From contig DATLUK010000345.1 in assembly GCA_035533195.1 (NCBI GenBank), forward strand, positions 1 through 42,229: a DNA stretch of 42,229 bases. The letters are read 5' to 3'. The DNA is from Acidimicrobiales bacterium. GTDB lineage: Bacteria; Actinomycetota; Acidimicrobiia; Acidimicrobiales; JAJPHE01. A program made the position numbers and the translations under genes. Below, in pieces: positions 1 through 42,229 of this stretch. Every line of letters starts with the position of its first letter. The first letter of the stretch is position 1. The notes below the pieces were generated by a model that worked only from the letters and a program-made list of their open reading frames with translations, made no database searches and was not told where the DNA came from.

Positions 1-103
1 ACGGGCGGATACAAGGCGAACAGGTGTTCAGGCTGAAGTCCTGCTCAGGGGCACTGCCCATCACGAATCAACACCCGACGGACGGCCCCGAGCTACATGA
101 CGC

Positions 104-141
104 GCAAGGGGTCAGAGGTTCGAGTCCTCTACGGCCCACCA
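104..141 (+). other. Orphan tRNA 3' half (variable loop, T arm, acceptor 3' strand, encoded CCA) with no 5' half
   Basis: nt 114-130 form a canonical T arm AGAGG-TTCGAGT-CCTCT. They are followed by the acceptor 3' strand ACGGCCC, discriminator A and CCA (139-141). No complementary GGGCCGT, D arm or anticodon arm is present in nt 1-103. Confidence 0.45.
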
Positions 142-229
142 AAGAAAGTCCAGGTCAGCGGGGGTGCGGCGCTTCCTTAGGCTCGGTGGTTCCGGGACTG
201 GGAGCTAAACTGGCAGCTCAGGTACTGGG

Positions 230-439
230 TCACTTGGCCAGACGGTCGAGCAACTCCTTATCCCGCTCCAGAAGGCGCTTGGCCCGGGCCGTGAAGTCCT
301 TGTCGGCGCGGACCTTCTCGATCTCGGCGGCCAGTGAGTCGACGATCAGGGCGTTGACGCTGACACCCTTAACTCGGGCTACGGCTTCGGCCTCATCGGC
401 CAGCTCGTCTGGCAGTCGGACGGTGGTCTGCTTGGCCAC
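230..439 (-). CDS. Ribbon-helix-helix (CopG/Arc-like) DNA-binding protein, antitoxin-like
   Basis: Track ORF is 230-535. The internal GTG at 439 gives (M)AKQTTVRLPDELADEAEAVARVKGVSVNALIVDSLAAEIEK..., the typical RHH beta-strand plus two helices. The start is uncertain (anywhere from 439 to 535). Confidence 0.6.
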   Translation of the reverse strand: MAKQTTVRLPDELADEAEAVARVKGVSVNALIVDSLAAEIEKVRADKDFTARAKRLLERDKELLDRLAK

Positions 440-566
440 GCCTAATGATATCACGATGTCGTGAGGTTCCGCCAACCCCTCCCGGGACCGACCGCGAAAG
501 GTCACCTCGAGTGTCCCGGGATGACGGCCTGACACGGACCGCCGGGGGTGTCACGCATTCGGCGGC

Positions 567-1076
567 TCAGTGCGACATGGGCGGCGGGTCGAAGAGGGCC
601 AGCTCAGCGGCGTCGGGCGGTTGGAACAGGCGTACCCATTCGTCAAGGTCGGCTCGGCGGATGGGGCGGCTATCCCAGGGCGGCTCCGGGTTCCGGGCTT
701 CGATGCGCCGCCAGAGTTCCTCGGCAGGCACGTCGAGGTAATGCAACTCGACGCCCACACCGAGCTCCCGAGCCGCGTCTCGCATCTCGTCGCGTTCGAT
801 CCGCGCCCAGAGTCCGAAATCAAGGACGACGGTCAGTCCGAGGCGCAGGATCTCTTGGGCAAGTCGCCAGAGCTGCTGTTCGACTCTTTCCCGGGTCGTC
901 TCGTCCCAAGGGGTGGAGCCTAGAGCCCAGAGCCATTCATCTTTCGTGAGGCGCACGGCCTTGTGCTCGGCGGCGAGCTGAGCTGCGCGCGTGGTCTTAC
1001 CCGCCCCGGGCAAGCCGCAGGTGAGAATCAGTAGGGGCTTAGTCACGGTCTCCCAATCCAGCAGCTCCTTGACCAA
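567..1076 (-). CDS. Small P-loop kinase / AAA_33-type ATP-binding protein
   Basis: Walker A motif GLPGAGKTT lies close to the N-terminus. At ~160-170 aa it has the size and layout of zeta/AAA_33-like kinases. Start is TTG 1076 or GTG 1046. Confidence 0.8.
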   Translation of the reverse strand: MVKELLDWETVTKPLLILTCGLPGAGKTTRAAQLAAEHKAVRLTKDEWLWALGSTPWDETTRERVEQQLWRLAQEILRLGLTVVLDFGLWARIERDEMRDAARELGVGVELHYLDVPAEELWRRIEARNPEPPWDSRPIRRADLDEWVRLFQPPDAAELALFDPPPMSH

Positions 1077-1438
1077 ACTGTGCCACTACCCGCCGCCCGA
1101 GGGGGCGCGTTCAAAACGGCGGTCCACCTTCATCCACTATCGGGTGAAGCGCTGAGGGAGCGACCCCTGCTTGGGTACCTGTCCCCGAACTCCACCGGCC
1201 GATGATCGTCCGAGCGGCTTCAGAACGCCAGGTATGCCGGCTGACATTGGGAACGCTCGGGTCACGCGGAAATCGCTGGCGACCCAGAGAGCCAATGGGA
1301 TCGCCGATTGTCAACAAGACCATGGTGAGAAGTCATCGGGGTTGGGACGATAGAACGCCCGGTGCTTTCTCGGGAGTGATGCCTTCACTTTCCGGTAGCG
1401 ACTCCGGGTCGTGTCCAAGGCCCGGATCAGTCCCGGAC

Positions 1439-2092
1439 TCAAGAAATCAGGGCTGGCGAGTCCAGGCATGTCAGCTTGTCTGGATTGTTGACCGTCCATA
1501 TGGCTGAGACGATCCCGTTAGTCACATCGAAGGCCACGGCGCCGTTCTGATCGCCGGCCGGATGGCGCAGCAAGAATCCCGCCGCGGCGTTGACGAGGAC
1601 AGGTTCGACTCTGACACCGGGCGACAGCCGCTTGGGACCTCCGTCGGCGACCAGCACCACATCTCCGGACAGACGGGCCATGGCGGCACCAGTGTCCCCG
1701 CTGGCAACTGCTAGAAGGAGCCGATCGGCAACGACCCGGTCGGCGGGGCTCGGTCGGGATGGCTTGGCCTGGCGGATCCGAGTTCTGGCCCGAGACTCGA
1801 TCTGGCGGCAGGCCGCTGGGCTGTTGCCGATCGCGGCGGAGACATCGCTTGATGGGTAGCCGAAGGCGCCGGTGAGCAGGAACCCGACTCGCGAGATCGG
1901 GTCGAGAACTTCGAGCATGGCACAGAAGCCCGACGGTGAGGTTCTCTGCTGCTTCGGCGGCCTCCTCCGGGCCGGGTGAGGTGAGTATCGGCTCGGGAAG
2001 CCACGGATCCACGTTGGTCTCCCGGCGCCATCGCGCTTCTCGACGGGCCGACGGCCAGCCCGGTGGAGGCCGGTGAGCTTCGACATTGCCAC
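1439..2092 (-). pseudogene. ECF sigma factor (SigJ-like, region 4 plus SnoaL/NTF2-like C-terminal domain) remnant, 5'-truncated and frameshifted
   Basis: Frame A carries a region-4-like block (LEVLDPISRVGFLLTGAFGYPSSDVSAAIGNSPAACRQIESRARTRIRQ). It also carries the SigJ-type C-terminal domain ending in NNPDKL. The conserved DPWLPEPI linker block sits in a different frame (ORF 1518-2012). No sigma region 2 is found upstream; a stop lies at ~2138 in frame. Confidence 0.6.
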
Positions 2093-2248
2093 CGGGGAGC
2101 TCAGCCCCCGGCCGGGTCGCTGTCTGCTACGGGCGGCTTACCTCCTTCTGATAGTAAGGATGACCGGTTCGTTGCTTCAGTGAGCCGGCGGGTGCCGGTG
2201 GAGCCATCCCGACCCCGTCCGGCCCGCAGGGTTCATGATGGAGGTGAA

Positions 2249-3082
2249 ATGGGTCAGCAGGCCATCGTTCGCACGGTCGTCGTGGACGACTCGGTCGACA
2301 TTCGCCTGATGCTCCGCCTGCTGCTGGGCCGTGACGCCCGCTTCGAGATCGTGGGAGAGGCCGCCAACGGCCGAGAAGCGGTGGAGCTCTGCGAGCGGGT
2401 GCACCCGGATCTGGTGATCCTCGACCGCCAGATGCCCGTTATGGGAGGACTCGAGGCGATACCCCTGATCCGTGACCGCTGGCCCGGGGCCCAGATCGTG
2501 CTGTACACCGCCGCGGCTGAACCGGACACCGAGGAGGCAGCTGCGGCCGCCGGCGCCCTGGGCGTGTTGCACAAGCAGAGCGCAGCCATGGACGTGGCCG
2601 GTGACCTCACTCGCCTTCTGGCCCGCCGTGGCGGCCCGGGACCGGAGACGGCGGGGGACGTGGAGGTTCGGCTCGGGCCCGTGCCCTCGGCAGCCGCCCG
2701 GGCCTGGGTCGCCAACACCAGGCAGATCCTGGGGGCGCTCCAGCTGAGGCCCGATGCGATCGGCGGGCCCATCACCGAGCCGGTGATGGCCATGTTCGGG
2801 CGTTTCCTCGACGCCTGGGAGACGGTGGCCCAGGACACCGATGTCTTCTTCTGGACCGGTCGGGCGGACCCCCAGGACGTGCAAAAGGTGGTGGAGGAGT
2901 GGGCCCGCATCGACTCCATCGATGATGCCACCCTGGCTGCCTTAGGCTGTGACTGGACCCCGCCCGAGGGCCAGGCCTTCTTTGCCGCCCTAGCCGCCGC
3001 GGTGGTTGACGCGCTAGCCGATCACGAGGAGACCCGCCGGCTGGCTGAGCGGCTCGGAGGAGACTGGGCCAGTTCCAACTGA
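2249..3082 (+). CDS. Response regulator: REC receiver domain plus uncharacterised ~150-aa C-terminal domain
   Basis: ATG 2249 is preceded by GGAGGTGAA. REC motifs are present: VVVDDS, phospho-acceptor context DLVILDRQMP, and a later conserved K in LHKQ. I recognise no HTH or enzymatic output domain. Confidence 0.9.
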   Translation: MGQQAIVRTVVVDDSVDIRLMLRLLLGRDARFEIVGEAANGREAVELCERVHPDLVILDRQMPVMGGLEAIPLIRDRWPGAQIVLYTAAAEPDTEEAAAAAGALGVLHKQSAAMDVAGDLTRLLARRGGPGPETAGDVEVRLGPVPSAAARAWVANTRQILGALQLRPDAIGGPITEPVMAMFGRFLDAWETVAQDTDVFFWTGRADPQDVQKVVEEWARIDSIDDATLAALGCDWTPPEGQAFFAALAAAVVDALADHEETRRLAERLGGDWASSN

Positions 3083-3296
3083 AACTGTCGCCCTCAGCAG
3101 GAGCGCCCGGGGAGGCTATGACCAGTAGTGAGGCGGACAGGGCAAAACTTGGCACGGATCGCGGTAGCATGGACGCTCTAAGGAGTAGCGTCGCGGTCAG
3201 GGCGACCTGTCGAGGTTGCGCCAGGTGGAGTCCAATGGGCCGAGTCCGACGGCAGGCCGGGGACGCCGGAGCGATCCAGGCTTCAGGGGGCCCAGC

Positions 3297-4442
3297 ATGA
3301 CGCCTGGATCTGTCGGCGCTGCCGACCGGAGGGACGCGGCCGCCATCAATCGGGATGCCGCCGCTGACGCCCGGGACGCCGCTATCGAGGTGACCGAGCT
3401 GGTCAGCCAGGCCGCCGGGCATCGGAGCTTCGCCGCCCGGGACCGTGACTCGGCGGTCCTCGATCGAGAAGCCGCCAGCGAGCGCGACTCGGCTGAGATC
3501 GCGCACGACATCGCCGCGGCAGACCGTGATCTGATTGCGGCGCGGCTCGAGGCGATTGTGCTGTCCGCCGGCGAGGGTGCCGCGGCTGAACTCGACGCCC
3601 AGGCCGCCATCCTCCTCGACGTGGCCACGGCCATGCGAACCGTTGCCGCCGGCATCCGAGGCTTCGCCTACCTCGGGCACGAGGGCGGGACGGCGGCGGC
3701 AGGCCGGGCGCTGGCCGCCCAGGGTCGGGCTGTCTCGGCCACCTTTCGGGCCGCGGCCGCCCTCAACGCGGAGGCGGCCACAGCGCGGGATGACGCCGCC
3801 GAAGCCCGCGATGCCATCTCCGCCACTACCGATGCCATTCCGCAGGCAGCCGAGAACAGGCTGTTGGCCGCCTCGGATCGAGCTGCAGCCGCCCTCGACC
3901 GCCACAGCGCCGCCCTCGATCGTCTCGATGCCTCAGACACCCTGCAGATCGCCTATCACGACAGCCTCACCGGTGCCCTGGTGCGCAGCGCAGGACGCGA
4001 ACAGCTCAACCAGTGCGTCGAGCGAGCTCACCGGGCCTGCGAGTCCCTGATCGTGGCCTACGTCGATGTCGACCACCTGAAGAACGTCAACGACGCTCGT
4101 GGACACGCGGCAGGCGACCAGCTCCTCCGCCAGGTCGCCCGGTGCCTACGCAACGGTCTGAGGTCATACGATGTCATCGTCCGATACGGAGGTGACGAGT
4201 TCGTATGCGGCCTGCCGGGTGCCCTGGCCGAAGACACCCGAAGGCGTCTTGGCGAAGTCCTCTCGACCCTGGCCGAGCTCGGCGAAGGCGCATCGCTCAG
4301 CTTCGGGCTGGCCGAACTCCGAGCCAACGAAACCCTGGACCAAGTGCTCGCCCGCGCCGACCGCCAGATGTACGAAGATCGTGCCGAACAGCGCGGCTGT
4401 GCCCGGGACCAGTCTGCCCTACCCCCGGGGCCCGCACCCTGA
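3297..4442 (+). CDS. Diguanylate cyclase (GGDEF) with long Ala/Asp/Arg heptad-repeat N-terminal region
   Basis: The C-terminal block runs HDSLTGAL...DVDHLKNVNDARGHAAGD...RYGGDEF...ADRQMYEDR, with an intact GGDEF motif. ATG 3297 follows CAGGGGG. Confidence 0.9.
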   Translation: MTPGSVGAADRRDAAAINRDAAADARDAAIEVTELVSQAAGHRSFAARDRDSAVLDREAASERDSAEIAHDIAAADRDLIAARLEAIVLSAGEGAAAELDAQAAILLDVATAMRTVAAGIRGFAYLGHEGGTAAAGRALAAQGRAVSATFRAAAALNAEAATARDDAAEARDAISATTDAIPQAAENRLLAASDRAAAALDRHSAALDRLDASDTLQIAYHDSLTGALVRSAGREQLNQCVERAHRACESLIVAYVDVDHLKNVNDARGHAAGDQLLRQVARCLRNGLRSYDVIVRYGGDEFVCGLPGALAEDTRRRLGEVLSTLAELGEGASLSFGLAELRANETLDQVLARADRQMYEDRAEQRGCARDQSALPPGPAP

Positions 4443-4447
4443 TCTGA

Positions 4448-4463
4448 CCTCCGGGGCTGGAGG
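4448..4463 (+). terminator. GC hairpin just after the GGDEF stop codon (possible intrinsic/I-shaped terminator)
   Basis: CCTCC-ggggct-GGAGG lies 6 nt after stop codon 4440-4442. There is no U tract. Confidence 0.25.
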
Positions 4464-4702
4464 ACTTGGCCCGGTTGCTTCGACAGTCTCCCGGGTTGCC
4501 CCACCCGTGACTACGAATTTGTCTCCTCCGATCCGGGCGACCACGTCGCCTGAGCGAACGACCCCGCAGACGCGTTCACCCACCGGCCTAGACCGGGCCG
4601 TTTGGCCCTGGCCCTTCCGAAACCGATGGCGTTAGACTCCGGTTGTAGACACCGCCCCGGACCCGGGCGAGTGGCCAGGCCGAGCCATTAGGCGGGATCG
4701 AG

Positions 4703-6348
4703 GTGCTTGTGTATGGCGCCCATCGAAGGAAGCTCAACGACCTTCTGAGCGAGTTCGCTAGCACCATGCTGACCGACTTTCCCATCCAGTCGATCCTTGA
4801 CCGACTGGTCGGAAGGATCGTGGATGTGATGCCGGTCACCAGTGCCGGGGTGACTCTCATTACCGCCGGCGCCGACCCCCGATACGTGTCCGCATCCGAT
4901 GCCGCAGCTCTGAGGTTCGAGAAGTTGCAGACCCGCCTGGGTGAGGGACCCTGGCTCGAGGCATGGCAGACCGGGACTGCTGAGGCCGTGGCCGCCGCCT
5001 ATCTCCTTAACGCACAAGCCCGTGCCGATCTGCAGCAGGCGTCGGACCGTTCCCTGCACAGCGCCATGCACGATCCTCTGACGCGCCTTCCGAACCGGAC
5101 TCTGTTCACGAGCAGACTCGAGCATGCGATCGACCGTCGCCGTCGCTCGGGAGGCACCATGGCGGTGTGCTTCCTTGATCTGGATCGATTCAAGGAGGTC
5201 AATGACTCATGCGGTCACGCCGTCGGTGACGAGCTTCTGGTCGCCTTTGCCGGGCGCGTGGCGAAGGAGCTCCGGCTGGGTGACACTCTGGCCCGCATGT
5301 ACGGCGACGAATTCCTCCTGCTGCTGGAGGAGTTGACAGACTGCTCTGAGGCTGACGCCATAGCGCAGCGCATCTCTGACGCGGTGTCGGATCTGTTCAT
5401 GGTCGGAGGGGCGGAGGTGGTGATCTCGGCCAGTATCGGGATCGCCTGTTCTGACCGCCACCCTCGGCGGCCGAAATCATCCGGGATGCCGACACCGCCA
5501 TGTACATGTCCAAGCGCCGCGGTGGTGGCCGGCGGAGTTCGGCCGTTCGACTGGCGGCGGTGCTCGACTCTAGCCAGGGGGACCTGGCCGATGAGCTGCA
5601 GGGGGCAGCCGGCCGGGGAGAACTACGCCTGGAGTGCCGCCCAATGGCGAAGGTCGTGGACGGCAGGCTGTTCGGGTTCGAGGCGCTGACCGCTTGGTCG
5701 CATCCCTCCCGAGGTCTGATCCCTTCCGTGCTCATGCTGAGCGCGGTTGACGGCTCGAGGGTGGCCTCTGAGGTGGTGTCCTGGACTCTCGATCGGGCTT
5801 GTTCCGAGTGGCTCGTCTGGGGGCCCGGCCCGGCATCGCCCCGACAGACGCCGCTGGTGTTGGCCGTGAGATTCAGTGCCTACCAGGTGCTGGCGCCTGA
5901 CTTCCGGGTCTCGGTGCTGAGAGCACTGGAGATAGCGCAGTTCGAGCCCGAACAACTGGTGATCGAGCTGCCCGAAGCTGCACTCGTTCAGGATGAGGAC
6001 CGGGCCCGGGTGGTCCTGGTCGAGCTCAAGAGAGCCGGCGTCCGGTTCGGCCTCGACGGGTTCGGAGCGGGCAACTTCTCCTTCAACTATCTGAAGCGGT
6101 TACCCATCGACCTGGTGAAGGTGGACGAGAGCCTGACGGCGGAGGTGGTTCGGGACCGGGCGGCTGCAGCCGTCTTTTCGGCGGTCGTATCTCTGGCTCA
6201 CTCCCTCGGAATGAGCACCCTCGCCCAGGGAGTCGATGAGCCGGCTCAACTCGACTGGCTGGCGAAGGAAGGCTGTGACCTATATCAAGGAGCGCTTCTG
6301 GCGGGGATGGAACCTTTCCCTGCCACTCCAGCAGACTCGGCCGCGTGA
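4703..6348 (+). pseudogene. Partial-GAF / GGDEF / EAL c-di-GMP protein, split by a frameshift near 5455-5470
   Basis: ORF 4703-5689 carries a GAF-like N-terminus and a GGDEF domain (DPLTRLPNR...DLDRFKEVNDSCGHAVGD...MYGDEF...ASIGIA). The expected continuation AAEIIRDADTAMYMSKRRGGG and a complete EAL domain are in another frame (open from 5455, ORF 5500-6348). Confidence 0.8.
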
Positions 6349-6796
6349 CGCCCTTCATCACCGCTGGTGCCGGGTTCCTGGGCGCCGTGCTCTGGTTCGA
6401 TCTCATGCACGACGTGCAGGTCCGGGGCCGGAGGGAGCCAGAGCTGACCGAGGCGGTGCTGGCCTCCATTGCCGGCTACTACCGGCGGGTCACCACCGAA
6501 GCGCGGCCGATGAACCGCTTGGTCGCCCTGGCCATGCTGACGACGGTGGGCACGGTGGCCGCCCAGCTGGCATCCGCTCGCCCCGCTCGTTGGGTGGGGG
6601 GACTCTCCATGGGACTGGTCCTGGCGCCGGTCCTTCTGGCCGGAGTACGGACAGTCCCCAATGCCGTCCGATTGGGGCGGCGGGCGATCCCCTGGATGTT
6701 CAGAGCCAGCTGGCCCGATCCATCTGGCGCGACCATGTCTTCTGCATCACCGCCATCCTCACCCTCTTGGCTCTCCAGTTGGCGTTCGGTCGTTGA
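6345..6796 (+). pseudogene. Small polytopic membrane protein, frameshifted near 6675-6686
   Basis: GTG 6345 overlaps the EAL stop codon (GTGA). The hydrophobic N-terminal part (FITAGAGFLGAVLWFDL..., LSMGLVLAPVLLAG) is in the 6345 frame. The plausible C-terminal helix (DPLDVQSQLARSIWRDHVFCITAILTLLALQLAFGR-stop at 6796) is in the 6236 frame. Confidence 0.5.
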
Positions 6797-6878
6797 AGAC
6801 CCAGGAAGCCGGCTCCGGGTCGTCCTGCCATTCCTGCCCGAGGCATTAGGTACTCTCGAACGGCCACAGGGAGAGAAC

Positions 6879-7411
6879 ATGACCGACGTGGAAAAGCCGC
6901 CGATGCAGGACTGGGCCACCGACTTCGATCACACCCCTCCCGACTATGCCGCCCAGGCTACCGAGATCTGGGACGACCTCCGTGGCCGCTGTCCGGTGGC
7001 CGAGCCTTCCCTCCTGCCTGTGGCCGTAGAGGAGTTCCTGCGCTTCTACGCTCCGGTGACCATGGCCCGCATCGTCAAGGAGGAGGTAGAGGTGGGCGGT
7101 TGCACCTTCAAGCACGGGACTGGGTCCTGCCTTCCTTCCCGGCCGCCAACCGGAACCCGGAGTCCTGTGATCACGCCGACCACTTCGTCATCGACCGCGT
7201 CCGCAACCGCCACTCGGCCTTCGGATTGGGGATCCACCGCTGCCTGGGCTCGAACCTGGCCCGGATGGAGATGACCGTGGCCATCGGTGAGTGGATGCGG
7301 GCATTCCCCGATTTCGAGCTGGCCGATGCCGCGGCGGTCCGCTGGTCGACCGGCCAGGTCCGCGGGCCCCGCCAGCTGCCCGTCCGAATTCTCAAGCGAG
7401 GTGCCGAGTGA
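6879..7411 (+). pseudogene. Cytochrome P450 remnant: in-frame internal deletion plus a frameshift
   Basis: ATG 6879 follows AGGGAGAGA. The N-terminus (DFDHTPPDYAAQATEIWDDLRGRCPVAE) is joined at ~7005 directly to the K-helix region (PSLLPVAVEEFLRFYAPV). After GGCTFK (~7100-7112) the reading frame switches to DWVLPSFPAANRNPE...FGLGIHRCLGSNLARMEM, which contains the heme-Cys motif. The total is 533 nt versus ~1.2 kb for a normal P450. Confidence 0.75.
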
Positions 7412-7602
7412 AGATCATCCTGGACAACTCCAAGTGCGAGGGTCACGGGCGCTGCTACGCCCTGGCCCCCGAGCTCTTCGACGCCGATGATGAGGGCTAC
7501 TCCGTCCTCAAGATCACCGGTGACGTTCCGGCCGGTTCCGAGGAGCACGCCACCCTGGCCTCGGCCAACTGTCCCGAGTTCGCCATAACCGTCGAGGACT
7601 GA
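7408..7602 (+). CDS. Small ferredoxin (P450 redox partner type)
   Basis: GTG 7408 overlaps the P450 stop codon (GTGA). The 64-aa product reads KIILDNSKCEGHGRCYALAPELFDADDEGYSVL...ASANCPEFAITVED, a CxxHxxC...CP cluster pattern typical of actinobacterial 3Fe-4S ferredoxins. Confidence 0.85.
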   Translation: MKIILDNSKCEGHGRCYALAPELFDADDEGYSVLKITGDVPAGSEEHATLASANCPEFAITVED

Positions 7603-7611
7603 ACGAGGGGA

Positions 7612-9600
7612 TCAGGCCAGGGCGCCGGCGTTTTCGATCTCCAGCGTCGGGGCCGGGTCGGCCGGAGTGAAGCCGAGGACCTGTCCGTAGAAGGCCACCT
7701 CGGCCCGGATCACGGTGGTGATGGTGGCCGCCTGGCGGAAGCCGTGCTGCTCCCCGGGGAAGGCGATGTGAGCGAAAGGAAGCCCTTTGGCCCGCAGCGC
7801 CTCCGCCATCATCTCGGCCTGGTCCGGGGGGACTACCCGGTCCTCCAGGCCTTGGAAAAGGATGAGCGGGCAGCTCAGGCCGTCGGTGTGATGGATGGGG
7901 GAGCGCTCCCGGTAGAGAGCCTCGGCCTCCGGCCACGGACCGATCAGGCCGTCGAGGTAGCGGGATTCGAACTTGTGGGTGTCCCGGGCGAGGGCGCCGG
8001 CATCGGCCACCCCGTAGTGGCTCGCCCCCACGGCGAAGACATCTCGGAACGCCAACGCCGCCAGCGTCGTGTAACCCCCGGCGCTGCCTCCTCGTATGGC
8101 CAGGCGGTTGCGGTCTACCTCACCTTGGTCGGCCAGCCACAGGGCGGCATTCACACAGTCATCGACGTCCACTACTCCCCATTGGCCCCTCAGCGTCTGG
8201 CGATACTCCCGCCCGTAGCCGGTGCTGCCGCCGTAGTCCACGTCCACCACCGCCAGGCCCCGGCTGGTGAAGTACTGGATCACCGGGTCCAGCGCCGTCC
8301 CGGCCGCCCCGGTGGGTCCGCCGTGACTCTTGACGATCAGCGGAGGCAGCTCGCCCTCCGGACCGGTGAAGTCGGGATTGTCCGGCGGGTAGTAGAGGGC
8401 GTGGGCCGTCCGGCCCCCCGAGGAGGGGAACTCCACCGCCCGGGGCACCGAGATGTACTCGGCCTCGATGGACCGGGGGCGGCTGCGGGCCAGGACCTCC
8501 GGTTCAGCGCCATCGGCCCTGGCGCGGACAGCCGGCGCGGTTGGCTCGACGGGGATGCGGACCAGTACTCCTGATTCAGAGGGAGAAGCGGCCAGAACCA
8601 GCACCGCAGCATCCGTTCCGAGCAGACCGCCGAAGCTGGTCCACGGGCTGGCGATGGGTCGGGGCCGTCCGTTCTCCAGCACGGCCAGGGTGGTGGCTGC
8701 CTTGGCCGACCAGGTGACCACCGGGCGGCCGTCGGTCAGGAAGGTGTAGCTGCGCTGGCCGAAGGCCCAGTCCGGTCCGCCCATTTCCGCTTCCGGGGTG
8801 AAGATGGCCTCCCCGTCCGATCCGTCATCGGCGTAGAGGTTCCACCAGCCCGTCCGGTCCGAGAGGTAGAAGAGTCGGCCGGCCGGGTCCCAGCGAGGTT
8901 GGCTGATCGACTCCTCCGGCCCCCCGGCCACGCGGCGGTTCGGCCCGACCCCGCCCCCCGGTAGTAGCTGAGCCTCAACGAGGGTGGTGCCGTCCCAGGG
9001 CATGTTCGGGTGGTCCCAGGAAAGCCAGCACAGCCGGCTCCCGTCCGGGCTGACCCGGGGGGCGCTGTAGAAGTCGTGGCCTTCGGCCGCCACTTGTGGG
9101 CCATGCGATCCGTCGGCCGGGAAGGCGACGACGCGGTTTAGGACCACCCCGTCATCGCTGTGGATCTCCTGGACGGCCACGACGGTCCGGCCGTCGGGAG
9201 TGACGCTGAAGTCGGCGTAGCGCTCGGCCTGGGGCGCGGCCGGCTCCGGCGTGATGGTCACCGGCGCCGCCGGTCCCCCGTCCGGCGTCAGAGCGACGAA
9301 CCAGACCCGCTGGTCGGAGAAATTGGAGAACAGGAGACCTGTCTTGGTCAGGGCTGTGCAGGCTCCGCCGTACTCATGGACCAGGGTCCGGGCCGAAAAG
9401 CCGGCCGGCACGAGGTCAGTGAGCGACCCGTCCGGGGCCCTCCGCACCGGAACGACCCGGCCGCCCTCGGTGGGTCTGCTCTCATTCCACACCACTTCCT
9501 CGCCCCGGATCAGTGGCTGGCCGAGGCCGACCACCGCCTCCACCAGGCGGTCAGCGGTGATCGGGGAGCGCCAGGAGCCATACGGAGCAGTGACGGGCAT
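7612..9600 (-). CDS. S9 family serine peptidase (prolyl oligopeptidase / acylaminoacyl peptidase-like)
   Basis: 662 aa with a beta-propeller-like N-terminal half. The C-terminal alpha/beta hydrolase carries the nucleophile elbow GGSAGGY, a later LEDRVVP (Asp) and GEQHGF (His). Confidence 0.9.
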   Translation of the reverse strand: MPVTAPYGSWRSPITADRLVEAVVGLGQPLIRGEEVVWNESRPTEGGRVVPVRRAPDGSLTDLVPAGFSARTLVHEYGGACTALTKTGLLFSNFSDQRVWFVALTPDGGPAAPVTITPEPAAPQAERYADFSVTPDGRTVVAVQEIHSDDGVVLNRVVAFPADGSHGPQVAAEGHDFYSAPRVSPDGSRLCWLSWDHPNMPWDGTTLVEAQLLPGGGVGPNRRVAGGPEESISQPRWDPAGRLFYLSDRTGWWNLYADDGSDGEAIFTPEAEMGGPDWAFGQRSYTFLTDGRPVVTWSAKAATTLAVLENGRPRPIASPWTSFGGLLGTDAAVLVLAASPSESGVLVRIPVEPTAPAVRARADGAEPEVLARSRPRSIEAEYISVPRAVEFPSSGGRTAHALYYPPDNPDFTGPEGELPPLIVKSHGGPTGAAGTALDPVIQYFTSRGLAVVDVDYGGSTGYGREYRQTLRGQWGVVDVDDCVNAALWLADQGEVDRNRLAIRGGSAGGYTTLAALAFRDVFAVGASHYGVADAGALARDTHKFESRYLDGLIGPWPEAEALYRERSPIHHTDGLSCPLILFQGLEDRVVPPDQAEMMAEALRAKGLPFAHIAFPGEQHGFRQAATITTVIRAEVAFYGQVLGFTPADPAPTLEIENAGALA

Positions 9601-9629
9601 CGCCCGATCCTAGGAACCCCGCGATGGGC

Positions 9630-10493
9630 TCAGGCGCCGACGGCCAGCGGCAGGGCGTCGAGATAGGCGGCGGCGGCGGCCCGACCCCGCTCGATGAGTT
9701 GGCGAGAGTGGCTCATGTCGTTGTATCTGAGGGGTCCGGGATCGACCCCTGGGATCACCATGGCCTCGACTCCGGCCGGGAGCCGGGCGATGTCGGCCCC
9801 GAACCTGTGGCTGCGGGCGATCGAGAAGGACTGGAGAAGCACGTCCAGGGGACGCTTGGGAGCGGGCCGGGGCCGGCTGAAGTTTCCGACGTGGAAGATG
9901 ATGAGCCGGGTGGCCCCCATGTCGAGGGCACGGGAGATCGGGACGTTGTTGACCACGCCGCCGTCGATCAACAGCTCTCCGTTGATTTCGACCGGGGGGT
10001 AGACCCCAGGCAGGGCGGCGGAGGCGGTCAGGGCCGGCAGTATCTCCCCGGTGGCGAACCAGCGCTCGGTGCCGGTGGCCAGGGAGGTGGCGACGACTTC
10101 GAAGGTCACCGGGGATTCCTCGAAGCGCTCGAAGACCAGGGCCTCTTTCATCAGCCCGACTAGGCCGTCGCTGGGGCATATGGAGCGCGAGCGGCGGGTG
10201 AGCAGTCGGACGGCGGACAGGCGGCCCGGAGGGAATAGGTGCTCGGTGCGCAGGGCCAGCCAGATCTCCTTGAGCCGCTGGATGCCGGCGGGGGTGGGGT
10301 CAGCCGCCACCGCCGCCGCGTTCAGGGCCCCGACCGAGCAACCCACCAGGGCGTCGGGTCGATATCCCCGGTCGATCACGGCCTCGAGCATGCCCACCTG
10401 CACGGCGCCGAGGTTGCCGCCGCCGCCGAGCACGAAGACGGTCCGCTGGTCAGGTGCCGCCGGCCGGATGTCATGGATGGTCAAGAACCTCAC
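9630..10493 (-). CDS. Patatin-like phospholipase
   Basis: Oxyanion motif VLGGGGNLG, serine motif GCSVG and catalytic-Asp motif IDGGVVNNVP are all present. Confidence 0.9.
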   Translation of the reverse strand: MRFLTIHDIRPAAPDQRTVFVLGGGGNLGAVQVGMLEAVIDRGYRPDALVGCSVGALNAAAVAADPTPAGIQRLKEIWLALRTEHLFPPGRLSAVRLLTRRSRSICPSDGLVGLMKEALVFERFEESPVTFEVVATSLATGTERWFATGEILPALTASAALPGVYPPVEINGELLIDGGVVNNVPISRALDMGATRLIIFHVGNFSRPRPAPKRPLDVLLQSFSIARSHRFGADIARLPAGVEAMVIPGVDPGPLRYNDMSHSRQLIERGRAAAAAYLDALPLAVGA

Positions 10494-10558
10494 CTCCTGA
10501 AGAGGGGCCTACTTATGACAATGATCCGCGGGGGACCGGTCAGGCCATAGCTCATCCA

Positions 10559-10576
10559 GGGCATTTGGTGATGCCC
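10559..10576 (-). terminator. Hairpin downstream of the 10611-10856 ORF
   Basis: GGGCAT-ttggtg-ATGCCC, a 6-bp stem, lies in the gap between two minus-strand genes. There is no clear U tract. Confidence 0.2.
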
Positions 10577-10610
10577 CATGTGGGTGGGTGAGCACCCCCC
10601 GAGGAGCGGG

Positions 10611-10856
10611 TCAGCGGGTGCGGGCGCCCACCAGCTGTCCGTGGTCCTCGCCGAAGAGGTAGAAGGCCTGGCCGCCGGCGCCGCGCACTTCGGCGGTGGC
10701 GGCGTGGTGCAGGACGGTTCGGCCGGAAGGGGTATCCACATTGACATCCCCGACCGGCTCGAAATGCTCGATCTTGAGGCTCTCGCTACCGACTACCAGC
10801 CGGTTGGTCGAGGGCTGATCCGCTGGCTCCAACTCGCACTGCAGCTTGGCCCACAT
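10611..10856 (-). CDS. Hypothetical 81-aa protein
   Basis: ATG 10856 is preceded by GGGAGGACGGATCGTT. Codon usage matches its neighbours. I recognise no motif. Confidence 0.4.
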   Translation of the reverse strand: MWAKLQCELEPADQPSTNRLVVGSESLKIEHFEPVGDVNVDTPSGRTVLHHAATAEVRGAGGQAFYLFGEDHGQLVGARTR

Positions 10857-11022
10857 AACGATCCGTCCTCCCGGGTCCCGTGACCCTGCGAAGGATCTTT
10901 CGGCACTTCGACCGGAAAACCTGAGAATACGGACCAACCTCGCGATTGACCCAGAAACCCAAAAGGGGGCCCGCGCCTGGGACGGGCCCCCGATGGGGAG
11001 CAGAGCGTGAAAGGCCGGGTGT

Positions 11023-11637
11023 TCAGTTGGAGGTGGGGGGCTGGCTGGAGTTGGACGTGGAGGAGGTCCGGGTGTCCGAGGACACCCGGCGGATCAGGAA
11101 GGGATTGGCGCCGGGATGGGACTCGTTGGTGCCCAGGTGGATGTAACTGGTCTGGACCCGGCCACTGTCGGCCTTCAGTTCAACTTTGAGGCCGGGCGTA
11201 CAGGTGGTGGTGAAGTCGACGCCGTCGATTCCTCCGTAGTTGTTGAAGTCGAAGGTCAGGGTGTGTCCGTTGCTGCCCACCGTCACCGAGTCGTTCTTCT
11301 CCAGGTCGATCCGCTTGACGTTCCCGAAGGTGCCGGCGGTGCTGATGGTCCCGGTGAAGTCGACGTGATTGGCCTTACCGGGTAGGCGGGGATGAGACAC
11401 CCGCAGGCCCCAGCCCCCCTTGGTGTAATGCCAGAGGTAGACGCCGTCAGAACCGGCCTTGAAGTTGGCCGGTTCGCCCTGAACGTAAGCCGGCCACTCG
11501 GAATCGGAGTTGCAGGACCCACTGCTGGCAGCTCCCGAAGCGTTGCTCGGGGGCGCCGTGTCGGCGAAGGCCGTCGATCCGAAGCCGATGATGGTGGTGG
11601 CCGCCAGTGCCGAGGCGGCCAGAGCTTTGATTCGCAT
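11023..11637 (-). CDS. Secreted protein of unknown function
   Basis: ATG 11637 follows GAGGAGAAAGCA. Signal peptide is MRIKALAASALAATTIIGFGSTAFA-DT. The mature part looks beta-rich with two Cys and a Ser/Thr-rich C-terminal tail. Confidence 0.6.
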   Translation of the reverse strand: MRIKALAASALAATTIIGFGSTAFADTAPPSNASGAASSGSCNSDSEWPAYVQGEPANFKAGSDGVYLWHYTKGGWGLRVSHPRLPGKANHVDFTGTISTAGTFGNVKRIDLEKNDSVTVGSNGHTLTFDFNNYGGIDGVDFTTTCTPGLKVELKADSGRVQTSYIHLGTNESHPGANPFLIRRVSSDTRTSSTSNSSQPPTSN

Positions 11638-11811
11638 TGCTTTCTCCTCTCGGTCCGCCCGGGCCGCTCCCGGGTGGCTGACAGGCAGTGTGGGGCCCAC
11701 CTGTTGGCCGCCTGAGAGGAAGTTGTGAGGGTTCTGTTAGGCCCGGGCCCGGCTTGGTAACATTTGTGCCAGGCGCCGGCGCTCCGGCTGCGCCTCCCTA
11801 GAAGGAATCCC

Positions 11812-13668
11812 GTGCTCGCGACGCGCCCTGACATCCGCAACCTGGCCATCGTGGCCCATGTCGACCACGGTAAGACGACCCTGGTGGACGCCATGCTGCG
11901 CCAGTCAGGGGCCTTCGGCGCCCACGAAGAGCTGGTTGACCGCGTCCTGGATTCCAATGACCTGGAGCGGGAGAAGGGCATCACCATCCTGGCCAAGAAC
12001 GCCAGCATCCTCCACAGCGGAGTCAGGGTGAACCTGATCGATACCCCCGGCCACGCCGACTTCGGCGGGGAGGTCGAGCGAGGCCTGACCATGGCCGACG
12101 GGATCCTGCTCCTGGTGGACGCCAGCGAGGGACCCCTGCCTCAGACCCGCTTCGTCCTCCGCAAGGCGCTGGAGGCCAAGCTGCCGGTGATCCTGGTGGT
12201 GAACAAGGTGGACCGTCAGGACGCCCGCATATCCGAGGTGGTCGATGAGGTCTACGAGCTGTTCCTGGACCTCGACGCCGCTGAGGACCAGATCGACTTC
12301 CCCATTATCTACAGCAATGGCCGGGCCGGGCGGGCCTGGACCAAGGTCGAGTCCATCGGAGAGACAGGGGACCTTGAGCCGCTCTTCAAGACCATCATGG
12401 AGACGATTCCGGCCCCGAGCTACGAGCCCGACCATCCGCTGCAGGCTCTGGTCACCAACCTGGACGCGTCACCGTATGTGGGCCGGTTGGCCCTGTGCCG
12501 GATCCTCAACGGCTCCCTGCGCAAGGGCCAGCAGGTGGCCTGGTGCCGGCGGACCGGAGCGGTGGAGACGGTCAAGGTGACCGAGCTCTATATGACCGAG
12601 AACCTGGCCCGGGTGTCGGTGGAGAGCGCCGGCCCGGGTGACATCGTGGCCATCGCGGGAATCGCGGAGATAACCATCGGGGAGACGATCGCCGATCCGA
12701 GCGACGCCCGACCGCTACCTGTGACCCACGTGGATGAGCCGACGCTGTCCATGGTCGTCGGCGTCAACACCTCACCCCTGGCCGGCCAGGAGGGCAAGAA
12801 GCTCACGGCCCGGATGATCAAGGATCGCCTGGATGCGGAGCTGGTCGGAAATGTATCGATAGCGGTGCTGCCTACCGAGCGGCCCGACGCCTGGGAGGTC
12901 CAGGGCCGGGGCGAGCTGCAGCTGGCCGTGCTGGTGGAGATGATGCGCCGGGAGGGCTTCGAACTCACGGTAGGCAAGCCCCGCGTCCTCACCCAGCTGG
13001 TGAACGGCAAGGTATTGGAGCCGGTCGAGCGGGTGACCATCGACGTACCCGAGGACTACCTCGGTCTGGTGACCCAGCTGGTCGCCCTGCGCAAGGGACG
13101 ACTGGAGCAGATGGTCAACCACGGCACCGGCTGGGTCCGGATGGAGTACCTGGTGCCGGCCCGGGGTCTCATCGGCTTCCGCACCGAGTTCCTCACCGAC
13201 ACCCGCGGCACCGGCATCCTCCACCACATCTACGACCGTCACGAGCCCTGGTTCGGCCCCCTGCGCACCCGACCCACCGGGAGCCTGGTGGCCGATCGTC
13301 GGGGTATGACCACCAGTTATTCGATCATCGGGCTGCAGGAGCGCGGTGTTCTCTTTGTGGGGCCGGGCATTGAGGTCTACGAGGGCATGATCGTGGGAGA
13401 GAACGCCCGGTCCGATGACATGGACGTCAACATCACCAAGCCCAAGCAGCTCACCAACCACCGGGCGGCGGCCGCCGAGATCCTCGAGCGGCTGATCCCC
13501 CACCAGGAGCTGTCGCTCGAGCAGGCGCTCGAGTTCATATCTGAGGACGAATATGTCGAGGTGACGCCCAAGACGGTCCGCCTGCGCAAGGCCGAACTGG
13601 AGCAGGCGACCCGGGGCCGCCGGGCCGCCCAGGCCAAGCGGGCGCGCCTGGCCGCCGCCAACGCCTGA
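11812..13668 (+). CDS. typA: Translational GTPase TypA/BipA
   Basis: [36 protein letters not shown] and NKVDR G-motifs are present. Full-length BipA-like domains follow. GTG 11812 follows GAAGGA. Confidence 0.97.
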
Positions 13669-13705
13669 GGCGCGAGCGGGACACGAGGGCCCCGACGCCC
13701 GGCCT

Positions 13706-14494
13706 TTAGGGCGGCGGCAGCTCCCGGCCGGCCAGACGGGCGGCGGCCGCGGCGAGCGCCTCATAGAGGTCACGCTCATCGGCCGGCAGGGCCCGGCGGT
13801 GGCGGTCGAGGGTGTCCCAGTCGCCCCGGGAGACCGGTCCGGTCAGAGCTCCGGTTGCCCCGAGGGCAGCCGCGTTTTCGAGGGAGCCGCGGGCCAAAGC
13901 TATGAAGGCGTCCGGTGGCAGGCCGAGTTCGGACGCCAACCGGTCGACCTGGCCGAGCAGCGCCACCAGATGGTTGGAGGCGATGGTGGCGGTGGCATGG
14001 TAGAGGGCCCTCCTGTCCGCCGGCACGGGCAGCGACCGCCCGCCCAGGGCCGTTACCAACCGCGCGGCAGCCTCGGTGGCGGCGGGGTCTGCTTCGAAGC
14101 CGAACCAGACCCCGGACAGAAGGACGTCCGCGCCCCGCTCCTGCGTCAGCGACACCAGGGGGTGGATGGCCGCCCGGCGTTCGTGGGCTCCGAGGATCTC
14201 GGTACCGGCGGAACCGGCCAGATGGACGAGGACAGCGGTCGGGTCGGCTTCGATGGCGGCGGCCACAGCGGCGATGTCGGAATCCCTGACGGCCACGATG
14301 ACATAGTCGGTGCCGTGGGCTGCGCCGGCCACCGACTGGCCCCGGGCCAGGCTGCCCAGGCTCGACCAGCCGGCTCTCACGAGGGCCGTGCTCATCGAAC
14401 TGCCGGCGCGGCCGGGGCCTATGACGCGGAAGGTCGTCAAGGGTGGGCGGTCTGATTGCTTGTCATCAGCGCGACGGTAACCACCCTCGTGCAA
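13706..14494 (-). CDS. Rossmann-like / DUF2520 domain oxidoreductase-like protein
   Basis: N-terminal VIGPGRAG dinucleotide fold and C-terminal TGPVSRGDWDTLDRHRRAL block typical of DUF2520 proteins. Only TTG starts are available (14494 or 14440), so the start is uncertain. Confidence 0.7.
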   Translation of the reverse strand: MHEGGYRRADDKQSDRPPLTTFRVIGPGRAGSSMSTALVRAGWSSLGSLARGQSVAGAAHGTDYVIVAVRDSDIAAVAAAIEADPTAVLVHLAGSAGTEILGAHERRAAIHPLVSLTQERGADVLLSGVWFGFEADPAATEAAARLVTALGGRSLPVPADRRALYHATATIASNHLVALLGQVDRLASELGLPPDAFIALARGSLENAAALGATGALTGPVSRGDWDTLDRHRRALPADERDLYEALAAAAARLAGRELPPP

Positions 14495-14545
14495 TCCGGT
14501 GTTGTTACTGTGCGGTCTCCAGCAGGCTGACCAGAGGGGATACAG

Positions 14546-15016
14546 ATGCCGGAAGTCGGGGATCGGGTCGCGGTTGCGTCCAACAAGATGGGCACTCCGC
14601 CGCGCGAGGGCACGGTCAGGGCGGTCAGTGGCCGGATGGTGACGATCGAGTGGGCCAACGGCGGCCAGACCATGCTGACCGCCGGGCCGGGAGGGATCGA
14701 GGTGCTTCGTCGGTCGCGGTCTGGAGGGGCGGCCAAGAAGGCTGCGCCGGCCAAGAAGGCTGCGCCGGCCAAGAAGGCCGCTTCGGCCAAGAAGGCCGCG
14801 CCGGCCAAGAAGAAGGCTGCGCCGGCCAAGAAGGTCGCTCCGGCCAAGAAGGTCGCTCCGGCCAAGAAGGCCGCTCCGGCCAGGAAGGCCGCTCCGGCCA
14901 GGAAGGCCGCTCCGGCCAAGAAGGCCGCTCCGGCCAAGAAGAAGGCGGCTGCACCGGCCAAGAAGAAGACCGCCCCGGCCAAGAAGGCGGCCCCAGCCGC
15001 CAGGAAGAAGGCCTAA
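14546..15016 (+). CDS. DUF1918-like domain protein with C-terminal Ala/Lys/Pro (histone H1 / HupB-tail-like) repeats
   Basis: The N-terminal ~55 aa (GDRVAV...GTPPREGTVRAV...VTIEWANGGQTMLTAGPG) fit the DUF1918 pattern. The C-terminal ~95 aa are (A/V)APAKK repeats. Confidence 0.75.
   Translation: MPEVGDRVAVASNKMGTPPREGTVRAVSGRMVTIEWANGGQTMLTAGPGGIEVLRRSRSGGAAKKAAPAKKAAPAKKAASAKKAAPAKKKAAPAKKVAPAKKVAPAKKAAPARKAAPARKAAPAKKAAPAKKKAAAPAKKKTAPAKKAAPAARKKA
14729..15013 (+). repeat. Coding tandem repeat, about 16 copies of an 18-nt (some 21-nt) unit GCCAAGAAGGCNGCNCCG
   Basis: Read directly from the sequence. Each unit encodes AKKAAP-type hexapeptides. The reverse strand yields the artefactual FLAGAA ORF. 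Confidence 0.9.
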
Positions 15017-16269
15017 GCCCGGCGGTTGGTCTTGACGTCCCGGAAGGGGATGTCGGCGTCAACCGAGGGCTCCCGGGGCAGGCCGAGGCTGCGCTCGCCC
15101 AGGATGTTGTGCTGGACCTCGTCGGTGCCCCCGGCTATGGAGCCGGCCGGGACCGAGACGATGATCTCAGCCAAGATCCCGCCCAGGACGGAGTCGGGCC
15201 CGTTGAGCATGGCGGCCGGGCCGGCAATGTGGGCGTGCAGGGACGAGGAGCGCCGGGCGATGTCGGTGCCGGTCAATTTGGCCAGCGAGCCCTCCGGGCC
15301 GGGAGCCTGGCCCTGGGCCCGGGCGGCCAGCGCCCGCCGGACGTTCCAACGGGCGACCCGCTCACGGATCTCGACGTCGGCCAGGCGCTGGCGGATGAGG
15401 GGGTCATCGGCGCGCCCGGAGTCCCTGGTCTGGGGGGCCAGCAGGTCAGGCCGCCCGGCCCGCTGCGGATACCAGGAGTAGGTGCGCAGGTAGTCACCGT
15501 CCTCGGCCATGGCCTCCCTGACGGTCCGACCGGCGGCGGAGGCGGATCCAGGGGCGCTCCGGTTGGCCCCCAGGTTTCGCTCGTGGGCGAGGGTGGTGAG
15601 AGCGGCGGCCCAGCCGTCGCCTTCCCGACCGAGGATGTTCTCGTGCGGCACCACGGCCTCGGTCAGGAAGACCTCGTTGAACGAAGCGTGGTAGTTCATC
15701 TGGCGCAGCGGCCGCACCTCGACCCCGTCCTGGTGCATGGGCAGGGCGAAGTAGGTGATGCCCCGGTGTTTCGGGGCGTCCCAGTCAGTGCGGGCGAGAA
15801 GCATCCCGTAGTCGGCCGTCCTGGCCCCGGTGGTCCACACCTTCTGACCGTTGACGACCCATTGGTCCCCGTCCCGCACGGCACGGGTCGTGAGGCCGGC
15901 CAGGTCCGAACCGTTCCCGGGCTCGCTGAAGAGCTGGCACCAGCGCTCCTCCCCGGTGAGGATGCCCCGCAGCAGCCGCCGCTGGAGGTCCTCTGGGCCG
16001 TGGCGCAGCAGGGTCGGGGCAGCCAGAGCCATGCCCGAACCGCCGGCCGCCCCCACCGCTCCGGCGGCGGCCATCTCCTCGGCCAGCCCGGTGGCGTAGG
16101 CATCGGGTAGTCCCCGCCCGTAGCGATCGGCCGGCCAGTTGGGCGCCGCCCAGCCCGAGTCGACCAGCAAGCGGCGCCACTCGGCCAGCGGGCGCTCGGG
16201 GTCCCACCATTCGGCCAACCACGCCCGCAGCTCGGCGCGGGCCGTCTGTTCATCGGGCGTGGCGACCAC
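15013..16269 (-). CDS. Acyl-CoA dehydrogenase family protein
   Basis: GTG 16269 follows GGAGGATCGAG, 14 nt after the PAS gene stop codon. ACAD blocks are present (FSEPGNGSDLAGLTTRA, WVVNGQKVWTTGA). The stop codon overlaps the convergent DUF1918 gene stop by 4 nt. Confidence 0.9.
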   Translation of the reverse strand: MVATPDEQTARAELRAWLAEWWDPERPLAEWRRLLVDSGWAAPNWPADRYGRGLPDAYATGLAEEMAAAGAVGAAGGSGMALAAPTLLRHGPEDLQRRLLRGILTGEERWCQLFSEPGNGSDLAGLTTRAVRDGDQWVVNGQKVWTTGARTADYGMLLARTDWDAPKHRGITYFALPMHQDGVEVRPLRQMNYHASFNEVFLTEAVVPHENILGREGDGWAAALTTLAHERNLGANRSAPGSASAAGRTVREAMAEDGDYLRTYSWYPQRAGRPDLLAPQTRDSGRADDPLIRQRLADVEIRERVARWNVRRALAARAQGQAPGPEGSLAKLTGTDIARRSSSLHAHIAGPAAMLNGPDSVLGGILAEIIVSVPAGSIAGGTDEVQHNILGERSLGLPREPSVDADIPFRDVKTNRRA

Positions 16270-16283
16270 CTCGATCCTCCAGG

Positions 16284-16655
16284 TCAGTCCGTGCGCTCGG
16301 TGACGTGGGCGACCACGTACAGCCGCCCGTCCACCCGTAGCGGCTCCAGCCGCACGTGGATCGGGACCAGGGTCCCATCCATGGGCCGCTCCAGCTCCGG
16401 CTCCAGGCCGGGGTCCATCTCCCGGTCGTTGGGCTCGGCCTGGAAGCCGCGGCGGTAAGCCTGGTGCCCCCATCGCTTCTTCTCCGGCACCAGCATCTCG
16501 ACGAACTCCCCCACGATGTCGGCAGACGCCACCTCGAAGAGGGCCTCGGCCGCCTCGGTCATAAGGGCGATCACGCCCTCCTGGTCCACCACCACCAGGG
16601 CCTCGGAGGATGACTGGAGTGAGGTGACTTCGCTGGGGAGCTCAGTGCTCGACAT
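16284..16655 (-). CDS. Stand-alone PAS domain protein
   Basis: ~123 aa, reading ALVVVDQEGVIALMTEAAEALFEVASADIVGEFVEMLVPE...DGTLVPIHVRLEPLRVDGRLYVVAHV, a PAS fold pattern. Start is ATG 16655 or TTG 16664. Confidence 0.7.
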   Translation of the reverse strand: MSSTELPSEVTSLQSSSEALVVVDQEGVIALMTEAAEALFEVASADIVGEFVEMLVPEKKRWGHQAYRRGFQAEPNDREMDPGLEPELERPMDGTLVPIHVRLEPLRVDGRLYVVAHVTERTD

Positions 16656-16759
16656 GGGCGGCAAGGTACACGGCCCGCCCGACCCGCCCGGCGACCGACC
16701 GGCACGGATGCGCCCGCCGGGTACACCGTCGCCTACCCGCCACCGGTCAGACTGGCCGT

Positions 16760-18382
16760 ATGGCCATTCAGGGGGGACGAGCCGGCCACGTCAGAGCCAG
16801 CCTGGGCCTGGCCACCGTATGCGGGGTCCTGTTCCTGACCTTCCTGGACAACACCATCGTGAGCGTGACCCTGGCCGATATCCAGGGCCGTCTCCACGCC
16901 GGGGTGGTGTCGCTGCAGTGGGTCGTGAACGGATACGCCCTCGTCTTCGCCGCCCTGATGCTCACCGGCGGCACCCTGGGCGACCTGCTCGGGCGCAAGA
17001 GGGTCATGTTGGTCGGCGTCGGCATCTTCTGCGCCGGCTCGGTATTGGCCGCCCTGGCCCCCAACGTCGATGTGCTCATAGCCGGGCGGGTCGTGATGGG
17101 CGTGGGGGCGGCGGCGTCCGAGCCGGGCACGCTGTCGGTCATCCGCCACCTGTACCCGGACCGGGCGGTGCGGGCCCGGGCCGTCGGTATCTGGGCGGCC
17201 GTGTCCGGCCTGGCCCTGGCCCTGGGCCCGGTGGTCGGGGGAGTGCTGGTGGGAGTGGCCGACTGGCGGGCCGTCTTCTGGTTCAACCTCGGCTTCGGCC
17301 TGTTGGCCTTCGGGGCGGCCGCCTGGGTCCTACCCGAAAGCTCCGACCCCGAGGGCCGCCACATCGACCTGCCGGGCTTCGTCCTCGGCGCCGGAGCCCT
17401 GGCCTGCTCCGCTTTCGGCATCATCCTGGGCGAAACGGCGGGCTACACCAGGTGGTGGGTGGTGGCGTTGCTGGCCGGCTCTGTGTTCCTCGGTTACGTG
17501 TTCACCCAGGTGGAGAGTAGGACGGGTGACCCAGTGCTGGTTATGTCGCTCTTCCGTAACCCCACTTTCAGCGGGGCCAATCTCATCGCCTTCATCAACT
17601 ACTTCGCCACCTTCGCCATCTTCTTCTTCTGTGCCCTGTACCTGCAGTTGATTGGAAGCCGGACGTCGGTGGCGGTGGCCCTCATGTTCGTGCCGATGGC
17701 GGCCGGCCTGGTGCTGGCTTCGACCCTGACCGGGCGCTGGGTGGCGGTATCCGGACCGGCTGTGCCCATAGTGGTGGGCTGTCTGCTCGGCGCAGCCGGG
17801 ACCCTGGCCACCGGCGCGGTGATGGGGCCCCATGTCACCTTCCTGGCCCTCGCTCCGGTGCTGGGCGTGGCCGGGGTCGGCTTCGGAATGGCCGTGGTGC
17901 CGGTGACGTCCTCGGTGCTGAATGTCGCACCTGCCGAGCGCTCGGGCATGGCCGCCTCGGTGACCAATACCGCCCGGGAGATGGGAGCGGTCCTGGGGGT
18001 GGCCGTGCTGGGCGCCCTGGTCAACACCACCCTGACCTCCAAGCTGGTGGCCACCATGAAGGCCCTGCACATCCCCTCCAGCTTCCAGGGCCTGGTGCTG
18101 ACCTATGTGATGACCGGCCAGAGCCCGTCCTCCATCGGCGGGGTCAGCACCAACAACCCGGTCATCAAGGCCCTGGAAGCCAAGATCACCGACGCCGCCT
18201 ATCACGGCTTCCTGACCGGCCTGCGGGTCGCCCTGGAGCTGGCCGGAGCCATGCTGGTGGGCGGTGCACTGATCGCGGCCGCCACCGTGCGGCGCAGCCG
18301 GGCCGATCCGGACTCTGAGGCGCCCGGCCCGGCAGCCGGCCCGGCAGGCCGGCCCGGTCCGGCCCTTAGTATCGATACGTGA
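16760..18382 (+). CDS. MFS transporter, DHA2 (EmrB/QacA-like, ~14 TMS)
   Basis: LDNTIVSVTLADI and GDLLGRKRVMLVG motifs are present. About 14 hydrophobic segments span 540 aa. Confidence 0.9.
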   Translation: MAIQGGRAGHVRASLGLATVCGVLFLTFLDNTIVSVTLADIQGRLHAGVVSLQWVVNGYALVFAALMLTGGTLGDLLGRKRVMLVGVGIFCAGSVLAALAPNVDVLIAGRVVMGVGAAASEPGTLSVIRHLYPDRAVRARAVGIWAAVSGLALALGPVVGGVLVGVADWRAVFWFNLGFGLLAFGAAAWVLPESSDPEGRHIDLPGFVLGAGALACSAFGIILGETAGYTRWWVVALLAGSVFLGYVFTQVESRTGDPVLVMSLFRNPTFSGANLIAFINYFATFAIFFFCALYLQLIGSRTSVAVALMFVPMAAGLVLASTLTGRWVAVSGPAVPIVVGCLLGAAGTLATGAVMGPHVTFLALAPVLGVAGVGFGMAVVPVTSSVLNVAPAERSGMAASVTNTAREMGAVLGVAVLGALVNTTLTSKLVATMKALHIPSSFQGLVLTYVMTGQSPSSIGGVSTNNPVIKALEAKITDAAYHGFLTGLRVALELAGAMLVGGALIAAATVRRSRADPDSEAPGPAAGPAGRPGPALSIDT

Positions 18383-19083
18383 CCACGCTCTATTTCCGGC
18401 AGCTGCTCTCGGGCCGGGACTTTGCTGTCGAGGATGCGATGGCGGCCCAGATGGTCAACTTCGTCTATCTCATCGGGGATCGTGATACCGGTGAGGCGGT
18501 GGTGGTTGACCCCGCTTATGCGGTGGCCGAGTTGGTGGACGTGCTGGAGGCCGACGGGATGCGCCTGACCGGCGTGCTGGCCACCCACCACCATCCTGAC
18601 CACGTCGGCGGGTCGATGATGGGCCACGGCATCGAGGGCATCGAGCGGCTGCTGGAGACCTACGACGTGCCCGTGCACGTCAACCGGCATGAGGCCGGCC
18701 TGGTCACGAAGGTCACCGGGGTCGGCGCCGGCCAGCTGGTCGCCCACGAGGGCGGGGACGTGCTCAGCGTCGGGGGCCTGGAGCTGAGCATGATCCACAC
18801 GCCCGGGCACACCCCGGGCAGTCAGTGCTTCCTCTTCGACGGGATGCTGGTGGCCGGTGACACCCTGTTCCTGCAGGGTTGCGGGCGGACCGACCTGCCC
18901 GGCAGCGATCCCGAGGCCATGTTCCACAGTCTGCGCACCCTGGCGGCGTTACCGGATGAGACGGCCCTCTTCCCCGGCCACCGGTATTCCCCGCCGTCCT
19001 CGGCGGTGATGGGAGCGGTCAAGGAGATGAACCCGGTCCTGCGGGTGCCGGACAAGGAACAGTGGCTGGCGGCGTGGAACTGA
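18379..19083 (+). CDS. MBL-fold metallo-hydrolase (glyoxalase II-like)
   Basis: THHHPDHVGG metal motif plus the later HTPGHTPGS and a C-terminal His. The GTG start overlaps the MFS stop codon (GTGA). Confidence 0.85.
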   Translation: MTTLYFRQLLSGRDFAVEDAMAAQMVNFVYLIGDRDTGEAVVVDPAYAVAELVDVLEADGMRLTGVLATHHHPDHVGGSMMGHGIEGIERLLETYDVPVHVNRHEAGLVTKVTGVGAGQLVAHEGGDVLSVGGLELSMIHTPGHTPGSQCFLFDGMLVAGDTLFLQGCGRTDLPGSDPEAMFHSLRTLAALPDETALFPGHRYSPPSSAVMGAVKEMNPVLRVPDKEQWLAAWN

Positions 19084-19117
19084 GGTGTCGGGCCGAGGCC
19101 CGGACAAGGGGGGATCG

Positions 19118-20680
19118 ATGAGCGGCAGCGAGTGGAGCCTGGGCCGGCTGGCGAGGGACAACGCCGCCGTATTCGAGGATGGGGTGGCCCTCAGCAGCGA
19201 GGCCGGCCAGGTGACCTGGCGGGAGCTGGACGAGCGGTCCAGCCGGGCCGCTCAGGCCCTGGCCGCCGATGGGATCGGCCCGGGCAGCCGGGTGGCCTTC
19301 CTGGACAAGAACACCCCTGAGTTCTTCGACGTCCTGTTGGGGGCGGGCAAGCTCGGAGCGGTCCTGGTGCCGGTCAACTGGCGGCTGGCCCCGGCCGAGA
19401 TGGCCCACATCATCGAGGACGCCGCCGCCACCGTACTGGTCATCGGGTCGGAGTACGCGGCGAGCGTCAAGGAGATCGGCCCCGATCTCACCCACGTCAA
19501 GCGCACGGTCGTGCTCGGTCCCGAATACGAGGACTGGCTGGCCTCCCAGCCGGCCACCGACCCCGGCTACCGCTCCCAGCCCGAAGACGTCGCCATCCAG
19601 CTCTACACCTCGGGCACCACCGGTCTGCCCAAGGGGGCGATGCTGGCCAACGCCAACTTCGGCGCCATCCTCGATCAGGTGGTGGGGCCGTGGCGGCTCG
19701 ACCCGACGTCGGTCAGCGCCGTGGCCATGCCCCTGTTCCACATCGGCGGTTCCGGCTGGGCTCTGGCCGGCATGACGGTTGGAGCCCGCTCGGTGATCGT
19801 CCGGGAGATGGTCCCCGCCGATCTCATCCGCATCTTCGAAACGGAGCAGGTGACCAACGCTTTTCTCGTCCCCGCCGTGCTCCAGATGGTGTGCGCGACG
19901 GATGGGGCGCAGACCGCTGACTTTTCCGCCCTCCGGGCGATCAACTACGGGGCATCCCCGATCACCGATGATGCCCTACAGCGGGCCATCGCCACTTTCG
20001 GATGCGAGTTCATCCAGCTCTACGGACTGACCGAGACCACCGGGGCCATCACCCAGCTCGACGCCGCCGATCACGATCCGGGCGGGGCCCGCTCCCGCCT
20101 GTTGCGTTCGGTGGGCAAGCCCTATCCGTTTGCGCAGATCAGAATCGTCGATCCCGACGATGGTGAGGAGCGGGCTGCAGGGGAGGTGGGCGAGCTGTGG
20201 GCCAAGGGCCCCCAGACCATGAAGGGCTACTGGAACAAGCCCGAGGACACCGCCCGGGTCATCGACGCCGACGGCTGGTTCCGCACCGGGGACGCCGGCT
20301 ACCGTGACGAAGAGGGCTACATCTTCCTGACCGACCGCATCAAGGACATGATCGTGAGCGGCGGGGAGAACATCTACCCGGCCGAGGTGGAGAACGCTCT
20401 GGCCTCCCATCCGGCGGTCGGTGACGTGGCCGTTATCGGCGTGCCCGACGAGCGTTGGGGCGAGACGCCCAAGGCCATGGTGGTCCTGCGGCCAGGGGTC
20501 GAGGGCGGCCCCGACCAGGCCCGCTCCATCATCGACTTCGCCCGGGAGCGCCTGGCCCACTACAAGTGCCCGACCTCGGTGGATTTCATCGACCTGCTGC
20601 CCCGCAACCCGTCGGGCAAAATCCTCAAGCGGGAGCTGCGCGAGCCCTTCTGGGAGGGTCGGGCCCGCCGGGTCAACTGA
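19118..20680 (+). CDS. Long-chain fatty acid-CoA ligase / AMP-dependent synthetase
   Basis: YTSGTTGLPKGA AMP motif, plus the GWFRTGD, ISGGENIYPAEVE and PRNPSGKILKREL blocks. ATG 19118 follows AAGGGGGGATCG. Confidence 0.93.
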   Translation: MSGSEWSLGRLARDNAAVFEDGVALSSEAGQVTWRELDERSSRAAQALAADGIGPGSRVAFLDKNTPEFFDVLLGAGKLGAVLVPVNWRLAPAEMAHIIEDAAATVLVIGSEYAASVKEIGPDLTHVKRTVVLGPEYEDWLASQPATDPGYRSQPEDVAIQLYTSGTTGLPKGAMLANANFGAILDQVVGPWRLDPTSVSAVAMPLFHIGGSGWALAGMTVGARSVIVREMVPADLIRIFETEQVTNAFLVPAVLQMVCATDGAQTADFSALRAINYGASPITDDALQRAIATFGCEFIQLYGLTETTGAITQLDAADHDPGGARSRLLRSVGKPYPFAQIRIVDPDDGEERAAGEVGELWAKGPQTMKGYWNKPEDTARVIDADGWFRTGDAGYRDEEGYIFLTDRIKDMIVSGGENIYPAEVENALASHPAVGDVAVIGVPDERWGETPKAMVVLRPGVEGGPDQARSIIDFARERLAHYKCPTSVDFIDLLPRNPSGKILKRELREPFWEGRARRVN

Positions 20681-20707
20681 CGTCTTGGGAATCGGCCGGG
20701 CGGCCGG

Positions 20708-20771
20708 CCCAGCCGCCTGGGGGGTCAGCCGCCTGAAGGGTCAGCCGCCTGAAGGATCAGCCGCCTGAGGC
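20708..20771. repeat. Four tandem copies of a 16-bp unit (G/A)TCAGCCGCCTGAAGG (outer copies degenerate)
   Basis: Copies lie at 20708-23, 20724-39, 20740-55 and 20756-71, and the two central copies are identical. The array spans the LysR stop codon (20757-59) in the convergent gap with the acyl-CoA ligase gene. Confidence 0.85.
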
Positions 20772-21719
20772 CGGGCGCCGAGGGGTGCCGGTGGACGCCG
20801 GCGGGTGCAGCCCGGTGCGCCCCCCCGGTCCCACCTGCTCGGCCACGATCCCGCGCAGAAGGTCCCGCACCGCCCGAGCCGGCGCCGACAGCAGCCCGCG
20901 GTGGCGGGTGACGACTCCGACGGTGCGGCGGGGCAGGCCCTGCACGGCCACCGTCACCCACCGGTCCTGGAGATAGTCCGGTACGGCGCAGGCGGGCAGG
21001 ATGGCCGGGCCGTGGCCGTCGAAGGTGAGCGAGGCGATGAGCCGAACGCCGTCCACGTCAGCTTTGGGGGTGAGGGCGACGGGGTGGTCCCGCCCCTGGC
21101 CCAGAGCGGTCTCCAGCTCCCGGCGCAGGGTGGTGCCCTGCATGGGCAGCAGCAGAGGGATGGAGCACAGCTCCTCGACCGATATGTCGGTCCGGCCGGC
21201 CAGGGGATCTTCGGGGGCCACGACCAGGACCAGGTCCTCATCGAAGAGTCCCTCACCATTCAGATCCTCATCGGCGGAGGGGAGGCTGCTCACGGCCAGG
21301 TCGAGCCGGCCGGCCTGAAGCCGATCGGCCAGCTCGGCCGAGGTGCCTTCGGCCACGCTTAGATGCACGCCCGGGTGGAGCCCGCCCATCTCCTCCAACA
21401 CCCTGGGGGCCAGCCAGCGGGCGGTGGTGCCGATCATGCCCAGGCTGACGGTGCCGGCCACCACGTTGCGCACGGCGGCCACGTCGGCCACCAAGGCCTC
21501 CATCTCCACCATCATCCGCCGGGCCCGGGCCACCACCACCCGACCCTCCTCGGTGAGCGCTCCCCGGGACCGGTCGAATAGCGGCGTGCCCAACTCCCGT
21601 TCCAGCCTGGCGATGTGGGTCGAGACGTTGGACTGGACCGTCCCGAGGGCGTCAGCAGCGGCCGAAAATGTCCCGTGCTCGGCCAGAGCCAGGATGGCTG
21701 ACAGCTGGCGCAGCTCCAT
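20757..21719 (-). CDS. LysR family transcriptional regulator
   Basis: ATG 21719 gives MELRQLSAILALAEHGTFSAAADALGTVQSNVSTHIARLERELGTPLFDR, a LysR HTH, followed by a substrate-binding domain. Confidence 0.93.
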   Translation of the reverse strand: MELRQLSAILALAEHGTFSAAADALGTVQSNVSTHIARLERELGTPLFDRSRGALTEEGRVVVARARRMMVEMEALVADVAAVRNVVAGTVSLGMIGTTARWLAPRVLEEMGGLHPGVHLSVAEGTSAELADRLQAGRLDLAVSSLPSADEDLNGEGLFDEDLVLVVAPEDPLAGRTDISVEELCSIPLLLPMQGTTLRRELETALGQGRDHPVALTPKADVDGVRLIASLTFDGHGPAILPACAVPDYLQDRWVTVAVQGLPRRTVGVVTRHRGLLSAPARAVRDLLRGIVAEQVGPGGRTGLHPPASTGTPRRPASGG

Positions 21720-21759
21720 GGCCGGGGACGCTAATAGGGGTCCGCGGTAGCCTTCGCCC

Positions 21760-23148
21760 GTGGGGAACACAGCCGCCTTCTTCGACCTTGACCGCACCGT
21801 GCTCCGTCGGGCCAGCGGACCACTCATAAGTGAGGCCCTGGCCGCCGCCGGCGTGGTGCCCAGCCGGGGGGCCGGGGTGGGCGGCGTCTTCTACAAGATC
21901 TACGACATCGTGGGTGAGACCCTGCCGTCCATGGCCATGGCCCGGGCCGCCGCCCTGATTGCCAGGGGTTGGCCGGCTGACACCGTCCGCCAAGCCGGGC
22001 GGGAGGTGGCGGAGAGGCTGGAGGAACTGGTGGCTCCCTTCGCCCGGCCGTTGATCAAGCATCACCAGGACATGGGCCACAGCGTGGTGCTGGCCACCAC
22101 CACGCCGATGCACCTGATCGAGCCCTTCGCGGCCAAGATGGGCTTCGACGACGTCATTGCCACCCGCTACGCCGAGCGCGACGGTGCATTCACCGGGGCT
22201 CTGGAGGGCGAGTTCGTCTGGGCCCGGGGCAAGCTGGCCGCCGTGCGGCGCTGGGCCGGTGCCCACAACGTGGACATGTCGGACAGCTTCGCCTACTCGG
22301 ACAGCTTCTACGACCTGCCCCTGCTCGGTGCCGTCGGCCATCCGGCGGCCGTCAATCCCGATCCCCGCCTGCTGGCCTACGCCACCTTGCGGCGCTGGCC
22401 GGTGCTCAACCTGGATGCTCCTCCGGGAGTGGTGAAGGTGGCCGGGGTCGAGTTGATGGACATGGTCCGCTGGGTGTCCAACCCGGCGTTCGTGCCCTTC
22501 GCCCGCTTCGACATCGAAGGGGCCGAGCACATTCCGTCCACCGGGCCGGTCATCGTGGTCTCCAACCACCGCTCCTACTTCGACTTCGTGGCCATGGGCA
22601 TGGTCGTGCTCGGCCGGGGCCGGAACCTGCGCTTCCTGGGCAAGAAGGAGGTCTTCGACGCCCCCCTCATCGGCTCGCTGGCGTCGGCCGCGGGCGGCAT
22701 CCGGGTGGATCGGGGCACGGGCAGCAGCCAGCCTCTGGAGGCCGCCGCCGCCGCCCTCGAAGGCGGGGAGGCGGTGGCCATCCTTCCCCAGGGCACTATT
22801 CCCCGGGGCAAGGACTTCTTCGAGCCCAAGCTGGTGGGCAAGACCGGGGCTGCCCGCCTGGCCGCCATGACCGGCGCTCCGGTCGTTCCCATCGGGCTGT
22901 GGGGCACTGAAGAGGTGTGGCCGCGGCGGATGCGGGTACCCCGTATCCATCAGGTGCTCAAGCCGCCCAGGATCCGCGTCCGGGTCGGCCCGCCCGTGGC
23001 TCTGTCGGGAGCGGATCCCCACGCCGACACCGAGGCCATCATGAAGGCGATCACCGAGCTACTGCCGCCCGAGGCCCGGCGTCGGCGTCGGCCTACCCCT
23101 GAACAGATCGCCATGGCCACTCCCGCCAACGCGCGGGTCGAGGCCTGA
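21760..23148 (+). CDS. HAD-IB hydrolase / lysophospholipid (PlsC-type) acyltransferase fusion protein
   Basis: N-terminal HAD motifs FFDLDRTVL, GKLAAV and YSDSFYDLPLL are present. The C-terminal acyltransferase carries NHRSYFD (HX4D) and PQGTIPRG motifs. It is divergent from the LysR gene across a 40-nt gap. Confidence 0.88.
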   Translation: MGNTAAFFDLDRTVLRRASGPLISEALAAAGVVPSRGAGVGGVFYKIYDIVGETLPSMAMARAAALIARGWPADTVRQAGREVAERLEELVAPFARPLIKHHQDMGHSVVLATTTPMHLIEPFAAKMGFDDVIATRYAERDGAFTGALEGEFVWARGKLAAVRRWAGAHNVDMSDSFAYSDSFYDLPLLGAVGHPAAVNPDPRLLAYATLRRWPVLNLDAPPGVVKVAGVELMDMVRWVSNPAFVPFARFDIEGAEHIPSTGPVIVVSNHRSYFDFVAMGMVVLGRGRNLRFLGKKEVFDAPLIGSLASAAGGIRVDRGTGSSQPLEAAAAALEGGEAVAILPQGTIPRGKDFFEPKLVGKTGAARLAAMTGAPVVPIGLWGTEEVWPRRMRVPRIHQVLKPPRIRVRVGPPVALSGADPHADTEAIMKAITELLPPEARRRRRPTPEQIAMATPANARVEA

Positions 23149-23223
23149 GCCCGCCGGCCCGCAGCCGGGCTGCCGCCGAGGGTCTGGGCCTGCCGGCCCG
23201 CACCCGGGCAGCCGCCGGACTGG
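23149..23223 (+). repeat. Imperfect tandem duplication (39 + 36 nt), each copy containing a GC hairpin
   Basis: Copy 1 is GCCCGCCGGCCCGCAGCCGGGCTGCCGCCGAGGGTCTGG and copy 2 is GCCTGCCGGCCCGCACCCGGGCAGCCGCCGGACTGG. Each contains a GCCCG-4 nt-CGGGC hairpin. The array sits between the HAD/PlsC stop codon and the murT start. Confidence 0.7.
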
Positions 23224-23231
23224 GCCGGGCG

Positions 23232-24506
23232 GTGGGCCGCGCCTCGCGTCTGGCCGGCCGGGGCGGGGGAGGGGTCATCGGGGGCCGGGTCACGCTGCTG
23301 GTCGATCCCGACGCTCTGGCCCGCCTGTCCGCCGGCCGTCGCTCGGTGCTGGTCAGCGGCACCAATGGCAAGACCACCACCACCCGCCTGTTGGTCGCCG
23401 CCCTGGCCACGGCCGGACCGACCGCCACCAACTCCGGCGGGGCCAACCTCCCCTTCGGACTGGTGGCCGCTCTCTCCGGAGCTGCTCCGGGAGGGCTGGC
23501 CGCCCTGGAGGTGGACGAGGCCTACCTGGGTCAGGTGGCCGCCGCCGCTCGGCCCGAGGTGGTCTGCCTGCTCAACCTGAGCCGGGACCAGCTCGACCGC
23601 ATCAGCGAGGTGAGGATGTTGGCCGGGCGCTGGCGCCAAGCCTTGGCGGGCACCGGCGGGGACGGCGCCTCCGGCGTCGGGGCTGGCGCCGCTTCTGGGG
23701 ACCCTTCGGCCGACGCCCCGGCAGGTGCCCACGGCGGGCCGGTGGTGGTGGCCAACGCCGATGACCCCATGGTCGTCTGGGCCGCCTCGGGCGCGGCCCG
23801 GGTGGTGTGGGTGGGTGCCGGCCTGTCCTGGCGGCTGGACGCCACCGGCTGTCCCCGGTGCGAGGGCCGCATCCAGTTCACCGACGCTGCCTGGTCGTGC
23901 GCGGACTGCGGCTTCGCCCGCCCCGATGTCCACGTCAGCGTCGATGACGGCGCCATGACCGACCGGTCAGGCCGGCGCCACCCTTTCACCCTGTCGCTGC
24001 CGGGGCGGTGCAATAGGTCCAACGCCGCCATGGCGGCCACCGCCGCCTCCCTCCTCGGCGTGGATGAGGCCCAGGCTCTCACCGCCATGGAGCCGGTAGC
24101 GGAAGTGACGGGCCGGTATGGAGTGATGCGGGTCGGCGGTGTGCCGGCCCGCATGCTGCTGTCCAAGAACCCGGCCGGTTGGATGGAGATATTCGACTTC
24201 CTCCGGCCGGCGCCGTCCCCGGTGGTGGTGGCCATCAACTCCCGGATCGCGGACGGGCGTGACCCGTCCTGGCTGTGGGACGTCCCCTTCGAGCGGCTGG
24301 CCGGCCGGCAGGTGGTGGCCACGGGCGAGCGGTGCCGGGACCTGGCCGTGCGGCTGCGCTATGCCGAGGTCGACCATGTGATGGTTGTAGACGCCGTGGC
24401 GGCGGTGGCCGAAGCCCGTCGCCTGGGCGACCAGTCCGCCCCGGTCGACGTGGTGGCCAACTACACCGCCTTCCAGAGACTGCGCCGGGCGGCCGTGGAT
24501 GCCTGA
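23232..24506 (+). CDS. murT: Lipid II isoglutaminyl synthase subunit MurT (Mur ligase family)
   Basis: VSGTNGKTTTTRLL P-loop, Cys4 ribbon CPRCEGRIQF...CADCGF and a DUF1727-like C-terminus are present. It is followed by gatD with overlap. The true start may lie upstream of GTG 23232, because the frame stays open and MurT-like back to ~23150. Confidence 0.9.
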   Translation: MGRASRLAGRGGGGVIGGRVTLLVDPDALARLSAGRRSVLVSGTNGKTTTTRLLVAALATAGPTATNSGGANLPFGLVAALSGAAPGGLAALEVDEAYLGQVAAAARPEVVCLLNLSRDQLDRISEVRMLAGRWRQALAGTGGDGASGVGAGAASGDPSADAPAGAHGGPVVVANADDPMVVWAASGAARVVWVGAGLSWRLDATGCPRCEGRIQFTDAAWSCADCGFARPDVHVSVDDGAMTDRSGRRHPFTLSLPGRCNRSNAAMAATAASLLGVDEAQALTAMEPVAEVTGRYGVMRVGGVPARMLLSKNPAGWMEIFDFLRPAPSPVVVAINSRIADGRDPSWLWDVPFERLAGRQVVATGERCRDLAVRLRYAEVDHVMVVDAVAAVAEARRLGDQSAPVDVVANYTAFQRLRRAAVDA

Positions 24507-25317
24507 GGAGGGCGCCGTCGCGTCGCCTTCACCTCCCTCGCGGCGGCGGGGCGGGGACTCGGCTGTGCGGGTGGTGGTGGTGCACCCCGATCTGCTCGGC
24601 ACCTACGGGGACGGGGGCAACGGCCTGATCTTGTCCCGGCGCCTGCAGTGGAGGGGCTTCGCGGTCGAACTCATCGAAGCCATGTCGGACAGTCAGGTTC
24701 CCGCCTCGGGAGATGTCTACTGCCTCGGCGGAGGAGAGGACGCCGCCCAACACCGGGCCGCGGCCGAGTTGGCGGCCGGCAATCCGTTGGGACAGGCGGT
24801 GGACAACGGCGCCGCCGTGCTGGCGGTGTGCGCCGGCTTCCAGGTCCTCGGTCACCGATACCCGTCAGCGGACGGGCAGATGCGCGACGGCCTCGGCCTC
24901 ATCGACATCGAGACTCGCAAAGGCACCGGGCGCCGGCCGGTCGGGGAGTTGGTGGTCACGCCGTCATCGGGTCTCGGCCTGCCCCAGATGACCGGCTACG
25001 AGAACCATGGTGGGCTCACCTCGCTGGGACCGGGCGCACAGCCGCTCGGGCACGTCGACGCCGGTATTGGCAATGGCGGGGGAGACGGCCGCGAGGGCGC
25101 CGTAGTGGGACGGGTGATCGGCACCTACATGCACGGGCCGGTTCTGGCCCGAAATCCGGCCCTGGCCGACCTGATCCTCTCCTCGGTGGTCGGCACGCTT
25201 GACCCGCTGGACGATTCCGAGGCCGAGTCGCTGCGGGCTGAGCGTCTCCAGACCGTGAGGATCCCTGGTCGTAGCGGCCGCTGGCACTGGAGAGATCGGT
25301 TGACTTCGCGCCGCTGA
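24499..25317 (+). CDS. gatD: Lipid II isoglutaminyl synthase glutaminase subunit GatD (CobQ/CobB-type amidotransferase)
   Basis: VVVVHPDLLGTYGDGGN, the nucleophile context AVCAGFQVLG and the His context YMHGPVLARNP are present. It overlaps the end of murT. Confidence 0.9.
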   Translation: MPEEGAVASPSPPSRRRGGDSAVRVVVVHPDLLGTYGDGGNGLILSRRLQWRGFAVELIEAMSDSQVPASGDVYCLGGGEDAAQHRAAAELAAGNPLGQAVDNGAAVLAVCAGFQVLGHRYPSADGQMRDGLGLIDIETRKGTGRRPVGELVVTPSSGLGLPQMTGYENHGGLTSLGPGAQPLGHVDAGIGNGGGDGREGAVVGRVIGTYMHGPVLARNPALADLILSSVVGTLDPLDDSEAESLRAERLQTVRIPGRSGRWHWRDRLTSRR

Positions 25318-25320
25318 TCT

Positions 25321-26055
25321 TCAGTCCACCAGGCGCAACCCGGATGGCGCCATCGACGCCTCCGGGGCCGAGGACAACTCGACCACGAACTCGGTGCGGT
25401 CGGCCGGGAAGACGTGCTCGGCGGCAATCACCGCCGTTCCATCGGTGGTCCGGGTTATGCGCTCGCAGCGCAGGACCGGGGAGCCCACCGGGATCTCCAA
25501 CAGCGCCGCATCGTCCTTGGACGCCGCCCCGGCCCCGATGGTCTGGGATGCGCCGCCGAGCGGGACGTCGAGGAGGTCGTAGAACGAAGCCCGCTCCACG
25601 TCGTCCCGCGACAGGGACGAGCCCAGGGTGGCCGGGACCCACACCGTCACCCGGGCGAAGGGGAGTCCGTCGGCCAGGTTGAGCCGGCGGACCTGCAACA
25701 CGTCGGTTGTCCCGAGGGTTTCGGCCACGTGCGCCGGCGCCCGCACGAAGCCGAAGTCCAACACCTTGCGCTCGGGCCGCCGCCCGGAGGCAGCCAGGTC
25801 GTCCTCGATGGTCCCCAGCCGGCCGAGGGTCTGGCGCAACGGCTCCACGGCGGCAAACCACCCGAATCCCTGCCTCGCCCCCGCCACCCCCTCGGCCCGC
25901 AGCAGCTCCAGAGCCTTGCGCACCGTGACCCGGCTGACGGCGTAGGTTTTCGACAAATCGGACTCGCTCGGCAGCAGCCCCCCCGGACCGATCTGGCCCT
26001 CCTCGATCTGCCGGCGCAGCTCATCGGCGATGGTCCGGTAGCGCAGCTCTCGCAC
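25321..26055 (-). CDS. GntR family (HutC/UTRA-type) transcriptional regulator
   Basis: [51 protein letters not shown] is a winged HTH, followed by a UTRA-like C-terminus. GTG 26055 follows GAGGGGTCGCAA. The alternative start is GTG 26073. Confidence 0.88.
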
Positions 26056-26071
26056 TTGCGACCCCTCTTCC

Positions 26072-26098
26072 ACTTGTCCTATACTTGTATCACACAAG
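26072..26098. promoter_or_regulatory. Candidate operator in the GntR/aconitase divergent gap
   Basis: Direct repeat ACTTGT occurs at 26072-77 and 26083-88. Palindrome ATACTTGTAT lies at 26081-90, and inverted repeat CTTGT-atcac-ACAAG at 26084-98. The region abuts the aconitase RBS AAGGAGG. Confidence 0.3.
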
Positions 26099-26107
26099 GA
26101 GGTTCCC

Positions 26108-28375
26108 ATGCCTGCGGTAACCGCGATCACCCCCGTCGAACTCATCGAGGCTGTCTACGCCCGCCTGGCCGAGCGGGTCGAGATCGGCCGGCGCCGTCTG
26201 GGCCGTCCCCTCACCCTTACGGAAAAGATCCTCTTCAACCACCTGGCCGATCCGGAGGGTCAGGAACTGGAGCGGGGTCGCACCTACTCCGAGTTGTACC
26301 CCGATCGGGTGGCCATGCAGGACGCCACCGCCCAGATGGCCCTCCTTCAGTTCATGACCGCCGGCCTGGACCGGGTGGCGGTCCCCTCCACCGTCCACTG
26401 TGACCACCTCATCTCCGCCCGGGTGGGGGCCGAGGCGGATCTGGCCGTGGCCGAGGAAACCAATGCCGAGGTATATGGCTTCCTGCGCAGCGTGTCGGCC
26501 CGCTACGGCGTGGGCTTCTGGAAGCCGGGCTCGGGGATCATCCACCAGGTCGTGTTGGAGCAGTATGCCTTCCCCGGCGGGATGATCATCGGCACCGACA
26601 GCCACACCCCCAATGCCGGGGGCCTTTCCATGGTCGCCATCGGTGTCGGCGGCGCCGACGCCGTGGACGTGATGGTGGGCGGGACCTTCGGGGTGCGTTG
26701 GCCCCGCCTCATCGGCGTGCGCCTGACGGGAGAGCTCAACGGCTGGACCGCCCCCAAGGACATCATCTTGAAGGTGGCCCAGATCCTCACCGTCAGGGGC
26801 GGCACCGGCGCCATAGTCGAGTACTTCGGGCCCGGCGCCGACGGCATCAGCGCCACAGGCAAGGCCACCATCTGCAACATGGGCGCCGAGATCGGTGCCA
26901 CCTGTTCGCTCTTTCCTTATGACAACCACTCGGCCCTGTATCTCAAGTCCACGGGCCGGGAGGCCTACGCCGATCTGGCCGACCGGGCGGCCGAACACCT
27001 GAAGGCCGACCCCGAGGTGGACTCGGATCCGAAGCGCTTCTTCGATGAGGTAATCGAAATCGACCTATCCACCCTCGAGCCGCACATCGTCGGACCCCAC
27101 ACCCCCGATCTGGCCCGCCCGGTCTCCGCCATCGGCGCCGAGGCCAAGGCCAACGGCTGGCCCGTTGAGCTGTCCGACTGCCTGGTCGGCTCCTGCACCA
27201 ACTCCTCCTACGAGGACATCACCCGGGCCGCCTCTGTCGCCCGCCAGGCCTCTGCCCGCGGCCTGCGGGCCCGAGTGCCCCTCTTGGTCACTCCGGGTTC
27301 GGAGCGGGTGCGGGCCACCATCGAACGCGACGGCCTGCTGGCCGACCTCGAGGCCATCGGTGCCACTGTGCTGGCCAACGCCTGCGGCCCCTGCATCGGT
27401 CAATGGGACCGGGAGGACGTGGCCGAGGGCCAGGTCAACTCCATCCTCACCTCCTACAACCGGAACTTCCCCAAGCGCAACGACGGCAGCGCCTCCACCC
27501 TCGCCTTCATCGCCTCCCCCGAGACGGTGGTCGCCTACGCCCTGGCCGGCACCCTGGACTTCAATCCGCTCACCGACGAGTTGGACGGAGGCCTGCTATC
27601 GGCCCCCGTCGGTGAGGAACTCCCATCGGCCGGCTTCGAATCCGGTGAGGCTGGCTTCATCGCCCCTCCCGACGACGGCTCCGATGTGGCCGTCGACGTG
27701 CATCCGAGCAGCACCCGTCTGCAGCTGCTCGAGCCCTTCGCCCCCAACCCCGAGGCCGAGCTGGACGACCTGCCCATCCTGTTGAAGGCCAAGGGCAAGA
27801 CCACCACCGACCACATCTCCGCCGCGGGCCCGTGGCTGCGTTACCGGGGGCATCTGGAGAACATCTCCTCCAACCTGTTCCTCTCCGCCACCAACGGATT
27901 CACCGGTGAGTCAGGCATCGGCCGCTGCCCGGTCCACGGTACGCCCGAGGCTTTCCCCGAGTGCGCCAAGCACTGCCGGGAGGCGGGGGTGGACTGGGTG
28001 GCCATCGGTGATGAGAACTACGGGGAAGGGTCTTCGCGCGAGCACGCCGCCATGGAGCCCCGTTTCATGGGGGCCCGAGCCATCTTCGCCCGTTCTTTCG
28101 CCCGCATCCACGAGACCAACTTGAAGAAGCAGGGCGTGTTGGCCCTGACCTTCTCCGACCCGGGCACGTGGGACAAGATCGGGGAGCAGGACCGCATCTC
28201 GATCCTCGGCCTCGACCAGCTGGCCCCGGACAAGCCGGTCGCCTGTCGCATCACCCATCCCGACGGCAGCACCGAGGACTTCGGGGCCACCCACACCATG
28301 TCCCCCGAGCACATTGCCTGGTACCGGGCCGGTTCGGCTCTCAACCTCATCCGCCGCCAGACAACCACCGGCTAG
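26108..28375 (+). CDS. acn: Aconitate hydratase, mitochondrial-type (~755 aa)
   Basis: ATG 26108 follows AAGGAGGTTCCC. Conserved blocks, recalled from memory, match ACO2-type aconitase along the whole length: [51 protein letters not shown] and [15 protein letters not shown]. Confidence 0.97.
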
Positions 28376-28376
28376 C

Positions 28377-28454
28377 ACGGCTCGGCCCGTGGAAGAGGAG
28401 CGCCCTTCCGTTACGGCCCAACGGGTGGCCGCCCGCCTTCCAGGCCCGAGCCGT
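28377..28454 (+). terminator. GC-rich multi-hairpin region directly after the aconitase stop codon
   Basis: The 9-nt arms ACGGCTCGG (28377-85) and CCGAGCCGT (28446-54) enclose two local hairpins. These are GGAAG...CTTCC (28391-28409) and CCGTT...AACGG (28408-28424). There is no U tract. Confidence 0.3.
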
Positions 28455-28659
28455 CTAAGTCGTCGCGCCGCTGCGGGCGTGCCGCTCGGGCCGATAGATG
28501 CGACTCAGACGCACCCACGATTTTGATTACAAACGTGTTGTTGAACGAACGCGATTTCACCACTACAAGACAAAGTTCAAGATTTTGGGGTGTCCGTTCA
28601 AGTTGCATCTCTCGATGCGGCCCACTCTTGGTGACCATCCGGAAGGGATGAACGCCGAG

Positions 28660-28725
28660 GGCGCGACCCGGACGAGCTGGCGGCGCGACCAGGGCGCTCT
28701 GGCGGCGCGACCCGGACGAGCTAGC
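28660..28725. repeat. Three tandem 22-bp units beginning GGCGCGACC
   Basis: The units are GGCGCGACCCGGACGAGCTGGC, GGCGCGACCAGGGCGCTCTGGC and GGCGCGACCCGGACGAGCTAGC. Units 1 and 3 share 19 identical nt. The array ends 2 nt before the PlsC stop codon (28728-30). Confidence 0.8.
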
Positions 28726-28727
28726 AG

Positions 28728-29729
28728 CTAGCGGCGTGACCAGGGGGTGTCGGAGCCGGCGCCGGGCGAGGAGGTGGCCCGTCGGTTCCGGTTGGTGGCC
28801 GGCGGGCGGGCCCAGGATCGGCGCCAGGGCGACACATCGGGTCCGGAGAGGGAGGGCGAGAGGCCGGCGGCGGCCCTTCGCCGGGCTTGCCACCAGTCGG
28901 TGCGGAACTCGTCGGCCAGTGCCGCCACGGATGCCTCCAAGCGCTGGGCCACCTGGCGGGAGTCGTCGCCGGGGCCGGGTGTGATCGGGCTCCCAAGGCT
29001 CACGGCGGTGGGGCCGGGCCGGAGCCGGCCGGTCCCCTTGGGCAGGGCCTTGACGGTGCCGGCCACGTGGATCGGGACCAGCGGCACGCCGGTGCGTACG
29101 GAGAGGTAGCCGGCGCCGGCGGAGAAGGTCTGGCCCCAGCCGTCGGTGCTGCGGCCGCCCTCGGGGTAGATGAGGATGCTCCATCCGGCATCCAAGAGCT
29201 CGGCGGCCAGGTCCAGGAAGCGGCGGCTGACCTTGGTGCGCTCGATCGGGATGGCGGCCAGGGAGAAGGCGAAGATGGCGCCTTTGAGGCGGGTGTCAAA
29301 GAAGTAGTCGGCGGCGCCGGCCACGACCATGTGGTGGCGAAAGCGGCGGGGCAGCACAGAAAGGAGCAGGGGAGTGTCCAGGTGACTGGAGTGGTTGGCT
29401 GCAAAGATCACCGGTCCCTTCACCCCATCCAGCCGGTCGGTCCCCTCGACGACGGGGGGGATGATGCCGTGGACCAGGGGCCGGATGACCCCGTCGAGCA
29501 CGGCGGCCCGGGCCACCCGGACGCCGTAGCGGCGGGCCCAGTCCGTCTCATAGTCGCTGCCCGTCCGGCTCTCGGGGGGCGGCATGGGAATGGCGGTGGG
29601 CCAGTTGGCCGGGGCCCAGGGGAAGCGGCTGGGACGGCGGGGGACACGCAGGCGGGGCAGCCGGTCGGACAACCGATCACCGAGGCGGTCGGCCAGGGCG
29701 TCGGAGAGCTTGTCGGACAGTCCGCTCAC
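28728..29729 (-). CDS. PlsC-type 1-acyl-sn-glycerol-3-phosphate acyltransferase family protein
   Basis: FAANHSSHLDTPLL (HX4D) and IYPEGGRS motifs are present. The GTG start overlaps the upstream stop codon (GTGA at 29726-29). Confidence 0.88.
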   Translation of the reverse strand: MSGLSDKLSDALADRLGDRLSDRLPRLRVPRRPSRFPWAPANWPTAIPMPPPESRTGSDYETDWARRYGVRVARAAVLDGVIRPLVHGIIPPVVEGTDRLDGVKGPVIFAANHSSHLDTPLLLSVLPRRFRHHMVVAGAADYFFDTRLKGAIFAFSLAAIPIERTKVSRRFLDLAAELLDAGWSILIYPEGGRSTDGWGQTFSAGAGYLSVRTGVPLVPIHVAGTVKALPKGTGRLRPGPTAVSLGSPITPGPGDDSRQVAQRLEASVAALADEFRTDWWQARRRAAAGLSPSLSGPDVSPWRRSWARPPATNRNRRATSSPGAGSDTPWSRR

Positions 29730-31315
29730 GTGACCTCGGCCATGATCATGGGCGGGTTGTGCAGGTGGGTGATCGAGGGGTGGGGCCCCACTACGTCACG
29801 CGCCATTTCCAGTGCGTCGGACAGGGTAGAGGCGGACTTGAAGCCGAGTCGGTGCACAGCGGCACTGTCCCCGCCCACGATGATCACCCGGCCCAGGTGG
29901 GCCAGCGCGTGCGCGCCCCAGTACCACATGTAGAAGGGATGAACGCCGTGGTAGGCGTGGCCGGTGCGGTACAGGTGTATGTACCAGGGATCGGTGGCGA
30001 AGCTCTCCTCGTAGCGGGTCTCGATCTCCTTGGGATCGGTGGTGTCGGAGAGCACCTGGTCGAAGAAGTCGATGTAGCTGGGATGAAAGACCGGGTCGAA
30101 CGCCCAGGGCGTCGGGTGGGACATGATTACCACGCCCCCCTCACGCACCAGCGGTTTGTTCCGGTACATGTTGAAGAAGTAGCCCAGGCCCAGGCACATG
30201 ACGAGGATGGGATTCATGACCGAATTGACGTTGTAGGGGCAGATGTAGGGCAGACCCATGGTCAGAACGTCGGCCTGCCCTTCCACCGGGATCAGCTGCT
30301 CGCGCAGCACCTGCTCGGTGGTGGCGGCGTGAACGGCTTCGACTTCCCCGGCTTGCACGCTGGTGAGACCCATGGGCGACCGCATCGAATTGAAGATGTT
30401 CCGCTTGATCCGCTCGGGGGTGCGGTTCAATGAGGCGGACACGGCCAGGAAGGCGGCCCGGTCCCGCAGGCTCCATTCCCACTCCCGCTTGGCCAGGAAG
30501 CTGAACTGCTCCGGGAACGGATCGTTGTTGACGGTCGTCTCGATCTGGAAGACCTTGACGCCCGAGGCGGCTATGAGCCGGCCCATGCGCCAGTTGGAGG
30601 AGTGCAGCTCGCTGTGGCGCTGGTCCATGAAGGAGCGGGAGTGCTGCATGGTGTGGACGTTGTGGTGGTGCCGGAGGCTCTTGTAGCTGGCCAGTCCGGT
30701 GGCGACGCTCTTATGGCCGCCGTCCATGGCCACCAGGTTGATGTTGACGTAGACCAACAGGTCGCTGGTGGCGGCCCGCTTGTTGATCTCGACGTCCTCG
30801 CCCTGGTCGGTGAGGCCAAGATGGATGAGATTCGCGGGATCCTCGGCGTCGTGCTGCTGGAGCAGGCCATGGGGAGCGAAGGCGTCGTAGATCCGGTCAC
30901 CCAGGGCGTGGCGCAGCTCGGACTCGGTCATGCGCCGGTGCAGGGCCAGAGCGGCTATGAGGACCACGTCGTCGACGCCGGCGGTGGCAGCCTGATCGAG
31001 GACGGCCTCGATGACTCGCTGGCGGATATCCGGTGCCCGCATGGGGGGAAGAGGAAGGGAGACGTCATCGAAGGCGATGGTGAGCTTCATGCCTGCGCGG
31101 AGCAGGGCCGAGAGCGGAGCGCTGTCGCCCATCGGGTTCTCCACGGCTTGGCGGATGGCGAAGTCGGGGTCCTCGATGGGTTCGAAGGGCTCGGCCGGAT
31201 AGACGATGCGGGACCCGGCTGGCAGCCGTTCGAGGCGGAATCCCTCTCCGTGCCACATCAACGTCGGCGGGGTGGACCGGTCGACGTCGAGGACGAATCC
31301 GGGACGGGGGCTCAT
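29726..31315 (-). CDS. LarA-like (lactate racemase / DUF2088 family) protein
   Basis: 529 aa. ALALHRRMTESE corresponds to the LarA ATGxHR His block. MDGGHKSVATG corresponds to GGRKS with the cofactor-tethering Lys, and a His lies 16 residues after that Lys. The start overlaps the upstream stop codon (ATGA at 31312-15). Confidence 0.72.
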   Translation of the reverse strand: MSPRPGFVLDVDRSTPPTLMWHGEGFRLERLPAGSRIVYPAEPFEPIEDPDFAIRQAVENPMGDSAPLSALLRAGMKLTIAFDDVSLPLPPMRAPDIRQRVIEAVLDQAATAGVDDVVLIAALALHRRMTESELRHALGDRIYDAFAPHGLLQQHDAEDPANLIHLGLTDQGEDVEINKRAATSDLLVYVNINLVAMDGGHKSVATGLASYKSLRHHHNVHTMQHSRSFMDQRHSELHSSNWRMGRLIAASGVKVFQIETTVNNDPFPEQFSFLAKREWEWSLRDRAAFLAVSASLNRTPERIKRNIFNSMRSPMGLTSVQAGEVEAVHAATTEQVLREQLIPVEGQADVLTMGLPYICPYNVNSVMNPILVMCLGLGYFFNMYRNKPLVREGGVVIMSHPTPWAFDPVFHPSYIDFFDQVLSDTTDPKEIETRYEESFATDPWYIHLYRTGHAYHGVHPFYMWYWGAHALAHLGRVIIVGGDSAAVHRLGFKSASTLSDALEMARDVVGPHPSITHLHNPPMIMAEVT

Positions 31316-32544
31316 GCGCTCCTCCAGGTTGGGCGGCGGGAGGCCGGCCGCAGATCGAAAACCACTTTGACAGCTCCTAGTCGCCCGGCCGCGGAGGCAT
31401 GGGCGATGGCCTCGGGGAAGCGGTCGAGGGGATAACGGGCACCGACCAGCTGGCCGAGGCCGGCCTCAGCCACCAGTTCGAAGGCGAGATCGAAGGTGCG
31501 GGCGGGGGCCCGTCCCGGCACTGACTCCAACCCATAGGCGTAGGCGCCGCTCAGGGACACCTCCCGGTTCCAGAGCGATGTGAGGTCGAGCTTCACCGTG
31601 CCGGGCATTCCGGCCAGCACCACCCGGCCCTTGGGCCGGACCATGGACAGAGCGGAATCGATACTTTCGGCGTTGCCGACGCAGTCGATGACCACGTCGG
31701 CCCCACCGGTCAGTACGGCTCCGTTGGCGAGGGAGCGGGTGTGGCGGCGCACGCCCCGGACCAGGCCATCGGGGTCGAGCACCTGGTCGGCGCCCAGGGA
31801 GGCGGCCAGCCGGCACTGCTCGGGATGCTTGGCCCCGGCCAGCAGGAGAGCGGGGGGAAGGAAACGGCGCAGGGCAGCTATGACGGTCAGCCCGAGGGTG
31901 CCGGCGCCGATCACTGCCACCGTGGCGGCGGACAGGCCAGGGCCGGAGAGGTCGGGATCGGCCGCGGCCAGGGCCGCATGGATGCCGCAGGCCGTGGGTT
32001 CGACCATCACCGCCTCTTCATCGGACATGGAGTCGGGTACGAGATGAATCTGGGATCGATGGGCGACCAGGGAGGAGGACCAGCCCCCTCCGGTGTCGGA
32101 GCAGTAGCCGGTCTGCAGCCCGGGCTTGAGATGGCCGTAGGCAACCCGCTCGCAGTTGCCGGTGTGCCCGCCTGCGCAGGCGTCACAGAGCGGGGCGATC
32201 CCCCGGGCGGTGCAGCCGAGCACCGGCTCGATCACCACTCGGGCGCCATCATCGGGTCCCCCGTCCGCCAGCTCACCCACCACTTCGTGGCCCGGAACGA
32301 ATGGGAAGCTGACGATGGGCTCGAAATAGCGGGAGCTGTGTCCTTCGACGGTGGCCAGGTCGGAACCACAGATACCGGCCAGGATGGGCGAGACGCGCCG
32401 CCAATCCGGGCCGGGGAGGGCCGGCTCTTCCACCTCGGTGAGGTGCAGAGGCCCGAGGCGGGCGGCGCTACCCGGAGCCACCGAGGACGCCACCCGCGCC
32501 GCGGCGTAGCGGGGGAGGGAGCGTTCGAAGAGGAGGGCTTTCAT
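31312..32544 (-). CDS. Zinc-dependent medium-chain alcohol/polyol dehydrogenase
   Basis: ATG 32544 (MKALLF...) overlaps the upstream stop codon (ATGA). Catalytic zinc ligands are GICGSD and PGHEVVG. The structural zinc Cys cluster is CDACAGGHTGNC, and the Rossmann motif is VIGAGTLG. Confidence 0.9.
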   Translation of the reverse strand: MKALLFERSLPRYAAARVASSVAPGSAARLGPLHLTEVEEPALPGPDWRRVSPILAGICGSDLATVEGHSSRYFEPIVSFPFVPGHEVVGELADGGPDDGARVVIEPVLGCTARGIAPLCDACAGGHTGNCERVAYGHLKPGLQTGYCSDTGGGWSSSLVAHRSQIHLVPDSMSDEEAVMVEPTACGIHAALAAADPDLSGPGLSAATVAVIGAGTLGLTVIAALRRFLPPALLLAGAKHPEQCRLAASLGADQVLDPDGLVRGVRRHTRSLANGAVLTGGADVVIDCVGNAESIDSALSMVRPKGRVVLAGMPGTVKLDLTSLWNREVSLSGAYAYGLESVPGRAPARTFDLAFELVAEAGLGQLVGARYPLDRFPEAIAHASAAGRLGAVKVVFDLRPASRRPTWRSA

Positions 32545-34865
32545 CGCCGTGCCCTTCCGGCCAGGCGCGGGGCGAGGGGTAGCAGCGGCGTCGAATAGCC
32601 GGGCGCCTTGGGCCACTCCTCGGTGTGCCAGCCCCGCTTGCGGGCGATGGTGGCCAGCTTGACCTCGGGGTTGACGGCCACGGGATGGCCGGCGGCTTCG
32701 AGCATGGGCAGGTCGCTGGCCGAGTCGGCATAGGCCACTGACTCCTCCAGGTCCAAGCCGTGGGCCCGGGCGTAGTCGGCCATGATCTGGGCGCGGGCCT
32801 CACCGGTGGGCGGCCCTTGCTCCAACTCACCGGTCAGGCGGCCGGCGCGGATCGAGAGGCGGGCGCAGATCACTTGATCGAAGAGATCCTGGAAGGGTTC
32901 GACGATTATGTCCAGGGCGCCGGTGATGAGCAGGGTCTTGTGCCCGAGGGCGCGATGCTGGCGGACCCGGCGGATGCCGTCGGGGAAGGACTTGGCCAAG
33001 AGGAGGGTGTGGAACAGCTCGTGAGCCTCGGCCCGGAGCTCCTCGACGCCGACGCCTTCGTAGCGGCGGTAGAAGTGGCGTAGGAAGTCGCCCCGGTCCT
33101 TGCGGTCCAGCGACAGGAGGGCCGGGCCTTCGCGCAGGGTCCGCACGGTGAAGCCGAGACGGTCGCGGTCTTTCATGCGCCGGGTGGCCAGCCAGGAATA
33201 GGACTCGACCACATTGGAGGCGATGAGGGTGTTTTCCAGATCGAACACGGCCATGTGACGGTCGGGAGAAAGAACGGCGCGCCGCCCACGCTCCTGACGG
33301 TCGGGCGTGCTGCGCCGGCCCGGGGCGGAGCGCACCCGGGCATGGGTGACGATGGAGGGCAGATGGACGCCCTGCACGTAGGAGTCCCACTCCAGGGCGC
33401 GGGGATCGAAAGCGAAGTCCTGACGGTCCTCTTCATCGGTGCGGTCCCAGAGACCGAGCAGACGGTCGACCAGGAAGCGGGCCTCGGTCTCGGTGTAGGC
33501 GCCGTAGAGGCGGACGTAGCCGAGGGCGCGGTCGACCTGGCTCCGTCGTTCCTCCAGGTTGGCCGTCCAGGCGGCCTGCTTGCCCCGCAGCGGGAGACTG
33601 CGGCTGACCTTCTCGGCGGTGGTGAGGGTCCGGTCGAGGCGCTCGAGCTGGCGAGTGACCTTGCCCCGGCCGGGGAAGGCCCAACGGGGTGCCACGATGG
33701 GCTGGCCGTCGCTGTCGTAGAGCGGATGCTCGGCGAAGTAATCCTGAACCAGGTCCACCAACCTCCGGTAGCGCAGGGGGTTGGTCGCGCCCGACGCGAC
33801 CTGGTAGACCGACGGGCCAGCGGGGTCGGGACCGGCGGCGGCCACGGCCAGGATGGCGGCCACCACCAGGTCCACCGGGATGACGTCGACCACGCCCTCG
33901 GGGATCCCGGGGAAGGACTTGAGCAGGCCGCGGGCGTAGGAGATGATCACCGGCTCGGCCATGCGAAAGCCCCGGATCCATCCCGGGCGGGGCTCGGCCA
34001 GGGCGGATTCGATGATGGAGGGGCGCACGATGCTGACCGGGACTTCGCCGCGAGTTTCGAGCAAGGCCCGTTCGCCCAGAGCCTTGGTATAGGGATAGGC
34101 GTCGGGCCAACCCAGCGACTGGGCCCGGGCCACGCCGGCATCGACCATGGCCTTGCTCACCCACTCCTGGCGGATGCGCTCGGTCCGCTCGGCCAGCAGT
34201 GGGACGCCGGCGGCCCCCAGTTCCTGGCGGGCCTGCTTGTGGAAGCGGGCCAGTTGCTCGGGCTCCCGGCTCACCGCTTCCCGGTCGGCCCGGACTCGGC
34301 GGGCGGCATCGACCTCGTTGCGCCAGGACACGTCGGGTGAGAACGGAGTCTCCGAAAGAGGCAGCTCGGGACTGTCGCCCCGGCGGGTGCCGGCCACATA
34401 GGCGGTGGACACGGCAATCAGGTGCCCCGGTGTCCCGGCCCGGCGCATGGCCTCGGCCAGGCGGGAGGGGCCGAGGAGGTTGACCTCCACGGCGGCGTCC
34501 AGAGGCGAGTCGAAGCTGACGCTGGCGGCGGAATGGATGACTGTGTGGCAGCCGGCCAGGACCTCCAGGCCGGCCTCGTCCAGACCCAGTCCGTCCGTCG
34601 CCACGTCTCCGGCCATGACCAGGATCCGGCGGTCGATCTCGGCGTCGAAGCGGTCGCCCCACTCCTGGCGTAAGCGGTCGAAACAGTCGTTGCGGATGAT
34701 CTCGCGTCGGACGCGGTCAGCCGCCCCCCGCCGGCCGGGACGGACCAGAACGGCTACCTCCAGGTCGGGCACGGAGCGCAGCATCCGCTCGATGAGGGCC
34801 GTCCCGAGGAAGCCCGTCCCTCCGGTCAGCCCGATGCGGCGGCCGGCCAGGGCCTCTCTGATCAC
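32541..34865 (-). CDS. Fusion of a fatty acyl-CoA/thioester reductase (NAD_binding_4 SDR) domain with a C-terminal HAD-IB hydrolase domain
   Basis: The N-terminus has LTGGTGFLGTALIERML, HSAASVSF and STAYVAG, the extended-SDR reductase pattern. The C-terminal ~230 aa have HAD-IB blocks VFDLENTL, LITGAL and YADSASDLPMLEAAGHPVAVNP. Confidence 0.85.
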   Translation of the reverse strand: MIREALAGRRIGLTGGTGFLGTALIERMLRSVPDLEVAVLVRPGRRGAADRVRREIIRNDCFDRLRQEWGDRFDAEIDRRILVMAGDVATDGLGLDEAGLEVLAGCHTVIHSAASVSFDSPLDAAVEVNLLGPSRLAEAMRRAGTPGHLIAVSTAYVAGTRRGDSPELPLSETPFSPDVSWRNEVDAARRVRADREAVSREPEQLARFHKQARQELGAAGVPLLAERTERIRQEWVSKAMVDAGVARAQSLGWPDAYPYTKALGERALLETRGEVPVSIVRPSIIESALAEPRPGWIRGFRMAEPVIISYARGLLKSFPGIPEGVVDVIPVDLVVAAILAVAAAGPDPAGPSVYQVASGATNPLRYRRLVDLVQDYFAEHPLYDSDGQPIVAPRWAFPGRGKVTRQLERLDRTLTTAEKVSRSLPLRGKQAAWTANLEERRSQVDRALGYVRLYGAYTETEARFLVDRLLGLWDRTDEEDRQDFAFDPRALEWDSYVQGVHLPSIVTHARVRSAPGRRSTPDRQERGRRAVLSPDRHMAVFDLENTLIASNVVESYSWLATRRMKDRDRLGFTVRTLREGPALLSLDRKDRGDFLRHFYRRYEGVGVEELRAEAHELFHTLLLAKSFPDGIRRVRQHRALGHKTLLITGALDIIVEPFQDLFDQVICARLSIRAGRLTGELEQGPPTGEARAQIMADYARAHGLDLEESVAYADSASDLPMLEAAGHPVAVNPEVKLATIARKRGWHTEEWPKAPGYSTPLLPLAPRLAGRARR

Positions 34866-34908
34866 GCCACTTGCCTACCATCGGCCGCCCTGCAGGGGCG
34901 ACACGGCC

Positions 34909-35574
34909 TCACCGTTTTCGGCCCTTGGCCGTCGGCGGGGTATAGCGCTTGCTGGCCGTCCGGCGCCGGCCCTCGGGCTCGGGCTGGCGACCCCGGGCGG
35001 CCCAGGCCGGCCGCGCGCCGCGGCCTCGCGCCGGCGCCGGCTGGGCAGCCCGGCCGGCCGACCGACCGGCTGAACGGCCTCCGGCGCGGCCGCCGGCACC
35101 GGCGGCGCCGGGTCCCCGCTCGGTGGCCAGGCGCAGCCGCGTGGCCTTGGAGCTGCGGAAGAGGAGCCAGGCCCCCAGGGCGATGTAGAGGAAGCCGAGG
35201 ACCTGGCCCATTCCGAAGGCGGCCAGGAGGCTGACGACGGCGGCCACGGTGCGCCGTCCGTAGCGGGCGGCGGCGGCCAGGAGGACGAATACGGCGATGC
35301 CGATGCTCAGGGTGAGGGCGGCCGAGACGTGAGTGGTCTTGCCCGAGTGGGTCTGGGTGGCCGGGACGAGGAGGAAATAGACGGTGATGCCGAGAGCGAA
35401 GATGGCGCCGCCGTAGACGGCCAGCTGCTCGTTCTGGGTCATGTCCCGACGGAGGCGGCCGGCCAGGCCGGGCCGGGTCACCGGCGCCGGCCCCTCGGCC
35501 AGCTCCTGGTCGGGCTCCTGGTCGGGCTCCTCGCCTGGCTCCGCTCCCTCGGTCCACTCCCCGTCGGTTGGCAC
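34909..35574 (-). CDS. Small polytopic membrane protein with acidic N-tail and Arg-rich C-tail
   Basis: Three to four hydrophobic helices (AVYGGAIFALGITVYFLLV, ALTLSIGIAVFVLLAAAA, VAAVVSLLAAFGMGQVLGFLYIALGAWLLF). It lies 23 nt downstream of the AGPS-like gene and 43 nt upstream of the reductase gene. The start is uncertain. Confidence 0.55.
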   Translation of the reverse strand: MPTDGEWTEGAEPGEEPDQEPDQELAEGPAPVTRPGLAGRLRRDMTQNEQLAVYGGAIFALGITVYFLLVPATQTHSGKTTHVSAALTLSIGIAVFVLLAAAARYGRRTVAAVVSLLAAFGMGQVLGFLYIALGAWLLFRSSKATRLRLATERGPGAAGAGGRAGGRSAGRSAGRAAQPAPARGRGARPAWAARGRQPEPEGRRRTASKRYTPPTAKGRKR

Positions 35575-35597
35575 CCCGACAAGCTACCGGCGGGGCG

Positions 35598-37202
35598 TCA
35601 GGGGTCGATGAGTACGCCCGGGTTGATGATCCCGGCTGGATCGAGGGTGGCCTTGGCCGCCCGCAGCGTCCGGGCGAACAACTCGGGGCGCTGGCGGTCG
35701 TACCAGGGCCGGTGATCCCGGCCGACAGCGTGGTGGTGGGTGATGGTCCCGCCGTTGGCCAGGATGGCCTCGGAGGCGGCGGCCTTGATCTCGTCCCACT
35801 GGCTGATCTCCGAGCCGGGCCGCCCGGGCCCGAGGACGCTGAAGTAGGGGGCGGGGCCGTCGGGATAGACGTGGGTGAAGCGACAGGTGATCCAGCCATC
35901 GCCACAGACCTCACCGAGGGCTTTGGTCACCGCCTCGGTGACTCCGGCGTGCAGGGCGTCGAAACGGTCCCAGGTGCAGGCGGTCTCGAAGGTCTCCACG
36001 ATCGTGGACATGGCCACCAGGGCGTCCCGTCCGTAGGGGGCGCGGATGAAGGCGTTGCGCCAGGCGCCCACGGCGTCGCCGGCTGCGGGTGGCGTATCGG
36101 CGGCGGGGCCGGAGGACCGGGGCCCGTCAGGACAGGCGCCTCCGTGATCGGCGCACAACTCGATGGCCCGGGCCATGGGCCACTCCACGGGGTGGTCGGC
36201 GGATTCGAAGCCCAGTACCAGGAGGTTGACGCCGCCCCCGGTGCCGGCCGACATGGCCGCCTCGGTCTCGTCCAGCAGCCGGCAGTTGGTGGGGTCCAGG
36301 CCGGCCTGAACCACGGCCCGGGTGGCGACCACCGCATCGGCGTAGCGGGCGAAATGTACGGCGGCCGAGGCCCGCCACTGCGGCCGGTCCTGCAGGCGCA
36401 TCCAGGCCTCGGTGATGACCCCGAGGATTCCCTCGGAGCCGAGCAGCAACCGGTCGGGGGAAGGCCCGGCCCCGGAGCCGGGCAGCCGGCGGGACTCGTA
36501 GACCCCGGCGGGGGTGACGGCCCGGATCGACTCGGTGAAGTCATCGATGTGGGTGCGGGCGGTGGCGTAGTGCCCCCCGGAGCGGGTGGCCAGCCAGCCG
36601 CCCAGGCTGGAGAACTCGAAGGACTGCGGGAAGTGGCGCAAAGTCAGGCCCTGGGGCCGGAGGACGTCCTCCAGGGCCGGGCCCAGGATGCCGGCCTGGA
36701 TGCGGGCGGCCCGGGACGTCCTGTCCACTTCCAGCACCTGGTCCAGCCGGCCCAGGTCCATCGACACCACCCCGGCGTGGCCCTGGTCGGGGCACTCGAC
36801 ACCACCGACGACCGAGGAGCCTCCGCCGTAGGGGACGACCAGGACATCGGCTGAAGTGGCCCAGTCGAGGAGGGCGGAGACGGTCGATTCGTCGGGAGGG
36901 AAGGCGACCAGGTCCGGGGGATGGTCGAGCTGACCCCGGAAGCCCCTGACCACATCCCGGTAGGACTTTCCGTAGGTGTGCCCGGCCCGGTCGTAGACGG
37001 CGTCGGAGAAGGCCGCGGCCAGTGCCGCCGGGGGCTGCACGCGGGGACGGGGGAGATCGAGATCCTCGAGACGGGCCGGCCGGGCTACGTCGAAATCGCG
37101 ACCGGGGAAGCGGGCGCGGAAGCCGGCCGCCATCGACTGCATCTGGCGCTCGTCGGGTCCGACGCCCTCGTTGCCCCAGCCCCACCATGACCGCCTTGCC
37201 AT
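35598..37202 (-). CDS. FAD-linked oxidase homologous to alkyldihydroxyacetonephosphate synthase (AGPS)
   Basis: ATG 37202 gives MARRSWWGWGNEG.... AGPS blocks follow: YGKSYRDVVRG, PYGGGSSVVGG, HFPQSFEFSSLGGWLATRSGG, GSEGILGVITEAW, ETFETACTWDRF, CRFTHVYPDGPAPYF and ILANGGTITHHHAVG (the His-His-His loop). The track ORF extends to 38072, but that extension overlaps the amidase gene and is rejected. Confidence 0.82.
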   Translation of the reverse strand: MARRSWWGWGNEGVGPDERQMQSMAAGFRARFPGRDFDVARPARLEDLDLPRPRVQPPAALAAAFSDAVYDRAGHTYGKSYRDVVRGFRGQLDHPPDLVAFPPDESTVSALLDWATSADVLVVPYGGGSSVVGGVECPDQGHAGVVSMDLGRLDQVLEVDRTSRAARIQAGILGPALEDVLRPQGLTLRHFPQSFEFSSLGGWLATRSGGHYATARTHIDDFTESIRAVTPAGVYESRRLPGSGAGPSPDRLLLGSEGILGVITEAWMRLQDRPQWRASAAVHFARYADAVVATRAVVQAGLDPTNCRLLDETEAAMSAGTGGGVNLLVLGFESADHPVEWPMARAIELCADHGGACPDGPRSSGPAADTPPAAGDAVGAWRNAFIRAPYGRDALVAMSTIVETFETACTWDRFDALHAGVTEAVTKALGEVCGDGWITCRFTHVYPDGPAPYFSVLGPGRPGSEISQWDEIKAAASEAILANGGTITHHHAVGRDHRPWYDRQRPELFARTLRAAKATLDPAGIINPGVLIDP

Positions 37203-37269
37203 GAACGGGAGGGTATCCCCGAACAGCCGGCCCGACCCGGTGACGTCCAACCTGCATAGGCTCGCCCGA

Positions 37270-38673
37270 ATGGACTTTCGTAAGGAGACCCTGGCCGGCC
37301 TCGCTGCCCAGGTCCGATCCCGTTCCGTGTCGGCCCGGGAGCTCACCCAGGCGGCCCTGGACCGCATCGAAGAGCTCAACGACCGCATCAACGCCTTCGT
37401 GTCGGTGGACCCCGAAGGAGCCCTGGCCGCCGCCGCGGACATCGATGAGCGGGTGGCCCGGGACGAGGAGGTGGGCGAACTGGCCGGCATCCCCATCGGG
37501 GTCAAGGACCTGGAGGACGCCAAGGGCCTGGTGACCACCAGGGGCTCGGCGGCGTTCTGCGACGCGGGCCCGGCCCGGTCCGACTCGGTCCTCGTGAGCC
37601 GGCTGCGGGCGGCCGGCTGCGTGGTGGTGGGCAAGACCAACACCCCGGAGCTGGGCTGGAAGGGCGACACCGACAACATGGTCTTCGGGGCGACCCGCAA
37701 CCCATGGCGCACGGAGAACAGCCCGGGGGGCTCATCGGGAGGGACGGGGGCGGCGCTGGCCGCCGGGATGATCCCTCTCGGCACCGGCTCGGACGGCGGC
37801 GGCTCCATTCGCATCCCCGCCTCCGCCTGCGGCCTGTCGGGGTTCAAGCCTTCGCTCGGCCGGGTGCCATCCGGGGGCAAGACGCCACCCGGTTGGGGCC
37901 AGCTGTCGACCAAGGGCCCTATGGCCAGGACGGTGGCCGACACCGCGCTGGCCCTGGACGCCGTCATCGGGCCTGACCCGACCGACCTCAACTCTCTGCC
38001 GATGCCGGAACCATCCTGGCTGGGGGCGATCGAGGATGCGCATCTCCCCGCCAAGGTGGTCTGGTCTCCCACCCTCGGTTACGCCGAGGTCGACCCCGAG
38101 GTGCTCGACATCTGTGGCCGGGCCCTCAACATGGTGGCGGACCTGGGGGCCGAGGTGGTCCAGATGGACACGGTCTTCGAGGAGGATCCGGTCGGGTCCT
38201 GGCTGGTCCTCGTGACGGCGGGCAACATCCGTACCCTGGAGCCGTTCCGGGGCACGGAAGTGTGGTCCCGGATCGACCCGGGACTGGTGGAGCAGATGGA
38301 ATGGGGCTCACGCTTGACTGGCGCCGATGTCATCCGGGCCCAGGATGCCTGCCACGCTCTCAACCTCGACCTGGTCGAGATCTTCCATCAGGCCCGGCTG
38401 CTCATCACCCCGACCATGGCCGCCGCCCCCCCGATCAGCGGGGAAGTCGGGACCATCGGAGGGCGCCCGGATCCCAACTGGGTCCGCTTCACCTACCCGT
38501 TCAACATGACCCGGTCACCGGCGGCCACGGTCTGCTGCGGCTTCACCGCCAGGGGCCTGCCCGTGGGCCTGCAGATAGTGGGTCCCCAGCACGCCGACCT
38601 GGTCGTCCTCCGGGCCGCTGCCGCTCTGGAGCGCGCCCTGGATCTCGACGCGGTGGCCCCGGTCGACAACTGA
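37270..38673 (+). CDS. Amidase (amidase-signature family)
   Basis: GIPIGVKD, GKTNTPELG, SPGGSSGGTGAALAAG and GTGSDGGGSIRIPAS signature blocks are present. ATG 37270 lies divergent from the AGPS-like gene. Confidence 0.92.
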   Translation: MDFRKETLAGLAAQVRSRSVSARELTQAALDRIEELNDRINAFVSVDPEGALAAAADIDERVARDEEVGELAGIPIGVKDLEDAKGLVTTRGSAAFCDAGPARSDSVLVSRLRAAGCVVVGKTNTPELGWKGDTDNMVFGATRNPWRTENSPGGSSGGTGAALAAGMIPLGTGSDGGGSIRIPASACGLSGFKPSLGRVPSGGKTPPGWGQLSTKGPMARTVADTALALDAVIGPDPTDLNSLPMPEPSWLGAIEDAHLPAKVVWSPTLGYAEVDPEVLDICGRALNMVADLGAEVVQMDTVFEEDPVGSWLVLVTAGNIRTLEPFRGTEVWSRIDPGLVEQMEWGSRLTGADVIRAQDACHALNLDLVEIFHQARLLITPTMAAAPPISGEVGTIGGRPDPNWVRFTYPFNMTRSPAATVCCGFTARGLPVGLQIVGPQHADLVVLRAAAALERALDLDAVAPVDN

Positions 38674-38690
38674 ACGGCAGGGCCGGAGGC

Positions 38691-40247
38691 TCACGCAGAT
38701 GGGTGCGCCCGGGGCAGGGAGACGGTCACCGTGGTCCCAGTGCCAAGGGAGCTCTGCACGTCGAGGGTGCCCTGGTTGGCGCTGACGAGCCGCCTTGTGA
38801 CCGCCAGACCAAGCCCTATGCCCCGGGATTTGGTGGTAAAGAACGGCTCGAACAGTTGGGAGCGCGTCTCAGCACTCATCCCAGAACCATCATCGGCCAC
38901 GGTCATCGTCACCTGACCATTGCGTCCTGCCACTTCCAGTGCCACGCTCCCACCGCTGGCGGGAAGGGCGTCATAGGCGTTGCTCAACAAGTTGAGGAGG
39001 GTCTGCTTGGTCTGGTCCCGGTCACACAGTGCGATCGGCGCCGGATCGGGTGGCTTCCAGATCACGTCCACCCCGTGTGGGGGTGGGCTCGACTCCAGAA
39101 CCTCGTTCATCAGCGCTCCCAAATCCACCGATGTCGGAATGGGACGACGGTCCCGCGACCAATCGAGGAGGTCAGCGACGATCAGGGTGGCGGCGGTCAC
39201 CTCACGATTAGCCGTGGCGACCTGGCGGGTGATCCCGTCGTCGGCGATGCCAGCCTTGGCCAATCGCTGACCGATCAGATAGAGGCTGTTGGAGATGACC
39301 GCGATGGGATTGCGGAGCTCGTGTCCGACACTGGCCGCCAAGACACCGACCGCCGCCAGGCGCTCGGATTGAACCAGCTGTTCGTGAGATTCGCTCAACT
39401 CGGCCGTGCGCTGATCCACCAGAGTCAGGGCGTAGTCGCGCCGGCGGGCCAGCACCTCGAGCACGGCAGCGGCCAGAAGAGCCGAGACCATGCCGCCGGC
39501 CAGGAGCAGCCAGGGCACCGCCGCTGGGAAGGAGCCGGCCAGGGGTCGAGTCGCCTGAGCCACCAGGGTCCACTGAGCGGCTCCTGCCGCCAGAGAGAGG
39601 GTGTACAGCGACCCGATGGCGGAGCCGTCACCTGCCTTGACCACCTGCGCGCTGGGGGACGGGGTGCCGCTTGCGTACAGAGTCACCTGCAGGTCGGCGA
39701 GGGAGGCGCTCAAAGGGGAGAGAACGGGATCGGCCGGGTCGATGGCATCCTCCTGGTAAACAACCAGGCTGCCCTGGTCGGGCGGCAGCGCCAGGGCGAA
39801 GCCGATCCGGCGTCGGTACCCGTCGTGCAGCACCGTGGTGACCATGTCCGGCTCGGCAAAGGCGTGCCGGAGCAGGGCGAGGCGCTCGGGGCTCAAGGAC
39901 GGGCTGAGCGAGGTGGAGTCCCCGACCACGGCCTTGGCCGAAAATCCGCCGTCGGTGCGAGAAATGAGGCCAACGGTGCGGACCAGTCCGGTCAACAGAG
40001 GAGCCGCCGCGGCCAGAAAGGCACTGCTGGCCTGAGGGAGGGGCGCGAGGGTGCCGAGAGAGTGCAGGCCGGCGTCGATGGATGTCACCGAGCTTCTGAG
40101 CTCGGCGCCGGCCTCGATGGAGCGCTCAACCAGCAGGCGATTCTCCTCTTGGGCCACAACGCGCCGGGCCAACCCGAAGGTGGACACGGCCACCAGGGTG
40201 AAGGCCAGAAAGACGACCAAGGATGTGCGCCCGGGCCAGATCCTCAT
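38691..40247 (-). CDS. Sensor histidine kinase (two TM segments, ~240-aa extracytoplasmic domain, HisKA + HATPase_c)
   Basis: H-box SVGHELRNPIAVI, N-box LLNLLSNAYDAL, and DDGSGM and GIGLGLAV boxes are present. ATG 40247 overlaps the stop codon of the upstream binding-protein gene (ATGA). The 30 codons upstream in the track ORF are rejected. Confidence 0.9.
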   Translation of the reverse strand: MRIWPGRTSLVVFLAFTLVAVSTFGLARRVVAQEENRLLVERSIEAGAELRSSVTSIDAGLHSLGTLAPLPQASSAFLAAAAPLLTGLVRTVGLISRTDGGFSAKAVVGDSTSLSPSLSPERLALLRHAFAEPDMVTTVLHDGYRRRIGFALALPPDQGSLVVYQEDAIDPADPVLSPLSASLADLQVTLYASGTPSPSAQVVKAGDGSAIGSLYTLSLAAGAAQWTLVAQATRPLAGSFPAAVPWLLLAGGMVSALLAAAVLEVLARRRDYALTLVDQRTAELSESHEQLVQSERLAAVGVLAASVGHELRNPIAVISNSLYLIGQRLAKAGIADDGITRQVATANREVTAATLIVADLLDWSRDRRPIPTSVDLGALMNEVLESSPPPHGVDVIWKPPDPAPIALCDRDQTKQTLLNLLSNAYDALPASGGSVALEVAGRNGQVTMTVADDGSGMSAETRSQLFEPFFTTKSRGIGLGLAVTRRLVSANQGTLDVQSSLGTGTTVTVSLPRAHPSA

Positions 40248-41497
40248 CGGGACCGGGCCCGGAAGAGGGTTCCGCAGAACGGCTGGGGCCCGGATGGGGT
40301 GAACCCACCAGGGTGTATCTCCAGTTCCCAGTAGCACAGAGGCATCTGCCCGAACTCGGCCGCAAAACTGGTGGGAGGAAGCAGCCCGTCAGCCGTGTAG
40401 TCCTTCACCTTCCGCAAGCTGGAGATGAACGCCCTGCGGGTCGGACAGCCGACGCCAGAGGCCTCGAGTCCCCGGATGAAGGCGTCGGCCGATAACCATC
40501 CGACCATGGCCAGCTGTCCGGGAAAAGCGGTGGGCGCCACCGCGGCCAACTCCGCCTTGAACTCCTGATGAGCGGGGACGGGTAACTCGAAGGGCCGCCA
40601 ATCCAGGGCGACGTACGCCCCGGAGAGCAAGGCGCCGTCGGCAGCGGCCAGGCGAGTGTCGTAGCCCGCCGGCAGCATGCCGACCTTGAAGTGCAGTCCA
40701 ATGGCCGCGGCCGTCTTGTAGAGGTCGATGTTGCTTAGGGTGGCCATGGCGGGGACCACGGTGTCCACGCCGGCCCGGCGCATGGCCTGGGCGTCGAAGG
40801 AATAGTCGGTCTGGCCCAACGGCTCGTCAAGGTTCTCGTAGGCCAAGGTGAGCCCGAAGGCGGGGAGTGTCTCGATGATCTGCCGGGCGAAGTTGACGCT
40901 GGCAGTGGCTCCGCCGGCCAGAACGGCCACCCGTTGGCCGTGGCGGGCCCGGATGAAAGCGGCCACCGTGGTGGTCGGCTCGCCCTGCGGGTTCGGTGAC
41001 GTGCTGTAGCGGTAGCCGAACATATTGAGGTACCGGCCCCAGGCTGGTGTGATGCCCCAGCCGGTGACCGGGATGCCCAGCCGGTGGAGATAGGCGGCGC
41101 TTCCGTCACTGTTGGTGGAGGCCTCGATGATGCCGAACACGTGGGCGGCGGAGGTCAGGTACTGGGCGGCGGACAGGTTCTCGAGGTCCCCGTCCCCATC
41201 ATCCGCGGCCACCAGTTCGAGCTGCCGGCCCGCTATTCCGCCGCTCTGGTTCTGGGCCCGGAAGCGGGCCAGGATCCCGCTTCCCACGGCGGAGAAGAAA
41301 GGCCCCTGGGGACCTGTCGTGGGAAAGATGGCGCCAATCTTGACGGTGGTCCCGGTTATTCCGGGAGCGGACTGGGTGCAGCCCAGGCCGCTGGCGGCCG
41401 CACTGCCGGAGGGGGTGGGCCCGGCACACCCACTGAGCAGAGCCGCCCCGAGGCCAACCACCCAGAGTGCTGCGCCCGCCCGGTAGGAACTGCCCAA
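40244..41497 (-). CDS. Periplasmic/lipoprotein solute-binding protein, branched-chain amino acid (LivJ/Peripla_BP_6)-type
   Basis: TTG 41497 follows AGGAGAGACGCTT. Signal peptide with lipobox LLSGC-AG. A type-I PBP-like sequence follows (VKIGAIFPTTGP..., LVAADDGGD...). Confidence 0.85.
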   Translation of the reverse strand: MGSSYRAGAALWVVGLGAALLSGCAGPTPSGSAAASGLGCTQSAPGITGTTVKIGAIFPTTGPQGPFFSAVGSGILARFRAQNQSGGIAGRQLELVAADDGDGDLENLSAAQYLTSAAHVFGIIEASTNSDGSAAYLHRLGIPVTGWGITPAWGRYLNMFGYRYSTSPNPQGEPTTTVAAFIRARHGQRVAVLAGGATASVNFARQIIETLPAFGLTLAYENLDEPLGQTDYSFDAQAMRRAGVDTVVPAMATLSNIDLYKTAAAIGLHFKVGMLPAGYDTRLAAADGALLSGAYVALDWRPFELPVPAHQEFKAELAAVAPTAFPGQLAMVGWLSADAFIRGLEASGVGCPTRRAFISSLRKVKDYTADGLLPPTSFAAEFGQMPLCYWELEIHPGGFTPSGPQPFCGTLFRARSR

Positions 41498-41577
41498 AAG
41501 CGTCTCTCCTATTCACGCGAATCTCGACCGACTGTCGCTACGGGGAGTCTCGGCGGGGCCTGAGCACCACGACCAAG

Positions 41578-41606
41578 CATTGACAGGGAGGGCCGGATCG
41601 TCAATG
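41578..41606. promoter_or_regulatory. 7-bp inverted repeat CATTGAC-N15-GTCAATG upstream of the binding-protein/kinase operon
   Basis: Read directly from the sequence. It lies ~80-110 nt upstream of the TTG start at 41497. Its function is unknown. Confidence 0.2.
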
Positions 41607-42059
41607 GCCCGAATTAGTCAGTTACCGGCCCGGTTGGGTCCGGTCAGCCCCGCGGCTTACAGCAGGGTCAGGCGAAGCGTCTTCGAAGTACTCGGCGGGC
41701 GTGACCCCGGTGAGCCGCATAGTGTCGCGGCGGTGACCGAGGTCCAGGTGGACGACCACGGCCGGCCCGAGCCGCCCCTGGAATCACACCGTCTTGAAGC
41801 CGAAGGCGACGTAGGAGGCTCGGGCTGACTCATCGATCGGATCGACCCACCCCCTCGTCGGCGACGAGCACACGCGCACTCAGTCGGCCCGGTTGAGCTT
41901 CCGTGCCCGCCGCGCCTGGGCCACCAGGGCCTTGGGTGGGTGCGGTGGGCCGTCGAGCGCGTCGTCCGAGGCACATTAGGAATGCGCTGTTGGAGCGCTC
42001 GGCTAGCGTGGTGTAGCTTCCCTGAACGGGTGAAATCCCTAGTCAGAGCACGTTTTCTT

Positions 42060-42133
42060 GGGCGTATGGCTCAGTTGGTTAGAGCGCAGCCTTCACACGG
42101 CTGAGGTCACAGGTTCGAGTCCTGTTACGCCCA
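42060..42133 (+). tRNA. tRNA-Val (anticodon CAC)
   Basis: The 74 nt fold as a perfect cloverleaf: GGGCGTA / GCTC-AGTTGGTTA-GAGC / CAGCC-TTCACAC-GGCTG / AGGTC / ACAGG-TTCGAGT-CCTGT / TACGCCC-A. CCA is not fully encoded. Confidence 0.97.
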
Positions 42134-42229
42134 CCGGGCCTGGGAACATCCTCGATTGGCTTCAGCAGTCGACGGCCGCCCTGAGGGCTCTGCATGCCTC
42201 CAATAGACGGATGGGGTCGAGGGCAGTCA

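Follow-up and report, generated by a model that had tools for sequence, protein, structure and literature searches.

The six genes at positions 28728-37202 of the analysed window (a 42,229-nucleotide stretch of DNA from an uncultured Acidimicrobiales bacterium) are, on balance, likely to form one translationally coupled operon for the aerobic synthesis of O-alkyl (ether) glycerolipids. Judged by homology, this operon unites the counterparts of both aerobic bacterial ether-lipid systems of Myxococcus xanthus: an alkyl-DHAP synthase (AGPS) and a cassette similar to the elbABCDE operon (MXAN_1531-1527), which makes ether lipids (Lorenzen et al. 2014; review PMC9131029). Both M. xanthus operons have been studied genetically (PMC9131029, PMC13012113); most ether lipids depend genetically on elbD, and a small share on MXAN_1676 (AGPS) (PMC9131029).

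The open reading frames are consecutive, tightly packed, and all on the minus strand. The gene positions, overlaps, and gaps reported in the first-pass annotation were reproduced exactly, and each of its domain calls was confirmed by Pfam and NCBIfam, including the reductase, acyltransferase, dehydrogenase, and phosphatase-like functions. The features are as follows, listed from the operon's upstream end.

37171-38673, plus strand: open reading frame of the divergent amidase gene (Pfam match), with a probable start codon inside the frame
37203-37269, no strand: short spacer from the AGPS start to the probable start of the divergently oriented amidase gene, presumed promoter region
35598-37202, minus strand: gene 1, AGPS-like flavoenzyme (alkyl-DHAP synthase homologue), 534 aa (Pfam FAD_binding_4 and FAD-oxidase_C; PDB matches)
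34909-35574, minus strand: small membrane protein, 221 aa (hydropathy; GC3 0.90; homologues in related loci)
32541-34865, minus strand: fusion of fatty-acyl reductase (FAR) and HAD-IB phosphatase-like domains (FAR-HAD), 774 aa (Pfam NAD_binding_4 and Sterile; NCBIfam HAD TIGR01490)
31312-32544, minus strand: Zn-dependent medium-chain dehydrogenase (MDR), polyol/threonine-dehydrogenase-like, 410 aa (Pfam ADH_N and ADH_zinc_N)
29726-31315, minus strand: LarA-family protein of the LarAH14/15/16 group, ElbC counterpart, 529 aa (Lar_N, NF052592)
28728-29729, minus strand: final gene, PlsC/AGPAT-type acyltransferase, 333 aa (Pfam Acyltransferase)

On the coding strand, three junctions are 4-nt overlaps (ATGA at 32541-44, ATGA at 31312-15, and GTGA at 29726-29), and the remaining two are gaps of 23 nt and 43 nt. 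GC3 exceeds GC2 in all six frames (0.82-0.90 versus 0.42-0.63), which fits real genes in a genome of about 70% GC. A sigma-70-type consensus was not found in 37203-37269, and promoter and terminator consensus scans returned nothing above shuffled expectation. The window also carries a paralogous HAD-PlsC fusion and a patatin-like phospholipase. Gene structure, domain identities, conservation of catalytic residues, homology to the Elb proteins and AGPS, and conservation of a four-gene core are directly established by the analysis.

The conserved unit is the four-gene cassette FAR-HAD/MDR/LarAH/PlsC; the operon is not built around AGPS, as had been proposed at first pass. This conclusion follows from three counts: the core is complete and same-strand in 37/37 related loci with enough flanking sequence, just 5 of 38 cassette loci have AGPS nearby, and no cassette accompanies AGPS at 79 of its 80 loci in other genomes. 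Nor is the system without precedent as a gene context, since the association of LarAH group 14 with PlsC, HAD, and COG1063 (88%) had already been tabulated for Frankia, Kribbella, Ilumatobacter, and Acidimicrobium (Desguin 2020 Table S1). AGPS is found no more than about 10 kb from the cassette in at least nine Acidimicrobiales loci, in several arrangements. In most relatives, a divergent TetR-type regulator stands directly upstream of FAR-HAD. In the window and in two relatives with identical gene order and strand (L001 and L085), the TetR gene is lost and AGPS is directly contiguous and same-strand with the cassette. The amidase, cassette, MurT/GatD, and HAD-PlsC genes constitute a conserved Acidimicrobiales neighbourhood, in which the amidase adjoins either the AGPS gene or the cassette. 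Because all juxtapositions fall within one order, the linkage of AGPS to the cassette may in part be an inherited neighbourhood.

The product of the first gene can be identified by its alignments as a genuine AGPS homologue and not a GlcD/LDH-type dehydrogenase, in agreement with the original assignment, because its AGPS scores far exceed those for D-lactate dehydrogenase and because it retains an intact HHH loop together with Arg, Thr, and Tyr at the aligned positions. The best PDB match is Dictyostelium AGPS (2uuu, 1.5e-72; family profile 1.6e-90), and guinea-pig AGPS (4bby) scores 1.9e-56 (family profile 1.2e-75), versus 4e-23 (family profile 1e-33) for D-lactate dehydrogenase. Identity to the Dictyostelium and guinea-pig enzymes is 37% and 32%, respectively, over about 400 aa. 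Residues R308, R392, T443, Y453, and H489-H491 align to guinea-pig R419, R515, T568, Y578, and H615-617, and these positions are invariant in 13 homologues. Of the AGPS blocks quoted at first pass, HFPQSFEFSSLGGW, CRFTHVYPDG, and ITHHHAVG align to solved AGPS structures, but the N-terminal WWGWG lies outside every alignment to PDB chains. The clade to which this AGPS belongs is spread over many phyla, with varied gene neighbours.

The small membrane protein, which has no match in Pfam or NCBIfam and belongs to no known family, has three to four predicted TM helices (hydropathy segments 50-75, 80-106, and 109-139); its N-terminus is acidic and its C-terminal tail strongly basic. In 32 related loci, homologues of it are encoded upstream of the cassette. 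The FAR-HAD fusion comprises a reductase (NAD_binding_4 and Sterile, aa 13-500; motifs GGTGFLG and YPYTK), which matches the fatty acyl-CoA reductase 7eoz at 1.4e-65, and an HAD-IB phosphatase-like domain (aa 537-748), which scores 106 bits against TIGR01490 (cutoff 98). In HAD motif I, FDLENTL, a Glu at the Asp+2 position replaces the second Asp, a substitution kept in relatives. The Zn-dehydrogenase is related to alcohol, ketose-reductase, and TDH types in the PDB (1e-15 to 1e-18), and all its NCBIfam matches (IolM, idonate 5-DH, TDH) are far under cutoff; GHE and GAGTLG were matched by script, and the GICGSD Cys, a four-Cys structural-Zn block, and EPTAC are visible by eye in the translation. 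The acyltransferase (Pfam Acyltransferase, 7.5e-20; T. maritima PlsC 5kym, 4.8e-14) has the motifs HSSHLD (HX4D) and EGGRS; it scores 46 bits against TIGR00530, under the cutoff of 103.

At the elb locus, the sole matches of the FAR, HAD, and acyltransferase domains are ElbD, ElbB, and ElbD, respectively: FAR to the ElbD N-terminus (31% identity over 543 aa, 3e-53), HAD to ElbB (33%, 5e-35), and the acyltransferase to the C-terminal acyltransferase domain of ElbD (41% over 126 aa, 2e-23). The Zn-dehydrogenase has no counterpart there.

The LarA-like enzyme, regarded at first as an unexplained extra, is instead, by its alignments, the most conserved member of the cassette (median identity to relatives 76.5%, versus 54-64% for its cassette partners) and corresponds to ElbC, which by locus tags is MXAN_1529 (PMC13012113), a member of LarAH group 15. 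The two proteins are 47% identical over 522 aa (1e-178), and both exceed the NF052592 cutoff of 740 bits, at 895 bits for the window protein and 849 for ElbC. Residues D84, H126, K202, and H218 align to NPN/Ni-binding and first catalytic residues, and the protein is probably a nickel-cofactor enzyme; larB, larC, and larE, of NPN biosynthesis, are not in the 42,229-nt window. L87 takes the place of a carboxylate/phosphate-binding Arg/Lys, and N193 or a gap falls where the second catalytic His would be. Equivalents of the carboxylate-binding Arg75, Gln295, and Lys298 are also missing, which argues against a free 2-hydroxy acid as substrate. Known substrates of the LarA superfamily are 2-hydroxy acids (PMC7583248, PMC11770544), and some LarA homologues are gluconate 2-epimerases (PMC11770544); the Frankia LarAH14 (Franean1_4168) showed no activity on the tested hydroxyacids, gluconate included (Desguin 2020, PMC7583248). 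LarAH groups 14, 15, and 16 occur in lipid-gene neighbourhoods (Desguin 2020 Table S1). The operon offers a candidate role for a LarA-family enzyme in lipid synthesis, a link not discussed in the searchable literature.

What the operon makes, from which substrates, and in what order is inferred. The FAR domain would convert acyl-CoA or acyl-ACP to fatty aldehyde or alcohol, the PlsC-type enzyme would acylate a triose- or glycerol-phosphate acceptor, and AGPS would make alkyl-DHAP by putting the fatty alcohol in place of the acyl group on acyl-DHAP. The Zn-dehydrogenase could perform a C2 keto/hydroxyl redox step or reduce the aldehyde to the alcohol, while the LarA-family protein might use a bound cofactor for hydride transfer at a secondary alcohol in a lipid intermediate that is not a carboxylate and probably carries a phosphate. 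The HAD-IB domain would act on phosphate, and the small membrane protein may anchor or organise the pathway at the membrane. The ether-lipid reading of the first-pass annotation is thereby retained, with elb homology in its favour, but its centre moves from AGPS to the four-gene cassette. Weighing against it are the scarcity of AGPS near the cassette, the Glu in HAD motif I, the inactivity of the Frankia LarAH14 on hydroxyacids, the lack of larB, larC, and larE from the window, the ElbD domains and ElbA/E proteins that have no equivalent here, and the distance of this AGPS clade from eukaryotic AGPS.

The rarity of the AGPS linkage, in either direction, raises the question of whether the cassette makes some other FAR-derived lipid, with AGPS adjacent only by inherited chromosomal neighbourhood. 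Its products could then be lipids of the wax-ester or alkyl/acyl-diol kind, lipids built on long-chain 1,2-diols derived from 2-hydroxy fatty acids, or a modified lysolipid; FAR and an acyltransferase suffice for wax or diol esters, the LarA superfamily is known for 2-hydroxy acids, and proximity within the conserved Acidimicrobiales neighbourhood may be vertical. We nevertheless consider this unlikely. Of the homologous cassettes, elb alone has been studied genetically, and it is needed for ether lipids (PMC9131029). AGPS has been brought into direct same-strand contiguity with the cassette in three loci, with loss of TetR. Moreover, the LarAH lacks the residues expected for a free 2-hydroxy acid, and the phosphatase-type domain, which is always there, indicates a phosphorylated intermediate.

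It is improbable that the operon remodels or salvages existing lipids instead of making them de novo, since the fatty-acyl reductase yields new fatty alcohol, a biosynthetic input, the elb homologues function in biosynthesis, and no lipase, hydrolase, or transporter gene lies within the operon. Conversion of lysophospholipids or imported alkylglycerols, or membrane adjustment under stress, with AGPS and the dehydrogenase cycling at the DHAP level, would nonetheless suit both the TetR-type regulator of most relatives, typical of inducible lipid- or fatty-acid-responsive genes, and the HAD-PlsC and phospholipase genes elsewhere in the window. Less credible still is that the Zn-dehydrogenase and LarA-like genes serve the soluble metabolism of hydroxy acids or sugar acids (gluconate/mannonate/idonate interconversion, for instance) and are merely interleaved with lipid genes. 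The best, weak NCBIfam matches of the dehydrogenase, to scyllo-inosose and L-idonate dehydrogenases, the gluconate 2-epimerases among LarA homologues, and the NCBIfam name "hydroxyacid isomerase" point that way, but the dehydrogenase matches are all far below family cutoffs, LarAH14 lacks both the carboxylate-binding residues and the second catalytic His, and the Frankia enzyme was inactive on gluconate and the other hydroxyacids tested. Furthermore, 4-nt overlaps (ATGA and GTGA) couple the LarAH gene translationally to both its neighbours, and it lies between FAR-HAD/MDR and PlsC in 37/37 loci, as it does between HAD and ElbD in M. xanthus.

Among known systems, the closest structural parallels to the LarA-like protein are the orphan LarAHs. 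Its best PDB match is 9q2u (9e-38), and among solved structures it is closest to single-His LarAHs whose genes adjoin triose-phosphate genes. Group 14, 9Q2U, 9Q3J, and the window protein alike keep the NPN-attachment Lys, Ni-binding His, ribose-binding Asp, and one catalytic His, and have lost the second catalytic His along with the residues that usually bind substrate. The window protein belongs to group 14 by NF052592, whereas 9Q2U and 9Q3J are of group 17, with a gene context of glycolysis and triose-phosphate genes, and are thought to act on sugars (PMC12611868).

With the AGPS route, represented by eukaryotic peroxisomal FAR1/GNPAT/AGPS and by the M. xanthus operon MXAN_1676 (AGPS)-1675 (FAR-GNPAT fusion)-1674, the window shares an AGPS homologue (HHH, Arg/Thr/Tyr) co-encoded with FAR and a glycerolipid acyltransferase (PMC9131029, PMC13012113). 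In the window, however, FAR is joined to HAD and not, as in MXAN_1675, to an acyltransferase; the candidate keto-reductase is a Zn-MDR and not an SDR; and the AGPS clade, at 32-37% identity to eukaryotic AGPS, is more distant than MXAN_1676, for which about 42% identity to human AGPS has been published. As independent context in favour of the ether-lipid reading, the same AGPS clade (56-59% identical) also lies same-strand and directly downstream of a FAR-SDR fusion in seven Solirubrobacterales-type loci (L052, L055, L057, L058, L060, L071, and L074, mostly Solirubrobacterales MAGs) and one Mycobacterium MAG locus; in five of the seven, a UbiA-type prenyltransferase comes next, and the seven lack LarAH, HAD, and PlsC genes.

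That nothing of the kind has been characterised in high-GC Gram-positives agrees with our literature searches, which turned up no link between Acidimicrobiia and ether lipids, but the M. xanthus AGPS and elb systems are precedents (PMC9131029, PMC13012113). The elb locus (L163) has the architecture Epimerase / HAD / Lar_N / NAD_binding_4-Sterile-AMP-binding-PP-binding-Acyltransferase / Epimerase. It shares four modules with the window: a LarAH14/15/16-family protein, HAD-IB TIGR01490, a FAR-type reductase, and an AGPAT-type acyltransferase. The ether-lipid reading gains independent support because these four domains are homologous to a genetically implicated operon. The fusions differ, in that ElbD joins FAR and acyltransferase, whereas the acyltransferase of the window is a separate protein; the window operon has nothing equivalent to the acyl-CoA synthetase and ACP domains of ElbD, a Zn-dependent MDR takes the place of the two SDR "epimerases" ElbA and ElbE, and the small membrane protein and the AGPS gene are additions. 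Thus, by domain content, the window cassette is identifiable as an actinobacterial version of the elb ether-lipid operon, carried by an Actinomycetota host and here joined to AGPS.

The six-gene operon on the minus strand is real. Its gene coordinates, its three 4-nt start/stop overlaps (ATGA, ATGA and GTGA) and its 23- and 43-nt gaps were re-checked and all match the first-pass annotation, whose domain calls for the operon genes were likewise all upheld by Pfam and NCBIfam. GC3 lies at 0.82-0.90 across all six frames. The genes are as follows:

35598-37202, minus strand, alkyl-DHAP synthase (AGPS)-like gene
34909-35574, minus strand, small membrane protein gene
32541-34865, minus strand, gene for a fatty-acyl reductase (FAR) fused to a HAD-IB phosphatase-like domain (HAD)
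31312-32544, minus strand, Zn-dependent dehydrogenase gene
29726-31315, minus strand, LarA-like (LarAH) gene
28728-29729, minus strand, PlsC-type acyltransferase gene

The window is chromosomal, with a GC content of ~70%; typA/bipA, aconitase and murT/gatD are also present, and the nearest homologues of its proteins belong to uncultured Acidimicrobiales. At its left end (1-7000), GC is 0.64-0.66 versus ~0.70 and ORF GC3 is 0.73-0.78; a GGDEF diguanylate cyclase gene (3216-4442) lies within this part. A patatin-like phospholipase gene (9630-10493, minus strand), which encodes a further lipid-active enzyme, adjoins a gene for an S9 prolyl-oligopeptidase-family hydrolase (7612-9600, minus strand). 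Many long ORFs in other frames and strands lie over the real genes (e.g., 35598-38072, 34862-35914 and 33433-34662, all minus strand); the AGPS frame, for instance, runs on upstream without a stop as far as 38072, for an apparent product of 824 aa. Such overlapping ORFs are high-GC artefacts, and the AGPS start was set at 37202 by homologue alignments. Consensus scans of 28300-37600, which are uninformative for a high-GC actinobacterium, returned no promoter-like site and three intragenic terminator-like sites, no excess over shuffles. Searches of the window for Rfam families and tRNAs returned a single feature, a tRNA-Val (42060-42135), and no riboswitch near the operon.

The product of the AGPS-like gene combines a PCMH-type FAD-binding domain (PF01565, 1.3e-26) with a FAD-oxidase C-terminal domain (PF02913, 3.6e-39). 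As a single sequence searched against the PDB, it matches Dictyostelium AGPS (2uuu) at 1.5e-72, guinea-pig AGPS (4bby) at 1.9e-56 and D-lactate dehydrogenase (D-LDH) at 4e-23, with 37% identity to the Dictyostelium and 32% to the guinea-pig enzyme over ~400 residues. A profile built from 13 homologues gave 1.6e-90, 1.2e-75 and 1.1e-33, respectively, in one alignment spanning residues 67-536, and the glcD model of NCBIfam scored 101 bits, its cutoff being 568. Thus, the first-pass reading of this FAD enzyme as an AGPS homologue rather than a GlcD/D-LDH-type protein is borne out by the margin between the solved AGPS structures and D-LDH in both searches. The His-His-His loop (H489-H491) and Y453, R308, R392 and T443, invariant in the 13 homologues, align with guinea-pig H615-617, Y578, R419, R515 and T568, which are reportedly catalytic (Nenci et al. 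2012). The W6-W7-G8-W9-G10 block is kept among the bacterial homologues; the first ~66 residues lie outside every alignment to a PDB chain. The putative activity of the protein is that of AGPS (EC 2.5.1.26), acyl-for-alkyl exchange on acyl-DHAP.

Among the other products, the FAR domain, in which the motifs GGTGFLG and YPYTK are present, has a match at 1.4e-65 to a solved fatty acyl-CoA reductase. The PlsC-type protein passes Pfam and has HSSHLD (HX4D) and EGGRS motifs; it scores 46 bits with the LPAAT equivalog TIGR00530 (cutoff 103). The Zn-dependent dehydrogenase shows only a weak resemblance to polyol and threonine dehydrogenases. Its motifs GHE and GAGTLG were located by script, and the other catalytic and structural zinc ligands were read off the translation. 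In the membrane protein, 3-4 TM segments stand between an acidic N-terminus and a very basic tail. Motif I of the HAD domain (32622-33257, minus strand, in the window) reads FDLE(N/H/Q)TL in 49 of 61 actinobacterial FAR-HAD proteins (the window and loci L081-L162 from other genomes), the other 12 giving no pattern match. Conserved in these proteins are Glu in place of the general acid/base Asp+2 and Arg in place of the motif III Lys, and the domain may be something other than an ordinary phosphatase. A second HAD-IB and PlsC-type acyltransferase pair, fused in a protein of 462 aa, is encoded at 21760-23148 (plus strand); its HAD part shares 39% identity with the HAD domain of the operon and has the canonical motif I, FDLDRT. 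Fifteen related loci also have this fusion, at a distance of ~4 kb from the cassette and next to MurT/GatD and a LysR gene. The HAD-IB/acyltransferase pairing therefore occurs twice in the window.

The first-pass annotation described the operon as built around AGPS. A GTDB genome scan with an AGPS profile, in which loci were taken with 10-kb flanks, yielded 80 loci, all at 54-75% identity and spread over many phyla; hosts include Acidimicrobiia, Solirubrobacterales, Streptomyces, Nocardia, Mycobacterium, Myxococcota, Binatia, Chloroflexota, Proteobacteria and one haloarchaeal MAG. The six-gene arrangement is present in only one of them, the closest (L001, 75%), and in the remaining 79 no homologue of the window-type FAR-HAD, LarAH, dehydrogenase or PlsC was found within 10 kb. 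In a second scan, of metagenomes and centered on the LarA-like protein, FAR-HAD, Zn-dehydrogenase, LarAH and PlsC occurred together on one strand in 37 of 37 loci with enough flank, whereas AGPS was within reach of this cassette in only 5 of 38. Therefore, the conserved unit is the four-gene cassette. An AGPS-centered operon was rejected, as among the 80 AGPS loci the cassette accompanies AGPS only in L001. AGPS is a loosely linked neighbor, drawn into a compact operon in the lineage of the window. The most conserved member of the cassette is the LarA-like protein (median identity to relatives 76.5%, versus 54-64% for the others).

The surroundings of the cassette are partly shared among its relatives. 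In 32 LarAH-centered loci the cassette is preceded by a gene for a homologue of the small membrane protein, usually with a divergent TetR gene between it and FAR-HAD; the window has no such TetR gene. On two long AGPS-centered Acidimicrobiales contigs, unrelated genes separate AGPS from the cassette, which follows 6.7-7.4 kb downstream, and on a third there is no cassette within 10 kb of AGPS. An amidase gene lies a few genes or less upstream of AGPS in all three contigs, adjacent and divergent only in one (L166); it also flanks the cassette in loci that lack AGPS, there beside the membrane-protein gene. In the window, the amidase-signature gene (37171-38673, plus strand) lies just ahead of AGPS and points the other way; its longest ORF would overlap the AGPS start. 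The amidase is kept at 61-73% identity in loci L001, L085, L090, L093, L094, L106-L108 and L164-L166, sometimes with small genes between it and AGPS. In one Acidimicrobiales contig (L165, 18320-21623), LarAH directly follows FAR-HAD with a 4-nt overlap and with no Zn-dehydrogenase between them; thus, not every version of the cassette requires this dehydrogenase.

A link between FAR and AGPS is seen elsewhere. A FAR-SDR fusion of 668 aa is encoded directly upstream of a same-clade AGPS in eight loci, namely seven Solirubrobacterales-type MAG loci (L052, L055, L057, L058, L060, L071 and L074, at ~7.5-12.7 kb in each) and a Mycobacterium MAG (L054), and in five loci a UbiA-family prenyltransferase gene lies directly downstream of AGPS. 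This trio fits the same pathway logic, since the eukaryotic acyl/alkyl-DHAP reductase is an SDR. It is a different candidate ether-lipid set and lends independent support to the FAR-AGPS link.

The LarA-like protein has a Lar_N domain (PF09861, 2.5e-37) and scores 895 bits with the NCBIfam equivalog NF052592 ("LarAH14/15/16 family", cutoff 740). These groups were defined by Desguin et al. 2020, whose Table S1 lists their gene neighbors (PMC7583248). Members of group 14 come from Frankia, Kribbella flavida, Ilumatobacter coccineum and Acidimicrobium ferrooxidans, and their neighbors are PlsC (88%), a HAD/SerB-type phosphatase (88%), a COG1063 dehydrogenase (88%) and a thioester-reductase domain (50%); those of group 15 are two SDR "epimerases", HAD and a long-chain acyl-CoA synthetase (PMC7583248). 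Both groups were labelled "unknown function", and the Frankia LarAH14 showed no activity on any substrate tried (PMC7583248). In group 16, which comprises Frankia paralogues by PlsC and HAD genes, the Lys that attaches the nickel-pincer nucleotide (NPN) is replaced by Gly, and one member also has Asn for the catalytic His (Desguin 2020, Dataset S2); these copies are probably unable to bind the cofactor covalently.

To assign residues of the LarA-like protein, its alignment to 9q2u, the closest solved structure (9e-38), was used together with the published group-14 signature. Kept are K202 (NPN attachment, Lys184), H218 (Ni binding, His200), D84 (ribose binding, Asp72) and H126 (catalytic, His108). 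The second catalytic histidine, His174, is lost: group 14 has a gap there (Desguin Dataset S2), and N193 aligns with Asn185 of 9q2u. Lost as well is the carboxylate-binding Arg75, where the 9q2u alignment places L87; the group-14 signature at Arg75, Gln295 and Lys298 is L, gap and N, the loss of the latter two being read from that published signature. The closest relatives of the LarA-like protein among solved structures are LarAHs with a single catalytic histidine; their gene neighbors are triose-phosphate and glycolysis genes, and a bound ligand was built as a phosphorylated compound. The loss of carboxylate-binding residues, the triose-phosphate context of these relatives and the constant HAD domain together suggest that the substrate is probably a phosphorylated non-carboxylate, e.g., acyl- or alkyl-glycerol-3-phosphate. 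A reading of the LarAH and Zn-dehydrogenase (MDR) genes in terms of hydroxyacids or sugar acids was weighed and rejected as the main explanation. None of the NPN biosynthesis genes larB, larC and larE is present in the 42-kb window or among recurrent neighbors of the cassette.

ElbC, of the Myxococcus xanthus ether-lipid operon elbABCDE, belongs to the same family, a membership already annotated in databases, and the conserved component of elb-type clusters is thus of the LarA family and probably a nickel-pincer enzyme. In the literature searched, nothing joins ether lipids or elbC with lactate racemase or DUF2088. As a tentative proposal, which we regard as possible but rather doubtful, LarAH14/15/16 proteins, ElbC included, would be nickel-pincer-nucleotide enzymes acting on a phosphorylated glycerolipid intermediate and not on a 2-hydroxy acid. 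Taking the C2 hydride of acyl- or alkyl-glycerol-3-phosphate would yield a DHAP-level ketone that allows acyl-to-alkyl exchange, and LarAH would then supply the catalyst still missing from the AGPS-independent Elb route; alternatively, its role would be inversion of the backbone stereocentre. If true, this would be the first tie of the nickel-pincer cofactor to membrane-lipid synthesis, and aerobic ether-lipid synthesis in these bacteria would be nickel-dependent.

The ether-lipid interpretation of the operon is, in our opinion, the best supported one, and we lean toward it. In the first-pass annotation it hinged on AGPS; it now stands through homology to elb and is re-centered, the core being the elb-like cassette and AGPS an accessory. 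Nothing in the literature searched links Acidimicrobiia with ether lipids. Aerobic non-isoprenoid ether lipids of soils and sediments serve as biomarkers, and the abundant uncultured Acidimicrobiia, Frankia and Kribbella would now be added as candidate producers. The formation of the ether bond by the main myxobacterial (ElbD) route has been unexplained since 2014; ElbC and its actinobacterial counterpart, the most conserved part of the cassette, are here placed in the nickel-pincer LarA family. For the orphan single-histidine LarA groups 14-17, the lipid gene context offers acyl- or alkyl-glycerol-3-phosphate and acyl-DHAP as candidate substrates. Three questions (ether-bond formation by the ElbD route, the substrates of the LarA orphans and the producers of the biomarkers) thereby become directly testable, and the compact six-gene version is a handy single unit for heterologous expression.

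In the elb locus of M. xanthus (L163), the order is Epimerase (ElbA), HAD (ElbB), Lar_N (ElbC), ElbD and Epimerase (ElbE), with the ElbD domains NAD_binding_4-Sterile-AMP-binding-PP-binding-Acyltransferase. The window LarAH is 47% identical to ElbC over 522 aa (1e-178), and ElbC, at 849 bits, is also above the NF052592 cutoff. The FAR domain matches the N-terminus of ElbD (31% over 543 aa, 3e-53), the HAD domain matches ElbB (33% over 210 aa, 5e-35) and PlsC matches the C-terminal acyltransferase of ElbD (41% over 126 aa, 2e-23). Judged from these component matches, the cassette is an actinobacterial version of the elb cluster in rearranged form.

The two clusters also differ. The HAD domains of both are above the TIGR01490 cutoff, but that of the window forms a fusion with FAR and its motif I is a DxE variant, whereas ElbB is canonical, keeping DVDGT and the motif III Lys. 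The Zn-dehydrogenase, AGPS and membrane protein are without counterparts in the elb locus. Conversely, the SDR "epimerase/dehydratase" proteins ElbA and ElbE get no match in the operon, which has a Zn-MDR dehydrogenase instead, and the acyl-CoA synthetase and ACP part of ElbD lacks a counterpart, no AMP-binding or PP-binding domain being present in the six genes. The nearest AMP-binding gene in the window is ~8 kb off on the other strand; for the activation step built into ElbD, its product, an acyl-CoA-synthetase-like enzyme (19085-20680), is the closest candidate. This gene is the last of three closely packed plus-strand genes (16760-20680), after those for an MFS transporter (16760-18382) and a metallo-beta-lactamase-fold protein (18379-19083), which overlap by 4 nt; the trio may be a separate small operon.

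Desguin et al. 2020 (Dataset S2; PMC7583248) placed MXAN_1529 in LarAH group 15. As elbA is MXAN_1531 and elbE is MXAN_1527 (PMC13012113), MXAN_1529 is elbC, the gene in the ether-lipid operon whose product was described as having an unknown function (PMC9131029). Most alkyl and vinyl ether lipids of M. xanthus need elbD, while the separate AGPS operon MXAN_1676-1674 gives a minor share (PMC9131029). The AGPS clade of the window cannot be assigned as orthologous to MXAN_1676, because in the Myxococcota loci L013, L023 and L038 there is no FAR-acyltransferase fusion of the MXAN_1675 type downstream of AGPS. As predicted from its gene content, the window operon joins homologues of both M. xanthus systems, elb and AGPS, in one predicted transcription unit.
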